Shown in pieces: positions 1-64,000 of a stretch of DNA of 64,000 nucleotides. The stretch covers positions 6,048,001 through 6,112,000 of the forward strand of contig CBDETY010000003.1 of assembly GCA_965243025.1 (NCBI GenBank), written 5' to 3'. Position 1 is the first letter of the stretch. Each line of letters begins with the position of its first letter. Origin of the DNA: Candidatus Latescibacterota bacterium. Its GTDB lineage: Bacteria; Latescibacterota; UBA2968; UBA8231. Both the position numbers and the translations under genes were made by a program. The notes under the pieces were generated by a model. It was not told where the DNA came from. It ran no database searches and worked only from the letters and a program-made list of their open reading frames with translations.

Positions 1-14
1 AATACGGAGAAGGT

Positions 15-458
15 ATGGTAGTTCTTGCCTGGACTGTCGTTCCGGGAGCCGATGGGTACAGGATTTACGGAGAGGTCCTCGTGACCGTTGCATTGAATTC
101 TCAAGGGGAAATCGTAATCCTTGAAAGCCCAGAGGTAGTTTGGGTGTCGTGGGGCTATGTGGACCAGCAGGATTCGGAAATAATCCGGGCTACCATTCCG
201 ATCCTGGATGAGGGGCCGCCCGCCCTTGCCGTGGCCGCAGAAAAGGACGGGGTGAAATCAGAAATCGCCTGGCCGCCGGCACATCCGGACTTCAACCGGG
301 ATGGCCAAGTGAACCTCCTCGACTTCTTCCTGCTCGCCGACGCCTTCGGGAGCACCCTTCGGGGATTCGACCTCGACCGGGACGGCCGGGTCGACCTGAA
401 CGACTATTTCCTGTTCGCCAATGCCTTTCAGACCGGCCAATGGCAACCGGGGAACTGA
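15..458 (+). CDS. Protein with C-terminal duplicated dockerin-like/EF-hand Ca-binding motif (probably N-terminally truncated by the window edge)
   Basis: Two repeats DFNRDGQVNLLDFFLLADAFG and DLDRDGRVDLNDYFLFANAF. Confidence 0.7.
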   Translation: MVVLAWTVVPGADGYRIYGEVLVTVALNSQGEIVILESPEVVWVSWGYVDQQDSEIIRATIPILDEGPPALAVAAEKDGVKSEIAWPPAHPDFNRDGQVNLLDFFLLADAFGSTLRGFDLDRDGRVDLNDYFLFANAFQTGQWQPGN

Positions 459-681
459 ACTCCCCGGAGGGGCACCTTTCCTGGCCGGTTGGGGAAACTG
501 CTTCGGTAATTGATCGGACAACCATGAGAACTGCGAAAGCAGCCACGAGGGCGTGCAGGGGATCTTTCTCCGCGATTTGGGTCGAAGCTCTTGCCGTCGT
601 GGAATAGGTCACTCCCAGAGAGTTATCGCTCAGTGCTACCTCGCCGCAGCCGTTCCTGAATCTCCCCAGGCAAATGTCAAG

Positions 682-724
682 AACGGTTTAAAAGTTGACA
701 GTTCCAACGGTTTAAAAGTGGACA
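682..724 (+). repeat. Tandem transposase-binding repeats in the IS21 end
   Basis: AACGGTTTAAAAGT(T/G)GACA at 682-700 and 706-724. Confidence 0.85.
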
Positions 725-729
725 CTTTT

Positions 730-1553
730 CTACTCCACGCGGCTGGATTCTGTCCGCGCATGTGTTCTCCTTCCGGTTGACGAGGGGTATCTCCGGTGGT
801 GAGTCCGGACTGGCGACGATGCCGCAGGCGGTAGCTGTCCCCCCGGATGTTGATGGTGGAGGAGTGGTGTAACAAGCGGTCCAGGAGCGCGGTGGCCAGC
901 ACCGGATCGGGAAAGATCTCGTTCCAGGTGCCATAGCTCTTGTTGCTGGTCAGGATGATGGACTTGAGCGCTTCGTAGCGCTTGCTGACCACTTCGAAGA
1001 GGAAGGTGGCGTCCTGGCGCTCGGGGCATGTAGCCGACCTCGTCCAGGACCAGCAGGTCGGGTCGGGTCAGCGTCTGGAGCAGGACGGACAGACGGTTCT
1101 TCTCGCGAGCGCTGCGGGAGCGGGTGACCAGATCGTGCAGGGTCAGGAAATAGACGCGGTGGCCGCGCTCGATGGCCTTGAGGGCCAGGCCGAGAGCCAG
1201 GTGCGATTTGCCGACCCCGGGCGGTCCGAGGAACAGGACGTTGGTCCCCTGGTGCAGGAAGCGCAGCGTGGCGAGCTCGTCGATGGTCTGTTTGGGCACC
1301 TGGGCCTGGGCGTGGAAATCGAAGCTTTCCAGGGTCCTGGTCGCGGCCATGCCCGACAGTCTCAGGTTGGTGGCCACCCGGCGCTCGAAGCGGTCGGCGC
1401 GCTCGCGGTTGAGGAGCTCATCGATCACTTCCACCGGCAGCTGCTGCTTTTTCTGGCCCTCTTCCAGGACCGTATCCAGCCGTGCGGGCGGCGTTCAGGC
1501 CGAGTATTTCCAGGTGTTCCTGCACGCCGCTCGTAACTGACGGTCGCGCTCAT
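730..1553 (-). pseudogene. istB: IS21 helper AAA+ ATPase IstB, frameshifted
   Basis: Walker A GPPGVGKS and Walker B LLVLDEVGY in one frame; IILTSNK...ATALLDRLLHH...RGDSYR in another; ATG at 1553 overlaps the istA stop. Confidence 0.9.
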
Positions 1554-2879
1554 GCGAGCACCTCCTGCGACGTTTCGGCGAGCAGGTCCTCATACACCTC
1601 CAGCGACCGGACCTGGACCTCGAGATCCGGATCGGCCGCCCTCGGCGGCGGTGCCGTGAGCGCCCGGGCCGGCTCGGGCGGCCTCTGCTCGAAGCGGGGG
1701 CGCCGTCCTTTCCGTCGGCTGTGCTGCCGGGCCGCTGCTCGCGTGAGCCGGCGGAGGGCGGCGGCGTGCTCGGGCAGGGTGACGGCGGCATGCCCCTGGA
1801 CTCGCGCTGATGACGAGCCACCGGGACGTCGCCCAGATACACCCAAAACAGTTCGCCGACCTCCTCGCCGTCGGGTCGCACTCTCACCGTGCGCCCCACC
1901 GCTTGCGGATCGACGCTGTAGCGGGTGCCCCCGTAACTGATATGACCGTCGGAGGGCACCTGTCGGAATTCGATCGGACGCAGGTCGTAGACCGGCACCG
2001 CGGCCGGCGGCCGCAGGTGGGCGCGCTCCTCGGCGTGACGATCCACCGGTCGGGCCCGGGTGGTGCCGTGCACCCGCACGTTGGCCACCGTGTCGAGCCA
2101 GATCTCGAGCTGGCGATTGAGATCGGCCAGGTCGACGAAAGCGCGGCCTTCGAGGAAGGATGTTTTCACATACCCTACCCCGCGTTCGACCTTTCCTTTG
2201 ACCCGCGGCCAGTACGGAGGCGACGCTACCGGCACAAACCCGTAGTGATGGGCGAACGCCAGGAACGACGGGTTCCAGTGCACGGTGCCGGTGCAGACCT
2301 CGTGCTGATCGACGGCCTGCTTCATGTTGTCGACCAGAAGCTCCGCCGGGATGCCCAGCCGCCCGAACGCCGCACTCAGACAGGCCAGCAGCACCGGCCG
2401 TCTCGAGGAGGTCGTGAAGCGGGCGTACATCATGCGGCTGTAGCCGAGCACGACGACGAACACGTAGAGCTTTCTGCGCGCTCCGGCCACTTCGAGGGTG
2501 CCGCACTCGCCCCAATCCATCTGCGCCTGCTGGCCGGGCAGGGTTTCGAAGGCTCGCTGAGACGCCGGACGAACTCCTGCTTGAGGGGCCGTACGTAGGC
2601 GCGCAGGATGCTCAGCCCGCCCCGATACCCCCGCGCCGCCAATTCCCTGAACAGCACCGTGGCGGGCAGGTCGAAACGTTCCAGACGCGCGCCGATGTAG
2701 TCCTTGTGCGCATCGAGCTTGGAGGCCTTCCGCCGCCGCTTCCCGGCGAAGGGGGTGGCGCGCTGCAGGTGGTTGTACACGGTCTGGCGGCTGACGCCCA
2801 CCTGCCGGGCGATCGCTGCCTTCTTCATGCCCTGACGGGCCAGATAGTTGATCTGCATGGCCTTCTCCCAAACGATCAT
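1550..2879 (-). pseudogene. istA: IS21 DDE transposase IstA, frameshifted
   Basis: N-terminal HTH (IARQVGVSRQTVYNHL), FETLPGQQAQMDWG, LVDNMK, KGKVERGVGYVK and RVHGTT, split over three frames. Confidence 0.9.
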
Positions 2880-3393
2880 CGATTCGAAGCCTTCCCTGTG
2901 TTTGTCGGGGATGTTTTTCAACGGACCATCCCAAAGTACAAGGCACAGCGGAGGCTTCATCAGGGTGGACACGACCGGACCTGAAGGCCCGGCTTCGAAT
3001 CGGCGCGGAAACCGGGCGGAGAGGGGCTGAGAATCACAGTGTGGATAACTTGCTGGAAGACGCTCACACCGGGTTATCCACATCTGAGTCCGGTACCTCC
3101 GAGAGGACGAGCGATTATCTCAGGAGATACGCACCCCGAAGTGTCCAACTTTATATCCGTGATTTTGTCAAAGAAAAAACCGGCGGTGACAGATTGACCA
3201 CGACCCATCCCGGTAGGGGTTCGCGGCTGTGGCTGCTACGGGGCTTCCACTGACAGCATACGGGGCATCGATTCGAACAACGGTGCAACCTGACATGCTT
3301 CCCTGATCCAGAGGAACCCAGCGTAGGCTCGAGCGTCCATGTCGGGATACACGAACCGGTAAACTCTCTCCAGACCTTGAAGTTCCCACGCAA

Positions 3394-6300
3394 GTGATCT
3401 TCAACCGTGCTCCGCGGGACGGGATTGTGTTCGTCCTCTCGCTCGCGGCCCTGACCGCGGCCGCCGAAGCGCAGCCCCCCTGGCCGGCAATGGACTCACC
3501 CCCGCCCCGCGGGCCTGAAACCCCCGCCGGACTCGCCGGGCAGCTTTCCCATGCCCGAGCCGTCCTGGCCAGTTCCTGGACGGCGACCGCGGAAATGACC
3601 GGGAAGACTTCCGGCAGCGTGCGCCTTCTCTACGAGGCCGGGCCCGCGACTCCATCCGGTCCCGCTTCGGTCGAGCCGGTCGCCTTCGATCACCTCCGCG
3701 ACCTCCACCGCAGCTGCACCGTCGGCATTCCCCCGGACAGCGAAGTCGAGATGGAGGTCATCGAAGCCCGCGTCGCGGCTCGAGTCCACGCCCCCGGGGC
3801 GGTTGAGCACTTCGCGGGTCTGGTCCAGGGCCCGGTCGCGCTCGGGGAACGCGGCCTTCTGCGAAGTCAGGAAGTAGTTGCGGTCGGGTTCGGACCCCGG
3901 CTCGACGGCGAGGAACTCACCGTTTTCGACCGCATTGAGGTCGAGCTGCGTTTTTCCACCTCCCGGGGAGCGAAACGGCCTTCCTGGCCCGACAAGTGGG
4001 GGGAACTGCTGTACCGCAACACCCTCGTCAACTACGAGCAGGCGAGGTCCTGGCGTCTCCCGGCGGGTGGCCTCGGGGCCGGCAAGGCAGCCGACGAGCA
4101 GGTGCTGAGCGGCGAGGTGCTCAGGCTTACGGTCCGCAGCAACGGCATGTACAAAGTTACCGGGGCCGACCTTGCAGAAGCGGGCATCGACCTGGAGACG
4201 GTTGTCCCGGAACGCCTGCGCATGCTGTACGGAGGGGGCCGGGTTCTGGGTCTCCAGCGCGCCGTAATTCCAGGTATCATCCGCCGCGAAATCCCGGTTC
4301 TGGTCGAGGACGGCGGCGACGGCCGCTTCGACGCGGGCGACTTCCTGCTGTTCTACGGCGAGGCGACCCAACGCTGGGAGTACGGGCGCGACGCGAAGCA
4401 GTATTTCTGGCGGCAGAATCCCTTCACCGAGGAGAACGTCTACTTCCTCGATACCCGAGCCGAGGTGGAGGGTCTCAGGATGAGTCAGATCAGCGGAGCT
4501 CCGGACAACGGTTCGGCGCGCCGGATCGACAGCTACCGCGAGCGGATCCATCTCGAGGACGACCGCATGATTCGGTTGCTGTGGTGGAGCATAAAGACGG
4601 GTTACGACTGGTACTGGGAGGACTTCGGGGGGAACGCCCGCAACTTTTCCGTGATCGTGCGCGAAGCGGTTCCGGGAACTCCCGTCGACATCCGGATCCG
4701 TTTCTGGGGATCGAGGAAAGCCGTCCACAGGTTCGATCTGTACTGGAACGACGAGCTGGCAGGACAGGTCAGGATGGACAGCATGTTCGTGGCCACCCTC
4801 CGGGCGCAGGCCCCGCAGGGCCCGAAGGAGGGCCTCAATCAGCTGGGAATCTTCCAGCGCGACAACAAGGGGACGCGCCTGGACTGGATCGAGGTCGAAT
4901 TCGACCGCCGGCTGTCGGCAGAGGGGGGCGAGCTGACCTTCGCCTGGCCGCCGTCGGCGGTGCTTGAGAATGAGGGCGCGGTAACGGCGGAGTTTGTTCT
5001 GTCGGGGTTCGCCGAAGAGGGCAAACCCCGGATCTTCGAGATCTCCGCGCAGGGGTGGCCGGGGGAAATCGTCGGTTTCGACTGGGACGGGACCACGGGA
5101 ACCGCGGTCTTCCAGGACCGGTTCGGCGGGGAGGGAGTTCCGCCGCGCTACATCGCCATCGTGCCCTCGCGGTGGAAGCGGCCGGCGGCAATTGAGCGCG
5201 ATGCTCCGAGCAGGTTGCGCACCCGGGACAATGGGGCGGACTACATCGTTCTCACCCATGCCGATTTCCGCGCCGCTGCCGACCGCCTGGCCGAGTGGCG
5301 GGCGGCGGACGACCGCTTCGGACGTATGCGGACGCTCACTGTCGACGTCCAGGACGTCTACGACGAGTTCTCCGGGGGACTGCTCGACCCGATGGCGATC
5401 CGGTCGTTCGTCAACTACGCGGTCGACAACTGGGATCCCGCTCCCTGGTTCATCTGCCTGATGGGTGACGGTACTCACGATTACAAGAACAGCACGGGCA
5501 CCAGCCACCCGAACTGGATGCCGGCGTACCAGGAAGGCATAAGCATGTTCGACGAATGGTACGTGCGCGTGGAAGGAGAGGACCGGATTCCCGACCTGGC
5601 CATCGGCAGATTGCCGGTGCAGTCGGCAACAGAGGCGGAGGGGGTGGTCGACAAGCTGATCTCCTACGACTCGGACCCGGAGGTCGGTCCATGGCAGAGC
5701 CGGGTGCTGCTGGTGGCGGACGACCTGCGCAATCCGTCGAAACTGGACTTCGTGGAATCCTTTTTCATTCGCGACGCCGAGTCGCTGGCGAAGCGCGTCT
5801 TCCCTGCCGACCTCGATCTCGTCAAGCTCTACATCGCCCAGTTTCCGCTCGAGGGGAGCACCAAGCCGCAGGCAAGGGATGCCTTCGTGCGCCGCTTCAA
5901 CGAGGGAGCGCTGATCGTCACCTACCTCGGACACGGGAGCCTCGATGTGCTCGCCCACGAGAAGATGTTCCTGCTTTCAAGAGACGCCGACCGAATCGAC
6001 AACGGCAGGCGGCTGCCGTTCATGTACACCGCCGCCAGCCAGGTCGGGGTGTTCGACGATCCGGACCAGCAGTCGATCCCGGAAGTTCTGATGAACCGCG
6101 CCGACGGCGGGGTGATCGGGTTCATATCGGCCGCCCGGGTAGGCTTCCATACCAGCAACATGTACCTCGCCTGGGAGTTTCACCGACTGATGTTCAGGTC
6201 GGAGGAGAGTAACCTTCCTCTGGGACTGGCGCTGACCATCGCCAAGCAGAACGTCACCGGCAACCAGGACGACCGCACCAACATGCAGCGCTACTGCCTG

Positions 6301-7332
6301 ATCGGCGACCCGGCGTTGCGCCTCGCCAGACCCCGGTACGTCGTCGCCCTCGCGGTGCCGGATTCGGTCCGGGCGCTCGAGGAGGTCCGCGTCGCCGGCC
6401 GGATTCTCGACTCCGACGGACGGCTGGCGGAAGACTTCGCCGGAACCGCCCTCGTGCAGGCGTTCGACTCCACTACGAGGAGCAAGCTGGACGACATCCC
6501 CTACGACCGCGTCGGGAACCCGATTTTCCGCGGCCTGGTGCCGGTTGCAGGGGGCCGTTTCGAGACCGCCTTCCGCGTGCCCAAGGACATCAGCTACAAG
6601 GAGGACAACGGCCGGGTCAGTGCCTATGCCTGGAGTGACCATGCTCCGGCCGCTTTCGGGTCGGTCGACGGCCTGGTTCTCGCCGGCACGGCGACCGGCG
6701 TTTCCGCCGACGAGACCGGACCCGGGATTGCGATTGGATTCAAGGGGAAGGATGGTTTCAAAAGCGGGGACACCATCCCCGGCGAAGCGGTCCTCGAAGC
6801 TGTGATCAGCGATCCGAACGGCATCAACATAACCGGGGAAACCGGGCACGAAATGGAGCTCCGGGTGGACGGTGCGCGCTTCATCGTCACCGAGCACTTC
6901 CACAATACCGGGGACTACCGCAGCGGCCTCCTCGAGTTCCCGCTGCCCGCCATGGAACCCGGTACCCATACCTTGCGTCTCAAGGCCTGGGACACGTTCA
7001 ACAACTCGTCCCAGGTCGAGGCGGAAGTGCGTGTCTCGGAGGCGGAGGACGGGGTGCTTTCCCGGCTGCTGTTCCACCCGAACCCGATGCGGGACAGGGG
7101 CGACTTCACGTACACTCTCGAAGATGCGGCGGAGTCTGTCCGCATCAGGGTGTTCTCGCTCGCCGGAACGCTCGTCGACGAGCTTTCCGGCACGGGGCAC
7201 GCCGACTTCAACCAGGTGGCCTGGACTCCTCCCGGGGAGCTCGCCAACGGCACCTACCTGTACCAGGTAGAGGTCGAGCTCGCCGATGGCTGGCGCATCG
7301 AGAGGAAGGCCGCCATCCAGGTGATGAAGTGA
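3394..7332 (+). CDS. porU: PorU-like C25 (gingipain) family protein with signal peptide and T9SS-like C-terminal domain
   Basis: GMYKVTGADL, FLLFYGE, NPFTEENVYFL, VYDEFSGG..DPMAIRSF, IGRLPV, YLGHG, LIGDPAL, SDPNGINITG, HTLRLKAWDTFNNSS, HPNPM C-terminal domain. Confidence 0.85.
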   Translation: MIFNRAPRDGIVFVLSLAALTAAAEAQPPWPAMDSPPPRGPETPAGLAGQLSHARAVLASSWTATAEMTGKTSGSVRLLYEAGPATPSGPASVEPVAFDHLRDLHRSCTVGIPPDSEVEMEVIEARVAARVHAPGAVEHFAGLVQGPVALGERGLLRSQEVVAVGFGPRLDGEELTVFDRIEVELRFSTSRGAKRPSWPDKWGELLYRNTLVNYEQARSWRLPAGGLGAGKAADEQVLSGEVLRLTVRSNGMYKVTGADLAEAGIDLETVVPERLRMLYGGGRVLGLQRAVIPGIIRREIPVLVEDGGDGRFDAGDFLLFYGEATQRWEYGRDAKQYFWRQNPFTEENVYFLDTRAEVEGLRMSQISGAPDNGSARRIDSYRERIHLEDDRMIRLLWWSIKTGYDWYWEDFGGNARNFSVIVREAVPGTPVDIRIRFWGSRKAVHRFDLYWNDELAGQVRMDSMFVATLRAQAPQGPKEGLNQLGIFQRDNKGTRLDWIEVEFDRRLSAEGGELTFAWPPSAVLENEGAVTAEFVLSGFAEEGKPRIFEISAQGWPGEIVGFDWDGTTGTAVFQDRFGGEGVPPRYIAIVPSRWKRPAAIERDAPSRLRTRDNGADYIVLTHADFRAAADRLAEWRAADDRFGRMRTLTVDVQDVYDEFSGGLLDPMAIRSFVNYAVDNWDPAPWFICLMGDGTHDYKNSTGTSHPNWMPAYQEGISMFDEWYVRVEGEDRIPDLAIGRLPVQSATEAEGVVDKLISYDSDPEVGPWQSRVLLVADDLRNPSKLDFVESFFIRDAESLAKRVFPADLDLVKLYIAQFPLEGSTKPQARDAFVRRFNEGALIVTYLGHGSLDVLAHEKMFLLSRDADRIDNGRRLPFMYTAASQVGVFDDPDQQSIPEVLMNRADGGVIGFISAARVGFHTSNMYLAWEFHRLMFRSEESNLPLGLALTIAKQNVTGNQDDRTNMQRYCLIGDPALRLARPRYVVALAVPDSVRALEEVRVAGRILDSDGRLAEDFAGTALVQAFDSTTRSKLDDIPYDRVGNPIFRGLVPVAGGRFETAFRVPKDISYKEDNGRVSAYAWSDHAPAAFGSVDGLVLAGTATGVSADETGPGIAIGFKGKDGFKSGDTIPGEAVLEAVISDPNGINITGETGHEMELRVDGARFIVTEHFHNTGDYRSGLLEFPLPAMEPGTHTLRLKAWDTFNNSSQVEAEVRVSEAEDGVLSRLLFHPNPMRDRGDFTYTLEDAAESVRIRVFSLAGTLVDELSGTGHADFNQVAWTPPGELANGTYLYQVEVELADGWRIERKAAIQVMK

Positions 7333-7379
7333 CCGAACGGGAGATCCTGGGAAAGCCACAGCCTGGTTGGCTCGCGACG

Positions 7380-8000
7380 CCGACTCCGGATCCGCAGGCA
7401 ATCATGTGGAATTCCCCAGCCGGCTAAAACAGTCAAAAGACCGTGCCCGGGCACTCACGGCCTGCCGGTTCGCCCGCTTTCGGGATTGCCCTCGTCTCGT
7501 AGTTCCGCAGCTGCACCTCGACCCGGGCCGTTCCTTAATCTCCCGGGCACACCGATCCGGACTGAGATCCCTCCTTGGTCAGAAGCCGGGGCCTCGATCC
7601 CCGGTGCCGATTTCCCAAGGGGGTGTGCAAAGGCAAACGAGAGGATCCTTCGCGAAGAGAAGCCGCGATGCATTCTCCGAAGGAGAAACACCCTGCCTTC
7701 CGCACCCCCGACCGAACGGAAGAAGATCCAGCCGGGCAACCGGGGAGCTTCCGGGGTAACCTGCCTGTCCTCCGCATAGCCTGCAGGTCTCAGCAAAAAC
7801 CATGGCAGAGAAGAAGGGAGGCAGATCGCCCCGACGGCCTGCTCGAAATTCCAGGTGATGAAGGGGTTTCCACGTCGGCGAAGCTCTTTGCCGTCGAAGA
7901 ACAGGGCCACCCCCCGGCAGTTCCGGTGTCTCCCGGAAACCCGATACGGACTGAGATCCTCCTCCGGCCTCCCCCACCATCCCCCCCTCCTCCGCTTGCA
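7380..8000. repeat. Degenerate ~380-390-bp non-coding repeat units, left group
   Basis: ACGGCCTGC at 7457 and 7835; CTCCCGG...CCGAT(C/A)CGGACTGAGATCC at 7540 and 7930; blocks also shared with 9469-9633 and 9901-9953. Confidence 0.55.
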
Positions 8001-8268
8001 GAGACTAAAGTTTCCCGCCCCCATTATGAGATTTTTCGGAATAACTCGGAAGCCGATTTGGTTGTTTAGCTCAAACCGGTTACACTAAAGGCACATGCAA
8101 CAGGAAGCCGGCTGGATCCACCGCCGCTTCCCAGTCCCATCTGTCGGTGACATTCCGGCAGAGTCACCATCCCACGAAACCCGAAAGGACTGCCATGGGA
8201 GCGTGAATCACACTGTTTGTTGAGGGCCTGGTTTCAACACGGTACTCCACGGCCCGAAGGTCAGTACG

Positions 8269-9279
8269 ATGAGCAAGGGTAAGGATGTCTCGCTGGTTTA
8301 TTTGTACAAGCTGTTTCCAGACAATGCCGCAGCAGAGAGATGGATCGAGGAGATCAGATGGGGGAAAAGGGCAGACGGCCTGCCCGAATTCATACGCTGT
8401 CCGCACTGCGGCGGTGGCCGCGACCGCATCCGGGAGTGTCGCAACCGCAAGCCGATGCCCTACCACTGCGGAGCCTGCCGAAAACGGTTCAGCGTGCGCA
8501 TCGGAACGGTTTTGTACCGCTCCAGGATCTCCTATCGGAATTGGGCTTTCGGCATCTGGCTGTATCTGTCCGACCCGATGGGGATCAACGCCGTGCAGCT
8601 GAGCCGCAAACTCGAAGGAGTCAACTACCGGTCGGCTCTGTTCCTGCTGCACCGCCTCCGGGAAGGCTGGCCGGATTCCGAACCGCTGCGCAGCAGGTTC
8701 CTCGAGGTGGACGAAGCCTGGGTCGGAGGGAACGACAAGAAGAGGCACGCCGACAAGAAATTCGGGCGCAACTGGAGGAAGGGAAGGGTTCAGGTGCTCG
8801 GAGGCGCAGACCGGGAAAGCGGCAGGGCGGCCGCCGAGGTGATCTTCCATGCCGATCACGGGACCGTGGCCCCCTTCGTAGAGGATCACCTGGAAGAAAA
8901 TGAAACCCTGTGCACCGACGAGGCCCCGGTCTATGCGGCCTTGACCTGGCCGGGCACGCACCTGGTCGTCAACCACCAGAAAGGCGAATACGTCCGGGAC
9001 GAGGCCCATACCAACACCATCGAGGCGTTCTGGGCCAAGCTGAAGGCGGTTATTTTCGGGACCTACCGGCACGTGTCCCCCAAGTATTTTTCCCGCTACC
9101 TGAAGGAGATCGTCGGCAGGTACAATATCCGGGGGATGGCTCTCCTGGATCAGATGGAATTTCTCGTTCGAGGGATGCTGAATAAACGGCTGAGCTATCG
9201 GGATCTGCTGGCGACGGAGGTCCCTCCGACTCCCTTCACCCATCACCGATCAGGAGAAAGGGCGAGTCTTTTCGAGTAG
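8269..9279 (+). CDS. IS1595-family (ISXO2-like) transposase
   Basis: Zn ribbon CPHC...CGAC, KRFSVRIGTV, EVDEAWVGG, CTDE, HTNTIEAFW, YLKEIVGRYN; intact ORF. Confidence 0.92.
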   Translation: MSKGKDVSLVYLYKLFPDNAAAERWIEEIRWGKRADGLPEFIRCPHCGGGRDRIRECRNRKPMPYHCGACRKRFSVRIGTVLYRSRISYRNWAFGIWLYLSDPMGINAVQLSRKLEGVNYRSALFLLHRLREGWPDSEPLRSRFLEVDEAWVGGNDKKRHADKKFGRNWRKGRVQVLGGADRESGRAAAEVIFHADHGTVAPFVEDHLEENETLCTDEAPVYAALTWPGTHLVVNHQKGEYVRDEAHTNTIEAFWAKLKAVIFGTYRHVSPKYFSRYLKEIVGRYNIRGMALLDQMEFLVRGMLNKRLSYRDLLATEVPPTPFTHHRSGERASLFE

Positions 9280-9283
9280 TCGG

Positions 9284-9953
9284 CAAGGCGACATCTCGAT
9301 GCTGCCTGCCGTCTGGCGCAAAATGGTCAGTCTGTGCCTGTGGAATCCGCCGCATCGTCTCGTCGAGCTGGAGTCGCCGAACAGAAATGACCCCTGCTCA
9401 CCCCGGTGACGACGGATTTGCAGGCTCAGGGGAATCCGCGCATCCCCACCTCGATCCGAGTGGGCTTCCGATCCACGGTGCCGACTTCAGGGGGGAGGTA
9501 CCTGGGAGTCCGGATAGATCGGCGGATGCAGACTGCCTGGCTATTGGGAACGCAATAATATGCTGCTGCTCGTTGCCTCCGGTCAGTATCCTCCGTAGGA
9601 GAATACCCCGTCTTCCGCATCGGTCGAACTGAGTCTGGGGGTGGAAGGCGATCATTTCGAATGGTCAGCAAGGCGACATCCCTGCCGGCTGCCTCCCCTG
9701 TTGCGCCTGAAGCTCAGGCTGCACCCGAGGAATCCTCAGTCATCCTGCTTGCCATCTTGTCGACCAAACGGAATGATCTCCTCCTCACCTCGACGACGAC
9801 GGCTTTGCAGACCCCGGGGGAATTCGCGCATCCCCCTTCCTCGATCCGGGTGGGCTTCCGATCCAGGGTGCCAATCTGGCAGGTTTTTCCGGTCAGCACA
9901 CAATCATGTGGAATGGCCAGCCAGCCGACATCTCCATCTCCCGGCTAAACAGT
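9284..9953. repeat. Degenerate ~385-bp direct repeat units, right group
   Basis: CAAGGCGACATC near 9285 and 9668; CGACGG(A/C)TTTGCAG...GGAAT(C/T)CGCGCATCCCC...CTCGATCCG(A/G)GTGGGCTTCCGATCCA(C/G)GGTGCC at 9410-9482 and 9797-9872. Confidence 0.75.
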
Positions 9954-9993
9954 GGGACGGGGGATGTCCGTTTCTCTGCATTTTCTCTATTAT

Positions 9994-10002
9994 ATTATAC
10001 CA
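9994..10002 (-). promoter_or_regulatory. Extended -10 sigma70-type promoter pointing leftwards
   Basis: TGGTATAAT on the minus strand within an AT-rich block. Confidence 0.5.
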
Positions 10003-10042
10003 GATTTTCTTTAATTTCGCGGATGAGATTACTAAAATTGCC

Positions 10043-10067
10043 TTGTGTAATTAAATGCATATATCCC
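10043..10067 (-). mobile_element. Probable IS1595-like element terminus
   Basis: GGGATATATGCATTTAATTACACAA on the minus strand; abrupt GC-to-AT switch that cuts the adjacent gene mid-domain. Confidence 0.5.
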
Positions 10068-10707
10068 ACCAGAACAGGGGGGGCAGCCACATCTCCCAGG
10101 GGATGGACTCCCCCTCGGGCATCCCCTCGAAGAACCAGCGGATTCCCGGCTCGTCCCGGGGAACCATCCAGTCGGCGACGTAGGGATGAACCCGCTCGCC
10201 CCAGTCGTTTTCCGGGGAGGCGAGGTAACGGACCCCGGCGGTCGACGACAGCAGCATCAGGCAGAACCCGTTGCGCTCGCCGCCGGAGAAAGCCGTGGCG
10301 ACCACCATCATTATGTAGATGGTCAGCAGCTCTCCCCGGTCCAGGGCCAGCCTGCGGCGGATCGCTCCCAGCACCACCTGGACGACGCCGACCCACAGGA
10401 AGAACAGGAAGAAGGCGGCCGGAGCGTTCAACGAGCTCATCTGGCTGCCCATGACGACCAGGGCGCCCCAGGGCACGCCCACCCCGATCGCCAGGCTGAG
10501 TCCTGCGCCGATCGCCAGGGAGCGCGTCGTCACGCCCGATGCCGGCTGTTGCGATTCTTCCCGGGGCAATGGACCGGTTGCCTGGTTTGGAGTAGGGGCA
10601 AGGGGAGAATTTCCTTGAGGGGGGAGTTGCGTTAGGGGAAATTCCCTGCCCGCCGGTGGTGCCGAGTGAGTCGGCCGAAAGTTCCGGTTCACAAAACGTC
10701 CTTGCAA
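10051..10707 (-). pseudogene. Truncated N-terminal part of a polytopic membrane protein (DUF6785-like putative transporter); true start probably near 10570
   Basis: TTRSLAIG..., LDRGELLTIYIMM, ASPENDW, FFEGMPEGESIPWEMWLPPL, then an immediate stop inside the AT-rich terminus. Confidence 0.65.
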
Positions 10708-10901
10708 CCGCTTCCGGCCCCACTCGAAACCGTTGGCTCTGACTTGAATGATCCCGGTGCTGAGACGGGATGATCGGCGCGGGAAACTGCAGGGGATTCC
10801 TGGGACGCGACCATAGTATCGAGCAGACAGCGATCGCCGTGCCGCACGCCCCCCGCAACGATAACCTCTCCCGGCTCCGGGCCGGGCACGGATAAACTGA
10901 A

Positions 10902-12263
10902 ATGGCCGACATGGAACTGTTGAGCGACGAGGGTATGCGGGAGTTCATCCGCAACGGCTTCATCACCTTCGAGGCCGACATGCCCCCAGGTTTTCACGAA
11001 ACCGTCTTCGAGCGCACTGAGAAGGGGATGGAAACCGCGGGGAATCCGGGAAACAACATCCTCGCGGTGGTGCCGGAGCTGCAGCAGGTCCTGGACCATC
11101 CCCGGGTCGCCGGCACCCTCGCCAGCATACTGGGGGCCGACTACGATCTCAACGCCCACCGCTACTGCCACCGCCGCCCCCTCGACGCCGAAGCCCAGTC
11201 CCACCTGCACAAGGACGGCAGGAGCCAGCGCCATCACCGCGCCCGCTGGTGCATGGCCTTCTACTATCCGCAGGACACCAACCTGGAGCTGGGCCCGACC
11301 ACGGTGGTTCCCGGGTCGCAGTACTACAACCGCGAGCCGGACTCCGAGGTAGGCCAAGAGATTCCCCTCTGCGGCGCGGCCGGCACCGTGACGATCCTGC
11401 ATTACGACCTGTGGCATCGGAGGTCGGAGAAGACCGGCCGCGGGCAGCGCTTCATGTTCAAGTTCCTCTTCACCCGCATGGGGGAGCCCGCCTCTCCGGC
11501 CTGGGATTCGCAGGACCTCCGCTGGCAGGAAACCGGCGATCGCCGCGACCCGATGTGGAAAACGATGTGGGAGTGGAGCGCCGGCAGCCATGGCAACGGC
11601 TCGGGCGGGCTGGAGGGCGATCCCGGGGAGCTGGCGGCTCGGCTCGCGGACGGGAACGAGACCACCTGCTTTCAGGCCGCCTACTCGCTGGGCGCCATGG
11701 GCGTGCCTGCAGTGCCCGAACTGATCGCGTGCCTGTCGTCAGAAGACGAGGACTTGCGGCGCAACGCCGGGTACGGGCTGGCCGCGGTCGGCCGGGAGGC
11801 GGTCCCTGCGCTCGAGGAAGCGGCGGGGGCTGAGCGCCCCGAGACCCGGGCGGCGGCCGTCGACGCCCTGGGGGACATGGGCATGCCGGCGGCGCCGGCG
11901 GTCCCGACACTGCAGGCGGCACTGAAAGACGGGGAGGAGGAGGTCAGCACCCGGGCCGCCTACGCCCTCGGAAATGTCGGCGAAGCCGCGGCCGCGGCGA
12001 TTCCCTCGCTCGTCGACGCCCTCGACGATCCCCGGGACTGGGTGGTCCGCCACTCGTTGCTGGCGCTGGCGAAGCTGGGTCCGCGCGCCGCCGAGGTCGT
12101 GCCGGAGATTACCCGCTGCCTGCACCACGACAACCGCTACGTGCGGGGGAAGGCGGCGCTCGTGCTGAGACGCGCAGGCACGAAGGAAGCGACCGATGCC
12201 CTTATCGACCACCTCGCCACGGCGAGGTGGTGTCCGCTTACGACGAAGGACAGCCAGTATTGA
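10902..12263 (+). CDS. PhyH-family Fe/2OG dioxygenase fused to HEAT/PBS-lyase repeats
   Basis: FIRNGF, HKD, GPTTVVPGSQ, YDLWHR; C-terminal repeats AAYSLG/AVDALG/AAYALG with VPxL motifs. Confidence 0.85.
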   Translation: MADMELLSDEGMREFIRNGFITFEADMPPGFHETVFERTEKGMETAGNPGNNILAVVPELQQVLDHPRVAGTLASILGADYDLNAHRYCHRRPLDAEAQSHLHKDGRSQRHHRARWCMAFYYPQDTNLELGPTTVVPGSQYYNREPDSEVGQEIPLCGAAGTVTILHYDLWHRRSEKTGRGQRFMFKFLFTRMGEPASPAWDSQDLRWQETGDRRDPMWKTMWEWSAGSHGNGSGGLEGDPGELAARLADGNETTCFQAAYSLGAMGVPAVPELIACLSSEDEDLRRNAGYGLAAVGREAVPALEEAAGAERPETRAAAVDALGDMGMPAAPAVPTLQAALKDGEEEVSTRAAYALGNVGEAAAAAIPSLVDALDDPRDWVVRHSLLALAKLGPRAAEVVPEITRCLHHDNRYVRGKAALVLRRAGTKEATDALIDHLATARWCPLTTKDSQY

Positions 12264-12278
12264 CAGCCCGATTCACAA

Positions 12279-13061
12279 ATGGAGGCAGGTGCGGCAATGG
12301 ATGACAACCTCGACCCGAAACGACGCCTGGACATCCCGGGGAGCTACAACATCCGGGACCTGGGGGGCTACGAGACGCGGGACGGAAGGCAGACCCGCTG
12401 GGGCCGGCTGCTGCGCGCCGACTCCCTGCACCGGCTCGACGCGGACTCGCGGCAGGCCCTTCTCGACTACGGCCTGCGCACGGTCATCGACCTTCGCAAG
12501 AGCCTGGAGCTGCAGAACCTGGGCCATCCCTTCATGAGGTCGGACCGGGTGACCTGGTACCATCAGAACATGGTCGGGGACGACCCCTGGCGGGAAGGGG
12601 AGAGCATTACCCGTCCGGAAGGTATAGCCGAGGTCAAGCGCAGGTCGTACTCCCTCATCCTCGACAGGCGCGGTCAGCAGGTGCGCGAGACCCTGGCGCT
12701 CCTCGCCCTGCCCGACTCGCTGCCCGCCCTCTTCCACTGCTCGGCCGGAACCGACAGGACGGGAATGATCGCGGCGCTGGTCCTGGGAATAGCCGGAGTG
12801 CCTCGCGAAGTCATCGCCCGGGACTACGGCCTGAGCGGCCGCTTCCTGCTGGCCCGCTACCTGGACGACAACCCGGAAATTTCCGCCGGGGAGATCACCT
12901 GGCAGGAGTACCAGGCCCGGACCTGCCCTCCCGAAGTAATGCTGGGCGTGCTGGAGGATCTCGACGAGCGCCACGGCGGCGTCGAGGGGTACGCCCGCGC
13001 CATCGGCCTCGACGACTCCCAGATCGAAGCCCTGCGGGAAGCCGTGGTCGAACAGGATTGA
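12279..13061 (+). CDS. Tyrosine-protein phosphatase family (Y_phosphatase3/IphP-like)
   Basis: NIRDLGGY, VIDLR, P-loop HCSAGTDRTG, IARDYGLS. Confidence 0.9.
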   Translation: MEAGAAMDDNLDPKRRLDIPGSYNIRDLGGYETRDGRQTRWGRLLRADSLHRLDADSRQALLDYGLRTVIDLRKSLELQNLGHPFMRSDRVTWYHQNMVGDDPWREGESITRPEGIAEVKRRSYSLILDRRGQQVRETLALLALPDSLPALFHCSAGTDRTGMIAALVLGIAGVPREVIARDYGLSGRFLLARYLDDNPEISAGEITWQEYQARTCPPEVMLGVLEDLDERHGGVEGYARAIGLDDSQIEALREAVVEQD

Positions 13062-13124
13062 AAACCTAAGCTCTCTTTACGCCGCTGACTGCGCCTTTCC
13101 CCCTGTCCGACAGGGTCGATTCAC

Positions 13125-14042
13125 ATGATAGAAATGGACGAACGCGAGAAGTTCCTCCTGGATCTGCAGGGGTTTCTGCATGTGGAGGGCTTTCTGACCG
13201 CAGCAGAACTGCGGGCTCTCAACGAGGCCGTGGAGGCCAACGTCGACGAGGAGGCGGAGGGTTTCTTTCCGAGGGGAACCCAGTACGGCGGCGGCATGGA
13301 CGGGCAGTTCGGCAAAGGCACGGTAGAGGGAATGCTGACATGGGAGCAGCCATGGTGCCAGCCCTTCCGCGACCTTGTCGCCCATCCGAAGCTCATCCCC
13401 TATCTCAACACCCTCTTCGGCCGCGGTTGGCGGATGGACCACCTGCCCTTCATCAGCTTCGCCAGGAAAGGGACCGGCGGCCACGGGCTGCACGGGGCGA
13501 CCAGCCGGATTTTCGACGGAGGCCAGTTCTACCACTACGCCAACGGCGAGATCCGCACCGGACTGGCGGTTGTTCAGTTCCAGCTGGCGGACATCAATCC
13601 CGGGGACGGCGGGCTGGCGGTGATTCCGGGCAGTCACAAGGCGAATTTCAAGTGCCCGGAAGATATCATGCTCTACAACACCGACAGGGAGGTGGTGCGC
13701 AGCGTCGGCGGCAAGGCAGGGGACCTGGTGATTTTCCTCGAAGCCACCATCCACGGGGCCCTGCCCTGGACCGCGGAGCACAACCGGCGCTCCCTCTTCT
13801 ACCGCTACGGCTCGAAATACCTCAACTACCACCAGGACTACGTCGAGACCGCACTGCCCGGGTGGGTGAGTGAACTGACGGATGCACAACGCACCGCATT
13901 CGAGCCGGCCTATGCGCACAGCCGTTCCCTGGTCGAGGACGACGGCGCGACCCTGACCAAGCCCGGTTCGGAGCCGAAACCCCACCGGGCCCCGCACAAG
14001 GACGAGATGGCGCGACCCGACGCCCACAGCAAACCCGGATAG
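13125..14042 (+). CDS. PhyH-family Fe/2OG enzyme, HGA variant
   Basis: LDLQGFL, GLHGAT, GDGGLAVIPGSHKANF, KAGDLVIFLEATIHG, RRSLFYRY. Confidence 0.85.
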   Translation: MIEMDEREKFLLDLQGFLHVEGFLTAAELRALNEAVEANVDEEAEGFFPRGTQYGGGMDGQFGKGTVEGMLTWEQPWCQPFRDLVAHPKLIPYLNTLFGRGWRMDHLPFISFARKGTGGHGLHGATSRIFDGGQFYHYANGEIRTGLAVVQFQLADINPGDGGLAVIPGSHKANFKCPEDIMLYNTDREVVRSVGGKAGDLVIFLEATIHGALPWTAEHNRRSLFYRYGSKYLNYHQDYVETALPGWVSELTDAQRTAFEPAYAHSRSLVEDDGATLTKPGSEPKPHRAPHKDEMARPDAHSKPG

Positions 14043-14047
14043 TCTCG

Positions 14048-15181
14048 TTGCGAATCGTCGAAAGAGGATACATCCACGACGGCCGCAGCGCCGCACCCCA
14101 CCAGCGGTCCTGCGCCCGCACCGCCGTTCTCGAGATGCGGGACGGCACCCTCGTCGCCAGCTGCCGTCTGGGCAGCGCGCGGCAGTCGGTCGACGGCCAC
14201 GAGGCCGTCTTCGCCAGCGCCGATGCCGGCAGGACCTGGGAGCTGCGTCACCACGGGTACGGGCAGGGCGCCTGGGAAGACGGGACCCCCGGCGAGGTGT
14301 TCTCCTTCACCGTCGCCGAGACGTCGCCGGGCCTGCTGACCGCTACCGGAATCTGGATGGACCGCTCGAACCCGGAGCTGCCGATGGTGAACCCGGCGAC
14401 CCAGGGGTTCCTGCCGATGCGCATGTTCCACACCACCTCGGCCGACGGGGGTTTCACCTGGGGTCCGCGGCGGCGCATGGACACGCGGCCGCACAAGGCC
14501 GCATCCTCGGCGACCCAGGGGGTCTGGCCGCTCCCCGGCGGCCTGCTCGCCCAGCCCTACGAGTGGTGGAAGGAGTACGACGACCCGTCGTCCGGGCGGC
14601 CCGGCTGCTGCTTCCGGGTATCCCGCGACGGAGGCCTGACCTGGCCGGAGTACCTCCCCGTCGCCCGGCACCCGGAGAACCTGCTCTACTACTGGGATAT
14701 CCGGCTGGCGGCGCATCCCGAAAGCGGCCGGTGGGTGGCCATGTTCTGGACGCACGAGCCGGCCGCCGGGGCCGACCTCGACGTCCACGTCTCCTGGGGG
14801 GCGCCGGACGCGCGCTCGTGGACGATTCCGGCCGGCACCGGTCTCCCCGGCCAGCACTGCGACCCGGTGCCTCTGGGCGGGGACCGCCTGATGGCGGTGT
14901 ACTCCCACCGGGCCGACCCTCCCGGCATCGCCGCTTCGGTCAGCGGCGACTTCGGACGCACCTGGGACCGCAGCCGGGACCTGATGGTCTACGACAGCAG
15001 CGCCGGGACCGAGCCCGGGGCCAGGGGGCCGCGCAGTCAGAAGGAGAAGTTCTCCGACATGGAGGCCTGGCGCTTCGGCCATCCGCGCGGGGAGTTGCTG
15101 AGGGACGGCTCGGTCTTCGTCGTGTTCTACGCCGGCGGCGACGATGCCAAGAGCGCCTGCTGGGCGAAGGTGGAACCGTGA
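14048..15181 (+). CDS. Sialidase-like/BNR Asp-box beta-propeller protein
   Basis: Asp-boxes SADAGRTW, SADGGFTW, SRDGGLTW, SGDFGRTW; C-terminal FGHP...LRDGSVFVVFY. Confidence 0.8.
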   Translation: MRIVERGYIHDGRSAAPHQRSCARTAVLEMRDGTLVASCRLGSARQSVDGHEAVFASADAGRTWELRHHGYGQGAWEDGTPGEVFSFTVAETSPGLLTATGIWMDRSNPELPMVNPATQGFLPMRMFHTTSADGGFTWGPRRRMDTRPHKAASSATQGVWPLPGGLLAQPYEWWKEYDDPSSGRPGCCFRVSRDGGLTWPEYLPVARHPENLLYYWDIRLAAHPESGRWVAMFWTHEPAAGADLDVHVSWGAPDARSWTIPAGTGLPGQHCDPVPLGGDRLMAVYSHRADPPGIAASVSGDFGRTWDRSRDLMVYDSSAGTEPGARGPRSQKEKFSDMEAWRFGHPRGELLRDGSVFVVFYAGGDDAKSACWAKVEP

Positions 15182-15284
15182 GGTTTCCCGCGGAAATCGA
15201 CAGGCACATACACGGAGTCGGATGTCCGGCGCTCCGCCGCCTGTAGACAAATCGTGCATTTCCCCACGGAACCGGGATACAGCG

Positions 15285-15329
15285 GCGGCGGAATTCACGC
15301 GAAATTGCGCGCGCAGACACTTGGGTGAA
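15285..15329. repeat. Dispersed ~45-bp intergenic hairpin motif, copy 1
   Basis: GAATTCACGCGAAATTGCGCGCGCAGACACTTGGGTGAA; similar to 36627-36670. Confidence 0.55.
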
Positions 15330-15368
15330 CCGGCGCAGTTCCACGAAACGAAAATCTGGAGATCAAGG

Positions 15369-16958
15369 ATGACCGAGCAGAGGAAGAAGATCCTGGAACG
15401 GGGCAGCTACTTTCCCGGCGACTGGGTGCGCCCGCGGTTCAACCCCGGCACCTGGATGGCGATGGTGGACGTGCAGGAGATCTTCGCCGGCCACAGGAGC
15501 ATCACCCGCGACGGGCGCTACGAGATGTACGACGGTGCGGTCGGCGTGCAGCTGCGGGTGGAGGAAGCGGACAAGTCGGAACCGTTCATCAGGCGGGAGA
15601 AGGAATGGGAGCAGGAGGGCCACCTGGGCCCCTCCAATTTCTGGCACGAGGACGGCCGCATGCACATGATCTACAACGTCGGAGGAAACAGCTGCTACGC
15701 GGTCAGCGACGACGGCTACAGCTGGGAACGGCCGGTCCTGAACCAGAAGGAGTTCAACGGGTCCACCGGGAACAACATCCTCGGGATCCCGGTGCCCGGC
15801 CACATTCTCGAAGACCCCGGCGCGCCGCCGGCCGAGCGCTTCAAGTCGATCAGCGCCGCCGGGTTCTGGCTCGACCGCGAAACCGGCGAGAAAGTCGACG
15901 GGGACGAGGCGGACCGCTGCTGGCGCGCCGAGCATTACGAGGGGGAGTCGTACAGCGGGCGCAAGGTGGTTCTCAAGGGGGCGATGGAGGGGCACGTCTC
16001 CCCGGACCGCTTCAACTGGACGAAGATCGAAGAGCCTCTCGGCAACTACTCCGTCAACGGCGGCCTTGCCCTTTACTACGACGACCACAACCAGACCTAC
16101 TTCTCCTACATACAGCCGCAGGGCTGCGCCCCGGTCGAGCCGCAGAGCCTGGGAACGGGCATGCCCGAGACCGAGGTGGTGCGCCGCGCCGTCGGCCTGA
16201 CGCGGACGAAGGACTTCCGCCATTGGCCCGCGGCCAAGCTGCTGGTCCATCCCGACGCCCAGGACCCCCTCGACATCTCCTTCTACGGGGCCTGCTACTT
16301 CCCGTACCCCGGGCGGCAGGAGCTTCACGGCATGTTCCTTCCGGTGTTCCACGGGGTGACCGACCACGTCGACATGCAGCTCGCCTTCAGCCGCGACGGC
16401 CTGGTCTGGACCCGGCCCGAGCGCCGGCCGATAGCTCCCCTCGGTCCGCCGGGAAGCGGCGACGAGGGCCAGATCCACGTCTGGCGCCAGGGTCTGGTGG
16501 AGCTTCCCGACGGCAGCTGGGCCGTGCCCTACGAGGGCCGCTCCACCCTGCACACGGTGCAGGAGGAGCACCAGGCCGCGGTCTTCGGGCAGAAGGAGTC
16601 GATCCGGAACCGCTGGGCGCGCTGGCAGCCCCATCGTCTGTGCGGCGTGGAGGCCCAATCGGAGGGGCGCTTCACCATCCCCACCGTGTTCCGGCTGGAG
16701 AAGGAGCTGCGCCTGAACTACCGCTGCGCGCCGGGAGGCTGGATCAGCGTCGAGCTGCTGCCCCGTGTTCCCACCATGCTGTGCCCGGATGCCAACCCGC
16801 TGAAAGGCTACTCCTTCGAGGAGTGCGACCGTCTCACCGGGGACGAGCAGGACCGGGTCGTCACCTGGAGGGGAAACGGCGACATCTCCGCGGTCGGCGA
16901 GATGGCGGCCATCCGCGTCAGGATGTTTCAGGCGAAGCTGTTCGCGTACCGGCTGTAG
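15369..16958 (+). CDS. GH32/GH43-like beta-propeller putative glycoside hydrolase
   Basis: ATG at 15369 after AAGGA; SDDGYSW, DPGAPPAERFK, FSRDGLVW, C-terminal IRVRMFQAKLFAY. Confidence 0.7.
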   Translation: MTEQRKKILERGSYFPGDWVRPRFNPGTWMAMVDVQEIFAGHRSITRDGRYEMYDGAVGVQLRVEEADKSEPFIRREKEWEQEGHLGPSNFWHEDGRMHMIYNVGGNSCYAVSDDGYSWERPVLNQKEFNGSTGNNILGIPVPGHILEDPGAPPAERFKSISAAGFWLDRETGEKVDGDEADRCWRAEHYEGESYSGRKVVLKGAMEGHVSPDRFNWTKIEEPLGNYSVNGGLALYYDDHNQTYFSYIQPQGCAPVEPQSLGTGMPETEVVRRAVGLTRTKDFRHWPAAKLLVHPDAQDPLDISFYGACYFPYPGRQELHGMFLPVFHGVTDHVDMQLAFSRDGLVWTRPERRPIAPLGPPGSGDEGQIHVWRQGLVELPDGSWAVPYEGRSTLHTVQEEHQAAVFGQKESIRNRWARWQPHRLCGVEAQSEGRFTIPTVFRLEKELRLNYRCAPGGWISVELLPRVPTMLCPDANPLKGYSFEECDRLTGDEQDRVVTWRGNGDISAVGEMAAIRVRMFQAKLFAYRL

Positions 16959-16997
16959 GTCCCGGTGGTGCAGGCAGAGAAACCGGAATGTTGGGAA

Positions 16998-17080
16998 CTA
17001 CACGGAGGAGGCCGGGGTCATGCCGTTCATGTTACGTGCCTGATGCGGGCGTCTATCGTTGTACTGGACCAGAAATTTCA
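16998..17080 (-). pseudogene. IS481/integrase-core transposase C-terminal remnant
   Basis: FLVQYNDRRPHQARNMNGMTP matches the YNxxRPH...TP motif. Confidence 0.55.
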
Positions 17081-17327
17081 TATTCGAACGTGGCGAGGCC
17101 ACTATACCAAGGTGGCACTCGCCCAATGTTGAATCGATGCGCCAACATGGTAACATTTTCCAACCCACCGGGTTCAGTCTCTCCGTAAGTGTTTCTTGGA
17201 TTGCCTCATCTCGAGTCATCAACTCGGTGGCAATGATCCAAGCGATCCTGAGCTTGTTCTCGGGTGACAACACAGCGAAGACGGATTGAATTCGAGGTCT
17301 ACCCGGCCATTTCCCGGGTGGTCAGGC

Positions 17328-17387
17328 CCTCGCTGATGAGCCGAACCACCTCGCGCTCCCGCTCGCTCAGCTCCGGATGTCCGGCAA
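17328..17387 (-). repeat. 60-bp exact duplicate of part of the LuxR HTH coding sequence
   Basis: Identical to 19575-19634; encodes AGHPELSEREREVVRLISE. Confidence 0.9.
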
Positions 17388-17499
17388 AGGGCCTGCCGTG
17401 ATCGTCAGGGGTGATGGCAGGGGTACGGTCTGGAGTTGCTCTCCGGTAGCCGATATGAAATAGAACAGGTGTTATCATGGGTGTGCTGGAAGTAGCAAA

Positions 17500-17640
17500 T
17501 CTAATCCGCCGTCGGGGGACCATACCGGGGAGACCGCTCCGAAATCGGATAACCGGCGAGTCTCGCCGTCTCCTGCGCAGTATACGCTCCCGTCCAGATC
17601 GTGCGCATTGGCTTGAACAAAGCAGGAGCAGAAGGATGAG
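17500..17640 (-). pseudogene. TolB/PD40 repeat protein fragment
   Basis: Minus frame reads ...GDGETRRLSDFGAVSPVWSPDG, a WD40-like PD40 motif; no full ORF. Confidence 0.35.
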
Positions 17641-17642
17641 AA

Positions 17643-18599
17643 CTACCACAGCGAGGCCTTGATCCGTCCCCAGGAGACCGACTCGACGGCGCTGTCTTCC
17701 ACCGGTCCGGCCGCGTTGGCCGGCAGCAGCAGTCCGTCCAGGTAGAGCTCCGCCCGATATCGGTGCAGTATGTCAATTTCCGGGTCTTCACTCTGGACAG
17801 CTTCAGGCCCCAGGTAGAATCTACTGTATTCGTCATCTCTTTCGTCCACGAGGACCGCAAAGCCTATGACCTTTCCTGCCGTCAGATCGCTGACCACGAC
17901 GTCTTCAGGCCGACTGTCGGGTCCCTGCCAACTGTCGTATGGGGTGACGTACAGCTCGATTACCCTGATGATCGGGTTCTCCCCGGCTACGCCGCCGCCT
18001 GCCTCTCCATAGGGTGGAAAGAACATCCAGGAATCCTCCTTGGCAGCTTTGCTGTACGAGCGGCTCAAGCCGGACGTGAAATAGGCATACAACGCAGCGC
18101 GGCCACTGGCCGTACGGGCTATTACCCCGTATTGTTGCGATTCCCCCCAAAAACCCCTCGTTTCCCAAGATTCCAAATTAAGTCCTCCGCCGCTGTGATC
18201 TGCGTCGAGAGCCAGGACAAGCTCGGCATTGGTGGCAAGCACCTGTTGAGGTATGATGTGCGCATCATCACTGGCCGAGAAGGCGACATAGAGCCGATCC
18301 GGCTCATCGTGCCAGGCCAGCCATATGCGGAAGTCCAGGTCGGATGGATCAGGTACGTCACCGAAGGCTCTGAAATCGACCAGGGACATGGTGGGTTCGC
18401 CCACGAGATCGTACCACTCCTCCACCGAGCCGTCGTGAAGCTGGATCTGTTCCAGCATCTCGTCGGTCAGCTCGGCGATCGGGAAGACTCGACCGCCGCT
18501 GTGGGCGCCTGCCTGAGCAGGAAAGCAGGCGGACAGGGCGGACCCGACGAGCAGGCCGAGGGCCATGCGCCGGTGATTCCTGAGACCTACAGGGACCAT
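17643..18599 (-). CDS. Secreted protein with CBM9/DOMON-like sugar-binding character and C-terminal SWGRIK motif
   Basis: Signal peptide ending AQAGA; LHDGSVEEW, FRIWLAW..RLYVA; ends SAVESVSWGRIKASLW; RBS AAGGA. Confidence 0.7.
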   Translation of the reverse strand: MVPVGLRNHRRMALGLLVGSALSACFPAQAGAHSGGRVFPIAELTDEMLEQIQLHDGSVEEWYDLVGEPTMSLVDFRAFGDVPDPSDLDFRIWLAWHDEPDRLYVAFSASDDAHIIPQQVLATNAELVLALDADHSGGGLNLESWETRGFWGESQQYGVIARTASGRAALYAYFTSGLSRSYSKAAKEDSWMFFPPYGEAGGGVAGENPIIRVIELYVTPYDSWQGPDSRPEDVVVSDLTAGKVIGFAVLVDERDDEYSRFYLGPEAVQSEDPEIDILHRYRAELYLDGLLLPANAAGPVEDSAVESVSWGRIKASLW

Positions 18600-18802
18600 C
18601 TGGTTTCCTTGCCTATTGCCTGTCAGCTATTCTGCCGGTCAGCGGGCTCCGCATGGCTTCCTTTTCCCTGTCGATTTGCCGAACGGCACAGATGGTCTTT
18701 CTCCTCTTTCAGGAATAACAAGGACGAGGGCCCACCCCCCTGAAGGGGACGGGACCCTCGTCCGAGTATGCCGAGCGCGTCAGCCAAAGCGCCGGAGGAT
18801 GC

Positions 18803-19054
18803 TCAGTTCCTGCACTCGCAACGCCAAGTCCCCGGGCCGGTGTTTTCAGCATCGGACTCGGAGTGCCCGGCACTGGAGCAAGCACTGGCGCACTTTCCGT
18901 CCGCCTCGCTGTTCGTGAAGGCGTACACGGTGTGGCAGTGGTGCCAACCGTTCTTCTGGTCGGCTTCCACCCAGGACAGGCCCCCGGTGGTCAGCAGGAC
19001 GCCTGTCAGAATGGCGAGCCCGGCCCCGAAAAAGCTCTTCAATACGCGTGGCAT
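18803..19054 (-). CDS. Small secreted Cys-rich peptide (83 aa)
   Basis: GGAGG RBS, hydrophobic signal peptide ending VEA, mature part with CxxxC and CxC. Confidence 0.7.
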   Translation of the reverse strand: MPRVLKSFFGAGLAILTGVLLTTGGLSWVEADQKNGWHHCHTVYAFTNSEADGKCASACSSAGHSESDAENTGPGTWRCECRN

Positions 19055-19248
19055 TTTCTGCCTCCTTTGGGTTCGGGTGTTTGAGATCCGGCCGCCCTTT
19101 TGGGCTTATCGCCAATCGGGTCGGCACATGATCCAACGCGGCGTTGCTTCTTGCGGAATGGTGGCGGCTGCAGCAATGACCTCCTTTCCTGGGCAGCGAC
19201 CTTGTTCATCTTGAGGATAAAGATCGCTCCGAAATGTCCGCTCCGGTA

Positions 19249-19311
19249 TCACCCGATCAGGTGATTTCTTGTCACCTGATAAGGTGATTTTTTTGTCACC
19301 CGATCAGGTGA
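19249..19311. promoter_or_regulatory. Three tandem 16-bp palindromic operators TCACC-N6-GGTGA
   Basis: TCACCCGATCAGGTGA (19249), TCACCTGATAAGGTGA (19272), TCACCCGATCAGGTGA (19296); period 23-24 bp. Confidence 0.8.
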
Positions 19312-19425
19312 CACTTCCGAAAAAGACGGGGGATTGGCCCGGAAAAGTCCGGCGCCGTGGGCGCCGGGGGGGCCTATGGAACCGGAAGCCGAAACCGGTG
19401 GGGAGTGACCGCCGCGAAGAGGCAG

Positions 19426-20055
19426 CTACAGCGTGGTGAGGCCGGTTCTGATCGCGAACTTGGTCAAAGAAGCCACGCCGTGCCGGTCGAGCTTGTCCAT
19501 AATGCGCTGCCGGTGCGTGTGGACGGTGTTCTCGCTCAGGTTCAGTTGCCGGGCAATTTGCCGTGTCGTCAGATCCTCGCTGATGAGCCGAACCACCTCG
19601 CGCTCCCGCTCGCTCAGCTCCGGATGTCCGGCAAGTGTCTGCATCTGGTCGTACACGGCCCCGGCCAACTCCGGACTCAGGTAGGTGCGGCCGGACAGGG
19701 CCGCCCGCACCGCCCGCAGCACCTCGACCGAGGCCGCCCCTTTCACCACGTACCCCGAGGCCCCCGCCTCCAGCATGCCGGCGACGTACTGCGGGTCGTC
19801 GTGCACCGACAGGGCCACCACCTTCACCTCCGGGGCCTGGCCGAGAACCTGGCGCGTCGCCTCGACTCCGCTCAGGTCGGGCAGGGATACGTCCATGATC
19901 ACGACGTGCGGCCGGCAGGCCGCGGCCAGCTCCACGGCGGTGCGCGCGTCCCCGGCTTCCCCCACCACCTCGAACTCCCCGTCCTGCGCGAACAGGGAGC
20001 GCAGGCCCTTGCGCATCAGCTCGTGATCGTCCACCAGCACAACGCGGATCGTCAT
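19426..20055 (-). CDS. NarL/LuxR-family response regulator
   Basis: MTIRVVLVDDHELMRKG, VIMDVSLPDLSG, GYVVK, LSEREREVVRLI...SENTVHTHRQRIMDKL. Confidence 0.93.
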   Translation of the reverse strand: MTIRVVLVDDHELMRKGLRSLFAQDGEFEVVGEAGDARTAVELAAACRPHVVIMDVSLPDLSGVEATRQVLGQAPEVKVVALSVHDDPQYVAGMLEAGASGYVVKGAASVEVLRAVRAALSGRTYLSPELAGAVYDQMQTLAGHPELSEREREVVRLISEDLTTRQIARQLNLSENTVHTHRQRIMDKLDRHGVASLTKFAIRTGLTTL

Positions 20056-20325
20056 CGGGAGTTCTCCTTGGCTCCAGGGATGAGGAAGGGACCGCCAGGC
20101 TCGGTGCCTCTCGTCGCGGCGCAGGGACCCTGCCGCCGCGTCGTTCGTGCCGGCATGCCGGGCGAGGTTGAGCAACAGCTCGCGAAGACACCGGAACAGC
20201 GTAGCGCGCAGACCCTCGCCGGCCACCTCGCAGTTCCCCTCGCTTTGAGGCTGACCCGCAGCCCGTGCTCCTTCTCGGGGTGCCCGGCGACCGAGCGCAG
20301 GCCGGCCACCAGCCCGACCTCGGTA
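20052..20325 (-). pseudogene. Remnant of NarX/UhpB-type sensor histidine kinase
   Basis: GLVAGLRS and TLFRCLRELLLNLARHAG (N-box) in different frames; G-boxes and N-terminus absent. Confidence 0.6.
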
Positions 20326-20933
20326 AATATAATCCCTCCTGAGTGATAAACCGGTGGAAATAAAAGCAACCGCCCTTCAAGTTCGTAGCTCCAACACGAA
20401 GCCTTCGTATGAAGAACATTTTCGACAGTCCGGTCCGGCTCTCGAAAAAAATCTAGCCCATCAACTCTGGTGTCATCTCGATAGTTGACTGGGCTACAGG
20501 CAATTCCACCCAACTCGTTCCTACAATTTCGTTCGAACTCGATGCAAAAACCGGGATGCTTGTTTGCGTAGTGGGACCAGAGAAGGTTTTCGTACGGAGT
20601 GGCACTGAATGAAACAACCCCGCAGGACCTCAAATCCCTTTGTCTTTGTGCAAGGTAATCCAACATCTTGCGCTTTTCCTCCGGGACGTTGCTGGGTGTA
20701 TACGTCATTGGTTCGCCTCGGCTTTTTGCACAACTGTTTAGATGGTCAGCCAAATCCTGAAACGAAAAAGAATCATCAAAAAGAAACAGTGAATCGAAGG
20801 GGTCATTAAATGAACGGAGATCAGCAAGCCAAACAGTGCGTTTTATTAAACCCGACAAAGCATTTTTTTCAATACAGGAATACTTGAATAAAGATTTCGG
20901 GTTCTCGATATCTATTTCGTTTTTTCTGGACAT
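20052..20933 (-). CDS. DUF2971-domain protein, AT-rich, C-terminus running into the kinase remnant
   Basis: LFKY, SFNDPFD, VVSFS...NLLWSHYANKHPGFCIEF, KASCWSYELE. Confidence 0.75.
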   Translation of the reverse strand: MSRKNEIDIENPKSLFKYSCIEKNALSGLIKRTVWLADLRSFNDPFDSLFLFDDSFSFQDLADHLNSCAKSRGEPMTYTPSNVPEEKRKMLDYLAQRQRDLRSCGVVSFSATPYENLLWSHYANKHPGFCIEFERNCRNELGGIACSPVNYRDDTRVDGLDFFREPDRTVENVLHTKASCWSYELEGRLLLFPPVYHSGGIIFTEVGLVAGLRSVAGHPEKEHGLRVSLKARGTARWPARVCALRCSGVFASCCSTSPGMPARTTRRQGPCAATRGTEPGGPFLIPGAKENSR

Positions 20934-21040
20934 GTTCTTCCTTCTTTTTCAAACTTTGAGGTGTCCATCATGTTATTGGGAGGTTAAAACCTAAATTGTT
21001 TGGTTACCTTTCAGGGAAAGGTCGACCCTCCGTATTTGTA

Positions 21041-21856
21041 TCAGGCGCCGGCGATGATGCAGTTCCGCAGCAGGCGCTTTCCCCGGTCGGACAGCTGATC
21101 GAACTGGTCCCGGGTCAGTTCCGGCACCGCGTCGCGATTCCGCCCGCCGAACCACGACTGGGTGTAGCTGATGCCCAGCATGATGCGGGTGTGATCCGAG
21201 CGGTTCGGGGTGCCGCGGTGGATGACCCGCGGATCGCAGATCCAGGCGCTCCCGCGCCTGAGGTTCAGGCGCATCTTCGAAGGATAGCGCCCCCTTGCGA
21301 TGATCTCGTTCAATGACCGGGCGGTTTGCGAGCCGGGGACGTGGTGCAGCCGGGCGATGGAGCAGTGGTGGGTACAGGGGATCAGCTCGGTGCTGCCGTT
21401 CTCTTCGTTCGTGTCGACGAGGGAGAAGTTCAGACTCAGGGCGGGATAAACAGGCAGGGTGAGGTTGGCCGCCAGAAGCATCCCGTCGCGGTGCCAGTTC
21501 TGGTACTCGGTGCCGGGTGCGGGACAGTTCGAGCTGTAGCTGTCGATCTCGATGTCGTCGGTCCCCCACACGCGTTCGAGCAGCTCGAGCACCAGGGGGT
21601 TCTCGGTGATGACGGGATCGCAGAACGGCATCTCGAACGGCGGGTAGATCTTGAACCGCTGCTTCTGCGTCACCCGGCCCCGGCCCGTTGACAGCTCTCC
21701 CTTCAGCGCGGTCGAGTTCCATGCCTCGACCCGGTCCATCATCGGCTTGCAGCGCGCGTAGATCCGGTCGATGGTGTCCGCGGGAATGAGATCGTCCAAC
21801 ACGACGAAACCGTTTATCTGGAGTTCGTCGACGAGCTGATCGATACCGGGCTGCAT
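21041..21856 (-). CDS. PhyH-family Fe/2OG dioxygenase
   Basis: NGFVVL, QNWHRD, ENGSTELIPCTH, VIHRGTPNRS. Confidence 0.88.
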   Translation of the reverse strand: MQPGIDQLVDELQINGFVVLDDLIPADTIDRIYARCKPMMDRVEAWNSTALKGELSTGRGRVTQKQRFKIYPPFEMPFCDPVITENPLVLELLERVWGTDDIEIDSYSSNCPAPGTEYQNWHRDGMLLAANLTLPVYPALSLNFSLVDTNEENGSTELIPCTHHCSIARLHHVPGSQTARSLNEIIARGRYPSKMRLNLRRGSAWICDPRVIHRGTPNRSDHTRIMLGISYTQSWFGGRNRDAVPELTRDQFDQLSDRGKRLLRNCIIAGA

Positions 21857-21926
21857 GTCCTTGCTCCTGATTTTGATCCCGAACCTTCGCTGGGGCAGAT
21901 GTGGGCGTCTAGGGAGACCGATGGCG

Positions 21927-23156
21927 CTACCGTATCACGGTGCCGTCGGGGCGCCTCGTGTTCCTGGGGACCCCCGGGTCCCTGGCCGGGAAGCGGGCGG
22001 CGAGCTCCTCGTCGATGTCCACCCCGAGCCCGGGCTTGCCGTTCGGCCACATGTAGCCGCCGCGCAGCTCCGGGGTGCCGGGGAACACCTCCTTCAGGGT
22101 CGGGTGGGTGTTGAGGTAAACCGATGCCTCCTGAATGCCGAAGTTCCACACGTTCAGGTCGAGCATCAGGTTGGCCGCGTGCCCGACGGGGGAAACGTCG
22201 GCCGAGCCGTGCCAGGCGGTGCGGACGTTGAAGGCTTCGCACAGGGCCGCCATCTTGCGCGCCGGCGTCAGCCCCCCGATCGCCGAGATGTGCAGCCGCA
22301 GGAAGTCTATCAGCCGGTCCTTGATGACGGGGACGACCTCCTGCGGATTGCTGTAGAGCTCCCCCATCGCCATCGGTGTGCTCGTCTGCTCGCGCACGAG
22401 GCGGAAGTAGTCGTTGTCCTCCGGCGTGAAGATGTCCTCCATGAAGTAGGGCTTGTACTGCTCGACGTCCTTGGCCATCGCCAGGGCCTGTATCGGCGGC
22501 ATCACCGCCTTGACGTCGAGAAGGATCTCCGGTTCCGGGCCGAAGGTGGAGCGGAATTGTTCGAAGGCGCCGACGATGTTGCGGCATACCGCCGACGGGT
22601 CGAGGATGTCCCCGTCCTCCATCGACGCCTTGCCGGTAATGACGGCCGGCCCGTAGAAGGCTCTGTCCCGTTCCGTCATCGCGCTTCCCCATCCGAACTT
22701 GATGTGGCGGAAGCCCTGGTCCAGGAGCTCGCGGGTGAGCTCCTCGCTCTGTGCCTGGTCCCGCCCCTGGGGGATCACGTACACCGCCGCGGCCTCCCTG
22801 GCCTTGCCCCCGAACAGCTCGTACACCGGCATCCCCGCCACCTTGCCCTTGATGTCCCACAGGGCCTGGTCGACGCCGCTGACGGCGTTATTGAGGACGG
22901 GGCCGCTGCGCCAGTAGGAGGAGGCGTAGCACGACTGCCAGATGTCTTCGATCTCGGCCGGGTTCCTGCCGGTCAGGAGGGGTTTCAGGTAGTCGTCGAC
23001 GGCGGCGGCGACGGCCGTCGGCCGCGTGCAGAACGAGGCGCATCCCACTCCGTAGAGCTCGGGTTCGCTGGTTTCCACCTTGACGACGGTGAGAGTGCGC
23101 GCTCCGGGCGGGTGGGTGACGATCGCCCGCACATCGCGGATCTCGAGGTTGCTCAT
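21927..23156 (-). CDS. Enolase-superfamily acid-sugar dehydratase (RspA/ManD-like)
   Basis: VVKVETSEPELYGVG, YWRSGPVLNNAVSGVDQALWDIKGK, FMED, MGEL, TAWHG, KPGLGVDIDE. Confidence 0.9.
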   Translation of the reverse strand: MSNLEIRDVRAIVTHPPGARTLTVVKVETSEPELYGVGCASFCTRPTAVAAAVDDYLKPLLTGRNPAEIEDIWQSCYASSYWRSGPVLNNAVSGVDQALWDIKGKVAGMPVYELFGGKAREAAAVYVIPQGRDQAQSEELTRELLDQGFRHIKFGWGSAMTERDRAFYGPAVITGKASMEDGDILDPSAVCRNIVGAFEQFRSTFGPEPEILLDVKAVMPPIQALAMAKDVEQYKPYFMEDIFTPEDNDYFRLVREQTSTPMAMGELYSNPQEVVPVIKDRLIDFLRLHISAIGGLTPARKMAALCEAFNVRTAWHGSADVSPVGHAANLMLDLNVWNFGIQEASVYLNTHPTLKEVFPGTPELRGGYMWPNGKPGLGVDIDEELAARFPARDPGVPRNTRRPDGTVIR

Positions 23157-23169
23157 CGGGTCCCTTTCG

Positions 23170-25155
23170 CTACTGGTACGGCACCGGGATCGAGTCCCCG
23201 TGCCAGGGGAAGGCGTAGGTCGGCCGGTGGGCGAAGCGGCGCATGCCCGCGTCCAGCCGGATGGAGGTTCCTGGGGGGAGCTGCACGGCGAAGTACTTCG
23301 ACCCCACCGGGACGGTACGGCCGTCCCAGGTCAGCTCGACGAACTCGTGCTCGGCGAAGGCCCCGGCCTGTACGATCAGGTTGCGGGTCTCGCTGTCGTT
23401 CAGGTTGACGAGCTGAAGACCGGCGCTGTCGGCTCCCAGCCGGTCGACGAGAGCGGCGACGTCGGGCGGCAGTCCGGGCCGGGTGCGGTCGCTGTCGAAG
23501 TAGCGGACGGTGGCGCGCAGCAGCCCTCCGGTGTAGATCGATTGCGGCGCCCCCATCGTCACCTGCGTCAGCCCCTTGGTGTAGACCGTAGTGGGAGGAG
23601 AGGGGTTGTCGGCGATCAAGGTCCTGGCGTCGCGGGTTTCGTTCCGTATCGACTCGAAGTCGTTCAGGGCGTTCTGGTACTCCGCCTGCAGGATCTTCTC
23701 GGGCCAGTCAGGGTTCTGCCCGTCGTAGTACTGGAAGCGCGCCAGCTCGGTGTCGGCGTAGCTCTTCTCCCCGAGGACGGGCGGGTTGTTCCAGTCGCGC
23801 ATCTTGTCGGTTTCCCGGATGCGGACGATGAGGTCGTAGTCCTCCCGGGCCATCGAGGCGTGGTAGAGGTGGGCGAGCTCCTGCATGCGGAAAGGCACGA
23901 ACCTGCCTCTTTCGTAGTCGTAGTCGTCCCTCGTGTACTCCCAGCCGTCCGCACCGTAGCGGGACGGCAGCAGCAGCTGGCCGTCCTCGCGGGTGACGGC
24001 GTTGTCCATGAGCAGCCGGATCTGTGAGCGCAGCAGCTCGAGATAGCCGAAGTCGCCGGTGAGCAGGAGGGCGCACTCGGCGGCGATGGTGAGCGAGCTG
24101 AACATGATGTAGTGGCCGACGAAGGTGTTCCAGCCGTAGAGCCCGCCCCACCAGAGGCCGTTGCGGTTTTCGCCGATCTCGCCGGTCGGGCCGACGTTGT
24201 CGGGAAGGATGCCGCCGTTGCGCTCGATGCGCTCCATCCACCCTTCCGTGTAGTCGAGCACCCACTGTTTGTACTTGTCCTCACCGGTGTAGAGAAAGGC
24301 GTTGGTCATGAGGCCGGTTGCGCCGAGGCTGTGGGGGACGTCGCCGTTGAGGACGATGTGGTCGAACAGCTTGAGGATTTCCTCCCGGCGCGCCGGGTTC
24401 TCGAACCAGTTCCCCTCGAGTTCGGTCACCACCGGATCGAGGGTCGCCCGCACCTTGTAGGGGCGGTAGCCCTTCTCGTACCCCGTTTCCCATCCCTGCA
24501 GCCACATGACGACGTTGTCGACGGTCGCGTGGCGCATGGGGCCGGCGCTGGTCTGAATGGGGCTGCGGAAGACCCTGTGCTCCGGATCGTAGTTGGGGGC
24601 CTCGGGATCCTCGTCCATGAACATCGCCGCGAACCGCCTGGCGCGGCGCACGTTCTCCGAGATGGTGGGGTCGGCCAGGCCGAAATGGTAGAAGGCCATG
24701 TTGCCCTCGCCCTGGTGGTACCACTCGTTGGCGCCGGCCGAGGCCTGGTTGTAGTACTCGTTGTGGATCTGGGGCTGGAAGCGGGGATGGACGCGGCTGA
24801 CGATGTCGTCGGAAAAGAACCGCGTCGTTGCGTGCCACTGCTGCAGCCCGAGGTCGAGCACCTTCCGGTCCGCCCCCATGGCGTAGAACAGGCCCCAGTT
24901 GTACACCCTCTCGTAGAGGTCGTCGACGTCGTCGGCGTAGTAGAAGGCCCCGCCCTTTTCCGCGTACTTGTCGACCATCGGCTCGACGGCGTCCTCCATC
25001 AGCTTCATCAGCCGGCGTTCGAGGAGCGCCCACCCGGGGGGCGGCGATACCCGCGCCGCGGTGACCTCGACCAGCCCGGGGACCGCGCCCGGCCCCGGGG
25101 ATGAGCCGGTTTCGGCTATGGTTGCCCCTGGTTCGTCTGCCTGGTTGTGCGGCAT
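23170..25155 (-). CDS. Conserved hypothetical ~660-aa protein, possibly an (alpha/alpha)-barrel lyase/glycosidase
   Basis: Protein-like only from MPHNQADE; motifs PPGWALLER, DDVDDLYE, WYHQGEG, LPDNVGPTG, WWGGLYGW, RPGLPPDVAALV, PTYAFPW. Confidence 0.7.
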   Translation of the reverse strand: MPHNQADEPGATIAETGSSPGPGAVPGLVEVTAARVSPPPGWALLERRLMKLMEDAVEPMVDKYAEKGGAFYYADDVDDLYERVYNWGLFYAMGADRKVLDLGLQQWHATTRFFSDDIVSRVHPRFQPQIHNEYYNQASAGANEWYHQGEGNMAFYHFGLADPTISENVRRARRFAAMFMDEDPEAPNYDPEHRVFRSPIQTSAGPMRHATVDNVVMWLQGWETGYEKGYRPYKVRATLDPVVTELEGNWFENPARREEILKLFDHIVLNGDVPHSLGATGLMTNAFLYTGEDKYKQWVLDYTEGWMERIERNGGILPDNVGPTGEIGENRNGLWWGGLYGWNTFVGHYIMFSSLTIAAECALLLTGDFGYLELLRSQIRLLMDNAVTREDGQLLLPSRYGADGWEYTRDDYDYERGRFVPFRMQELAHLYHASMAREDYDLIVRIRETDKMRDWNNPPVLGEKSYADTELARFQYYDGQNPDWPEKILQAEYQNALNDFESIRNETRDARTLIADNPSPPTTVYTKGLTQVTMGAPQSIYTGGLLRATVRYFDSDRTRPGLPPDVAALVDRLGADSAGLQLVNLNDSETRNLIVQAGAFAEHEFVELTWDGRTVPVGSKYFAVQLPPGTSIRLDAGMRRFAHRPTYAFPWHGDSIPVPYQ

Positions 25156-25235
25156 GCGATCAATCTCCTGAAAATCCGGTTCTCGTGCGCCGCGGCAGGC
25201 CGGATGCCCCGCGGCAAGGGTGCGCAGGCAATCCG

Positions 25236-26786
25236 CTACCGGAACTGAAACGAGTAGAGCTTGGCGTTCCTGAAGCGGAACCGCAGCCGGATCGCCTGCC
25301 CCTGAAACCGGCCCACCTTCGAATTTCCGTTCCAGCTGACAGCGTGGGCGGTGCCGGTGGTCGTCAGCGCATCGGCGTCGTCGGCGGTGAATCCGGGAAT
25401 GCGTTCGTGGTTGGCAGTCAGGATCTCCACCCGCACTTCGCACGGTCCGGCGCTGTTGAAGCGCGGGGGCGCCTGCATGTTCAGGTACAGCTGCTCCCCG
25501 GAAAACCCGAAGGAACGGGTCACCATCAGGCTGTGCGGCTCGATGTCGGTCGGAGCCGGCCGGTAGTCGATAGGTCCCTTGGCCCCGTCCAGCGAAACGA
25601 ACCCGTCGAGGGGGAGCGTCGCCAGTCCGATGGCCGTAGTCGCCTTCCCGCCGAGGTCGAACGCCTGCTCCGGGGAGCGGCTGTTGGTGCCGTAGTAGTA
25701 GACGAGGATTCGGTCTCCATGCAAGATCGGCGCCCGCGCGTAAATCGAGTTGGCGTCGAAGTCGTCCCGGGGTCCGCGGGCGATGAACGGCTCCCGGTAT
25801 TCCCGGTTGTAGTGGATGCCGTTCCTGCTGAAGACGATCTGGGGGTGATGGGTCAGGTTGGTGGTGCGGAAGTTCCAGAGCACTCCGACGTACAGCCCTG
25901 CGTACACGGTGGCCGCAAGCGCGTAGTACTCCGTGTCCGGGGTGTCGCCCTCGCCGGGCACGAGGATCGTCTCCGCCTCGCTCCAGTGGATCATGTCCGG
26001 GCTTTCCGCCCGGCCGATCACCCTTTTCCCTAAGGGACCGCGCCAGTGCAGGTTGTTCTCCATGTGGACGGCGTACACCTGGCGGACCGGATCCCAGCCC
26101 ATGAAATCGGTCGGTCCCCAGCGGCCCGGCTTCGGCGAATAGTCGATGACGGGGTTGCCCTCGAAGGCCGTCCACTCGAACCCGTCGGGCGAGAAATAGA
26201 GGTGGAACTTCATCCCCGGGGGGGCCGCCCCTTCGGTGCCGTCGGAGCCGGCTTGCCCTCCGTCGGGATCGGCGTCCCAGGCAGCGAAGGTCCGGATCAA
26301 CCCCTTGAAGCGTTTGCCCGGGTCCTTTTCGCGGGGATCTTCGAAGAATGAGAACCCGGGTCTCGATTCGGGAGGGAAGAGTTCGGGCATGCAGCTTTTC
26401 GGCGGCAGGAGGTTGTTCCGGGTCGATCCGTTGAAATCGACCAGCCCCAGCTCCGGCCGCTGCCAGTGGATCCCGTCCTCCGAGGTCGCCAGGCAGGTAG
26501 CGTGCCGCGGCCCCTCGTACTCGTCCGCTGTCGCGATCTCCTCCCCCTGGCGCCGGGCGATGTACCGGCCAGGTGAATACCACATCCGGAAGATCCGGTC
26601 CCGCCGGTCGTAGATGACGTTTTTCAGGGCGACGTGCGTCCCTTCCCAGGGCCGCTCGGCCCGGATGACGGGATTGTCCGGCACCTTGACGGCGGGGTTC
26701 ATGATCTGCCGCGTGTTGGTCATGCTTTCGATCAGGTAGTCGTCGACGAAGAGCTGCCTGGTGGAGCCGATATCGATCAGGGCCAT
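25236..26786 (-). CDS. GH32/GH43-like beta-propeller putative glycoside hydrolase
   Basis: RQLFVDD, SEDGIHW, DPGKRFK, SPDGFEW, LDGFVSL, LRFRFRNAKLYSFQF. Confidence 0.75.
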   Translation of the reverse strand: MALIDIGSTRQLFVDDYLIESMTNTRQIMNPAVKVPDNPVIRAERPWEGTHVALKNVIYDRRDRIFRMWYSPGRYIARRQGEEIATADEYEGPRHATCLATSEDGIHWQRPELGLVDFNGSTRNNLLPPKSCMPELFPPESRPGFSFFEDPREKDPGKRFKGLIRTFAAWDADPDGGQAGSDGTEGAAPPGMKFHLYFSPDGFEWTAFEGNPVIDYSPKPGRWGPTDFMGWDPVRQVYAVHMENNLHWRGPLGKRVIGRAESPDMIHWSEAETILVPGEGDTPDTEYYALAATVYAGLYVGVLWNFRTTNLTHHPQIVFSRNGIHYNREYREPFIARGPRDDFDANSIYARAPILHGDRILVYYYGTNSRSPEQAFDLGGKATTAIGLATLPLDGFVSLDGAKGPIDYRPAPTDIEPHSLMVTRSFGFSGEQLYLNMQAPPRFNSAGPCEVRVEILTANHERIPGFTADDADALTTTGTAHAVSWNGNSKVGRFQGQAIRLRFRFRNAKLYSFQFR

Positions 26787-26964
26787 CTGTTTTTTCAAAT
26801 CCGGATCGGGAATCCGCGAAAGGATGGATGGAGCGGTTGCTGGGGGGGTTGGCAAGATATATGATTCCGCCTTCCCCGGTCTATCCCCTGGCGGACTGGG
26901 GCGCTCCGTTCACTCGCACCTCGGCGCGCGAACCGGAAGCGCCGGGGTTCCAGGTTGAAAGAAG

Positions 26965-27774
26965 GTGAAAGCCGTGAAGCTTGGCGCTTCGACCATACCG
27001 TTCCTCGGGGAGCCTCTTACCCGTGAGGTGCTGGCGAAGTTCAGAGACGCCGGCATCGAGTCGCTGGAACTGTGCGACTACCACCCCAACTTCGACTTCG
27101 CCGACTCGGGGTTCCGCGCCTTCCTGCGACAGGCCCTTCCCGACATGGGGTTTCACCTCAACTCCATTCACATCCACCTGAAGAACCGCGACCCGGCCTG
27201 CGATCTGGCGAGTCTCGATGAGGCGGGGCGCCGCAAGGCTCTCGACGATCACAAACAGGCGGTGGACCTGGCTGCCGACCTCGGGGGCTGCATCCTGGTG
27301 ACCCACGACATCGCCATTCCCGAGCCGGAGGAGGCGCTGGGCATGGAGAAGCGGGCAGCTTTCCTGCAGAACCTCTGGGAGGTCGCCGGGTACGCCGCGC
27401 CGGTCGGCGTGCGGCTGGCGCTGGAAAACATCCCCCGCGGCTACACCGGGGATCCGCAACGACTGGTCGGCCTGCTGGAAGATCTCGGTGCCCCGAACGT
27501 GGGCGCGGTGATCGACACCGGCCACCGCAACCTCGGCGGCGATCCGGCCGCCGCTCTGAGAACGGTCGGGCGGCATCTGATCACCCTGCACCTGCACGAC
27601 AACCACGGCGAGCGGGACGAGCATCTGCTTCCGGGGCGCGGGAACATCGCCTGGGACGAAGTGAACCGGGCGCTCGCCGAAATCGGCTATGACGGGGTTT
27701 TCATGTACGAGATCAACCGGCCCGAAGACCTGCGGGAGCTGGCAGAGAACGCGGCGTGGATCCAGGGGTTGTAA
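26965..27774 (+). CDS. Sugar phosphate isomerase/epimerase (xylose isomerase-like TIM barrel)
   Basis: LALEN, IDTGH, LHLHDNHG.DEHLLPGRG, YDGVFMYE. Confidence 0.88.
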   Translation: MKAVKLGASTIPFLGEPLTREVLAKFRDAGIESLELCDYHPNFDFADSGFRAFLRQALPDMGFHLNSIHIHLKNRDPACDLASLDEAGRRKALDDHKQAVDLAADLGGCILVTHDIAIPEPEEALGMEKRAAFLQNLWEVAGYAAPVGVRLALENIPRGYTGDPQRLVGLLEDLGAPNVGAVIDTGHRNLGGDPAAALRTVGRHLITLHLHDNHGERDEHLLPGRGNIAWDEVNRALAEIGYDGVFMYEINRPEDLRELAENAAWIQGL

Positions 27775-27849
27775 ACGGCATGCCGCCGGGACGGGCGGTA
27801 CCGCCGTCCGCACAGCCGCTGCAGGTTATTTTCTTTCCCCCCATAAAAA

Positions 27850-28081
27850 GGGAATTACATCGAATGTTATGAAAAATCAGCAAGATGGATAGAATTGTGG
27901 TTCCCTGTCTGCTTGCCGGAAATCGGGGTGTTGACTGGCTGGCAAGTTCACATGATTGCGTGCAGAGTCATGCAATCTGGAAAGCGCACCTTCACGATTT
28001 TGGCGAATATGACGTTCATATCAGGCTCCAACTCCTTCTCTATCAATGCACTCGGCGTAACGCTACGGGGTTTCCGGAGAC
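27850..28081 (+). repeat. Left arm of ~230-bp imperfect inverted repeat
   Basis: Aligns block by block with the reverse complement of 34090-34325 (AGCAAGATG, GGTTCCCTG, CTGGCTGGCAAGT, CTGGAAAG, AACTCCTT.TCTATCA, CGGAGAC). Confidence 0.85.
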
Positions 28082-28111
28082 TGGTCTATTAGGTTATACC
28101 AGTTTTTTTTT
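28081..28111 (+). terminator. Possible intrinsic terminator at the inner end of the left arm
   Basis: CTGGT...ACCAG stem followed by a T9 run. Confidence 0.45.
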
Positions 28112-28169
28112 GAAATCGCGCGCCGCACCGGGTCCTTCCGCTCGCTGGTCCAGAGTCACCCAGGAGGTT

Positions 28170-28334
28170 GTTTCGCCGGCGGGTGCCGCCCCCATTACCC
28201 TCATCGACCGCGAAAAGCTGGTCGGCCTACTCATCCAGTACGGCATAGGAATCCGCAAACGAACGATTCAGTTGTTGGAAATGAACCGGGAAGCCTTCGC
28301 CCCCGAAGAGAAACTGAACGAAGAGAAACCATGA
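28170..28334 (+). pseudogene. Mrr-type restriction endonuclease C-terminal fragment
   Basis: GAAPITLIDREKLVGLLIQYGIG resembles the Mrr_cat C-terminal IxLIDGxxLxxL...IG motif; catalytic part missing. Confidence 0.6.
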
Positions 28335-28353
28335 GCAAAGAAGGAAAGAAGGG

Positions 28354-31300
28354 ATGATTCCAGCAGGAGTTCGTGTCAGACGCATTGCTGATCCGGGCCG
28401 GATCGGCGTAACAACGGGCAGAAGCCGAGAATTCGCTGGCAAAGAACGGGTTCAGGTGCAGTTTCCGGATCGGGCCGAGTTCATCGCTGTCGACCAAATC
28501 GAGGTTGTCCAAAGCGATGAGGATTATTGGGACCAGATAAAAAAGGGACGCTTTGGTCGTGCGCTGAACTTGCGGCAGACCCTCACCTTCCACCGCCTGA
28601 GTGGTCGGCTTGCCAACGTGATCTACAGTATGCAGACGACAAATACAGATTTTTTTGCCTACCAGTTCAAACCGATTTTCAAACTCCTGCATTCGCCCAC
28701 CAATGGGATACTGATAGCGGATGAGGTGGGTCTGGGAAAAACCATCGAGGCGGGACTGATCTGGACTGAGCTACGCGCCCGGTTCGACGCCCGAAGGCTG
28801 CTGGTGGTCTGTCCGGCTATGCTGCGAGAAAAGTGGCAAGAAGAGTTGCGAGAGCGATTCGGCGTTTCTCCACAACTAACCGAAGTAGATAACCTGCACG
28901 GTGTGTTGCGGGCGTCGGCCACGGGGACCGAACGCGGATTTGCCCTTATTGCCAGCATGCAAGGGATACGTCCGCGGCGGGGATGGGATGAAGTGGAGGA
29001 GCCAGAATCTCTGGGGCCAAGATCGAGGTTTGCGAGGTACTTGCAAGACGCCGCCTATGAAGAGGAGCTCATCGACCTGCTGGTCATTGACGAGGCTCAC
29101 TACCTTCGTAATCCCGAAACGCTGACAGCCAAGATTGGAACATTGCTGCGCAACGTGTCTGCCAATGTCGTCCTTCTTTCCGCAACCCCAATCCACCTTC
29201 ACAATGAAGATTTGTACCAACTGCTCCACCTTGTCGATGAGGACACCTTCGACAGTTCAGCCGACTTCGAGAGAATGGTTCAGGCGAACGAGCCGCTTAT
29301 TCAGGCGCGGGATCTGGTGTTAAGTGGAAGTACAACCCCTGAACGCTTGGTTGAGCTTCTTGTGCAGGCGAGAAGGCACGAACTTCTCGCGGAAAACCGG
29401 CAACTGCAGTCGCTGTTGAAGAACCCACCGGATGAAAGGGTGCTTACCAGCAGCAAGCAACGGCGGGCGATAGCCAACCGACTTGAGGGGGCCAATTTGT
29501 GGAGTCACGTGTACACCAGAACAAGGAAGCGCGACGTTCTAGAGCGACGCGTAGTCCGGGTACCCCGAAAGGAAGCCGTATTGCTCACTTCATTGGAGCG
29601 TGAGTTTTACGACCGGGTCACCGAAGTCGTAACGGACTACGCCAGCAGGGCAGCCATCCCGACCGGGTTCCTCTATGTGACGCCACAACGACAAATGGCC
29701 AGTTCGATGCCGGCCGCCCTCGAGGGATGGCTGTCGCGAAGGAAGCCTTATGAGGAGGAGGTTGCCGAGGATGTGGGTGAGTCGATAGAAACCAACGGCA
29801 GCGGTCTTGGTGACGTTCCCCCTCTCATCAACGAACTGGTGGACCGCTTGGCAGGGGAGTTCCATGTGCAGGAACTGCGAGCGGCCGACACAAAGTACCG
29901 CAGGCTCTCAACGGTTTTACGCAGGTTTCTCACCGACCACGAGGAAGAGAAGGTCGTTGTGTTCGCCTACTTCCGGCCGACTCTCGACTACCTGTACGAG
30001 CGTCTTGCCGAGGATGGGGTCTCCTCGATCGTGCTCAAGGGGGGTGAGGGCCTAGATAAACAAGAGGTGATCCGGACTTTCCGGAAACCGGAAGGTCCCC
30101 GGGTGCTTTTATCGTCGGAGGTCGGCAGTGAGGGGATCGACCTGCAGTTCTGCCATGTTCTTGTGAACTACGACCTCCCCTGGAACCCAATGCGGGTCGA
30201 ACAGCGGATCGGTCGACTAGATCGAATTGGACAGAAGTCAGACCGGATTTCCATCTGGAACCTGTTCGCGGCAGACACCATCGACGAGCGGATCCACGAC
30301 CGCTTGTATATGCGCCTTGATCTGTTCAAAATAGCGCTTGGGGACCTTGAGGCCGTGCTCGGGGAACCGATCCGAGAGCTCACGGTGAATCTGTTGTCCG
30401 GGAGACTGTCGGATGCAGAGCGAAATGAGATGATCGAGCAGACGGCGCAGGCGCTCGTAAACCGAAGGCAGGAAGAAGAGAAGCTTGAGCAGGATGCGGC
30501 GGGCCTGATCGACCACGGGGACTACATCCTCAACGAGGTAGAAGCTGCCCGAGAACTGCAGCGGCGTATTTCTGAGCAGGATCTGGAAGCGTATGTGCGC
30601 GACTTCCTGGACGCGCATTACCCCGGGTGTAGATGGCGGAGCGAGGAGGCGGGCAGGTATGAATTATGGCTTTCGATGGACGCCAGGAATGATCTGGAGG
30701 TCTTCGTCGATAGGGAGAATCTCCGTGGCCTCACGTCGCTGACCCGGACCAATCTGCGAGGAACGAGGTGCAAGTTCGAGAACCGCACAGCGAGTGCTCG
30801 CCCGGGTCAAATCGAGTCGGTGAGCCAGTTTCATCCTCTGGTACGCTGGGTCAGCCATGAGCTGGCGAAGCAGGAATCGCCGCTCCGGGCGGCTGCGGCC
30901 ATTCTCCATCAGTCCGAGCTTTCTGAGGTAGCCGCAGGGGACTATGCCTTCTTCGTGGATCTTTGGGACGTCCAGGGAGTCAGGGACGTCGAGAAGCTGC
31001 ATTTCGAGGTGGAATCACTGGGGGACAGCAGGAACCTGCCGGAGGACCTCGCGGAGCAACTGGTGGTAACGGCTAGTCGGCGAGGACGAGACTGGGTGAC
31101 CGCCGCGGCGGATATGGACTTGGATCTCCTCATCAATGGCATCGAGTCGTGTTTGGCGAAAGCCGAGGAGAAGCATGAGGATTTCGTCAGATCCCTGAGT
31201 GATGAGAACCTGGATAGGGCGGACGTGCAGCTCCAGAACCTGGACCGGCACCACGAGGGGCAGATGCGAAAACTTACCGAAATTCGCGCCGGCCATGAGG

Positions 31301-31464
31301 CTGCCGGGCGTCGATCCTTGGTGCGGGCAACGCAAGGGCGGATTCAAGCCTTAAAATACCGCGTAGAGACCAAACGGAGACGGATCGAAGCCGGAAAAAA
31401 ACAGGTGTCTCATCGTAACGAGATCGCAGTAGGGATTCTGCGAGTCGAGGAGGATGGAGTATGA
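28354..31464 (+). CDS. SNF2/RapA-family helicase
   Basis: LIADEVGLGKT, LVVCP, IDEAH, LSATP, KVVVF, GSEGIDLQF, NYDLPWNPMRVEQRIGRLDRIGQ. Confidence 0.93.
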   Translation: MIPAGVRVRRIADPGRIGVTTGRSREFAGKERVQVQFPDRAEFIAVDQIEVVQSDEDYWDQIKKGRFGRALNLRQTLTFHRLSGRLANVIYSMQTTNTDFFAYQFKPIFKLLHSPTNGILIADEVGLGKTIEAGLIWTELRARFDARRLLVVCPAMLREKWQEELRERFGVSPQLTEVDNLHGVLRASATGTERGFALIASMQGIRPRRGWDEVEEPESLGPRSRFARYLQDAAYEEELIDLLVIDEAHYLRNPETLTAKIGTLLRNVSANVVLLSATPIHLHNEDLYQLLHLVDEDTFDSSADFERMVQANEPLIQARDLVLSGSTTPERLVELLVQARRHELLAENRQLQSLLKNPPDERVLTSSKQRRAIANRLEGANLWSHVYTRTRKRDVLERRVVRVPRKEAVLLTSLEREFYDRVTEVVTDYASRAAIPTGFLYVTPQRQMASSMPAALEGWLSRRKPYEEEVAEDVGESIETNGSGLGDVPPLINELVDRLAGEFHVQELRAADTKYRRLSTVLRRFLTDHEEEKVVVFAYFRPTLDYLYERLAEDGVSSIVLKGGEGLDKQEVIRTFRKPEGPRVLLSSEVGSEGIDLQFCHVLVNYDLPWNPMRVEQRIGRLDRIGQKSDRISIWNLFAADTIDERIHDRLYMRLDLFKIALGDLEAVLGEPIRELTVNLLSGRLSDAERNEMIEQTAQALVNRRQEEEKLEQDAAGLIDHGDYILNEVEAARELQRRISEQDLEAYVRDFLDAHYPGCRWRSEEAGRYELWLSMDARNDLEVFVDRENLRGLTSLTRTNLRGTRCKFENRTASARPGQIESVSQFHPLVRWVSHELAKQESPLRAAAAILHQSELSEVAAGDYAFFVDLWDVQGVRDVEKLHFEVESLGDSRNLPEDLAEQLVVTASRRGRDWVTAAADMDLDLLINGIESCLAKAEEKHEDFVRSLSDENLDRADVQLQNLDRHHEGQMRKLTEIRAGHEAAGRRSLVRATQGRIQALKYRVETKRRRIEAGKKQVSHRNEIAVGILRVEEDGV

Positions 31465-32921
31465 GCAAGGCAGGTCGGTCTGACACGCTTTTTCAACGAA
31501 TCATCGAGAAGTTTAGAGGCACCGGATCCGGCGTTACAACAGACCCTGGCTCAAGAACCAAGGACACACTATCTCCGGACAAGGCACCTGATGATGTCAG
31601 AGCCAAAGCCATGCAACCGAGCGTCAAAGCTGCAGATGATGCTGCCCTATACTCCGAGCTGGTAGTTGGAATCGATTTTGGCAGTTGTTGGACAAAGGTT
31701 ATTGTTCGGGACATAAACCGCCAGAGGACTTGGGCGGTCCCATTCAAAGAAACAGAGTCGACAGGGGCCTATCTGCAGTACACCGCCATCGAGGGGTTGG
31801 CGGAGGGGCAACCCAAGCTGGTCGAGGCACTGGCAACCGGGGGGGATAGCCTCAAAGTCCAGTTACTTGCCTGTGCAAGGGAAGGGACCGTTTCCCCGCC
31901 TACTACCGAAGAGATTGGGAGCGTTGTTTTCCTGGCTTTGATCCTTCGCAAGGTAAAGGAGTATGTCCATAACCTGCCGTTGTATAAGGACGGCAGGGTG
32001 GACTGGCACCTCAACGTGGGGGTGCCTGTGTCGAGCAACAGCGCCGAGGCGGAGCTACGCCTCTTCCGGCGGATCCTCGTCGCAGCGTGGGGAATTGCCT
32101 CGCGCAGTGCCATCCAGGAATCCGACGTTTGCCAGGCTTTGCAAAATACAGACAAGGACGAGAACTGGACGGGAGTCCACCCGGAGAAGATCAACGCGGT
32201 GCCCGAAGTCGCCGCCGAGGTCGCCGGCTATGCGAATCGCGACCGACCGGAGGGACTGCAGTTCCTTATCGACGTGGGAGCAATGACTTTGGATATGGCT
32301 GCGTTTATTGCCCACGAGAGAGAGGACAGGGATCACTACGAGCTGTTATGCACAGATGTCAGGCTTTTTGGCTGTAGTGAGTTTGTCAAGACACAAGCGG
32401 ATGTTTTCTCAGACCTCGTGCACAAACAGGGACTGGCGAACTATGGGATGTCCCGGATGCCCACCCGCTTCGAAGAGTTCTTGCCGACTGATGAAGCCTT
32501 GCAAGAGGCGTTCGAGACTAGCCAGCGGGGATTTTGCAGAAAGGTGGCGGGGGCGGTTGCCAAAGTTATCATCGAGACCAAAATGAATCGATACCCTCTC
32601 GCGAGGGAGTGGGAGCAGGGGCTTCCTACCCTCCTGTGCGGGGGCGGCAGTTCCAGTCAAGTCTACGAAAATGTGCTCAGAATATGCGAAAGCAAGTTCG
32701 ACCAAATGGGGTGGCAATGGCGAGGGTTACCGAAGATTCCCTTGCAAAAGTCAGGTGAACTGGAAGCCCCTTTCCTCGGACCTGATGATTTCCATCGCCT
32801 GGCCGTAGCACACGGGTTGAGCCATCACGTCTGGGATATTGGTGAGGTCCATTTGCCCGGGGAGATTCCAGATGGTGAAGGCCCACCGGTACGCGAGCGT
32901 CCTCCGGAGATCACGGTGTAA
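31461..32921 (+). CDS. Actin/Hsp70-fold ATPase-like protein
   Basis: Phosphate-1 VGIDFGSCWTKV, VPE, phosphate-2 IDVGAMTLD, adenosine LCGGGS; ATGA overlap with the helicase stop. Confidence 0.75.
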   Translation: MSKAGRSDTLFQRIIEKFRGTGSGVTTDPGSRTKDTLSPDKAPDDVRAKAMQPSVKAADDAALYSELVVGIDFGSCWTKVIVRDINRQRTWAVPFKETESTGAYLQYTAIEGLAEGQPKLVEALATGGDSLKVQLLACAREGTVSPPTTEEIGSVVFLALILRKVKEYVHNLPLYKDGRVDWHLNVGVPVSSNSAEAELRLFRRILVAAWGIASRSAIQESDVCQALQNTDKDENWTGVHPEKINAVPEVAAEVAGYANRDRPEGLQFLIDVGAMTLDMAAFIAHEREDRDHYELLCTDVRLFGCSEFVKTQADVFSDLVHKQGLANYGMSRMPTRFEEFLPTDEALQEAFETSQRGFCRKVAGAVAKVIIETKMNRYPLAREWEQGLPTLLCGGGSSSQVYENVLRICESKFDQMGWQWRGLPKIPLQKSGELEAPFLGPDDFHRLAVAHGLSHHVWDIGEVHLPGEIPDGEGPPVRERPPEITV

Positions 32922-32983
32922 CTCCGTTTCCCACGTGGGAAAAATCATTCTGCTGTGAGCCCTGCATCATCCATCGATAGGCC

Positions 32984-33979
32984 GTGCTTCTGGTAATGCC
33001 TGGGAACGGATTTCCAATGAACTCTCCTCCCCCGGGCGCTTCCCGACACGGCGACAGTCGCATTGTTGTCGCCCGCGACAGTTCCGACGCGGTCCGCACG
33101 ATTAACCGACAGATCGGGACCATCGGCGATTTTGCCCGGGCAACTAACCCCGATGCAATGCCGGCGCCCAAGGTAACCGACACGGTATCCGTCTACGACC
33201 TCGACACCCGCTCCCTCCACTTAATCCTCGTGCACCGTCTCGACATCCGGCCACAACCCGCACCGGCCGTCCGCAACATGGTCGTCTTCTCGGAACCGGC
33301 CTACGCCCCTTGTCGAGTTGAGAAGCTCCAACTCGCCACCCCCGCTTACTACCGCGATCACGAAGATCTTGAGCCCGGAATTCGTGACCATCACGACGGC
33401 ACCCTCACCCGGGACGGCACGCGGTGGGCAAGCTCGATCATGGGTGGGACCGTGAGCGCCCGCCTTTCGTTCTCCTCCTCAAGCGAACCCTGGGTCTACT
33501 GCGCCTCCCATTACTGCACCGACAGGGAGCTTCGCCGTCTGCGGAGCAAATTCTGTGGCAAGTACGGCTATTCCGCGGCTACCCTGATAGAGGATGCCGA
33601 TGCCTTCGCCACATGGCTCGGCGTCGACTTCGCTCTGGGCTTCGACAAGACGGCCGATGTCTCCCTCGGTCCGATTGACGAAATCTGTTACGCGCGCAGC
33701 AGCTACACGACGAACCTGTGGGATGGATCCGGTCCCATCGACACCTTCGTTCACGTCTACCACGGTCCGGTCAACTATCAGGACGTGTCCGGCCGCGTCG
33801 ACAGGCAGGAACAGTGGTTTGACCCGAACGCCGGTCCCATGGCATGGTTTACCAAGAAGACCTCGTTCAGGAACCAGAGCGAATACCGCTTCGCGGTCAC
33901 GACGCTTGGCACTCCCGTGCAGCCGAAACACTACGTCGCCGTGTCGCCGGAATTGAGCGCCCTGACTTCCGCCCTGTGA
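32984..33979 (+). CDS. Hypothetical protein with a distant DUF2971-like C-terminal motif; start uncertain
   Basis: LATPAYYR..E.GIRD, WVYCAS, GPVNY, FTKKTSFRNQSEYRF. Confidence 0.55.
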   Translation: MLLVMPGNGFPMNSPPPGASRHGDSRIVVARDSSDAVRTINRQIGTIGDFARATNPDAMPAPKVTDTVSVYDLDTRSLHLILVHRLDIRPQPAPAVRNMVVFSEPAYAPCRVEKLQLATPAYYRDHEDLEPGIRDHHDGTLTRDGTRWASSIMGGTVSARLSFSSSSEPWVYCASHYCTDRELRRLRSKFCGKYGYSAATLIEDADAFATWLGVDFALGFDKTADVSLGPIDEICYARSSYTTNLWDGSGPIDTFVHVYHGPVNYQDVSGRVDRQEQWFDPNAGPMAWFTKKTSFRNQSEYRFAVTTLGTPVQPKHYVAVSPELSALTSAL

Positions 33980-34089
33980 GTTTCCTTGGAAGCAGTGCCC
34001 ATCTGGGGGATAGGAACCGGAGATCCAGACCCTCCCCCCTCGACTGGTCGTGGCTCTCGACCCTCGGTGTCAATTTGGCATTCCCCCGG

Positions 34090-34325
34090 GTCTCCGAATA
34101 GTCTTTGCCGTCATGCCAAGTACCCTGATAGACAAGGAGTTAGAGCCCGACGTTACTATCAAATTCACCGAGATGGGGAGATGGCCCTTTCCAGAATTGC
34201 CTGACCTTCAGCACCTGATCCTATGGACTTGCCAGCCAGCCGACATCCCAGATTTCCCGGCAGAACTGCAGGGAACCGCACTCTATTCATCTTGCTAACT
34301 TTTCATAACATTCGACGTAATTCCC
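34090..34325 (-). repeat. Right arm of ~230-bp imperfect inverted repeat
   Basis: Reverse-complement match to 27850-28081. Confidence 0.85.
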
Positions 34326-34432
34326 ATTAAAAAGCTTCCCGACCGGGGCTCCGGAGTTCCGGCCCGAAGCATCCGGCATCCCGGCGGACCGGGAGCTCGA
34401 ATCGCCGCCTTTACATGTGAGAAAGGAAGAGA

Positions 34433-35278
34433 ATGGACAGCCAGCTGTTGCCGACGACGAATGGGGACGGTCTGCCGGTCGTTCCCATGACCGAGGGGCA
34501 GAGATACACCTTCGACGTCAAGGGTTGGATCTGCCTGCCGGGGCTTTTGAGCGATGACGAGTTGGGAGCGGTCCTCGAACATCAGCACAAGCTGATGGAG
34601 GAACCGGAGTCCCTGCCGCCGGAAGAGCGGAACTCGGTGGGCGGCCCCTCGCAGGTCATGCTCGACCACCCCGTGCTCGCCGGCGTTCTCAACGAGATCG
34701 TGTCCCACCAGGGGCTGGCCAGCGAGGACTGCTACGGTTTCCGCTTCGAGCGCACCCGCACCGAACGGAGGCCCTTCGGCAACGACAATTTCAACGCCCA
34801 CGGGGGGAGCGGATACTTCAACCTCTGCGGAGATTCCCACCTCTACCAGATGGTGCCCGGGAAGATCCACGCCGGCCTCACGCGCGTGGTGTGGGAGTTG
34901 AACGAGGTGGCCTGTGGAGGCGGGGGCACTCTGTTCATCCCGGGAAGCCACAAGGCGGCGTTCGAGCTGCCGGACGAGGTCAGCGGCCGGGACAGCCCCC
35001 TGTGGGAGACCTACGCCTGCCCCCCGGGATCTGTCGTCGTCTTCACCGAGGGCATCTGCCATTCCGGGTCGACCTGGACCAACAGGGAATGGGACCGCCT
35101 CTGCCTGTTCAGCCTCTACAACACGGTGAACTGCCGTTGGGGAAGGAGCAGCGTGCCGCCAGAAGTCGTGGCCGCGATGCCGCCGAAGCGCCGCACCCTG
35201 TTCCGCGACGTGTGGGTCGCCCGCGGAAAACCGATCGACGACAACCTGTATTTCGACGAGAAGAACTTCGCCGCCTGA
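34433..35278 (+). CDS. PhyH-family Fe/2OG enzyme, HGG variant
   Basis: FDVKGW, NAHGGSG, GGTLFIPGSHKAAF, PGSVVVFTEGICHSG. Confidence 0.85.
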   Translation: MDSQLLPTTNGDGLPVVPMTEGQRYTFDVKGWICLPGLLSDDELGAVLEHQHKLMEEPESLPPEERNSVGGPSQVMLDHPVLAGVLNEIVSHQGLASEDCYGFRFERTRTERRPFGNDNFNAHGGSGYFNLCGDSHLYQMVPGKIHAGLTRVVWELNEVACGGGGTLFIPGSHKAAFELPDEVSGRDSPLWETYACPPGSVVVFTEGICHSGSTWTNREWDRLCLFSLYNTVNCRWGRSSVPPEVVAAMPPKRRTLFRDVWVARGKPIDDNLYFDEKNFAA

Positions 35279-35459
35279 GACCGGGTTGTCCGGGGCGGCC
35301 GCTCCGGGAGCCGGCGGCGCAGCCTGATCCCGGCGTCCTGTGGAGACCCATTATGGAAGAGCCGTTGGTGCGCATCGTGTCGCGGCTGGGCCCTGATCCG
35401 GAAGCCGAAAAAATCGGCGGCCTTCGCGGCACCCGGGGCGCAAGTGCCCCTGAGCCTGC

Positions 35460-36575
35460 CTACCAGTCCTGCACCGAGCCGTCACCCCGGCGCAGGTGAG
35501 GCGGCTCCTTCCCTGAGTGGGGATAGGCCGCGGCAGCTTCCTCGTTCAGGTCGATCCCCAGGCCCGGGGCGTCCGAGCGCAGCAGGTACCCGTCCTCGGT
35601 CCGGAGGTCGTGCTCGATCACCTCGTTCATCCAGGGGGCGGGGGGCGAGTACTCCTGCACCGCGCAGTTGGGGACGGCGAGGTTCAGGTGCAGCATCGCC
35701 GCGGTGCTCACCGGGCTTGCTGTGTAGTGGCAGGCGAGCTCCTGGTAGTGCACCTCCCCCATCGCCGCGATCTTCCTCCCTTCGGTGATGCCGCCGGAGT
35801 GGCAGATGTCCACCCTCAGGTAGTCGACCAGCTCTTCCTCGATCAGCTCCCGGAACGCCCATTTCGTCGGCAGCTGCTCGCCGGTGCCGAGGGGGACGCT
35901 GGTCTGTTCCCGCAGCGTCCTGAAGGAGGCGGGATTCTCCGAGCGGATCGGGTCCTCGACGTAGAACGGGTGGAAGGCCTCGATGCCGTTGCACAGCTCG
36001 ATGGCGCGCGGCGGCGTCAGGCGGGTGTGCACTTCGAGGATGATCTCCAGCTCGTCGCCGATGGCGGCCCGCAGGGCCTCGAAATGTTCGATGCCGCGCC
36101 GCACCGCGGCCTTGGGATCGAAGGGGCCGTCGCAGCGGATCGGGGAGATCCGCAGGACGCGCCAGCCCTCGTCGATCAGCCTGCGGGCGTGCCGTACCAG
36201 TTCTTCGGGGGAACCGCCGCCGGAGTGCCGGTAGAGGAGGACCTTGTCGCGCGACGCTCCCCCCAGCAGCCGGCAGGTCGGGACGCCCAGCGCCTTGCCG
36301 GCGAGGTCCCAGAGCGCTATGTCGACCCCGGCGAGGGCCGATTGCAGCACCGGCCCCCCGCGCCAGAAGGTGCCCCGGAAGATGTCCTGCCAGATATGCT
36401 CGATCCGCGTGGCGTCCTGCCCCACCAGCAGGGGCTTCAGGTGTTCGAGGGCGCCGACCACCGCCAGCGACCTCCCGCTCAGCGAGGCTTCCCCGATGCC
36501 GTGCAACCCGTCGGCGGCGATCTTGACGTACACGAATTCCCCCACTGCGAAGACTTTCACATCGGTGATTTTCAC
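35460..36575 (-). CDS. Enolase-superfamily dehydratase (galactonate dehydratase DgoD-like)
   Basis: GIGEASL, FWRGGPVLQSALAGVDIALWDLAGK, EVHTRL, VEDP, TGEQL, GGITEGRKIA, DGSVQDW. Confidence 0.9.
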   Translation of the reverse strand: MKITDVKVFAVGEFVYVKIAADGLHGIGEASLSGRSLAVVGALEHLKPLLVGQDATRIEHIWQDIFRGTFWRGGPVLQSALAGVDIALWDLAGKALGVPTCRLLGGASRDKVLLYRHSGGGSPEELVRHARRLIDEGWRVLRISPIRCDGPFDPKAAVRRGIEHFEALRAAIGDELEIILEVHTRLTPPRAIELCNGIEAFHPFYVEDPIRSENPASFRTLREQTSVPLGTGEQLPTKWAFRELIEEELVDYLRVDICHSGGITEGRKIAAMGEVHYQELACHYTASPVSTAAMLHLNLAVPNCAVQEYSPPAPWMNEVIEHDLRTEDGYLLRSDAPGLGIDLNEEAAAAYPHSGKEPPHLRRGDGSVQDW

Positions 36576-36626
36576 GGGTTTCTCCTTCGGTCAGCCCCTG
36601 CGCGCGTGAGTCGAGGTACGATCGAG

Positions 36627-36670
36627 GGCGGTGAATTCACGCCGAATCGCGCGCGCTGGCACTGGGTGAA
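36627..36670. repeat. Dispersed ~45-bp intergenic hairpin motif, copy 2
   Basis: GAATTCACGCCGAATCGCGCGCGCTGGCACTGGGTGAA; similar to 15285-15329. Confidence 0.55.
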
Positions 36671-36838
36671 ATCGACTGAACAATCGGTCCTCCAATGGCG
36701 AAATGCGGCTTTCGCAAGGAACCGAATCGTCACGGGTCCGGGAAGGCCGGACAGGGTCTGTCCTTCGTACACGTAGCGGGTCGGGCAGGTGCTCATGTGG
36801 TTCGCCAGGCATGAGGATCCGCACTCCTGGAGCCCGGA

Positions 36839-38287
36839 TCATTCCCGGAACTGAAACGCGAACAGCTTCATCGAGCGCATGACGAAGCGCAGCCGTACCG
36901 GTTGGTTCCGCAACCTCGGGAGCTCGGACGAGCCGTTCCAGGTGATCGCCTTCGCCACCGAGTTGCCGCGGATCGTGTCGCAGCGGTCGAGGCGGTGAGA
37001 CGGGAGCGGCCGTCCGTCGACTGACTGCAGCTCGACCTGCAGCCACCCGCCGGCGCTGCCCTCCATGTTGACTTCCAGGCGCGCCCCGGAAAAGGTCACG
37101 GCAGGAGTGGTGAACTCCCCGCCGCCGTACCCGCCGCGGACCGACACGAACCCGTCCCGCCGTATCCGCGCCCGGAAGACACCCGACAGGGAGGGGTCGC
37201 GGAGCTCTTCCCGGTGATCGCGGCCGGCCCCTCCGTAGTAGATCCACAGCTCGTCCCCGACCGGTATGGGCCAGGGGTTGGCGAAGATCATGCCCGAGCT
37301 GGCCGACCCGTCCGCTCCCAGGCGGAGGAACGGTTCCCGGTCGGGATGCTGCCACCAGGTGATCCCGTCCCGGCTGGTGGCCAGGCGCACGTCGATCGTC
37401 GATGGGAAGGCGTCCTCCTGCCAGTGGTGGTAGGCGGTGGGCAGCAGGATGTAAGCGTCGGGAACGCCGGGCACCTTCATGCCCCCGGGGGTGTAGAAAT
37501 CGACGGTCGGGCGCCAGTCCGGCTCCCCGTTCGGCACCGGGGAGTTCTCGTCGCATTCGTCCGCCTTGAATACCTCCCTGGCCATTGTCCAGGTGCGGAA
37601 ATCGTCCGAGAACATGACGCCGGCCGAGCAGGTCCGCTGTCTGCCTTGCGGCCGTTTCTTGATGCGCACGAAGGCGACGTACCTCCCCAGGTCTTCGTCC
37701 CGGAAACAGAAGCTCTGGGTGTCGGCGGCGTTCCCCCTCCACAGCGGATACCCTTCGTCCGCCCGCTTCCACCGGAATCCGTCAGGGGAGACCATGGCCC
37801 ACAGGCCGGTGCGGATGCCCTGCTTCCGGTCTTCCTCGCTGGCGTAGTACTTGGTCCACAGCTTGTAGCGTTCGGCGGCCGGGGCCTGGTCGTCCCGGAA
37901 GACGCTGGCCCCGGCCATCCGCGAGGGGGCGACGATGTTGTTGTTCATGGATCCGCCGAACGGGATCAGGCCGGTCTCCCGCTTGTCCCAGTGGACTCCG
38001 TCCTCCGACTCGGCATGGCACAGGGCGCGGTGGCTCGTTCCGTCCGGTGCGACAGCCATGGCGTCGTACCACATGCGGAAGCCGCCGTTTTCCAGCATCA
38101 CGGTGTTGAAGCAACCGATGCCCCTGTCTTCCCAGGGTTTGTCGGCGGCGAGGACCGGTGCGGGGTCCTGAACGGGCGTCTCCACGGTCAGGGCGACCCC
38201 TTTGGATTCCGCCAGGAACAGCGGGTCGAACAGCAACTGCCGGTGCGATCCCAGCTCCATCGGGTTTCCTTCCTGAGGTCCGGTCAT
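36839..38287 (-). CDS. GH32/GH43-like beta-propeller putative glycoside hydrolase
   Basis: RQLLFD, SEDGVHW, ERYK, SPDGFRW, SRDGITW, RRDGFVS, LRFVMRSMKLFAFQF. Confidence 0.75.
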   Translation of the reverse strand: MTGPQEGNPMELGSHRQLLFDPLFLAESKGVALTVETPVQDPAPVLAADKPWEDRGIGCFNTVMLENGGFRMWYDAMAVAPDGTSHRALCHAESEDGVHWDKRETGLIPFGGSMNNNIVAPSRMAGASVFRDDQAPAAERYKLWTKYYASEEDRKQGIRTGLWAMVSPDGFRWKRADEGYPLWRGNAADTQSFCFRDEDLGRYVAFVRIKKRPQGRQRTCSAGVMFSDDFRTWTMAREVFKADECDENSPVPNGEPDWRPTVDFYTPGGMKVPGVPDAYILLPTAYHHWQEDAFPSTIDVRLATSRDGITWWQHPDREPFLRLGADGSASSGMIFANPWPIPVGDELWIYYGGAGRDHREELRDPSLSGVFRARIRRDGFVSVRGGYGGGEFTTPAVTFSGARLEVNMEGSAGGWLQVELQSVDGRPLPSHRLDRCDTIRGNSVAKAITWNGSSELPRLRNQPVRLRFVMRSMKLFAFQFRE

Positions 38288-38488
38288 CGGCGTTCTCCGG
38301 TCATTTCACCGCACTCCGGCGCATCCTGAAACAGGCTCCCGGCGCTGCAGCAGCAGTCGGGCGCGAAGATGTTTCTGCAGATCCGGACCGCCTGACCCTC
38401 GAGCAGCTCCGGATCCGCGCAGCTCCCGTCCTCCTGCTGCAAAATACTCTCATCGAGACCTCCTTGTACTCCTTCTTCCGGCGCGGCG

Positions 38489-40063
38489 TCAACGCGGAGG
38501 ATCATCCGCTGCCGGGTCGAGCCAGTACGAGAAGAGCGCGGCATTGCGCAGCCTGAACCGCAGCTGAACGAAGCGGTTCACGTGGGTCTGCAGATCGCCG
38601 GATTCCCATTGCAGGGGACAGCGCAGGTGGTCTCCCCGCACCTCCTTCGACCGCGCCACCACCGAGCCTTCGTCGACGGCCTCGACCACGAGCGAGCCGC
38701 GGCCGGCATCGACATTGACGCAGAGCCAGGGAGTTTGCAGAGCGAAGCGGTCGGTGGTCACGACGCCCTCTTCGGCGCCGGCGTCCAGCGACATGAACCC
38801 GTCCCGCCGCATCGTCGCCAGGTGGATGGCGCCAGTTTTCTCATCCGCGTCGGGCGGGGCGCTGCGGTACTTGGCCCCCATGTAATAGAACCAGAGCTCG
38901 CCGTCGATGAGGACAGGTCGCGAAGGCGGCATGATCTGGCTCAGGTCGCAGGCACCCGAGCCCGTTTCCGAGGGACCGATGAAGGGACGGCGGTCCCCGA
39001 GCCGTTTCCAGCTGGCCAGGTCGCGGCTGCAGACGAGTTGCACGTGGTGGAAACCGTCCGAGTTCTCGTTGACGTTTCCCGTGTGGTAGAAGAAAGCGGC
39101 CATGCCGATGTAGAGTCCCTCGTAGCGGCTGACCCCCATGTTGTAGACGTCCACCATGTATTCGGCCGGCACGTTGTGCTGCGGCTGCTGCAGCCTCGGG
39201 TTTGCCAGACGTTCCGCAATTACCTGACGGGCGAGTTGCTGATCCTCCTGGTCGGCGTGGAAGGTGAGCCTCGGGCCGTTCCAATGCTCGAAGTCGGGGC
39301 TGGTGGCCAGGGCGACCGAGCGTCCGTACGGGCCCATCTCCCCTTCCTTCAGCGTAGCGAGGAAGGTTCCCGTGGCCTCGTCGTAACTGAGGTTTGCCTC
39401 GTCGCCGGAAGGCAGGCTGCGGCAGTCCAGCCTGCGCCAGTGAATGCCGTCCGCGCTGACCGTCAGGTCGTGGGTCTGGAATCTCCCCCTGCCGGAAAAG
39501 CGCTCTTCCGGTTCGGCGTCGGGATGCTCCTCGACCTGAATCACCCAGCTCAACTGGTATTGGGAAGGGTCGTTCAGTACATGCCGGTCGGGGTAGGCGA
39601 GCCGCCAGGGATTCTCCGTCAAGCGCCAGTGGGCGCCGGTGGGACTCACCATGCGTTCGCTGACACCGCGCAGCTTCAGGCTCTTGTAGCGGCGGGAGGG
39701 ATCGGGGTCGTGCGGATCGTAGACGACCTGTTCTCCACACAGGGGGGAGACGAGGTTGTTTTCCAGCGACCCCCGGTACTCGCGGCATCGCAGGACGGGC
39801 CGGACCCAGTCGAGGCCGTCCTGACTTTCGGCGTATGAAATACCGTCTTTTTCGGAAAGCCAGATTTTGTAGCAGCGGTCTTCCGGGACCCAGGACGGGG
39901 CGCACCTGGTCTGCACGCTGCCAGCCCCTTCGGGTTCGATGACGGGGCCCTTCTTCTGCGGCTGGTGGAGCGTGTGGCCGAGGTTCTCGCGGCTGGCTAC
40001 TCCCTCGAGGTCGAGAAAGAGCTGGCGCTCGCCGACGGGAACCTCCCATGGTCCGGCTCTCAC
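38489..40063 (-). CDS. GH32/GH43-like beta-propeller putative glycoside hydrolase
   Basis: RQLFLD, SQDGLDW, DPSRRYK, SADGIHW, RRDGFMSL, LRFRLRNAALFSY. Confidence 0.75.
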   Translation of the reverse strand: MRAGPWEVPVGERQLFLDLEGVASRENLGHTLHQPQKKGPVIEPEGAGSVQTRCAPSWVPEDRCYKIWLSEKDGISYAESQDGLDWVRPVLRCREYRGSLENNLVSPLCGEQVVYDPHDPDPSRRYKSLKLRGVSERMVSPTGAHWRLTENPWRLAYPDRHVLNDPSQYQLSWVIQVEEHPDAEPEERFSGRGRFQTHDLTVSADGIHWRRLDCRSLPSGDEANLSYDEATGTFLATLKEGEMGPYGRSVALATSPDFEHWNGPRLTFHADQEDQQLARQVIAERLANPRLQQPQHNVPAEYMVDVYNMGVSRYEGLYIGMAAFFYHTGNVNENSDGFHHVQLVCSRDLASWKRLGDRRPFIGPSETGSGACDLSQIMPPSRPVLIDGELWFYYMGAKYRSAPPDADEKTGAIHLATMRRDGFMSLDAGAEEGVVTTDRFALQTPWLCVNVDAGRGSLVVEAVDEGSVVARSKEVRGDHLRCPLQWESGDLQTHVNRFVQLRFRLRNAALFSYWLDPAADDPPR

Positions 40064-40172
40064 TGTCCGTGCTCCTTGCTGACCGGGTTCAAGTCGGTGG
40101 ATCGCCCTGAAACGGGACGGGCGCCTCCGTAAGTGACATGGGGCGGGAACGCCCGTCTTCGCGCACGTTGAA

Positions 40173-40964
40173 TCAGTACCCTGCCAGCAGCTCGCGCAGA
40201 CAGACCGCGGCCTTGCGCACCTGCTCGACCCGGTCTTCCGCTTCCCCTTCGTAGACGATGGATATGCAGCCGTTGTAGTCGACCTTTTTGAGAATCGGCA
40301 CGATGCGCTCGTAGTCGAGCCACTCGTCCCGCCCGCTCTCGATCCGGTAGAACTTGGTGCGCACGTAGAAGGCGTGCGGGGCGATCTCCTCCATGAAACG
40401 GTAGAAGTCGACCTTCGGTGCTTGCCCGCGCGGGTACGAGCCGGGAGACCCGATCCATTGGCCGGTGTCCATTACGAAGGTGAAGTTCTCGCGGTCGGTC
40501 TCCCGCCATATGCGCAGCATGACGTCGCTCGTAGACGGGTGGTTCTGCAGCCCCACCGCAATTCCCCTGGCTGCGGCGTAGTCGGCGACCTCCTGGTAGC
40601 CGCCGATCATCGCCGGCCAGGGGTCCTCCCCGTCGGCCCCCCTTTCCGGCTCCCCCTTGCAGAACACGCGGATGATCGGCGATCCGATGAAGGCGGCCAG
40701 GTCGACGGCGTTCCGGCAGGTGTCGGTGAATCCCCGCCGTTCTTCGTCCGTCCCCAGGGGAAGTCCGCTGACCCCGATGTACCCTATCGGCAGTCCGTAC
40801 TTCAGGCAGAGCAGCTTGACGCTGCTGAGGTATTCGGGGTCGGTCGAAGCGAACGACCGCTGATGGAAGTCGACGCAATCGAGTCTCAGATCGCGAGCGG
40901 TTTCGATGAATGCCTCGATGCTGGTGTCCCTGAGACTCAGGTGGTTGCAGCCGATCTTGAGCAT
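40173..40964 (-). CDS. Sugar phosphate isomerase/epimerase family
   Basis: IRVF, GLQNH, MDTGQW, LDYERIVPILKKVDYNGCISIVYEG. Confidence 0.85.
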   Translation of the reverse strand: MLKIGCNHLSLRDTSIEAFIETARDLRLDCVDFHQRSFASTDPEYLSSVKLLCLKYGLPIGYIGVSGLPLGTDEERRGFTDTCRNAVDLAAFIGSPIIRVFCKGEPERGADGEDPWPAMIGGYQEVADYAAARGIAVGLQNHPSTSDVMLRIWRETDRENFTFVMDTGQWIGSPGSYPRGQAPKVDFYRFMEEIAPHAFYVRTKFYRIESGRDEWLDYERIVPILKKVDYNGCISIVYEGEAEDRVEQVRKAAVCLRELLAGY

Positions 40965-41149
40965 GGTTCTCCAGTCCTTTCAGGTTTCGGTTATACCCCT
41001 CGCGGAATGCCCGCGAGCGCCTTCACGTCAAACCAAGCGTACGGACGAGGGGGAGGACCAACTGCGACCTTTCGCCGATGCGTCCGCTCGCAAGGGGCCT
41101 GCGCGAGCCTGACCGGGAGTGTACGGAGAGCGAAGGCACCGCCGCGGCA

Positions 41150-43984
41150 CTAGGGCCGACGCTCCAGCTCGCGGCGCAGCTCGTTCAGCTTGTCCTCCAG
41201 CGCCTCGAGCTCTTCCCCGGCCCGGGTCCAGTCCCATTCCTGCAGCGCCGTCCGGGCCCCGCGGTAGTGGCCTTCCGCCTCCGAGACCATCCGCGCCGCG
41301 GTCTGCAGCGACGCCGCGTCCGGGACGCCCTCGGCAAGGACGCCCCCGGCCGGGGCAGCCTCGATTACAGCTCCGGCGTCCGCCGGTGGTTCGACCATGC
41401 CGAAGATCTCGGCCAACGCCTCCTCGAACGTGCCGCGCATCACCACCCGGCCGCCGAAGGCGACGATCACCTGCTTGAGCTCGGGGATCGCGGTGCTGCG
41501 ATAGGAAGGCCGCCGCGGGCCCTCGGGCCGTCCCATCCCGAGGGTCCCCGGTTCAGGCAGGCGCGAGACCTGCGGCTGCTGGCTGGCCTGCAGGTACACC
41601 GGCTCGACGTACAGGAACGACTGCTCGATCGGGATCGCCAGCATGTTGCCGCGGATCACCTCCGATCCCTTCTGCCCCCAGAGGGTGAGCTGGCTCGAGA
41701 TCTCCGGCTGCTGGTCGATGCGCGCCTCCAGCTGCATCGGTCCGAAGATCATGCGGTCCTTGGGGAGCCGGTAGACGAGCAGGTCCCCGTAGTTGTCGGC
41801 GTCGCAGCGCGCCGCCAGCCAGCCGATCATGTTGTCCTTCCGCGCCGGCGTGAACGGGACCATGAGCATGAACTCCTCGCGCTCCTCTCCGGGCAGCTTG
41901 ACGACGATGTAGTACGGCTCCATCAGCTGCGGGCGGTCGCGGTAGATCTCGTTGGGTATGGCCCACAGGTCTTCCTGGTTGTAGAAAACCCGCACGTCCC
42001 GCATGTGGTAGCTGCGGTAGATCATCGCCTGGTACTTGAACATGTCGCGGGGGTAGCGCAGGTGCCGGCGCAGGTCGGGAGGCATGGCCTCCAGGGGCTG
42101 GAACAGGTCGGGGAAGATCTCGGCGTACGCGGCGATCAGCGGATCCTCCCCGTCCACCCTGTAGAAGGCGACCGAGCCGTTGTAGGCGTCGATCACGACC
42201 TTGGCGGAGTTGCGGATGTAGTTGATGGCCGACCGCCCCCCGCGCGAGGAGTAGGGGTACATCTCCGTGGTCGTGTAGGCGTCGACCACCCAGAAGAGCC
42301 GTCCCTCGGATATGACCATGTACGGGTCGGTGTCGTAGTGCAGGAAGGGGGCGACGGCCCGCACCCGGGCGGCGATCTGGCGGCGGAACATCACCCGGCT
42401 GTCGGCGGTGACGTAGGCGCTCAGCAGCAGGTTCAGGTCCTTGAAGCGCAGCGCGAAGGCGAGGCGGCCGAACAGTCCGCCGATGCGCACCCCCCCCTTG
42501 CCGGCGTAGGTCGAGAAGACGTTCTCGGACCCCTTGGGGTAGTCGAACTCGCGGGTTCCGGTGTTGGTCACCACGTACGGCCAGGTCAGCTCGCCGTAGT
42601 AGATCTCGGGGCGGTCGATCTCGAGGCCGGGGGCCGACACCGGCGGGAGGTCGCGCACCAGCAGGTCGGGCAGGCCGTCCGGCGTGACGTGGTTCACCGG
42701 GCTCATGGCGATGCCGTAGCCGTGGGTGTACTGCAGCCGCTCGTTGACCCAGCTGCGCGCCTGGGGGGGCAGCCTGTCGGAGGCCATCTCGCGCGCCGAC
42801 AGCATGACCTGGCGGTACACCCCGTCCACCGTGTAGCGGTCGACGTCCACCCCGGGGAAGAGGTAGTAGGGGCGGATCTCCTGGACCTGCTGGAAGGTCT
42901 GCATCAGCGGCCGCTCGTCCCAGATGCGGATGTTGCGGATGGTGAGGGGGTTGGCCTGGATGTCCTCGGCGGTGAGTTGGTCCGACCCGGCGAAGGTCTG
43001 CTCCTCGATCCGGTCGAGGCCGTAGGCGCGCCGCGTGGCCTCGAGGTTGTGGCGGATGTAGGGAGCTTCGCGCGCCAGCTCGTTGGGCTCGACCACGAAG
43101 CTCTGGACCAGCGACGACGGGACGATGCCCAGGAGGATGGCGGCGACCACCAGGGCGGCCGCAACGAGCAGGGGCCGGCGGCCCCTCCAGGACCGGGCCG
43201 CGGCGAAGAGCACCGCTCCGGCCGCCAGGTACATCAGGACGAGCAGCCGGTAGATCCATACCTGGACATTGGCGTCGACGTAGCCGGCCCCGAACGCCAC
43301 CCAGTCGTCGGAGTACAGCAGACCGTGGATCTTGAGCCGGTAGATCCAGGCGATGACGAGCAGGAAGAAGCCGGCCAGGACCGACAGATGCGCCGCGGGA
43401 CGGGGCAGCGCGGAGATCCGCTCCTGGAAGCGGATGCCGCCGCCGGAAACGTAGACGACGCAGACGGCGACCAGCGAAAGGATGATGCAGGCGAGAAGGT
43501 ACCCCGACAGGAAGCGCAGGAACGGGAGCTCGAAGACGTAGAAGCCGATATCCCGCGAGAAAATCGGGTCGGCGAGGCCGAAGGGCTGGTCGTGGAAGAA
43601 GCGCAGCCACAGCAGCCACTGGCCCGACCCGATCCGCCCCATCAGCAGCACCAGCACCGCCCCGGCCACCAGGTAAGCGGAGCGGGACCGCAGCAGCGGG
43701 TCGAGGGGTCCTCCCTCGGGGCCCCACGGCGAGCCGGCGGCGCGCAGCAACTCGCGCGTGAAGCGCCGCGCCAGGGCGAGATTGGGGGCGATCAGCAGCG
43801 CCGCCACCAGGCCGAAGAAAACGCCGGCGAAAAGGCGCGCCCGCATCGCCCGCCAGTAGACGGACTCGAGGTCCAGGCTGTGGAACCACTTCCAGTTGGT
43901 GTACACCGTGGCCAGCACGAGGGCGCCGATTGCCGCGCCCAGCAGCGCTGCGGCAAGCGCCCAGCGGCGCTGTCTGCTCGTCAT
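41150..43984 (-). CDS. UPF0182 family membrane protein
   Basis: DPIFSRDIGFYVFELPF, VEPNELAREAPYI..N..ATRRAYGL, DVDRY, YTHGYG, IYYGE, YIRNSAKVVIDAYNG, LYVEPVY. Confidence 0.93.
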   Translation of the reverse strand: MTSRQRRWALAAALLGAAIGALVLATVYTNWKWFHSLDLESVYWRAMRARLFAGVFFGLVAALLIAPNLALARRFTRELLRAAGSPWGPEGGPLDPLLRSRSAYLVAGAVLVLLMGRIGSGQWLLWLRFFHDQPFGLADPIFSRDIGFYVFELPFLRFLSGYLLACIILSLVAVCVVYVSGGGIRFQERISALPRPAAHLSVLAGFFLLVIAWIYRLKIHGLLYSDDWVAFGAGYVDANVQVWIYRLLVLMYLAAGAVLFAAARSWRGRRPLLVAAALVVAAILLGIVPSSLVQSFVVEPNELAREAPYIRHNLEATRRAYGLDRIEEQTFAGSDQLTAEDIQANPLTIRNIRIWDERPLMQTFQQVQEIRPYYLFPGVDVDRYTVDGVYRQVMLSAREMASDRLPPQARSWVNERLQYTHGYGIAMSPVNHVTPDGLPDLLVRDLPPVSAPGLEIDRPEIYYGELTWPYVVTNTGTREFDYPKGSENVFSTYAGKGGVRIGGLFGRLAFALRFKDLNLLLSAYVTADSRVMFRRQIAARVRAVAPFLHYDTDPYMVISEGRLFWVVDAYTTTEMYPYSSRGGRSAINYIRNSAKVVIDAYNGSVAFYRVDGEDPLIAAYAEIFPDLFQPLEAMPPDLRRHLRYPRDMFKYQAMIYRSYHMRDVRVFYNQEDLWAIPNEIYRDRPQLMEPYYIVVKLPGEEREEFMLMVPFTPARKDNMIGWLAARCDADNYGDLLVYRLPKDRMIFGPMQLEARIDQQPEISSQLTLWGQKGSEVIRGNMLAIPIEQSFLYVEPVYLQASQQPQVSRLPEPGTLGMGRPEGPRRPSYRSTAIPELKQVIVAFGGRVVMRGTFEEALAEIFGMVEPPADAGAVIEAAPAGGVLAEGVPDAASLQTAARMVSEAEGHYRGARTALQEWDWTRAGEELEALEDKLNELRRELERRP

Positions 43985-44044
43985 GATTCGCCTCGTCTAT
44001 CCGATAAGGGGGAAACGCGCGCGGCAGGGGACGGGCATCGGAGG

Positions 44045-47000
44045 TCAGGCCGTCGCCCCGGTCCGCTCGCCGGAAAGGATCTCCTCGCCCTGCAGCCGGT
44101 AGCCGGCCTTGGTCTCGAGATCCAGGGTGCGCCAGATGAGGAACTGTTTGCGGATGACGTTGATGAAGCGCTGGTTGACCCGCTGCCACGAGGCGTCCTC
44201 GCCGCTGAGGCGGCGGATCGCCAGCGCAATGGCGTAGATGTTGTGCTCCGCCTCGGGAACCGCCCGGAAAACGACGTGCTGGCTCACGCCGAGATCGAAA
44301 GGCGCCAACCCGATGACCATCGAGATGCTGTAGCCCTCGCCGTGCTCTGTCGCCGTCCTGCCGAGCTCGGCCCCTTCCGTGTAGAACGTGCCGATCGATT
44401 CCTCGCTGTACGAGTCGAAGTAGCCGGCGAGGAACACCGACAGTCCGAGCACCTCGTGGCCGCTCACCGTGAAGGGGAACTCGAAGTCCCAGTTGTCGCC
44501 GTCGGCGGGGGGCAGCTGCCACTTGCGGGTGACGTCGGGCACCGCCATCCGCGAGGCCCTGTGGGCGGGGTACAGGGTGGACAGCAGCACCACCGCCATT
44601 ACCAGCATGCAGGAGAAGACCGCGGCCAGCGACGAGTAGTTCAGCGTGAAGCCGGCCAGCAGGCCGAAGGCCACCAGCAGTGCGGCGACCGTCTGGCCGG
44701 TGAGGAACCCCGCGACCACGCCGAGCACGGAGTAGACGCAGGACTCGGCGATGAAAAGCCAGGCGATGTGGCCGGGAGCGAGCCCGACGGAAGAGTAGAT
44801 GCCGATCTCGCGGAAGCGTTCGTAGACGCTGCCCATCATCGTGTTGAGCACGATCAGCGAGGCGATGAGAATGGGGATGAAGAGGTTGGCGAGCCCGGAG
44901 AAGCCGGTCACGCCCAGGGAGCTGTATACCGATACGTGGATGCGCTCATCCCCCTCCTCCCTGATGCCGGCGAACAGCGTCACCGCCAGCCGCGCAAGCA
45001 GCTTCTCGATCTGCCCGCGTTCGTCGACCCCCTCGTCGAAACGCACCGCCACCGACTGCAGCGGATTGCCGCTGCCGACGTTGCGCAGCAGGCGGTAGGG
45101 AATGATGAGCACGTTGGCCGGCTCCAGGTGCGCGAACGGCTCGATGGAGACGTTGGTCCCCGACAGGCCCTGTCTCTCGCGCCGCTCCTCGTCGGCCATC
45201 TCCATCACCGTCAGACCGCTGGTGCCGGCGAAGTCCGCCGGGGTCAGCATCTCGCCGTCCAGGTCTTTCAGGTCTTCCAGAATTTCCGAGTCGACCACAC
45301 CGATTACCCTGAACATCTCGCCGAAAACGCGGATGCTTTCGGTTCCCGCGGCCACCTTCCCAAGGTCGATGCCGAGCTTGTCGGCGGCGATCATGTCTTC
45401 GGGCAGGATGCAGACGTCCCCGTCCCCTTCCCGGAACCAGCGCCCGGCGACGAGGGCCCGGTCGAGTCCGCTCACCGCGGCTTCCTGCGGCGTCAGCCCG
45501 AGCACGCCGAGAGCGTTATGCGACTTGCCGCCGCGCTTCATCTTGATGTGGGCCCTGTCCTTGTGGCCGTACCAGCTGCGCGGTGCCACCACCGCGATGT
45601 CGCCGAAGGCGTTGTCGGCGTACTCGAGGACCGACTCCTCCAGGGGGGTCCAGGCCTTGTTGCGGATCAGCATGCCCTCGTAGAGGCCCTCGCTGTCGCG
45701 CCGGAACTCGTAGAACTCGAGGGAGGTCTGGATCGAGGTGAACGAGAGCACCGTGAAGGTCAGCAGCATCAGGGTGGCGAAGGTCAACGCCGTGCGCAGC
45801 TTGCGCCGCTTCATGTTGGAGATTCCCAGCTGGAAGGCCGCCAGCGAGGCCCCCGAGCGGCTGACGTCGGTATCGTGAATGACGGCGACCTCGGTGCGCA
45901 GCTTCCTCATCTGCTCGCTGAAGCGCCCGCTGACAATGGAAATGGCGAGAACGGCCAGGGCGAGGATGACGAAGGCGAGAAGGATTACGAAGGGATTGCC
46001 GAGATCGAACGCCGGGTGGACGAGGGACAGGACGACCCAGATCGCCAGGAACACGGCGGCGAACCCGGTGATCTGGTTCCTGATCGTCGCCGCGGATATC
46101 AGCAGGCGCTCGGCGAAGAAGGCGCACGGAATGACCAGCGCCATGAAGAAGACGATGCCGCGGATCACGTCGTTCTGCGTCCCCTTGACGTCGGGGTAGG
46201 CGCGCGACTCGAGACCGATGGCGGCGCGGGTGCGGCGCACGAACTCGCTCCAGCGGCGCTGCTCCATCGCCTTCCCCGCCGCTTCGAGGTGGGCGCGCGC
46301 CTGCCGGTGCAGGCTGCCGAGTCGGCGGTTCTCGATGCCGAAGCCGCTGAGCTCGCGCATGCGCGCCTCGTCGAGGTTCCACATGTCGCGGGCGGCGAGA
46401 TAGGTGGTGCGGGCGAACGAGGTGCCGGGGTCGATCCGGTAGCCGCGGCCGAGCGCCCCTCCCGTGTCGTCGGAGACCGCCGAGTTGAGCAGCAGGTAGC
46501 GGAAACCGAGGATGTCGGCGCCCAGTCCGAGCTTGATGCGGTCCCCGTCGCGGGCGAACAGCACTCCTACCGGCTCGTCCCTTGCCGACGGCCCTTCCCC
46601 GAGAGTGTAGCCGTATTCCAGGGGTGCGGTGTTGGCCTCGCTGAACACGGAGATACGGGACAGCTTGGTCAGGTACTGGGGGTCGACCAGGTCGTAGAGG
46701 TTGTGGGCGCGGCACGGGAACAGCACCACCTGCCAGCGCTTGTCGCGCCAGTCCATGGCGACTCTCATGGAGTAGACGCCTCCCTGCCGGCCGCGGTCCG
46801 GGGCGTAGGTGATCCGGCCGGTGGCGGGGTCCATGTAGTACCCCTCGATCTGCAGGTGCCTGATGCCGTGCTCCGCCATGCGGATGCGGTTGATGTAGAA
46901 GGCGCCGTCGTCGTCGACGATCTCGTAGAACTCGCCGCGCACCCCCTTGCTCGACTTCTTCTTGCCGGTGCGGACCACCCCTACCGCCCCGGCGCGCGGC

Positions 47001-48874
47001 AGGTCGGGTACGATGCTGCGCCGCGGGAAGACCATGGTCCGCGCCGTGAGCGATCCAAGGGAGTCCTTCAGCCGCATCCTGAAATCCGGGAACAGGCCGG
47101 CATCCTCGAAGGCCATGTGGAACATGGCGGCCAGGGCGCGGATCTGGCGGGCGAGATTGCCGACGTCGACCCCCGGCAGGCGGTCCAGGGGGGTGTCGAC
47201 GGCGAAGCGGGCATCGTTGACGGTGACGAAGGCCAGCGCCGGCGTGCCGGCGGCCAGCACCATCTCGCTGTTGACGGAGATCTCGCCGGGAACGAAGGAA
47301 TCCCAGGTCATCCCTCCGCCGGGGCTGATGCCGTTGACGAGCACATCTTCGCGGCGGTACCCCAGGGCGTTGGCCACTTCGCCGGCGTACCCCATGAACC
47401 TCTTGCCGAACGGGGCGAAGTAGCGCTGGAAGTAGAACTCGGAATTGCTGTTCCAGACGCCCAGCTCGTCGGTCCGGGTCGACAGGTCGAGGCTGATGAA
47501 GAGCTTGACCGAGAGCGGGCCGGCCCTGGGGCCGACCCAGTCACTGTAGAGCGCCAGGAGCAGATCGCCGTCGTCGGTCAGCGTTTCGACCAGGGCGTCG
47601 ACGCTCTCGAATCCGCGGCCCCCATACGAGAGCCGACCTCCCCGCGACCGGGCGACGAACCCCTCCTCGAGCGCCGCCAGGGCGACGCGGCGGACCAGGG
47701 TGGAGTCCCCCTCCGCGGCGCGGCGCACGAGACCCTCCCTGCCGAGGAACTCCCGGCTGCCGAGGCGGTACCTTACGCCCTCCTGCTCGATCAGGTCCCG
47801 CTCCAGGGCCGCATCGACGACGCGGCGGATCAGCATGCGGTCGACGAACGGGTCTTCGCGGCGCAGGTAGCGCTGGATGAAATCGTCGATCCCGCGCAGG
47901 CCGAGATGGTGGGCGGAGGTCGCCAGGAAGACCAGGGTGCGTTCCGGCGGGTTGCGGCGGAAGTAGCGGGCAAGCTCGATCAGGGCGGTTATGCCGGCGG
48001 CCTGTTCGGCTCCGGGGGCCAGCGCCGGCACCACGGACATGGCGTCGTAGTACGACTCGAGAACGATGACTTCGTCCCGCAGCTGCGGACCGGTCCCGGG
48101 GATGGCCCCGAGGATGTTCCACGCCGGGCGCCGCTCCCAATCCATGCGGTACTCGATGTGCACCTCGACCTCGCCAGCGGGGCTCATGGAGATGCGCTCG
48201 CGCAGGCGGACCCCCTCTTCCCGGGGGACCCAGTAGCGCGGCAGGTCGAGAGGCATCGTCAGGAACTTGCGCTCCCCCTCCAGGTAAACGGTCGAGTCCG
48301 GTTCGATGAAGACCACCCCGGCGGCTCCGAGGTAGGCGCACTTGAGCCAGGCGTCGCCGGTGTTGAAGTCCATCAGCACCACCGCGTCTTCGACCCGCCT
48401 GCCGTCGAGATGGGCATAGGAGCCGTCGCCGCCGTCGATCAGGCGCGCGATCCTCCCGCCATCGGGCAAGGTGGAGGTCCTGACGAGGTTGGGCCACAGG
48501 CCGTGCAGCGGGGCGGTCTCCCCGGTGGCGGCGATCCGGAGGCTGCCGGGTGCCTCTTCCACCGGAACGGAGACGTCGTATTCATGGGCCTCGATTCCAC
48601 CCAGCCCGATGTCGCGGAAGGTCTCCCGAATGTAACGGGCAGCTGCGTCGGCCCCGGGGTATCCGGCCACGCGGGATTCCTGCCCGGCGAAGTGCGCGAG
48701 CGTCCCGGCGACGCGCTCCTCGGAAACGAGATTCCGGACCGAGGCAAGGTCGATCTCTGCATGGAGCGGCAGCGCTGCCAGCGGGACGCTACACAGGAGC
48801 GACGACAAACAGCCGTTGCGCGGCAGCGGCCGGGTTATGAATCCCGAGAACGGCATCGAGGCGATAGTACTCAT
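44045..48874 (-). CDS. Large fusion: M28-peptidase-like ectodomain plus FtsX/MacB-like permease
   Basis: SRVAGYPGA, NILGAIPG, SYYD..PGAEQAAG; ISNMKRRKLRTALT; LNTMMGSVYERFREIGIYSSVGLAP (FtsX); start approximate. Confidence 0.82.
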   Translation of the reverse strand: MSTIASMPFSGFITRPLPRNGCLSSLLCSVPLAALPLHAEIDLASVRNLVSEERVAGTLAHFAGQESRVAGYPGADAAARYIRETFRDIGLGGIEAHEYDVSVPVEEAPGSLRIAATGETAPLHGLWPNLVRTSTLPDGGRIARLIDGGDGSYAHLDGRRVEDAVVLMDFNTGDAWLKCAYLGAAGVVFIEPDSTVYLEGERKFLTMPLDLPRYWVPREEGVRLRERISMSPAGEVEVHIEYRMDWERRPAWNILGAIPGTGPQLRDEVIVLESYYDAMSVVPALAPGAEQAAGITALIELARYFRRNPPERTLVFLATSAHHLGLRGIDDFIQRYLRREDPFVDRMLIRRVVDAALERDLIEQEGVRYRLGSREFLGREGLVRRAAEGDSTLVRRVALAALEEGFVARSRGGRLSYGGRGFESVDALVETLTDDGDLLLALYSDWVGPRAGPLSVKLFISLDLSTRTDELGVWNSNSEFYFQRYFAPFGKRFMGYAGEVANALGYRREDVLVNGISPGGGMTWDSFVPGEISVNSEMVLAAGTPALAFVTVNDARFAVDTPLDRLPGVDVGNLARQIRALAAMFHMAFEDAGLFPDFRMRLKDSLGSLTARTMVFPRRSIVPDLPRAGAVGVVRTGKKKSSKGVRGEFYEIVDDDGAFYINRIRMAEHGIRHLQIEGYYMDPATGRITYAPDRGRQGGVYSMRVAMDWRDKRWQVVLFPCRAHNLYDLVDPQYLTKLSRISVFSEANTAPLEYGYTLGEGPSARDEPVGVLFARDGDRIKLGLGADILGFRYLLLNSAVSDDTGGALGRGYRIDPGTSFARTTYLAARDMWNLDEARMRELSGFGIENRRLGSLHRQARAHLEAAGKAMEQRRWSEFVRRTRAAIGLESRAYPDVKGTQNDVIRGIVFFMALVIPCAFFAERLLISAATIRNQITGFAAVFLAIWVVLSLVHPAFDLGNPFVILLAFVILALAVLAISIVSGRFSEQMRKLRTEVAVIHDTDVSRSGASLAAFQLGISNMKRRKLRTALTFATLMLLTFTVLSFTSIQTSLEFYEFRRDSEGLYEGMLIRNKAWTPLEESVLEYADNAFGDIAVVAPRSWYGHKDRAHIKMKRGGKSHNALGVLGLTPQEAAVSGLDRALVAGRWFREGDGDVCILPEDMIAADKLGIDLGKVAAGTESIRVFGEMFRVIGVVDSEILEDLKDLDGEMLTPADFAGTSGLTVMEMADEERRERQGLSGTNVSIEPFAHLEPANVLIIPYRLLRNVGSGNPLQSVAVRFDEGVDERGQIEKLLARLAVTLFAGIREEGDERIHVSVYSSLGVTGFSGLANLFIPILIASLIVLNTMMGSVYERFREIGIYSSVGLAPGHIAWLFIAESCVYSVLGVVAGFLTGQTVAALLVAFGLLAGFTLNYSSLAAVFSCMLVMAVVLLSTLYPAHRASRMAVPDVTRKWQLPPADGDNWDFEFPFTVSGHEVLGLSVFLAGYFDSYSEESIGTFYTEGAELGRTATEHGEGYSISMVIGLAPFDLGVSQHVVFRAVPEAEHNIYAIALAIRRLSGEDASWQRVNQRFINVIRKQFLIWRTLDLETKAGYRLQGEEILSGERTGATA

Positions 48875-49081
48875 TGCAGCCGGCCTGGCGCCATGCACGC
48901 GGCGTTTTTTTGCTTGGATGGCAAGATGGGATGGAGTACCATTTGAACAATTTTCGACCGGCTGGAGCGACCCCCCTGCTCCTGGCGGGTTGCAGATCCA
49001 TCTCGGGCACCGCGGGGATGACAACCGCCGTCCTCAAGGTCGACGAGATGCGGGTGAGATCGTCGAGATCTCGAAGGAAAT

Positions 49082-49495
49082 ATGGCCCGTCACCGGGAAA
49101 AACAGAGCTTCATCAGCGAAGAAACGGTGGATCTGACCCCCCTGATCGACTGCGTTTTCCTGTTGCTGGTCTTCTTCATGGTTACCACCGTCTTCATCCA
49201 TGCACGGGGACTCGATGTCGATTTGCCCAGGGCGTCGCAGGCCACCGAGCAGCAGGAGAAGAAGGATATCAACATCATCGTCGAACGGGACGGCCGCATT
49301 GAAATCGGCGGTGAGGAAGTTCTCCCTGGACAGCTGCGGGTCCGGATAGAGCGGGCGATGGTGGAGAACCGGAACGACAACGTGATCATCCAGGGGGACC
49401 GGGATGTCGCCCAGTCCCGGGTGGTGGAGGTGGTGGATGCGGCGAGAGGTGTGGGTGTGAAGGGGATCGCCTTCGCCAAGTTGCAGGGGTCCTGA
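49082..49495 (+). CDS. exbD: Biopolymer transport protein ExbD/TolR
   Basis: VDLTPLIDCVFLLLVFFMVTT, VDLP, VIIQGD. Confidence 0.9.
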   Translation: MARHREKQSFISEETVDLTPLIDCVFLLLVFFMVTTVFIHARGLDVDLPRASQATEQQEKKDINIIVERDGRIEIGGEEVLPGQLRVRIERAMVENRNDNVIIQGDRDVAQSRVVEVVDAARGVGVKGIAFAKLQGS

Positions 49496-49497
49496 AC

Positions 49498-49926
49498 ATG
49501 GGACCGGAACGCCGGGAGGGCGGTGTCGAGTCGGGGGAGATGGAGTTGACTCCGCTGATCGACTGTGTATTCCTGCTGCTGATCTTCTTCATGGTGACGA
49601 CGGTGTTCCAGGAGCCGTACAGGCTTAAGGTTTTTCTGCCCGAGGCGGAAGAGGCGGCGATGATCGAGGAGAAGAAGCTGGTGGCGACGATCGATCGCGC
49701 CGGCGCGATGGAGGTGAACCGCCATCCGGTGACGATGGAAAGTGTGGAGGGCGTGTTGGCGCGGGAGAAGGAGGGAGTGAGGGTGGTGACGCTGATCATT
49801 CGCACCGACAAGGAAACCCGGCACGGGCTTGTCCTCGATCTGATGGAAACGGCGAAGCGGATCGGGATCGAGAAGATCGTGCTCGCTACCGAAAAGAAAG
49901 CGGAGGCCCTGCTGGGGACGTCGTGA
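49498..49926 (+). CDS. exbD: Biopolymer transport protein ExbD/TolR, second paralog
   Basis: MELTPLIDCVFLLLIFFMVTT, LIIRTDKET.HG. Confidence 0.9.
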   Translation: MGPERREGGVESGEMELTPLIDCVFLLLIFFMVTTVFQEPYRLKVFLPEAEEAAMIEEKKLVATIDRAGAMEVNRHPVTMESVEGVLAREKEGVRVVTLIIRTDKETRHGLVLDLMETAKRIGIEKIVLATEKKAEALLGTS

Positions 49927-49951
49927 TTCCCCGGGGTATTCAGGGACAGAA

Positions 49952-50506
49952 ATGCTTGGGATTCGAGGTGTGCTTGGGATTCGAGGTGTTTTCGTATTAG
50001 GTTGTTGCGGTATTCAACTCGTTTCCTGTTCCGAGAGGGGGGAAGACGCACAGGACGAAAGTGCAAAGGTTGCAGCCCTCAAGGCGGCGAGGAATCCCGA
50101 AGGTGAGACCTATCTCGATGTCCACTTCGTGCTCGGCAGCAGCGTGGAGGAACTGGTCGCGCGCTTCGGTGAACCCGACGCCTACCGCCCGCAGCTGGGG
50201 AATCAGCCGTACGGGAATATCAAATGGAACGATCTGAAGGGGGTGAAGGTTTTCGCGATCCTCAAGGACAGTCTGTGCGCTTACGTGAACTACGGTTTCC
50301 AAAAGATGGACCCTTTCGACGAGACCAGGGCTTTGAGGATCATCGGAGTTGAGCCTCCTGGGGAGGAGCCGGCGGTCTCGGTACTCGAAACCGGGGTCAA
50401 GAAGTGGTATCCGTTCGAGCAGTACCATCACTTGACGGTCAGTCCCCGGGTGAAGAATGTCACCGTCAAAGGTTTTGATTTTGTGATAGTGCCCGGTACG
50501 TCGTAG
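49952..50506 (+). CDS. Hypothetical lipoprotein
   Basis: Hydrophobic N-terminus with a lipobox-like LVSC; 18-bp tandem duplication at 49953-49988. Confidence 0.55.
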   Translation: MLGIRGVLGIRGVFVLGCCGIQLVSCSERGEDAQDESAKVAALKAARNPEGETYLDVHFVLGSSVEELVARFGEPDAYRPQLGNQPYGNIKWNDLKGVKVFAILKDSLCAYVNYGFQKMDPFDETRALRIIGVEPPGEEPAVSVLETGVKKWYPFEQYHHLTVSPRVKNVTVKGFDFVIVPGTS

Positions 50507-50670
50507 GGCAATCAGGCGAGTGCGATGTCACTTAAACCGACAGGCTGCCGAAAGGAGCAGAAAGGAGAAGATCCGTTAAGTAAACTGTCAGAAAGCAGCA
50601 AGCGGACTTTGCCGGACTCACGGCTCGGCGAAGGCATTACCATTCATCATGTCGAACCAAGGAGCATGAG

Positions 50671-52668
50671 ATGAGAGTCAAATTGACTTTGATGTCCGTT
50701 GCAATCCTCACCCTTTGTGCGTCCCTGACGTACGCGGGGACCGCCGGCTACGAGTACGTGCGGAGCGAGGATCTGACGATGCTCGGGATTGAAGTGGGTG
50801 ATGTGGAATACGATTTCAGCGGCAACGCGGAGGTTCCCTTTACTCTGTCCGGTACCCAAGCCACGGTCTATCTGGCGATTTACACCAAGGACCAGCCCAC
50901 TCCAGGTGGTTTCGGCGGCCCGGGGAGACCCGAATGGAATGGCGGCCACGCGCTGCTTCGCAGAGAGGGAATCCCCAACATGGTGAAAGTGGTCGAGTGC
51001 GGCCAGTTCGACGTGGGATCGCATACCTGCCTGTGGGATGGCACCGATTGGGCCGGAGAGGACGTCGAGCCGGGCACCTACACCCTCTATGTTCTGGGCT
51101 ACGACAACATCACCGACGCCAACTGGGTTGCCGTCACGGGGTACGGATTCCGGATGCGCAGCTCCGAGGTGAAGGTCATGCAGGGCCAGGGATACATGTA
51201 CATGGTCCCCGCCCGTTTGGGTGGCTGTTGCGCCAACGATCTGGGCGGGCCGAGAAGCCACCTCCTCGGCGGTATGGGTGGCGGCTTCACACTGTATCCG
51301 ATCCCCCCGGGAAATTGGCTGGAAGCCGACGACCCCTTCGACATCCTCTCCGCATACACAACCGAATTGCCGGATTACGGTTTGACCAACGACGAAGGGA
51401 ACCCGATACAGATCCTGAATGGCCAGGCACACGGCGTGGCCATCGATCCTGAAGATTTCTCCAGGAACTGGATGTACGGTTATGCCGGCGTAGGCGTCAT
51501 CGGCGTTACCATAGACTGGGATTCGCAGACCTCCGAGCCCATGGACGGCTTCGGGGAACCGCCGAACAGCTGGCAGACAGGGGAGAATATCGCCCAGGGC
51601 GATGATGGCACTTTCTTCTTCTCCCTGCAGTATCACGAGGGTTTCCTGTACATGGGCAACGGGTGGTTCAACGATCCCCCGTCCGCCGGTATCTACCAGT
51701 TGGATTCCAGCACAGGCGAAGTCACCGACATCATCGACGTCTCCGAGTACATGGTGTGGGAGCAGTACGGTCACGACCCGGAAGTTACCGAAACGACTCT
51801 CGCGGCGAGCATGATCAACTGCATATCGATCGACGAGGAAGGGTTCGTCATGTCCGCTGGCGGTTGGGGTCCAAGTTCGATCCCATGGGTTCCGATCAAA
51901 GTCGACTGGGACGGCGACCTCATTTACCAGAACCACACCGGGGACGGATACAACGACAACATCTGGGCGGGCGAAGCCCAGGCGCTCGGTGTCGAGCCTG
52001 TGACGGATGGTGAGTCTCATTCGGTCTCGATCTCCGGTGGGGAGATCCCGGGGTTCGTCTTCATGACTGAGGGCTCGAAGGGAGACATGTCCCGCCAGCC
52101 GGCCTATGGAGCGGTCTACGGCCCCGATGGCGCCGGCATTTTCCACGCCCAGGGCCCCAATATCCCGCTCAGCAATCACGAGGCGACCGGTACGGGGACG
52201 AATATGGTCCACGAGCAGTCTGACTGGGACGGACTCTATATCCTGACCGCCGAGAAGGGCGTGGGCGAGGAGGAAGGTTGGAACGACGAGTTCGGTGGCT
52301 ATCAGGTCGCCCATTGGCCCTTCCGGATCGAGCAGGCTCTGATCGGCACCGAGGTTACCGTGGTCGAGGAAACCTCCGCTGCAACGCCGGACGCGTTTGA
52401 CCTGGGCGATGCGTATCCCAACCCGTTCAACGCGCAGACGACGATCGAGTTCGCTGTTCCCTCCGACGGCCATGCGAAGTTGACCATACTCAACAGCCAG
52501 GGCCAGATAGTGTCCACGCCGGTTAACCAGTTCCTGTCGGCGGGGTCCTATCGCACCAGTTGGAACGGGAACGACGACGGCGGAAAGGCCGTTGGCGGCG
52601 GCATCTATTTCTACCGTCTGAAGGTCGGGGACTACGAGCAGGCCAAGAAGATGACCTTGCTCAAGTAA
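50671..52668 (+). CDS. Secreted acidic protein with N-terminal FlgD-like Ig domain and C-terminal T9SS type A/FlgD-like domain
   Basis: Signal peptide; WDGTDWAGEDVEPGTYT; FDLGDAYPNPFNAQTTIEF...WNGNDDGG..VGGGIYFYRL...KKMTLLK; RBS AAGGAG. Confidence 0.85.
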   Translation: MRVKLTLMSVAILTLCASLTYAGTAGYEYVRSEDLTMLGIEVGDVEYDFSGNAEVPFTLSGTQATVYLAIYTKDQPTPGGFGGPGRPEWNGGHALLRREGIPNMVKVVECGQFDVGSHTCLWDGTDWAGEDVEPGTYTLYVLGYDNITDANWVAVTGYGFRMRSSEVKVMQGQGYMYMVPARLGGCCANDLGGPRSHLLGGMGGGFTLYPIPPGNWLEADDPFDILSAYTTELPDYGLTNDEGNPIQILNGQAHGVAIDPEDFSRNWMYGYAGVGVIGVTIDWDSQTSEPMDGFGEPPNSWQTGENIAQGDDGTFFFSLQYHEGFLYMGNGWFNDPPSAGIYQLDSSTGEVTDIIDVSEYMVWEQYGHDPEVTETTLAASMINCISIDEEGFVMSAGGWGPSSIPWVPIKVDWDGDLIYQNHTGDGYNDNIWAGEAQALGVEPVTDGESHSVSISGGEIPGFVFMTEGSKGDMSRQPAYGAVYGPDGAGIFHAQGPNIPLSNHEATGTGTNMVHEQSDWDGLYILTAEKGVGEEEGWNDEFGGYQVAHWPFRIEQALIGTEVTVVEETSAATPDAFDLGDAYPNPFNAQTTIEFAVPSDGHAKLTILNSQGQIVSTPVNQFLSAGSYRTSWNGNDDGGKAVGGGIYFYRLKVGDYEQAKKMTLLK

Positions 52669-52690
52669 AGAGGTCGCCGATCGTGTAACC

Positions 52691-52732
52691 GAGGTGGAGG
52701 AGGGCAATGTCCTTCCTCCACCTCTTGTTTTC
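52691..52732 (+). terminator. Intrinsic terminator
   Basis: GAGGTGGAGGAGGGCA/TGTCCTTCCTCCACCTC hairpin followed by TTGTTTTC. Confidence 0.75.
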
Positions 52733-52746
52733 TAAGGTGATTTTTC

Positions 52747-54840
52747 TTGCGTGATTTCGAGGCGGTCCGAATGATGAAGCGCAGCCACGAACAGCTCAGG
52801 AGCCTGAGTCTGTCGGTTTTCCTGCTCACCTTACCGGCGCCTGTCGCGTCGGAGATGGAGTGCGGTTCGGGGATATGCCGGCAGGCCTCCTGGAACAGTA
52901 CGACGTGGTACTACAGCGAGTTCGAAGCCGATGCAGCGGGGGATGGGGAGATTCGGCTCACCGCGGTGGATGGGTACGAGCTGTGGCTGAATGGTACGAG
53001 TATCGGGTTCGGTGACGACTGGACGACGATGGAGACTTACGAGGTATCGGTCGACCGGGGCACCAATGAAATCCTGGTGCGGGTGACCAGTGAGGGGATG
53101 GGGAACGGGAGCGGACTGCTGGTGGAGCTGGAGACCGGTGCGCAGCGCACCGGAACGAAGGTGGGGAATCGGGAGGAGCGGGAGGGTGCATGGCGATGGT
53201 CCAGCGAGGATCCGGACCTGGCGGAGGTGGACTGGAGCAAGGCCCCGCTGGTTCAGTCCGGCACCCTGGATCTGACCCGGATAGCGGGGCGTACGAATCT
53301 ATCGGTCGTGTCTGTGGCGGGATATCCCGGAGACGTGGACATCGGGACCTCGGAAGGGGGGATTGCGCTGAGCTCGATAGAAGGCCGGAATCTGGCCCTG
53401 GGGCAGCCCTCCAGCGTCCTGGAAGCCAACGACGGGGTGCTGACCAGTTCGTGGACGCCCGGTGCGAATGCCCTGAACAAGCATGTGAGCATGGACCTGC
53501 GGGAGGTCCGCAGGGTGAGCGGGGTCCGGGTGATCACCAAGGCGCCTTCGGGCAGGTCGGGCAGCTATTTCATCAATTCCCTGAAGGGGTATTCGGTGCA
53601 GGTGAGCGAGGACCAGTTCCGCTGGTCTGAGGTCGCGGTGCTGCACGGGATCACCGAGTACGAGGAGACGACGGTTCGTTTTGAGCCCGCCCTGGCGCGA
53701 TACATACGGATTGTTGTCGCCGAGATTGACGGGGTCAGTTCCCCGGATGTGGCCGAGATCGAGGTGTACGGTGAGGCCTACAGTGCCGCCGGGACGTTCG
53801 AATCCGAGCCCCTCGATCTCGATGAACAGGGCGGGAAGAACATCGGCAGGATCACCTGGGAGGCGGACGTACCGGTCGGCACGTCGGTCGCTTTCCAATT
53901 CAGGACGATGGTGGACGGCGCCTGGAGTGCGTGGACGAGGGAATACGCGTACGAGGACAGCAATACCTTCGTCGAGTCGCCCGAGCCCGCGAGCCAGTTC
54001 CAGTACCGGGTACTTCTGTCGACGGGGGTGGAGGTCGTCACGCCCCGGTTTCGGAGTATCACGGTGGAATCCTCTGCGGAGGACGTACCCGCAGAATCAG
54101 CTTTGGGGCGGGTTTCGCCGTCGACCGTGGAGATGGGGAGGGACACGACATTTACATACGCTCTCGATTTGGAGATCTCAGGGCAGAACAGCGGTGTCGA
54201 GCGGCTGATCATCGCGGTTCCGGGGCCGGTGACCCTCGACCCGGATGCGCCCGTCGACGGCCTGGAAGGCACTGGCAGTCAGGTGGTGGGCGCCGGAATG
54301 ACCGACAGGGGGTTGGAGATTCCTTTCGATCCTCCTCTGGACGAGGATGTGCAGTTGTCGATCCCCATGAGAGGCGCGATATACACGATAGCTCACTCCT
54401 GGAGCGCGCAGCTGCTCGCGCTGGATTCGGGGAATCCGCAGAACGTGGTCGAAGATACACAGGGAGGAGGATGGTCGGTTTCCGCCCCTCAAGTGCTGGG
54501 TCAAGTGCTGGTAGAGGCGCGGGCACAGCCCGCCGTTTTCACGCCGAACGGGGATGGCAGGAACGACCACGCTACCATCGTTTTCACGCTGGCCAAGGCG
54601 GAGGAGGCGCCGGTATCGATTCGGGTTTTCTCTCTGGGTGGATCGCTCGTTCGGGAGCTGCACGCGGGGTCACTGTCGGCGCGGCGGTATGACGGCAGTT
54701 CGCAGTCTCCTCCGGGGCGCTGGGATGGAACAGATGCCAGCGGAAATGTCGTGCCTCCGGGGATTTATCTGTATGAGTTGCTGGTGGAAGCGGATGAAGG
54801 GGATGAGCGACGCGTCGGCACCGTAGGCCTCGTGTACTGA
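52747..54840 (+). CDS. Secreted protein with discoidin (F5/8 type C)-like domain and CHU_C/FlgD-like C-terminal domain
   Basis: NLALGQP, YSVQVSED..W, ARYIRI, AEIEVYG; VFTPNGDGRND, WDGTDASGNVVPPGIYLY. Confidence 0.8.
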   Translation: MRDFEAVRMMKRSHEQLRSLSLSVFLLTLPAPVASEMECGSGICRQASWNSTTWYYSEFEADAAGDGEIRLTAVDGYELWLNGTSIGFGDDWTTMETYEVSVDRGTNEILVRVTSEGMGNGSGLLVELETGAQRTGTKVGNREEREGAWRWSSEDPDLAEVDWSKAPLVQSGTLDLTRIAGRTNLSVVSVAGYPGDVDIGTSEGGIALSSIEGRNLALGQPSSVLEANDGVLTSSWTPGANALNKHVSMDLREVRRVSGVRVITKAPSGRSGSYFINSLKGYSVQVSEDQFRWSEVAVLHGITEYEETTVRFEPALARYIRIVVAEIDGVSSPDVAEIEVYGEAYSAAGTFESEPLDLDEQGGKNIGRITWEADVPVGTSVAFQFRTMVDGAWSAWTREYAYEDSNTFVESPEPASQFQYRVLLSTGVEVVTPRFRSITVESSAEDVPAESALGRVSPSTVEMGRDTTFTYALDLEISGQNSGVERLIIAVPGPVTLDPDAPVDGLEGTGSQVVGAGMTDRGLEIPFDPPLDEDVQLSIPMRGAIYTIAHSWSAQLLALDSGNPQNVVEDTQGGGWSVSAPQVLGQVLVEARAQPAVFTPNGDGRNDHATIVFTLAKAEEAPVSIRVFSLGGSLVRELHAGSLSARRYDGSSQSPPGRWDGTDASGNVVPPGIYLYELLVEADEGDERRVGTVGLVY

Positions 54841-55099
54841 GCCTCTTCCGGCCGTGGGGGCCGGCCGCGCTTTGCACGTAATCTCGAGGGATGGATCAAG
54901 TGCCAGCCTGGCTTAATTCCCGTTCCGCACGAGCGCCGATCCATCCCGCTCGCCACGTCCGCTCCCTCCCCGGGTGCCCCAACCCGGCTCGGTCGCGGCC
55001 TTTCACCAGGGAGGCAGCAGGGACCGCGAATTCCTCGAGGGCGGTGTGGCTCTTCCCTCCTCGAACAATTCCCGTCGACCTCTGACCAGGGGAGCAGCC

Positions 55100-57832
55100 G
55101 TGCATCTTCCAAGGCTCTCGATCACCGTGCCATGGGTCGTCTTCGTCCTCGCCTCCGGGGCTTCGGGGCAGTTCATCTCCAGGGACTACTACCCCCTGTG
55201 GGGAGAGGCGTACGAGAACTACGGATCGATCGGGTATCGGGATGCGCTGCAGCCGATCCTGGGAACGGGAGGCGGCGGGACCAGGGACACCGCTCCAGTC
55301 GATGGCTTTACGCTGGAGTTGGAGCGTCGACAGTACGATCCGTTCGGCAATTACCTGGCCGATGGCCTTGACGTGTTTCGCCTGCAGGAGTTCCGCGGCA
55401 TCGCGCCGAGCCGGGGGAGTCTTCTGTTCGAGAGCGACCTGTCCAACAGCATTTTCCAGAACCTGATGATCGCCAGCGATGACTTTCGCGGCTGGTCCAA
55501 CCGCGTTCTCATCGGGCATGCGATACGCACGAAGTTCACCTCGCTGACGTTCAGCCGGGCGCGGTTCAGCGGGATTCGGTGGGACGGGGCCACCCGGCGC
55601 AACCGCTTCACCGTTCTCGGGTCCAGGATCTCCAACCCCACCCCGCGGTCCGAGGAAACGGGTGCGGATCGGCATTCGGCCTATCTGTTCGGGGGTCGGT
55701 GGGAAAACACCGTCGGAGATCTCCTGACGATGGGGCTTTCTTACGTGACCACCTTCCGCAGCGATGCTACCCGGCGCAAGGGAGGGCGTATTCAGCGCGG
55801 GGTGGTTCCCGTTGATCTGGGTGGGGGAGGTCCGGTAGAGGATCTCTATGTGATCTTCAGTGACGACAGTCCGGAGGATGGGTCTGGCGCACAAGTCCAC
55901 GCGTTGGAGGTGTACATCGACGGGGTGCGCGCGAACCTCCAACCCGAGGTGGTGTTGATACCGCAAATCCATACCTATACCAAGGCGAGTCCCCTCGTCA
56001 TAGAAAAATTGCCGCTTCGGACTCAAGTACTGTCCTACGTGCGTGCCGACGGGCCATGGCTGTCTGAAGCGCTCAGCCACAACACTGACATAGGTCCTCT
56101 TTCGCGTCTTGAAGCGATTCTGAGACAGAGGGGGGCCGACGACAGGACGAAGAATCCACGCCACGGCCCTCCTCCACATCCTGTCGCGCTGATCGAGGGA
56201 CAGCCCCTGGAGACCAGCGGCACCGATGTAATACTGTTCAAATACCGGATACCCCCGAAGGCGCGATCGGTCCAGTTCCGGGCTCTGGTTGCAAACGACT
56301 ACTCGATCGATGTGGCTACGCGCGTGGGGTACTGGGCGGACTGGCACAATGTCCGGCGTGCGGCGGGCAACGTGCGCGACCGTTCCAATCTGGGCTGGGT
56401 ATCCTTCGATTACGGGTTCCCCACGGGCCTCGCGACGTATGGGACAGACGCTGAACTCGATATTCTCGGCGCAAAGATTCGTGGGGAGATCGTCAACAAC
56501 CTCGGGTATTATACCTATCCCGGCATCTCCGGGGCGTGGCACAAGCAGAGCACGCGAGCCTACTTCGTCAACGCATCACGCCGTTTCTCACGGGTCCATG
56601 CAGGTGCTGAACTGTTCGATCTTCCTTCGACCTACAGGACCTCGTTGGAGGCTGTGGATCCGGGATCGCCCAACGCGGTCGCGAAGCTCTACCATCTGGT
56701 CGAGGACAACGATGACCGGGATGAATGGCCCGACGATGACGAATGGCCGAACAGCCCGGATCCGCGCGACGGGGACGGGATTTTCCCCGGGCTGGACGAG
56801 GATGGCGACGGGATTATCGATACCAACGTCAACGACAACCAGGTGCCGGACTACCAGGAGCCGTTCCTGATGTACTATGTGGATCCGGATGGATACACGT
56901 ACGGCGACGACTTCGACAACAACGGGACAGTGGATGTCCGGCAGGACGACAACCGCCCCGACTACCCGTACGATCTGGATCGGCGCGGACGGCATCTGTT
57001 CGCCCGGCTCGACCTGACTCCCACACTGAAGAATACGGTCGGCTGGTACCGCCTCAGGAGCGTCACCGGCGGGGGGCGCAACAAGGCGCTGTACTCGAAG
57101 CTGCACTATGGGGTCGGACGCGGGGGGGTGGGCAGGATCGATGTGTATTACAGGATCAAACGGGTGAACGACGACATACCGGCGGACATCCGGGGCGGGT
57201 ACCTTCAGTTTGCGGGATTCGACGCGGTGGGCGCGATCCAGCCGGATACGCTGCCCATGCGCAACAGCCTGGTCAACCTGTTGTTCGTGGAGACGAGGTT
57301 TACGGGTATCCCGCATCTGAATGTGTCGTCCAAGCTGCGCTATGAAGTCAATGACCGTCGGCGCACGGAGTTCGACGACGGCTCGGTTCAGGAGAAGAGC
57401 CGGGATCGTTGGCGAGCGCTGGTAGCGCGGGCTGACTACAAGTGGAAGCTCGGGCAGCTGACGGTCATGCCGATGTTCAAGTTCCTGACCGAGCACAGAG
57501 AGGTACCGTCTTCGGGACGGCACCCACTCCTGCACACCCGCCATGTGATTCCCATCTTCCGGATGGATTACGCAGTGACCTCGGGCAATGTATTGCGAGC
57601 GGGGATCCAGGGCTTTGGGATGCTGAAGGAACGATACCGGAATGTCGCCTGGCCATTTGTCGCGTATGATGCGACGAGTCAGGTGTTTCTGTTTCAGAAT
57701 CGCGGGAATTACTCCGGATACGACGTGCGGCTCAACCTCGGGTTCCGCCGCCAGAGCGTAGATACCCGGAGCGCTCTCAGTCGCAGGTCCGCGTCCTCGA
57801 AGGAAGTGTTCCTGCAGCTGTACTTCGAATAG
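55100..57832 (+). CDS. Large predicted outer-membrane protein with acidic Ca-binding repeat region, paralog 1
   Basis: GTG at 55100 after AGGGGAG; signal peptide; YDPFGNYL, LVEDNDD, FPGLDEDGDG, PDYQEPFL, YPYDLD; amphipathic beta-strand C-terminus VFLQLYFE. Confidence 0.7.
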   Translation: MHLPRLSITVPWVVFVLASGASGQFISRDYYPLWGEAYENYGSIGYRDALQPILGTGGGGTRDTAPVDGFTLELERRQYDPFGNYLADGLDVFRLQEFRGIAPSRGSLLFESDLSNSIFQNLMIASDDFRGWSNRVLIGHAIRTKFTSLTFSRARFSGIRWDGATRRNRFTVLGSRISNPTPRSEETGADRHSAYLFGGRWENTVGDLLTMGLSYVTTFRSDATRRKGGRIQRGVVPVDLGGGGPVEDLYVIFSDDSPEDGSGAQVHALEVYIDGVRANLQPEVVLIPQIHTYTKASPLVIEKLPLRTQVLSYVRADGPWLSEALSHNTDIGPLSRLEAILRQRGADDRTKNPRHGPPPHPVALIEGQPLETSGTDVILFKYRIPPKARSVQFRALVANDYSIDVATRVGYWADWHNVRRAAGNVRDRSNLGWVSFDYGFPTGLATYGTDAELDILGAKIRGEIVNNLGYYTYPGISGAWHKQSTRAYFVNASRRFSRVHAGAELFDLPSTYRTSLEAVDPGSPNAVAKLYHLVEDNDDRDEWPDDDEWPNSPDPRDGDGIFPGLDEDGDGIIDTNVNDNQVPDYQEPFLMYYVDPDGYTYGDDFDNNGTVDVRQDDNRPDYPYDLDRRGRHLFARLDLTPTLKNTVGWYRLRSVTGGGRNKALYSKLHYGVGRGGVGRIDVYYRIKRVNDDIPADIRGGYLQFAGFDAVGAIQPDTLPMRNSLVNLLFVETRFTGIPHLNVSSKLRYEVNDRRRTEFDDGSVQEKSRDRWRALVARADYKWKLGQLTVMPMFKFLTEHREVPSSGRHPLLHTRHVIPIFRMDYAVTSGNVLRAGIQGFGMLKERYRNVAWPFVAYDATSQVFLFQNRGNYSGYDVRLNLGFRRQSVDTRSALSRRSASSKEVFLQLYFE

Positions 57833-57844
57833 TGGGTATGCGCC

Positions 57845-60784
57845 GTGGATGCCCGCCGCAGGCGGCGCCATAGGAGTTTGTGGGCAGTGACGCTCAAGAA
57901 GTCGTCTATCCGCAGGGGCTTCCTGTTCAGTGTGTGGTTGCTGAGCGTGGTCCTCCTCTGGCCCAGTGAGAGTGAGGCTCAGCTGGTATCGCGCCGATCC
58001 CTTCTGTCCCGGCAGGTGCCGGAGTATGAGAACTACGCGCTGCAGGGCTATCGGAGGACGGGGCGCCAGGAGTTCGAACGCACGACGACGCTGGTTTTCG
58101 ACGACTTCGGCAACCTGCTGATGGACGGGGTGGAGCTCTACCGGCTGTCCCAGTCGCACCCGGTGTTCGACGATCCGACGACGGAAGCCCGCGATCCGGG
58201 CAGCCTGCTTAGAAAGAGTCTGCTCTACCACGAATTTCTCGCCCGGCTGGTGCTGGCCAAGGACACCTACGTCGGCGCCAACCAGCGGCTCATCATAGGG
58301 GATCGGATTCGCACGCGTTTTTCATCGTTGACGATGGACATGGCGGCGTTGAACGGGATCCGCTGGGATTGGGATTTCGGTCGGCACGGCTTGTCCCTGG
58401 TGACCTCGCGGCTGGACAGGCCCATCTACGAGCTGGAGGCCATCTTTTCGTACGAAGACAACGTCCATTACGATTCGAGGGTAGAGGAGGTTCGGGGTCT
58501 GTCGCGGAGCTTGTTGGCGGCGTTTCTGCTGGGCGGCCACGGCCAGACGCGTATAGGGATGTTCGATGTGGGGGTTTCGTATCTGAATCAGTTCCGGGTG
58601 GACACCCAGGTTGGGCTGGCACAGAACAGCTTGAAGGGCACGCTTCCGGTTCACGATCCGGGAGGGATCGGGGTGGCGCGGCGTCCGTCGTTCATCGAAT
58701 ACCTGGTGGTCAAGATAGCGGATGAGACGGAGCGGGATGGGCAGGGGGCGCGGGTGTTCGATGTGCGCATGTTCATCAACGGGGTAGCCAGGGACGACAT
58801 TCGTCCTGTGATCACCCGCCACGATACGGAGGTGCTCGAGCAGAGCAACCTGGGGGCCAACGCCAACAATGACCGGCTTTTTCCCCGCGGCCGCACGATC
58901 CCTCCGTATGTGGAGTTCATCAAGAGTGAGACCGCGCCGGAGCCTTTTCTGCCGACGGAGACGGCGGGGGCGGATGGGCTGGAGGCCAGCGGCACGGAGT
59001 ATCTGTTGTATTGGTTCGCCATGCCCGAGGCGGGGGCGCGGGAGGTGCACTTCGAGGCGCTGGTGGCCAACGACTACGAGATCAGCGTGTCGGAGGTGTA
59101 TGTGGCCGGCCTCGTGAGCAAGGAGGCGAACCGGCCTCAGGATCGAAACCGGGCGACGTATTTCTACCGGGTTGCCGGATCGGAAGGGCGCGTTACGGAC
59201 ATGAGCAATCTGGGGTGGGTGGGGTTCGACTACGGGCGGCAGACGGGGGTCACCGTCGGCGGGATAAACCTTTCGACGGCGGTGTTGGGTTTCCAGTTGA
59301 GCGCCGAGTACGACCTGAGCTGGGACTTCAGGCAGTATTCCGACCTGGGGGGTCGCTACCACCAGCGCCGATCGGATGCGTACTACGTCAACGTGAAAAA
59401 GGACGTGGGGGGTAACGGATTTCTGGGAGGAGAGCTGTTCAATATATCCCCGCACTACACGACGACGCTCTCCATTCAGGATGGGAGTTTGGCGCTGTAT
59501 GGCGCCGTGCCCTTTTTCACCGAACTGGGCGGGACGGTCGACGAGACGCGCAACAACACCATGGAGTTGGATCTGGTGGATGACAACGACGATCGCGACG
59601 TCTTCCCGGAGAATCACTTCCTGCCGGCATTTACCGACCGCGACGGCGTGTTTCCCGGGCTGGACAGAGATCTGGACGGCCGTCCGGACATCAATCAGAA
59701 CAACAACAGTCTGCCGGACTACCTCGAGCCCTTCCTGCTCTACTATGTCGATCCGGACGATTTCGTCTACGGGGACGACATGAACAACAACGGGGTGATC
59801 GACCACCGCGAGGACGACGACAAGCCCGATTACCCCTACGACAGGGATTCACAAGGGTTTCACCTGTTTACCGGGGGTCGTTGGGACAACGGGCTGCAGC
59901 TGAGGCTGGGGATGCTCGACTTGCGCCAGGTCCTGGGTGGGGGGCGCAACTGGATGAGGTATGCCAAGGCGGAGTACACCAGGGACGAGCCGTCTTTGGG
60001 CAGGATCCAGGCGGTCAACTTTCTGAAGAGGGTCAAGGACACCATCCCCGACGAGCTGAATCGCTTTTCCCATGACGACACTTTCGGGCCGTTGGGACCG
60101 ATCACCCCGGTGGGTACCCGCGGGGTGAATCCCGCCGATCTGATCGGCATCGGTATCACGAGGTACCTGGACCGGCCCCTGCGCATGCGCAACAGCGTGG
60201 TGAATACGACGTTCGTGGAGGGCCGCTTGAGGTGGTTTCCGGGATTCAGCGTGCGCGCGAACGCGAAGCTGAATCTGAATTTCCAGCGGCGGACGGCGTT
60301 TCACGGGGCCAACCGGATTAAGGACTGGTCTTCGGTGATCGCCGCGGATTACGTGTGGGAGCGTGGGAACTGGACGGTCAGGCCCCAGCTGAAGTACATG
60401 GCCCGGAGGACGACGGACCGGGAAGCGGTGGTGCTGCCGGCTCACGAGCTGCACTACTATCCCATTCTGCGGCTCGACTACCGGCTGAGTCCGAATACGG
60501 TGGTGAAGCTCGGTGTGCAGGCGCCGGGTCGCTATCGGGACATTTTGAACGATTCGGCTGACTACGGATCGCAAGACTACCTGGCGATGGTGACCAACAC
60601 CTCCTCGTACAGCGGCTACGAAATGAGCTTCAACGCCGGCTATCAGCTCAAGCGCCGCCGGTTGGACGATCGCAGCCGCGCGATCGAGGACATAGACTAC
60701 TCACTTTTCTTCGTCCGCATGGTTGTCGGGCTGAGGGCCTCGGAGGGACGGAAGCCCGCGGTTGCCCGGAACGCAGGGACGTGA
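57845..60784 (+). CDS. Large predicted outer-membrane protein, paralog 2 (start may be GTG at 57887)
   Basis: FDDFGNLL, LVDDNDD, FPGLDRDLDG, PDYLEPFL, YPYDRD; C-terminal strand FFVRMVVG. Confidence 0.7.
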   Translation: MDARRRRRHRSLWAVTLKKSSIRRGFLFSVWLLSVVLLWPSESEAQLVSRRSLLSRQVPEYENYALQGYRRTGRQEFERTTTLVFDDFGNLLMDGVELYRLSQSHPVFDDPTTEARDPGSLLRKSLLYHEFLARLVLAKDTYVGANQRLIIGDRIRTRFSSLTMDMAALNGIRWDWDFGRHGLSLVTSRLDRPIYELEAIFSYEDNVHYDSRVEEVRGLSRSLLAAFLLGGHGQTRIGMFDVGVSYLNQFRVDTQVGLAQNSLKGTLPVHDPGGIGVARRPSFIEYLVVKIADETERDGQGARVFDVRMFINGVARDDIRPVITRHDTEVLEQSNLGANANNDRLFPRGRTIPPYVEFIKSETAPEPFLPTETAGADGLEASGTEYLLYWFAMPEAGAREVHFEALVANDYEISVSEVYVAGLVSKEANRPQDRNRATYFYRVAGSEGRVTDMSNLGWVGFDYGRQTGVTVGGINLSTAVLGFQLSAEYDLSWDFRQYSDLGGRYHQRRSDAYYVNVKKDVGGNGFLGGELFNISPHYTTTLSIQDGSLALYGAVPFFTELGGTVDETRNNTMELDLVDDNDDRDVFPENHFLPAFTDRDGVFPGLDRDLDGRPDINQNNNSLPDYLEPFLLYYVDPDDFVYGDDMNNNGVIDHREDDDKPDYPYDRDSQGFHLFTGGRWDNGLQLRLGMLDLRQVLGGGRNWMRYAKAEYTRDEPSLGRIQAVNFLKRVKDTIPDELNRFSHDDTFGPLGPITPVGTRGVNPADLIGIGITRYLDRPLRMRNSVVNTTFVEGRLRWFPGFSVRANAKLNLNFQRRTAFHGANRIKDWSSVIAADYVWERGNWTVRPQLKYMARRTTDREAVVLPAHELHYYPILRLDYRLSPNTVVKLGVQAPGRYRDILNDSADYGSQDYLAMVTNTSSYSGYEMSFNAGYQLKRRRLDDRSRAIEDIDYSLFFVRMVVGLRASEGRKPAVARNAGT

Positions 60785-60805
60785 TCCTGGTGATGACGGT
60801 TCAGG

Positions 60806-63800
60806 ATGCGCTGTATCGTGCGTAAAGACCCAGGATCGGAAGAGGCAGGGAGCCAGCGCGTCCGTCGAGGGGGGTGTGGGGCTCTCGCCCTCCATCTGCT
60901 GGCGATGACGGTCGCGGTAGGGGGGGAGGCCGGATCCGTTGAGGCGCAGGAGGAGGAGGTGTGGACGGCGGAGCGTCGGTGGAAGGAGACGCCGGCGGTG
61001 CCCCTGGTCGTGACTGATCGGATGTTCCTGGGCGACCCGGGGGAGGTGTACCGGAACTACGCCTTCACCGGGTATCGCAACTACGAATCGCTGTCGGGTG
61101 TGCCGCCGTGGTCAAACATCTACGATCCGCTCGGCAACTTTCTGATCAGCGGCCGGCAAGTGGCCACCTGGTACGCCGAACAATCCCGGACGGGTGACAT
61201 CCGCGGTGGAAACAGTCGTATCCAATCCAATCTCGCCAACTTTCACGGGGTCTTGTCCATGGGCGGGCAGAGCTACTCGGGATGGGCGAGCAATCTGATC
61301 TTTTCCCAGGCTGGCACCAGAGGTTTCTGGACCCATGGGATCATCACGCGGTTCACACCGCTGACGCTGAATCGAGTGTCGCTGCAGGGCGCTCGGGGGG
61401 ACATTCTGACCCCCTTCGGCGATGCCCTGAGCCTGATAGCCTCCTACCAGTACCTGGGCTATGCGGGCGGAAGAGGACTGCACGGAGGTGGCGACGATTC
61501 GGCGATCATCCTGGCCGGACACTATGAGCGCGAGACGGGGCCGTTGCGGTTGGGCGCCACCTTTGCCAACCTGCACTTCTTCGATGTACGCACTCCGATG
61601 ACCGACTTGAAGGGGGATCTGCACGCCACTCAGCCGATCCCGTCCCTCATTGCCGTGCGGATCTCGGACGATTCGCCGAGCGATGGACGGGGCGGTCCCG
61701 TCGTGTACGGGGTGCAGCTGGTGGTCAACGGTGAACCGCGCCCGGATATAGCTCCGGACGTGATACGCCGGGATCTGGACAACAGGTTCACGGTGGTGGG
61801 AACGACGACGCTTCAGGGGACTTTCCGGCCCAGCTTCTACTACGATCCCACCGCAGGGAGCAACCCGAACAACCCCTACTTCGAGATGGAAAAACCGCTG
61901 TATGCCGACTACCTGTTTCGGAAGGATCACGCGCAGAATCTCGCCGACGACGACCCGGACAATGATGAGGAGGTGGCCGAATCCGCCGACGTGGATCGGC
62001 TGGTGAGGTACATCAGCCTGGAAGACCCGAGGCAGGTTCAGCGCGCGGATGGGACCGAGGCCCTGGTGTACTACTTCAATCTGGAGGGGTTGACCCACGT
62101 GCGCTCGGTGGAGGTGGAGGCGTCGCTGGGTAATGACTACCGGATCGAGGTCGCCGACATCGGCGTGGTGAATGCGAGGGAAGGCACCCCCCATGACGAG
62201 CGCTACGAAGCGCCGTTCTACAAGACGGTGCGTCGTGCGGAAGGGAACGTGCAGGATCTGTCGAATATCGAGCGGATCCGGATACCGATCGGCAATGAGA
62301 CCGGGCAATCGGTGTGGGGTACGAACATGGCCCTGGACCTCCCAGGTCTGCGGGTGCGCGGGGAGTTTGCCGAGAGCATCAGGTACAGCCGCTACCGGGA
62401 CGGAGTGCCCGGGCAGGAGCTGCCTTCCATCCCGGGGAGCACCGACCCGGACCCTCCCCTCTACGAGGGCAACGGCGAACGTCACGACGAAGAGGACCGG
62501 GCCGCGTACGTTCAACTCGAGCGGGAGACGGCGGGCTACGGTTTCGGGGCAGAGCTGTTTTCCATCGGGCCCAGGTTCAACGAGCGATTGACGAAGCGGC
62601 CCGGCGATGTCGGGGGGCTTGGGGGAGGCCAGCCCTACGTGAGGAACAGGACGACCTTCTTCTCTCTTGTCGAGGACAATGACGATGGGGACGCCAACCC
62701 GGAGCTCAAGGTCCGCGGCGCCGCCCCCCGTGATCTGGCCGTGTTCCCCGGACAGGATGCGGACAACGACGGTATCCCGGATACCAACCGCAACCTGAAC
62801 GGGCTGCCGGATTATCTGGAGCCCTTCCTGCTTTATCAGGTGGATCCGGATGAATACGTGTACGGTCTGGATTTCAACAACAACGATGTCGTGGACGAGC
62901 GCGAGGACGACCGCAAGGAAGATTTTCCGTATGACCGGGATCTGCGGGGGGGGCATGCTTATGTCCGCTGGAAGCCATGGACAGGCGCAGAGGCCACGGG
63001 GGGCTGGCTGCAATCGCGTCAGATTGCCGGCGGAGGCCGCAACGACCAGCGCTACCTCCGGCTGCACTACAGCGGCGAGCGTCCCGGGGTGGGGGAATGG
63101 CTGATCGAGAACGAGCTGAAGCGGGTGTGGGACGATGTGCCGGATGACGTGTTCAGCTGGACCGCGGCGGCCGCGAACGTAGACCAGAGATTCCTCAGGA
63201 ACGATGAGGGGCGGTTCGCGTACTTCCCGACGTTCACCTTCGATCCGCTGCACTACCGCAACAGCCTGGCGAACCGGTTGTACGTATCGGGCACCCTGAG
63301 GTGGCTTCCGGGCTGGCGGATCCTCACCCGGATGAAACTGGAACACAACCGGCAGTATGGGGGTCGGCTCGGGGACGGTTCGGAGCAGGCCAGGGACCGG
63401 ATCCGTTCCCTGGCGTGGGTGCAGCAGGCCGACTACACGTGGCGCTGGGGAAAATTGACGCTGCAGCCGGCCCTGAAAGGACTCTGGCTGAAGCGGACCC
63501 GGCAGCAGGGAAAGCGGCCGTTGGACCACACCCACACGGTCGTCCCCCTGTTCAAGGCTCGCTATGAACTGTCTCCGGCGACCGAGGTGAAGGCGGGTCT
63601 CCAGGGGTTCCCGGGCTGGTGGTTCGAGGAAACCCACCTGGCCGATCCGCGCAACAGCTTCAAACGGCGGACGACGATGGTCTTCCTCTCCAACATCTCC
63701 GATTACTCGGGGTACAGGATTTCCACCAATCTGGGGTTCAAGCAGGACAGGCTGGAGTACGCGGACGAATTTCGTTTTCTCGAGAGCTTCGACACGACGG

Positions 63801-63850
63801 AAATCTTCGTGCGCCTGTTCATGGGGTATGGGCAGAACGTCCTCTATTAA
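60806..63850 (+). CDS. Large predicted outer-membrane protein, paralog 3
   Basis: YDPLGNFL, LVEDNDD, FPGQDADNDG, PDYLEPFL, FPYDRD; C-terminal strand IFVRLFMGY. Confidence 0.7.
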   Translation: MRCIVRKDPGSEEAGSQRVRRGGCGALALHLLAMTVAVGGEAGSVEAQEEEVWTAERRWKETPAVPLVVTDRMFLGDPGEVYRNYAFTGYRNYESLSGVPPWSNIYDPLGNFLISGRQVATWYAEQSRTGDIRGGNSRIQSNLANFHGVLSMGGQSYSGWASNLIFSQAGTRGFWTHGIITRFTPLTLNRVSLQGARGDILTPFGDALSLIASYQYLGYAGGRGLHGGGDDSAIILAGHYERETGPLRLGATFANLHFFDVRTPMTDLKGDLHATQPIPSLIAVRISDDSPSDGRGGPVVYGVQLVVNGEPRPDIAPDVIRRDLDNRFTVVGTTTLQGTFRPSFYYDPTAGSNPNNPYFEMEKPLYADYLFRKDHAQNLADDDPDNDEEVAESADVDRLVRYISLEDPRQVQRADGTEALVYYFNLEGLTHVRSVEVEASLGNDYRIEVADIGVVNAREGTPHDERYEAPFYKTVRRAEGNVQDLSNIERIRIPIGNETGQSVWGTNMALDLPGLRVRGEFAESIRYSRYRDGVPGQELPSIPGSTDPDPPLYEGNGERHDEEDRAAYVQLERETAGYGFGAELFSIGPRFNERLTKRPGDVGGLGGGQPYVRNRTTFFSLVEDNDDGDANPELKVRGAAPRDLAVFPGQDADNDGIPDTNRNLNGLPDYLEPFLLYQVDPDEYVYGLDFNNNDVVDEREDDRKEDFPYDRDLRGGHAYVRWKPWTGAEATGGWLQSRQIAGGGRNDQRYLRLHYSGERPGVGEWLIENELKRVWDDVPDDVFSWTAAAANVDQRFLRNDEGRFAYFPTFTFDPLHYRNSLANRLYVSGTLRWLPGWRILTRMKLEHNRQYGGRLGDGSEQARDRIRSLAWVQQADYTWRWGKLTLQPALKGLWLKRTRQQGKRPLDHTHTVVPLFKARYELSPATEVKAGLQGFPGWWFEETHLADPRNSFKRRTTMVFLSNISDYSGYRISTNLGFKQDRLEYADEFRFLESFDTTEIFVRLFMGYGQNVLY

Positions 63851-63901
63851 CCGAGGGAAATGGTTGCGAGCATTCATGACGACGGCGGGGAGCGCGCAGG
63901 C

Positions 63902-64000
63902 GTGGCAAAAGGCGATCTGATTTCTTCTGAAAAGCGGGAGTTCCCGGACCCGGCGACGGACGTACGCGTCGTCCAGCTCACGGACCAGCCGTGTGCCAAC
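63902..64000 (+). CDS. Start of an oligogalacturonate lyase-like beta-propeller protein (partial)
   Basis: GTG start; MAKGDLISSEKREFPDPATDVRVVQLTD resembles the Ogl N-terminus MAKG...DPxTxxxVxxLT. Confidence 0.55.
   Translation, partial: MAKGDLISSEKREFPDPATDVRVVQLTDQPCAN

Follow-up and report, generated by a model that had tools for sequence, protein, structure and literature searches.

How did a 6.5-kb block of defence-like genes, framed by unusually long inverted arms, come to lie between two catabolic genes of a Latescibacterota genome without a transposase of its own, and what are its arms? An earlier note on the 64,000-nucleotide stretch of DNA analysed here (the window) had proposed a non-autonomous IS1595-type element moved in trans by an intact transposase nearby and had left the arms unexplained. 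Our analysis favours, with a probability of about 0.65, a non-autonomous member of a family of giant IS1595-type elements of the same genome, which would have been moved whole in trans, with a relic in the arm interiors, an old insertion and a cargo predicted to serve in defence.

Boundaries, target site and age of the insertion

The element occupies positions 27850..34325, and its left terminus GGGAATTACATCGAATGTTATGAAAA is identical at 25 of 26 positions to the reverse complement of the sequence ending at 34325, the single mismatch being the one described previously; we refer to this end type as the GGGAATTACATCG end. The terminal 17-mer, with up to three mismatches allowed, occurs twice in the 64-kb window (mean 0.18 in 100 shuffles) and solely at the two outer ends of the element, whose arms also form the longest inverted repeat of the window. 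The features that define the insertion are as follows.

26965..27774, + strand: left host gene, xylose-isomerase-like TIM barrel (Pfam)
27842..27849, + strand: left target-site copy, CATAAAAA
27850..27889, + strand: left terminal inverted repeat, conserved 40 bp (36/40 columns invariant among four arms, those of the element and of a 73.5-kb sister)
27850..28084, + strand: left arm, 235 bp, to the end point of similarity to the other three arms
27925..27943, + strand: sub-terminal motif common to the ends of transposase-bearing giant elements (sequence comparison)
28085..28121, - strand: reversed copy of the family's TGGTATAA promoter-like end block, with similar copies inside other giant elements
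32923..34325, + strand: 1.4-kb block (third ORF and right arm), 90% to the right end of the 73.5-kb sister
34028..34325, - strand: right arm, about 300 bp, 80% to the sister's left arm across 298 bp
34286..34325, - strand: right terminal inverted repeat, conserved 40 bp (arm alignment)
34326..34333, + strand: right target-site copy, ATTAAAAA, 6/8 against the left copy
34433..35278, + strand: right host gene, PhyH-like (weak Pfam match)

The near-duplicated 8-bp flank (6/8), the lower GC content (57.1% in the element vs 65.6% and 65.8% in the flanks) and the position between two host genes, one for a xylose-isomerase-like TIM barrel and the other with a weak match to PhyH, all agree with what the earlier note had seen. 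Contigs from X1 (perhaps the source sample) and from X5 (another study) cross both junctions with zero differences, so the flank mismatch is real, and assembly error was rejected as the cause of the imperfect duplication. The suggestion that an AT-rich target is the rule did not hold, as the six other duplications in the genome contain 2 to 6 G+C of 8.

Empty sites, proposed earlier as a check in relatives, were seen in two congeners and in two sequencing runs. Both congeners examined (G001 and G002) lack the insertion, the flanking host genes lying 166 bp apart in one and 269 bp in the other, and contigs in two of four runs (X6 and X7) are likewise empty; the latter read CGTAAAAA at the left target copy (7/8 alike), with joints whose short side comprises only 28-30 letters and which come from diverged strains. 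In X8, also a diverged strain, the 6.5-kb element occupies the same site, differs by about 2-3% and keeps an identical junction of arm, gene fragment and helicase. The insertion is likely old and now vertically inherited, because the duplication has decayed and diverged strains share the site. The shared ends and the empty site support the insertion of a transposase-less IS1595-type element as a single unit.

Giant relatives and the search for a transposase

The ends carry the IS1595 features that we compared, namely GG-starting terminal inverted repeats of about 25 bp (as given in the available text of PMC8101967 and PMC5704250): they start with GGG, match at 25/26 and are homologous to ends that flank IS1595 transposases. 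A sister element of 73.5 kb (G000:C3:3002950-3076421) has the same termini, is flanked by a perfect 8-bp duplication (TTTGCAAT) and splits a gene whose rejoined halves align at 83% with a paralog. No IS1595 transposase lies within 5 kb of either end of the sister, and the nested IS1595 transposase about 10.5 kb inside it was rejected as the enzyme source, being frameshifted and having an end of another type. Another end of this type, with a different flank, is found in one contig of X6.

The genome also has five elements of 34-186 kb, all with perfect 8-bp duplications, whose arms mostly bear outward-facing IS1595 transposases. Perfect duplications thus surround six of the seven paired elements, the exception being the 6.5-kb element (6/8), and one end pair in G001 likewise has a perfect 8-bp duplication; the terminus rule placed 11 of 20 ends retrieved from the congeners G001 and G002, and this was the only pair matched within a plausible distance. 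Two ends in G002 share a common 8-mer, but lie 2.3 Mb apart and face away from each other. In the source genome, 19 of 23 PF12762 matches fall inside the seven paired elements, which form a series with transposases in both arms (four elements), in one arm (the 186-kb element) or in none (two). The D-D-N-E residues are intact in all 18 full-length IS1595 transposases of the genome, and each of the five transposase-bearing giants contains at least one internal IS1595 transposase of a separate clade.

Among arms with a transposase, the end type tracks the transposase clade, which suggests that the end type of the 6.5-kb element formerly had a dedicated enzyme. In the ISNwi subgroup of IS1595, the end consensus is ggnnatTAT. 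The end of the 6.5-kb element agrees with GGGAATTAT-type arms at 15-16 of 26 positions, and cross-recognition between end types by a transposase is plausible from these alignments because the 186-kb element pairs ends that are equally unlike (only 16/26), yet has a perfect duplication.

Within the element itself, a profile of the 18 full-length transposases found nothing in six frames (as a control, two arms scored 576 and 589 bits), and Pfam and NCBIfam revealed no transposase or integrase among the ORFs scanned, as the earlier note had maintained. IS1595 members encode a transposase with a zinc ribbon and a DDE_Tnp_IS1595 domain; because none occurs in six frames, the element can, as an IS1595 member, be only a non-autonomous derivative. 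The partner nominated for it was the following gene, which lies outside the element.

8269..9279, + strand: IS1595 transposase, right-arm gene of a separate 40.4-kb element (end at window position 10067, duplication ACCAGAAC)

This gene is intact as described, scoring above the NCBIfam cut-off with D-D-N-E preserved, and its role as partner was not borne out: the end of its own element agrees with that of the 6.5-kb element at 11/26, the lowest of 12 other ends compared in the genome, and we rejected it as the cognate enzyme on end sequence, not on activity. The search for autonomous partners, also proposed earlier, returned none. DNA comparison with 40 relatives found no partner, and the terminal pattern, sought in 168 genomes of the phylum, occurred in three, all of one genus, with no adjoining transposase. 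Outside the source genome (167 other phylum genomes), it marked one end each in G001 and G002, and no transposase was present in the 20 kb inward of these ends. The exact pattern had no match in JGI metagenome contigs, where five matches to a relaxed pattern were dismissed as chance, all lying in coding sequence of unrelated genes.

The arms and competing explanations

Aligned with each other, the arms are identical at 176 of 240 positions (73%, E 6e-39), which upholds the inverted similarity reported to continue about 230 bp inward. Arms of this end type measure 235-330 bp, the left arm of the 6.5-kb element being the shortest (235 bp); ending there beside the reversed promoter block and a gene fragment, it looks like the result of an internal deletion. 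Among the four arms of the element and its sister, 36/40 columns are invariant in the outer 40 positions vs 112/204 in the interior (p 1.4e-5), and the interiors of the two right arms differ at 20% of sites vs 13% at synonymous sites of the adjoining ORF. Arm positions of about 60-119 and 239-295 can be aligned with the arms that bear a transposase (E down to 5e-12), and one 40-bp block, which holds an inward TGGTATAA promoter-like site, is missing from all four arms of this type; in G001, a hybrid end combines this terminal type with the promoter block. Given this partial alignment and the shared loss of one block, the interior is likely what is left, under drift, of the long non-coding end of the family. 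The earlier statement that the arms are unexplained therefore stands only in part: about half now aligns with the family's non-coding ends and only the outer 40 bp are strongly conserved, while a central stretch of about 120 bp is unmatched in the four transposase-bearing arms used for comparison. A 20-bp block in the interior is well conserved (16/20), and together with the type-specific stretch of about 120 bp it hints that the interior is perhaps not entirely neutral. Scanning for sigma-70 sites gave none in the left arm; the single 9/12 site near the right arm is at chance level.

We consider the 6.5-kb element probably a non-autonomous family member that moved as a unit. Another copy of the family would supply the transposase. 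Bound to the outermost 26-40 bp of both arms, this enzyme would move the element in one piece and duplicate 8 bp of target; we infer both the action in trans, which is likely, and the identity of the enzyme. The imperfect duplication of the element itself and the absence of a transposase beside this end type count against this explanation.

A different history, unlikely in our judgement, would have a larger self-moving transposon with an internal transposase shrink to 6.5 kb after insertion, so that the present form never moved. It would account for the truncated left arm abutting the reversed promoter block and the restriction-gene fragment as well as for the decayed duplication, and it draws on the internal IS1595 transposases of the five transposase-bearing giants and the frameshifted one of the sister. 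However, all four arms of this type share one deletion with no adjoining transposase, a sister with such ends has a perfect duplication, and no longer form was seen at the site; moreover, any internal deletion is old, because the diverged strain X8 shows the same junction. Far less probable is a function of the arm interiors in their own right, either through a structured RNA or through arrayed protein sites that would be needed to pair ends tens of kilobases apart. Here the sub-terminal motif of about 20 bp, retained across both end types and three species, the roughly 120 bp specific to this end type and a consensus fold that can be drawn speak for function, and they are set against folding z-scores of -0.3 to +1.6 (four arms, both strands), two-sided change in only 4 of 36 predicted pairs, no Rfam match for the arms at E 1, a divergence exceeding that of neighbouring synonymous sites and the deletion of the promoter-like block. 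The idea that each arm is an independent small MITE, the two merely flanking the cargo as a composite, is already largely refuted by the sequence comparisons and has very little probability left: arm lengths of 235-330 bp do fall within the MITE range of 50-500 bp, and cargo movement by MITE pairs is known (PMC10969869, available text), but no inner terminus occurs in the window at up to three mismatches, an end profile finds the terminus at just four outer positions genome-wide, and the duplication surrounds the pair, not single arms. The earlier note had named separate MITEs as an outcome that would overturn its view, and neither inner termini nor flanks of single arms bear this out.

Known systems resemble the non-autonomous family member that we favour in several respects, as far as the available parts of the cited papers describe them. 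Furuta et al. 2010 reported transposase-less restriction-modification units between imperfect inverted repeats (60/65 bp in Xanthomonas oryzae, 26/26 bp in Neisseria) with an 8-bp target duplication, an empty site in a relative and sometimes a truncated gene inside, leaving trans action open, and the Neisseria unit includes a gene with a transposase motif (PMC2853133). The 6.5-kb element shares with these units defence-like genes, imperfect repeats, an empty site and a gene fragment, and differs in its arms of 235-330 bp, which are linked to a defined IS1595 family of this genome, in a 73.5-kb sister with the same ends and in a cargo that is not a restriction-modification pair. MTnSag1 (tISSag10) and tISCpe8 are elements of 1.7-2.0 kb with their own transposase and passenger genes (PMC5704250); terminal inverted repeats of about 25 bp and cargo genes are common to both, the 8-bp duplication of those elements compares with flank copies alike at 6/8 here, and our element has no transposase and its relatives reach 34-186 kb with outward-facing arm transposases. 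With cargo mobilised by MITEs, such as IR148 with TnAs1, E622 and Acinetobacter integron MITEs (PMC10969869), it has in common transposase-less DNA and probable movement in trans with cargo, but each of its arms has a single terminus and is no MITE, and the enzyme family would be IS1595. The transposase-bearing relatives resemble composite transposons like Tn5 (PMC10969869) in their two inverted modules around cargo, one of which may be without active enzyme; unlike in Tn5, the modules show no inner inverted repeat, the divergence between their two copies reaches 18%, and in the 6.5-kb element both are reduced to ends. The 6.5-kb element as a composite transposon was rejected, as it has no inner termini and no transposase. 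In the literature covered, which included few subscription papers, giant or transposase-less IS1595 elements were nowhere described.

Cargo genes and wider meaning

Four genes or gene remnants lie between the arms.

28149..28334, + strand: Mrr-like restriction endonuclease C-terminal fragment, about 60 aa (PADLOC PDC-S02 positions 329-384 of 390, E 5e-12)
28354..31464, + strand: SNF2-family helicase, 1036 aa, DrmD/RapA-like (Pfam SNF2-rel_dom and Helicase_C)
31461..32921, + strand: Hsp70/actin-fold ATPase-like protein, 486 aa, overlapping the helicase stop by 4 bp
32984..33979, + strand: third ORF, 331 aa, from a family of at least 239 unnamed proteins

All three plasmid matches of the fragment are annotated as restriction endonuclease (E 4e-3 to 6e-3), for which we assume the label Mrr. 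The helicase matches the PADLOC model of DrmD, the helicase of class 1 DISARM, over its full length (E 3e-272, 904 bits), but remains below the NCBIfam DrmD cut-off (402 vs 610 bits), and its constant partner is, unlike in class 1 DISARM, an Hsp70/actin-fold protein. Class 1 DISARM comprises drmA, drmB, drmC and a methyltransferase; the other cargo ORFs matched no DISARM model in PADLOC or NCBIfam. In 12 of 14 loci the helicase and the ATPase are neighbours, the contigs of the remaining two being too short, and in L083 and L091 the pair directly precedes a second SNF2 gene and a 1570-aa gene, an order that we take to be DISARM-like.

The partner protein contains GxDFG, PE, DVGA and GGGS motifs in the alignment, presumably the phosphate-1, phosphate-2, adenosine and connect motifs, and its model (pLDDT 79) has Hsp70/DnaK among the top Foldseek matches (E 2e-9, probability 1.00, TM 0.36-0.46), while Atlas gives an Hsp70 cluster at 0.92. 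Motifs and the modelled two-lobed fold place it in the Hsp70/actin (ASKHA) ATPase superfamily. It was rejected as an Hsp70 chaperone proper, since it ends about 35 residues past the last ATPase motif and has no substrate-binding domain, and no Pfam, NCBIfam or PADLOC model matches it. The third ORF, judged from a model of a 90% identical homolog (pLDDT 92), possibly has a divergent ADP-ribosyltransferase fold, a fold marked by R-S-E-type motifs: R113 is near-invariant and C162, Q287 and E289 are invariant in the family, and of nine structural matches, all weak (Z 2.0-2.4), most are by name presumably ART-fold proteins. No Pfam match was found in 42 homologs and no sequence match in the PDB, and at five family loci with homologs of this ORF no element end or transposase lies within 1.5 kb.

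The defence-like cargo proposed earlier is supported, as a prediction. From gene content, the helicase and its Hsp70/actin-fold partner behind a broken restriction gene are predicted to form an unnamed defence module. Hsp70-like domains occur in CoCoNuT systems, which are distinct from this pair (PMC11090510, available text), and we found no description of the helicase-ATPase pair in the literature, again with few subscription papers covered.

By itself, the 6.5-kb element is an old passenger with a published precedent (PMC2853133, available text), and a helicase-ATPase pair, conserved in several phyla and without a family model, has a further mobile copy in its cargo. We advance a wider reading tentatively and hold it to be somewhat doubtful: in this genus, IS1595 transposases may act as shared transport, in which any two outward ends, even if 60% alike and with none of the enzymes nearby, would move 6 to 186 kb of cargo in one piece, one such unit carrying an undescribed two-gene defence system in which an SNF2 motor works with an Hsp70/actin-fold ATPase. 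If so, two 40-bp ends would make any stretch a giant non-autonomous transposon. Described IS1595 cargo elements are about 2 kb (PMC5704250, available text); here, transposase-less ends bound 73.5 kb with a perfect duplication and mismatched ends bound 186 kb, and with the element and its sister one can test directly which portion of the long ends matters. If 40-bp ends and a single borrowed enzyme suffice, symbiont genomes would have a simple means of shuffling whole defence islands, and there would also be a small system to move large DNA.

The insertion and its site

Window 27850-34325: the 6.5-kb element, with termini and arms in inverted alignment

The 6.5-kb block is an insertion. As the earlier note had it, the termini agree at all but one base (25/26), and the inverted similarity that it had followed about 230 bp inward is borne out by the alignment of the left arm (235 bp) with the right arm (~300 bp), which are identical at 176 of 240 positions (73%, E 6e-39). 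The terminal 17-mer occurs twice in the window against 0.18 expected, both times as an outer end. The flanks CATAAAAA and ATTAAAAA are alike at 6/8 positions, confirming a near-duplicated 8-bp flank, and the cargo is indeed lower in GC, with 57% in the element and 66% on both sides.

Empty sites were found in relatives: the flanking genes are adjacent in both congeners, separated by 166 and 269 bp of colinear intergenic sequence, and contigs in two of the four sequencing runs compared (X6, X7) skip the whole element, the short side being only 28-30 letters. The empty site in these runs, CGTAAAAA, agrees with the left flank at 7/8 positions, so that the right copy is probably the one altered since insertion. 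Contigs from X1, possibly the source sample, and from X5, which belongs to another study, cross both junctions without difference. In run X8, which shares its sponge-metagenome sample with X6, the left junction shows one difference and the right flank is identical to that of the element; a single X8 contig joins arm, gene fragment and the start of the helicase, differing at 10 positions and by 5 gaps over 435 bases. We infer an old insertion that has since been inherited in place.

Elsewhere in the window, an 86-bp direct repeat (17302-17387 and 19549-19634, 92% identical, spacing 2247 bp) lies close to a GC dip at 20-21 kb, and 55000-63400 holds a tandem run of three paralogous genes spaced by ~3 kb (repeat families D1, D2, D6, D10, D14).

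Giant IS1595-type elements of the source genome

We regard the 6.5-kb block as real: a derivative, probably old, that has no transposase of its own and comes from a family of giant IS1595-type transposons. Ends of its type bound a 73.5-kb sister element (C3:3002950-3076421, loci L001-L004) with a perfect TTTGCAAT duplication, which interrupts a gene of a multi-copy paralog family; the rejoined halves match a paralog at 83% across the junction. The right ends of both elements have 1.4 kb in common at 90%, and no IS1595 transposase lies within 5 kb of either sister end. One X6 contig carries a further such end, next to a third flanking sequence. The sister cargo is low in GC and mixed, with several ORFs resembling other IS transposases by appearance.

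A search with a motif from the arm interiors returned ten more ends, 0.7-1.3 kb behind IS1595 transposase genes. Eight of these ends form the two sides of four elements (34.4, 44.9, 48.5 and 40.4 kb), all with perfect 8-bp duplications and an outward-facing transposase in each arm. Another of the ten pairs with a very different, transposase-free end (16/26 alike) to give 186 kb, again with a perfect duplication. The last of the ten, at C3:3354081, has no partner that shares its 8-mer within 300 kb, and the same holds for the ends at C3:3013101 and 4268279, which are nested in larger elements. The congener G001 has a 25.9-kb end pair with a perfect duplication, and 19 of the 23 genome matches to PF12762 fall inside the seven paired elements.

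Related features (C3, contig of the source genome; G001 and G002, congeners)
Window 8269-10075: right arm of the 40.4-kb element, with outward transposase, ~790-bp non-coding end with repeated blocks, and duplication ACCAGAAC
C3:852184-1038178: 186-kb element with a transposase only in its left arm and a perfect CCAACATC duplication
C3 near 879252, 953947, 1025339, 1325702, 1957868, 4259446 and 6033025: IS1595 transposases of a separate clade
G001:C11:1264930 (L035, L010) and G002:C1:718542 (L036): single ends of the terminal type of the 6.5-kb element

The seven separate-clade transposases all lie within giant elements and have ~1.85 kb and a downstream boundary in common. A third IS1595 element, beginning GGAACTTATACC, is present in two identical copies of at least 4.4 kb (C3 near 671304 and 1276113) and is likely a recent mover.

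The arms and the enzyme

When the four arms of the 6.5-kb element and the sister are aligned, 36 columns out of the outer 40 are invariant, versus 112/204 further in (p 1.4e-5); the right-arm interiors differ at 20% of sites, above the 13% at synonymous (and 4.7% at non-synonymous) sites of the ORF shared beside them. The simplest reading of these sequences is that each arm would comprise a 26-40-bp transposase site and a drifting relic. Two stretches of the arm (positions ~60-119 and 239-295) can be aligned with the ends of arms that carry a transposase; the ~120 bp between them cannot. The earlier claim that the arms exceed ordinary binding sites stands in part: the outer portion reads as such a site, and the interior, with its ~120-bp specific stretch and a well-kept 20-bp motif, may not be neutral throughout. 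Neither a window 17-mer search nor an end-profile search found an inner terminus on the arms, which speaks against each arm being a separate MITE. Folding z-scores are -0.3 to +1.6, a consensus fold has two-sided change in 4/36 pairs, and the arms have no Rfam matches. A ~40-bp block holding TGGTATAA in other ends is missing from all four arms; a G001 end of the same terminal type still has it. This promoter-like block recurs as an internal module, at window 28085-28121 and, within other elements, at eight or more sites, often with a common upstream stretch, and a second motif (window ~32927-32990) recurs at four other sites.

The transposase at window 8269, formerly proposed as the mover, proved to be the right-arm gene of the separate 40.4-kb element (C3:6017644-6058067, ending at window 10067), whose end shares 11/26 terminal bases with that of the 6.5-kb element; GGGAATTAT-type ends share 14-16/26. 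Transposase clade and end type go together, and D-D-N-E is intact in 18/18 full-length enzymes. No enzyme was found beside an end of the type in question, whose pattern occurs in 3 of 168 phylum genomes, all of this genus; metagenome scans gave no genuine match, and the autonomous partner sought in relatives was found in neither set. Either a cognate enzyme was lost or the GGGAATTAT clade may cross-recognise these ends, a possibility suggested by the mismatched ends of the 186-kb element. The main rival to movement as a transposase-less unit is that an internal transposase was present at insertion and lost afterwards; in its favour, the left arm ends at 235 bp, abutting a reversed promoter-like block and gene fragment, and the sister contains a nested, frameshifted transposase. 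The six frames of the 6.5-kb element itself, searched with a profile built from the IS1595 enzymes of this genome, hold no IS1595 transposase relic (control arms >570 bits), in agreement with the earlier report of none inside.

Cargo and precedents

A ~60-aa fragment matches restriction endonucleases at their C-terminus. The 1036-aa ORF encodes an SNF2 helicase, matched over its length by the PADLOC DrmD model and scoring under the NCBIfam DrmD cut-off. The 486-aa ORF has no family model; Hsp70/actin nucleotide-binding motifs are kept across 19 aligned sequences, its predicted structure (pLDDT 79) matches Hsp70 nucleotide-binding domains (E 2e-9, TM ~0.4), and there is no room for a substrate-binding domain. 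Of the 14 loci with a relative of this ORF (from four of five plasmid-collection matches fetched and all ten genome matches), 12 have a full-length helicase ortholog next to it, the other two being contigs of 1.6 and 2.3 kb. Hosts include a cyanobacterium, alphaproteobacteria, Syntrophus, Bacteriovoracaceae, Pirellula and Acidobacteria. From the neighbours in the three annotated plasmid loci, among them restriction endonucleases, Hachiman HamA, an AbiEii-family toxin, cas2, a GIY-YIG nuclease and transposases, we infer that the pair acts in defence. In L083 and L091 the pair is followed directly by another SNF2 gene and one of ~1570 aa. The third ORF is one of a family of unnamed proteins with at least 239 members, and the sister's copy is frameshifted; an invariant Q-x-E, a near-invariant R and structural matches that are weak (Z 2.0-2.4) and mostly to proteins of the ADP-ribosyltransferase fold suggest that fold as a lead only.

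Transposase-less cargo units of such kind have precedent. In PMC2853133, restriction-modification units are described that lie within imperfect inverted repeats (26 and 65 bp), show 8-bp duplications and have empty sites; whether they move in trans is left open there. PMC5704250 gives MTnSag1 and tISCpe8 as IS1595 elements of 1.7-2.0 kb with 25-bp repeats and 8-bp duplications. IS1595 family features and MITE-driven cargo movement are treated in PMC8101967 and PMC10969869, respectively. The 6.5-kb element behaves like a non-autonomous cargo element of this family, yet lacks its defining gene. A literature search that missed most subscription papers found nothing on giant or transposase-less IS1595 elements of such build, or on the helicase-ATPase pair. 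The new points are the tie to one defined family, a unit of 73.5 kb bounded by such ends, the pairing of mismatched ends, and an unnamed cargo pair.
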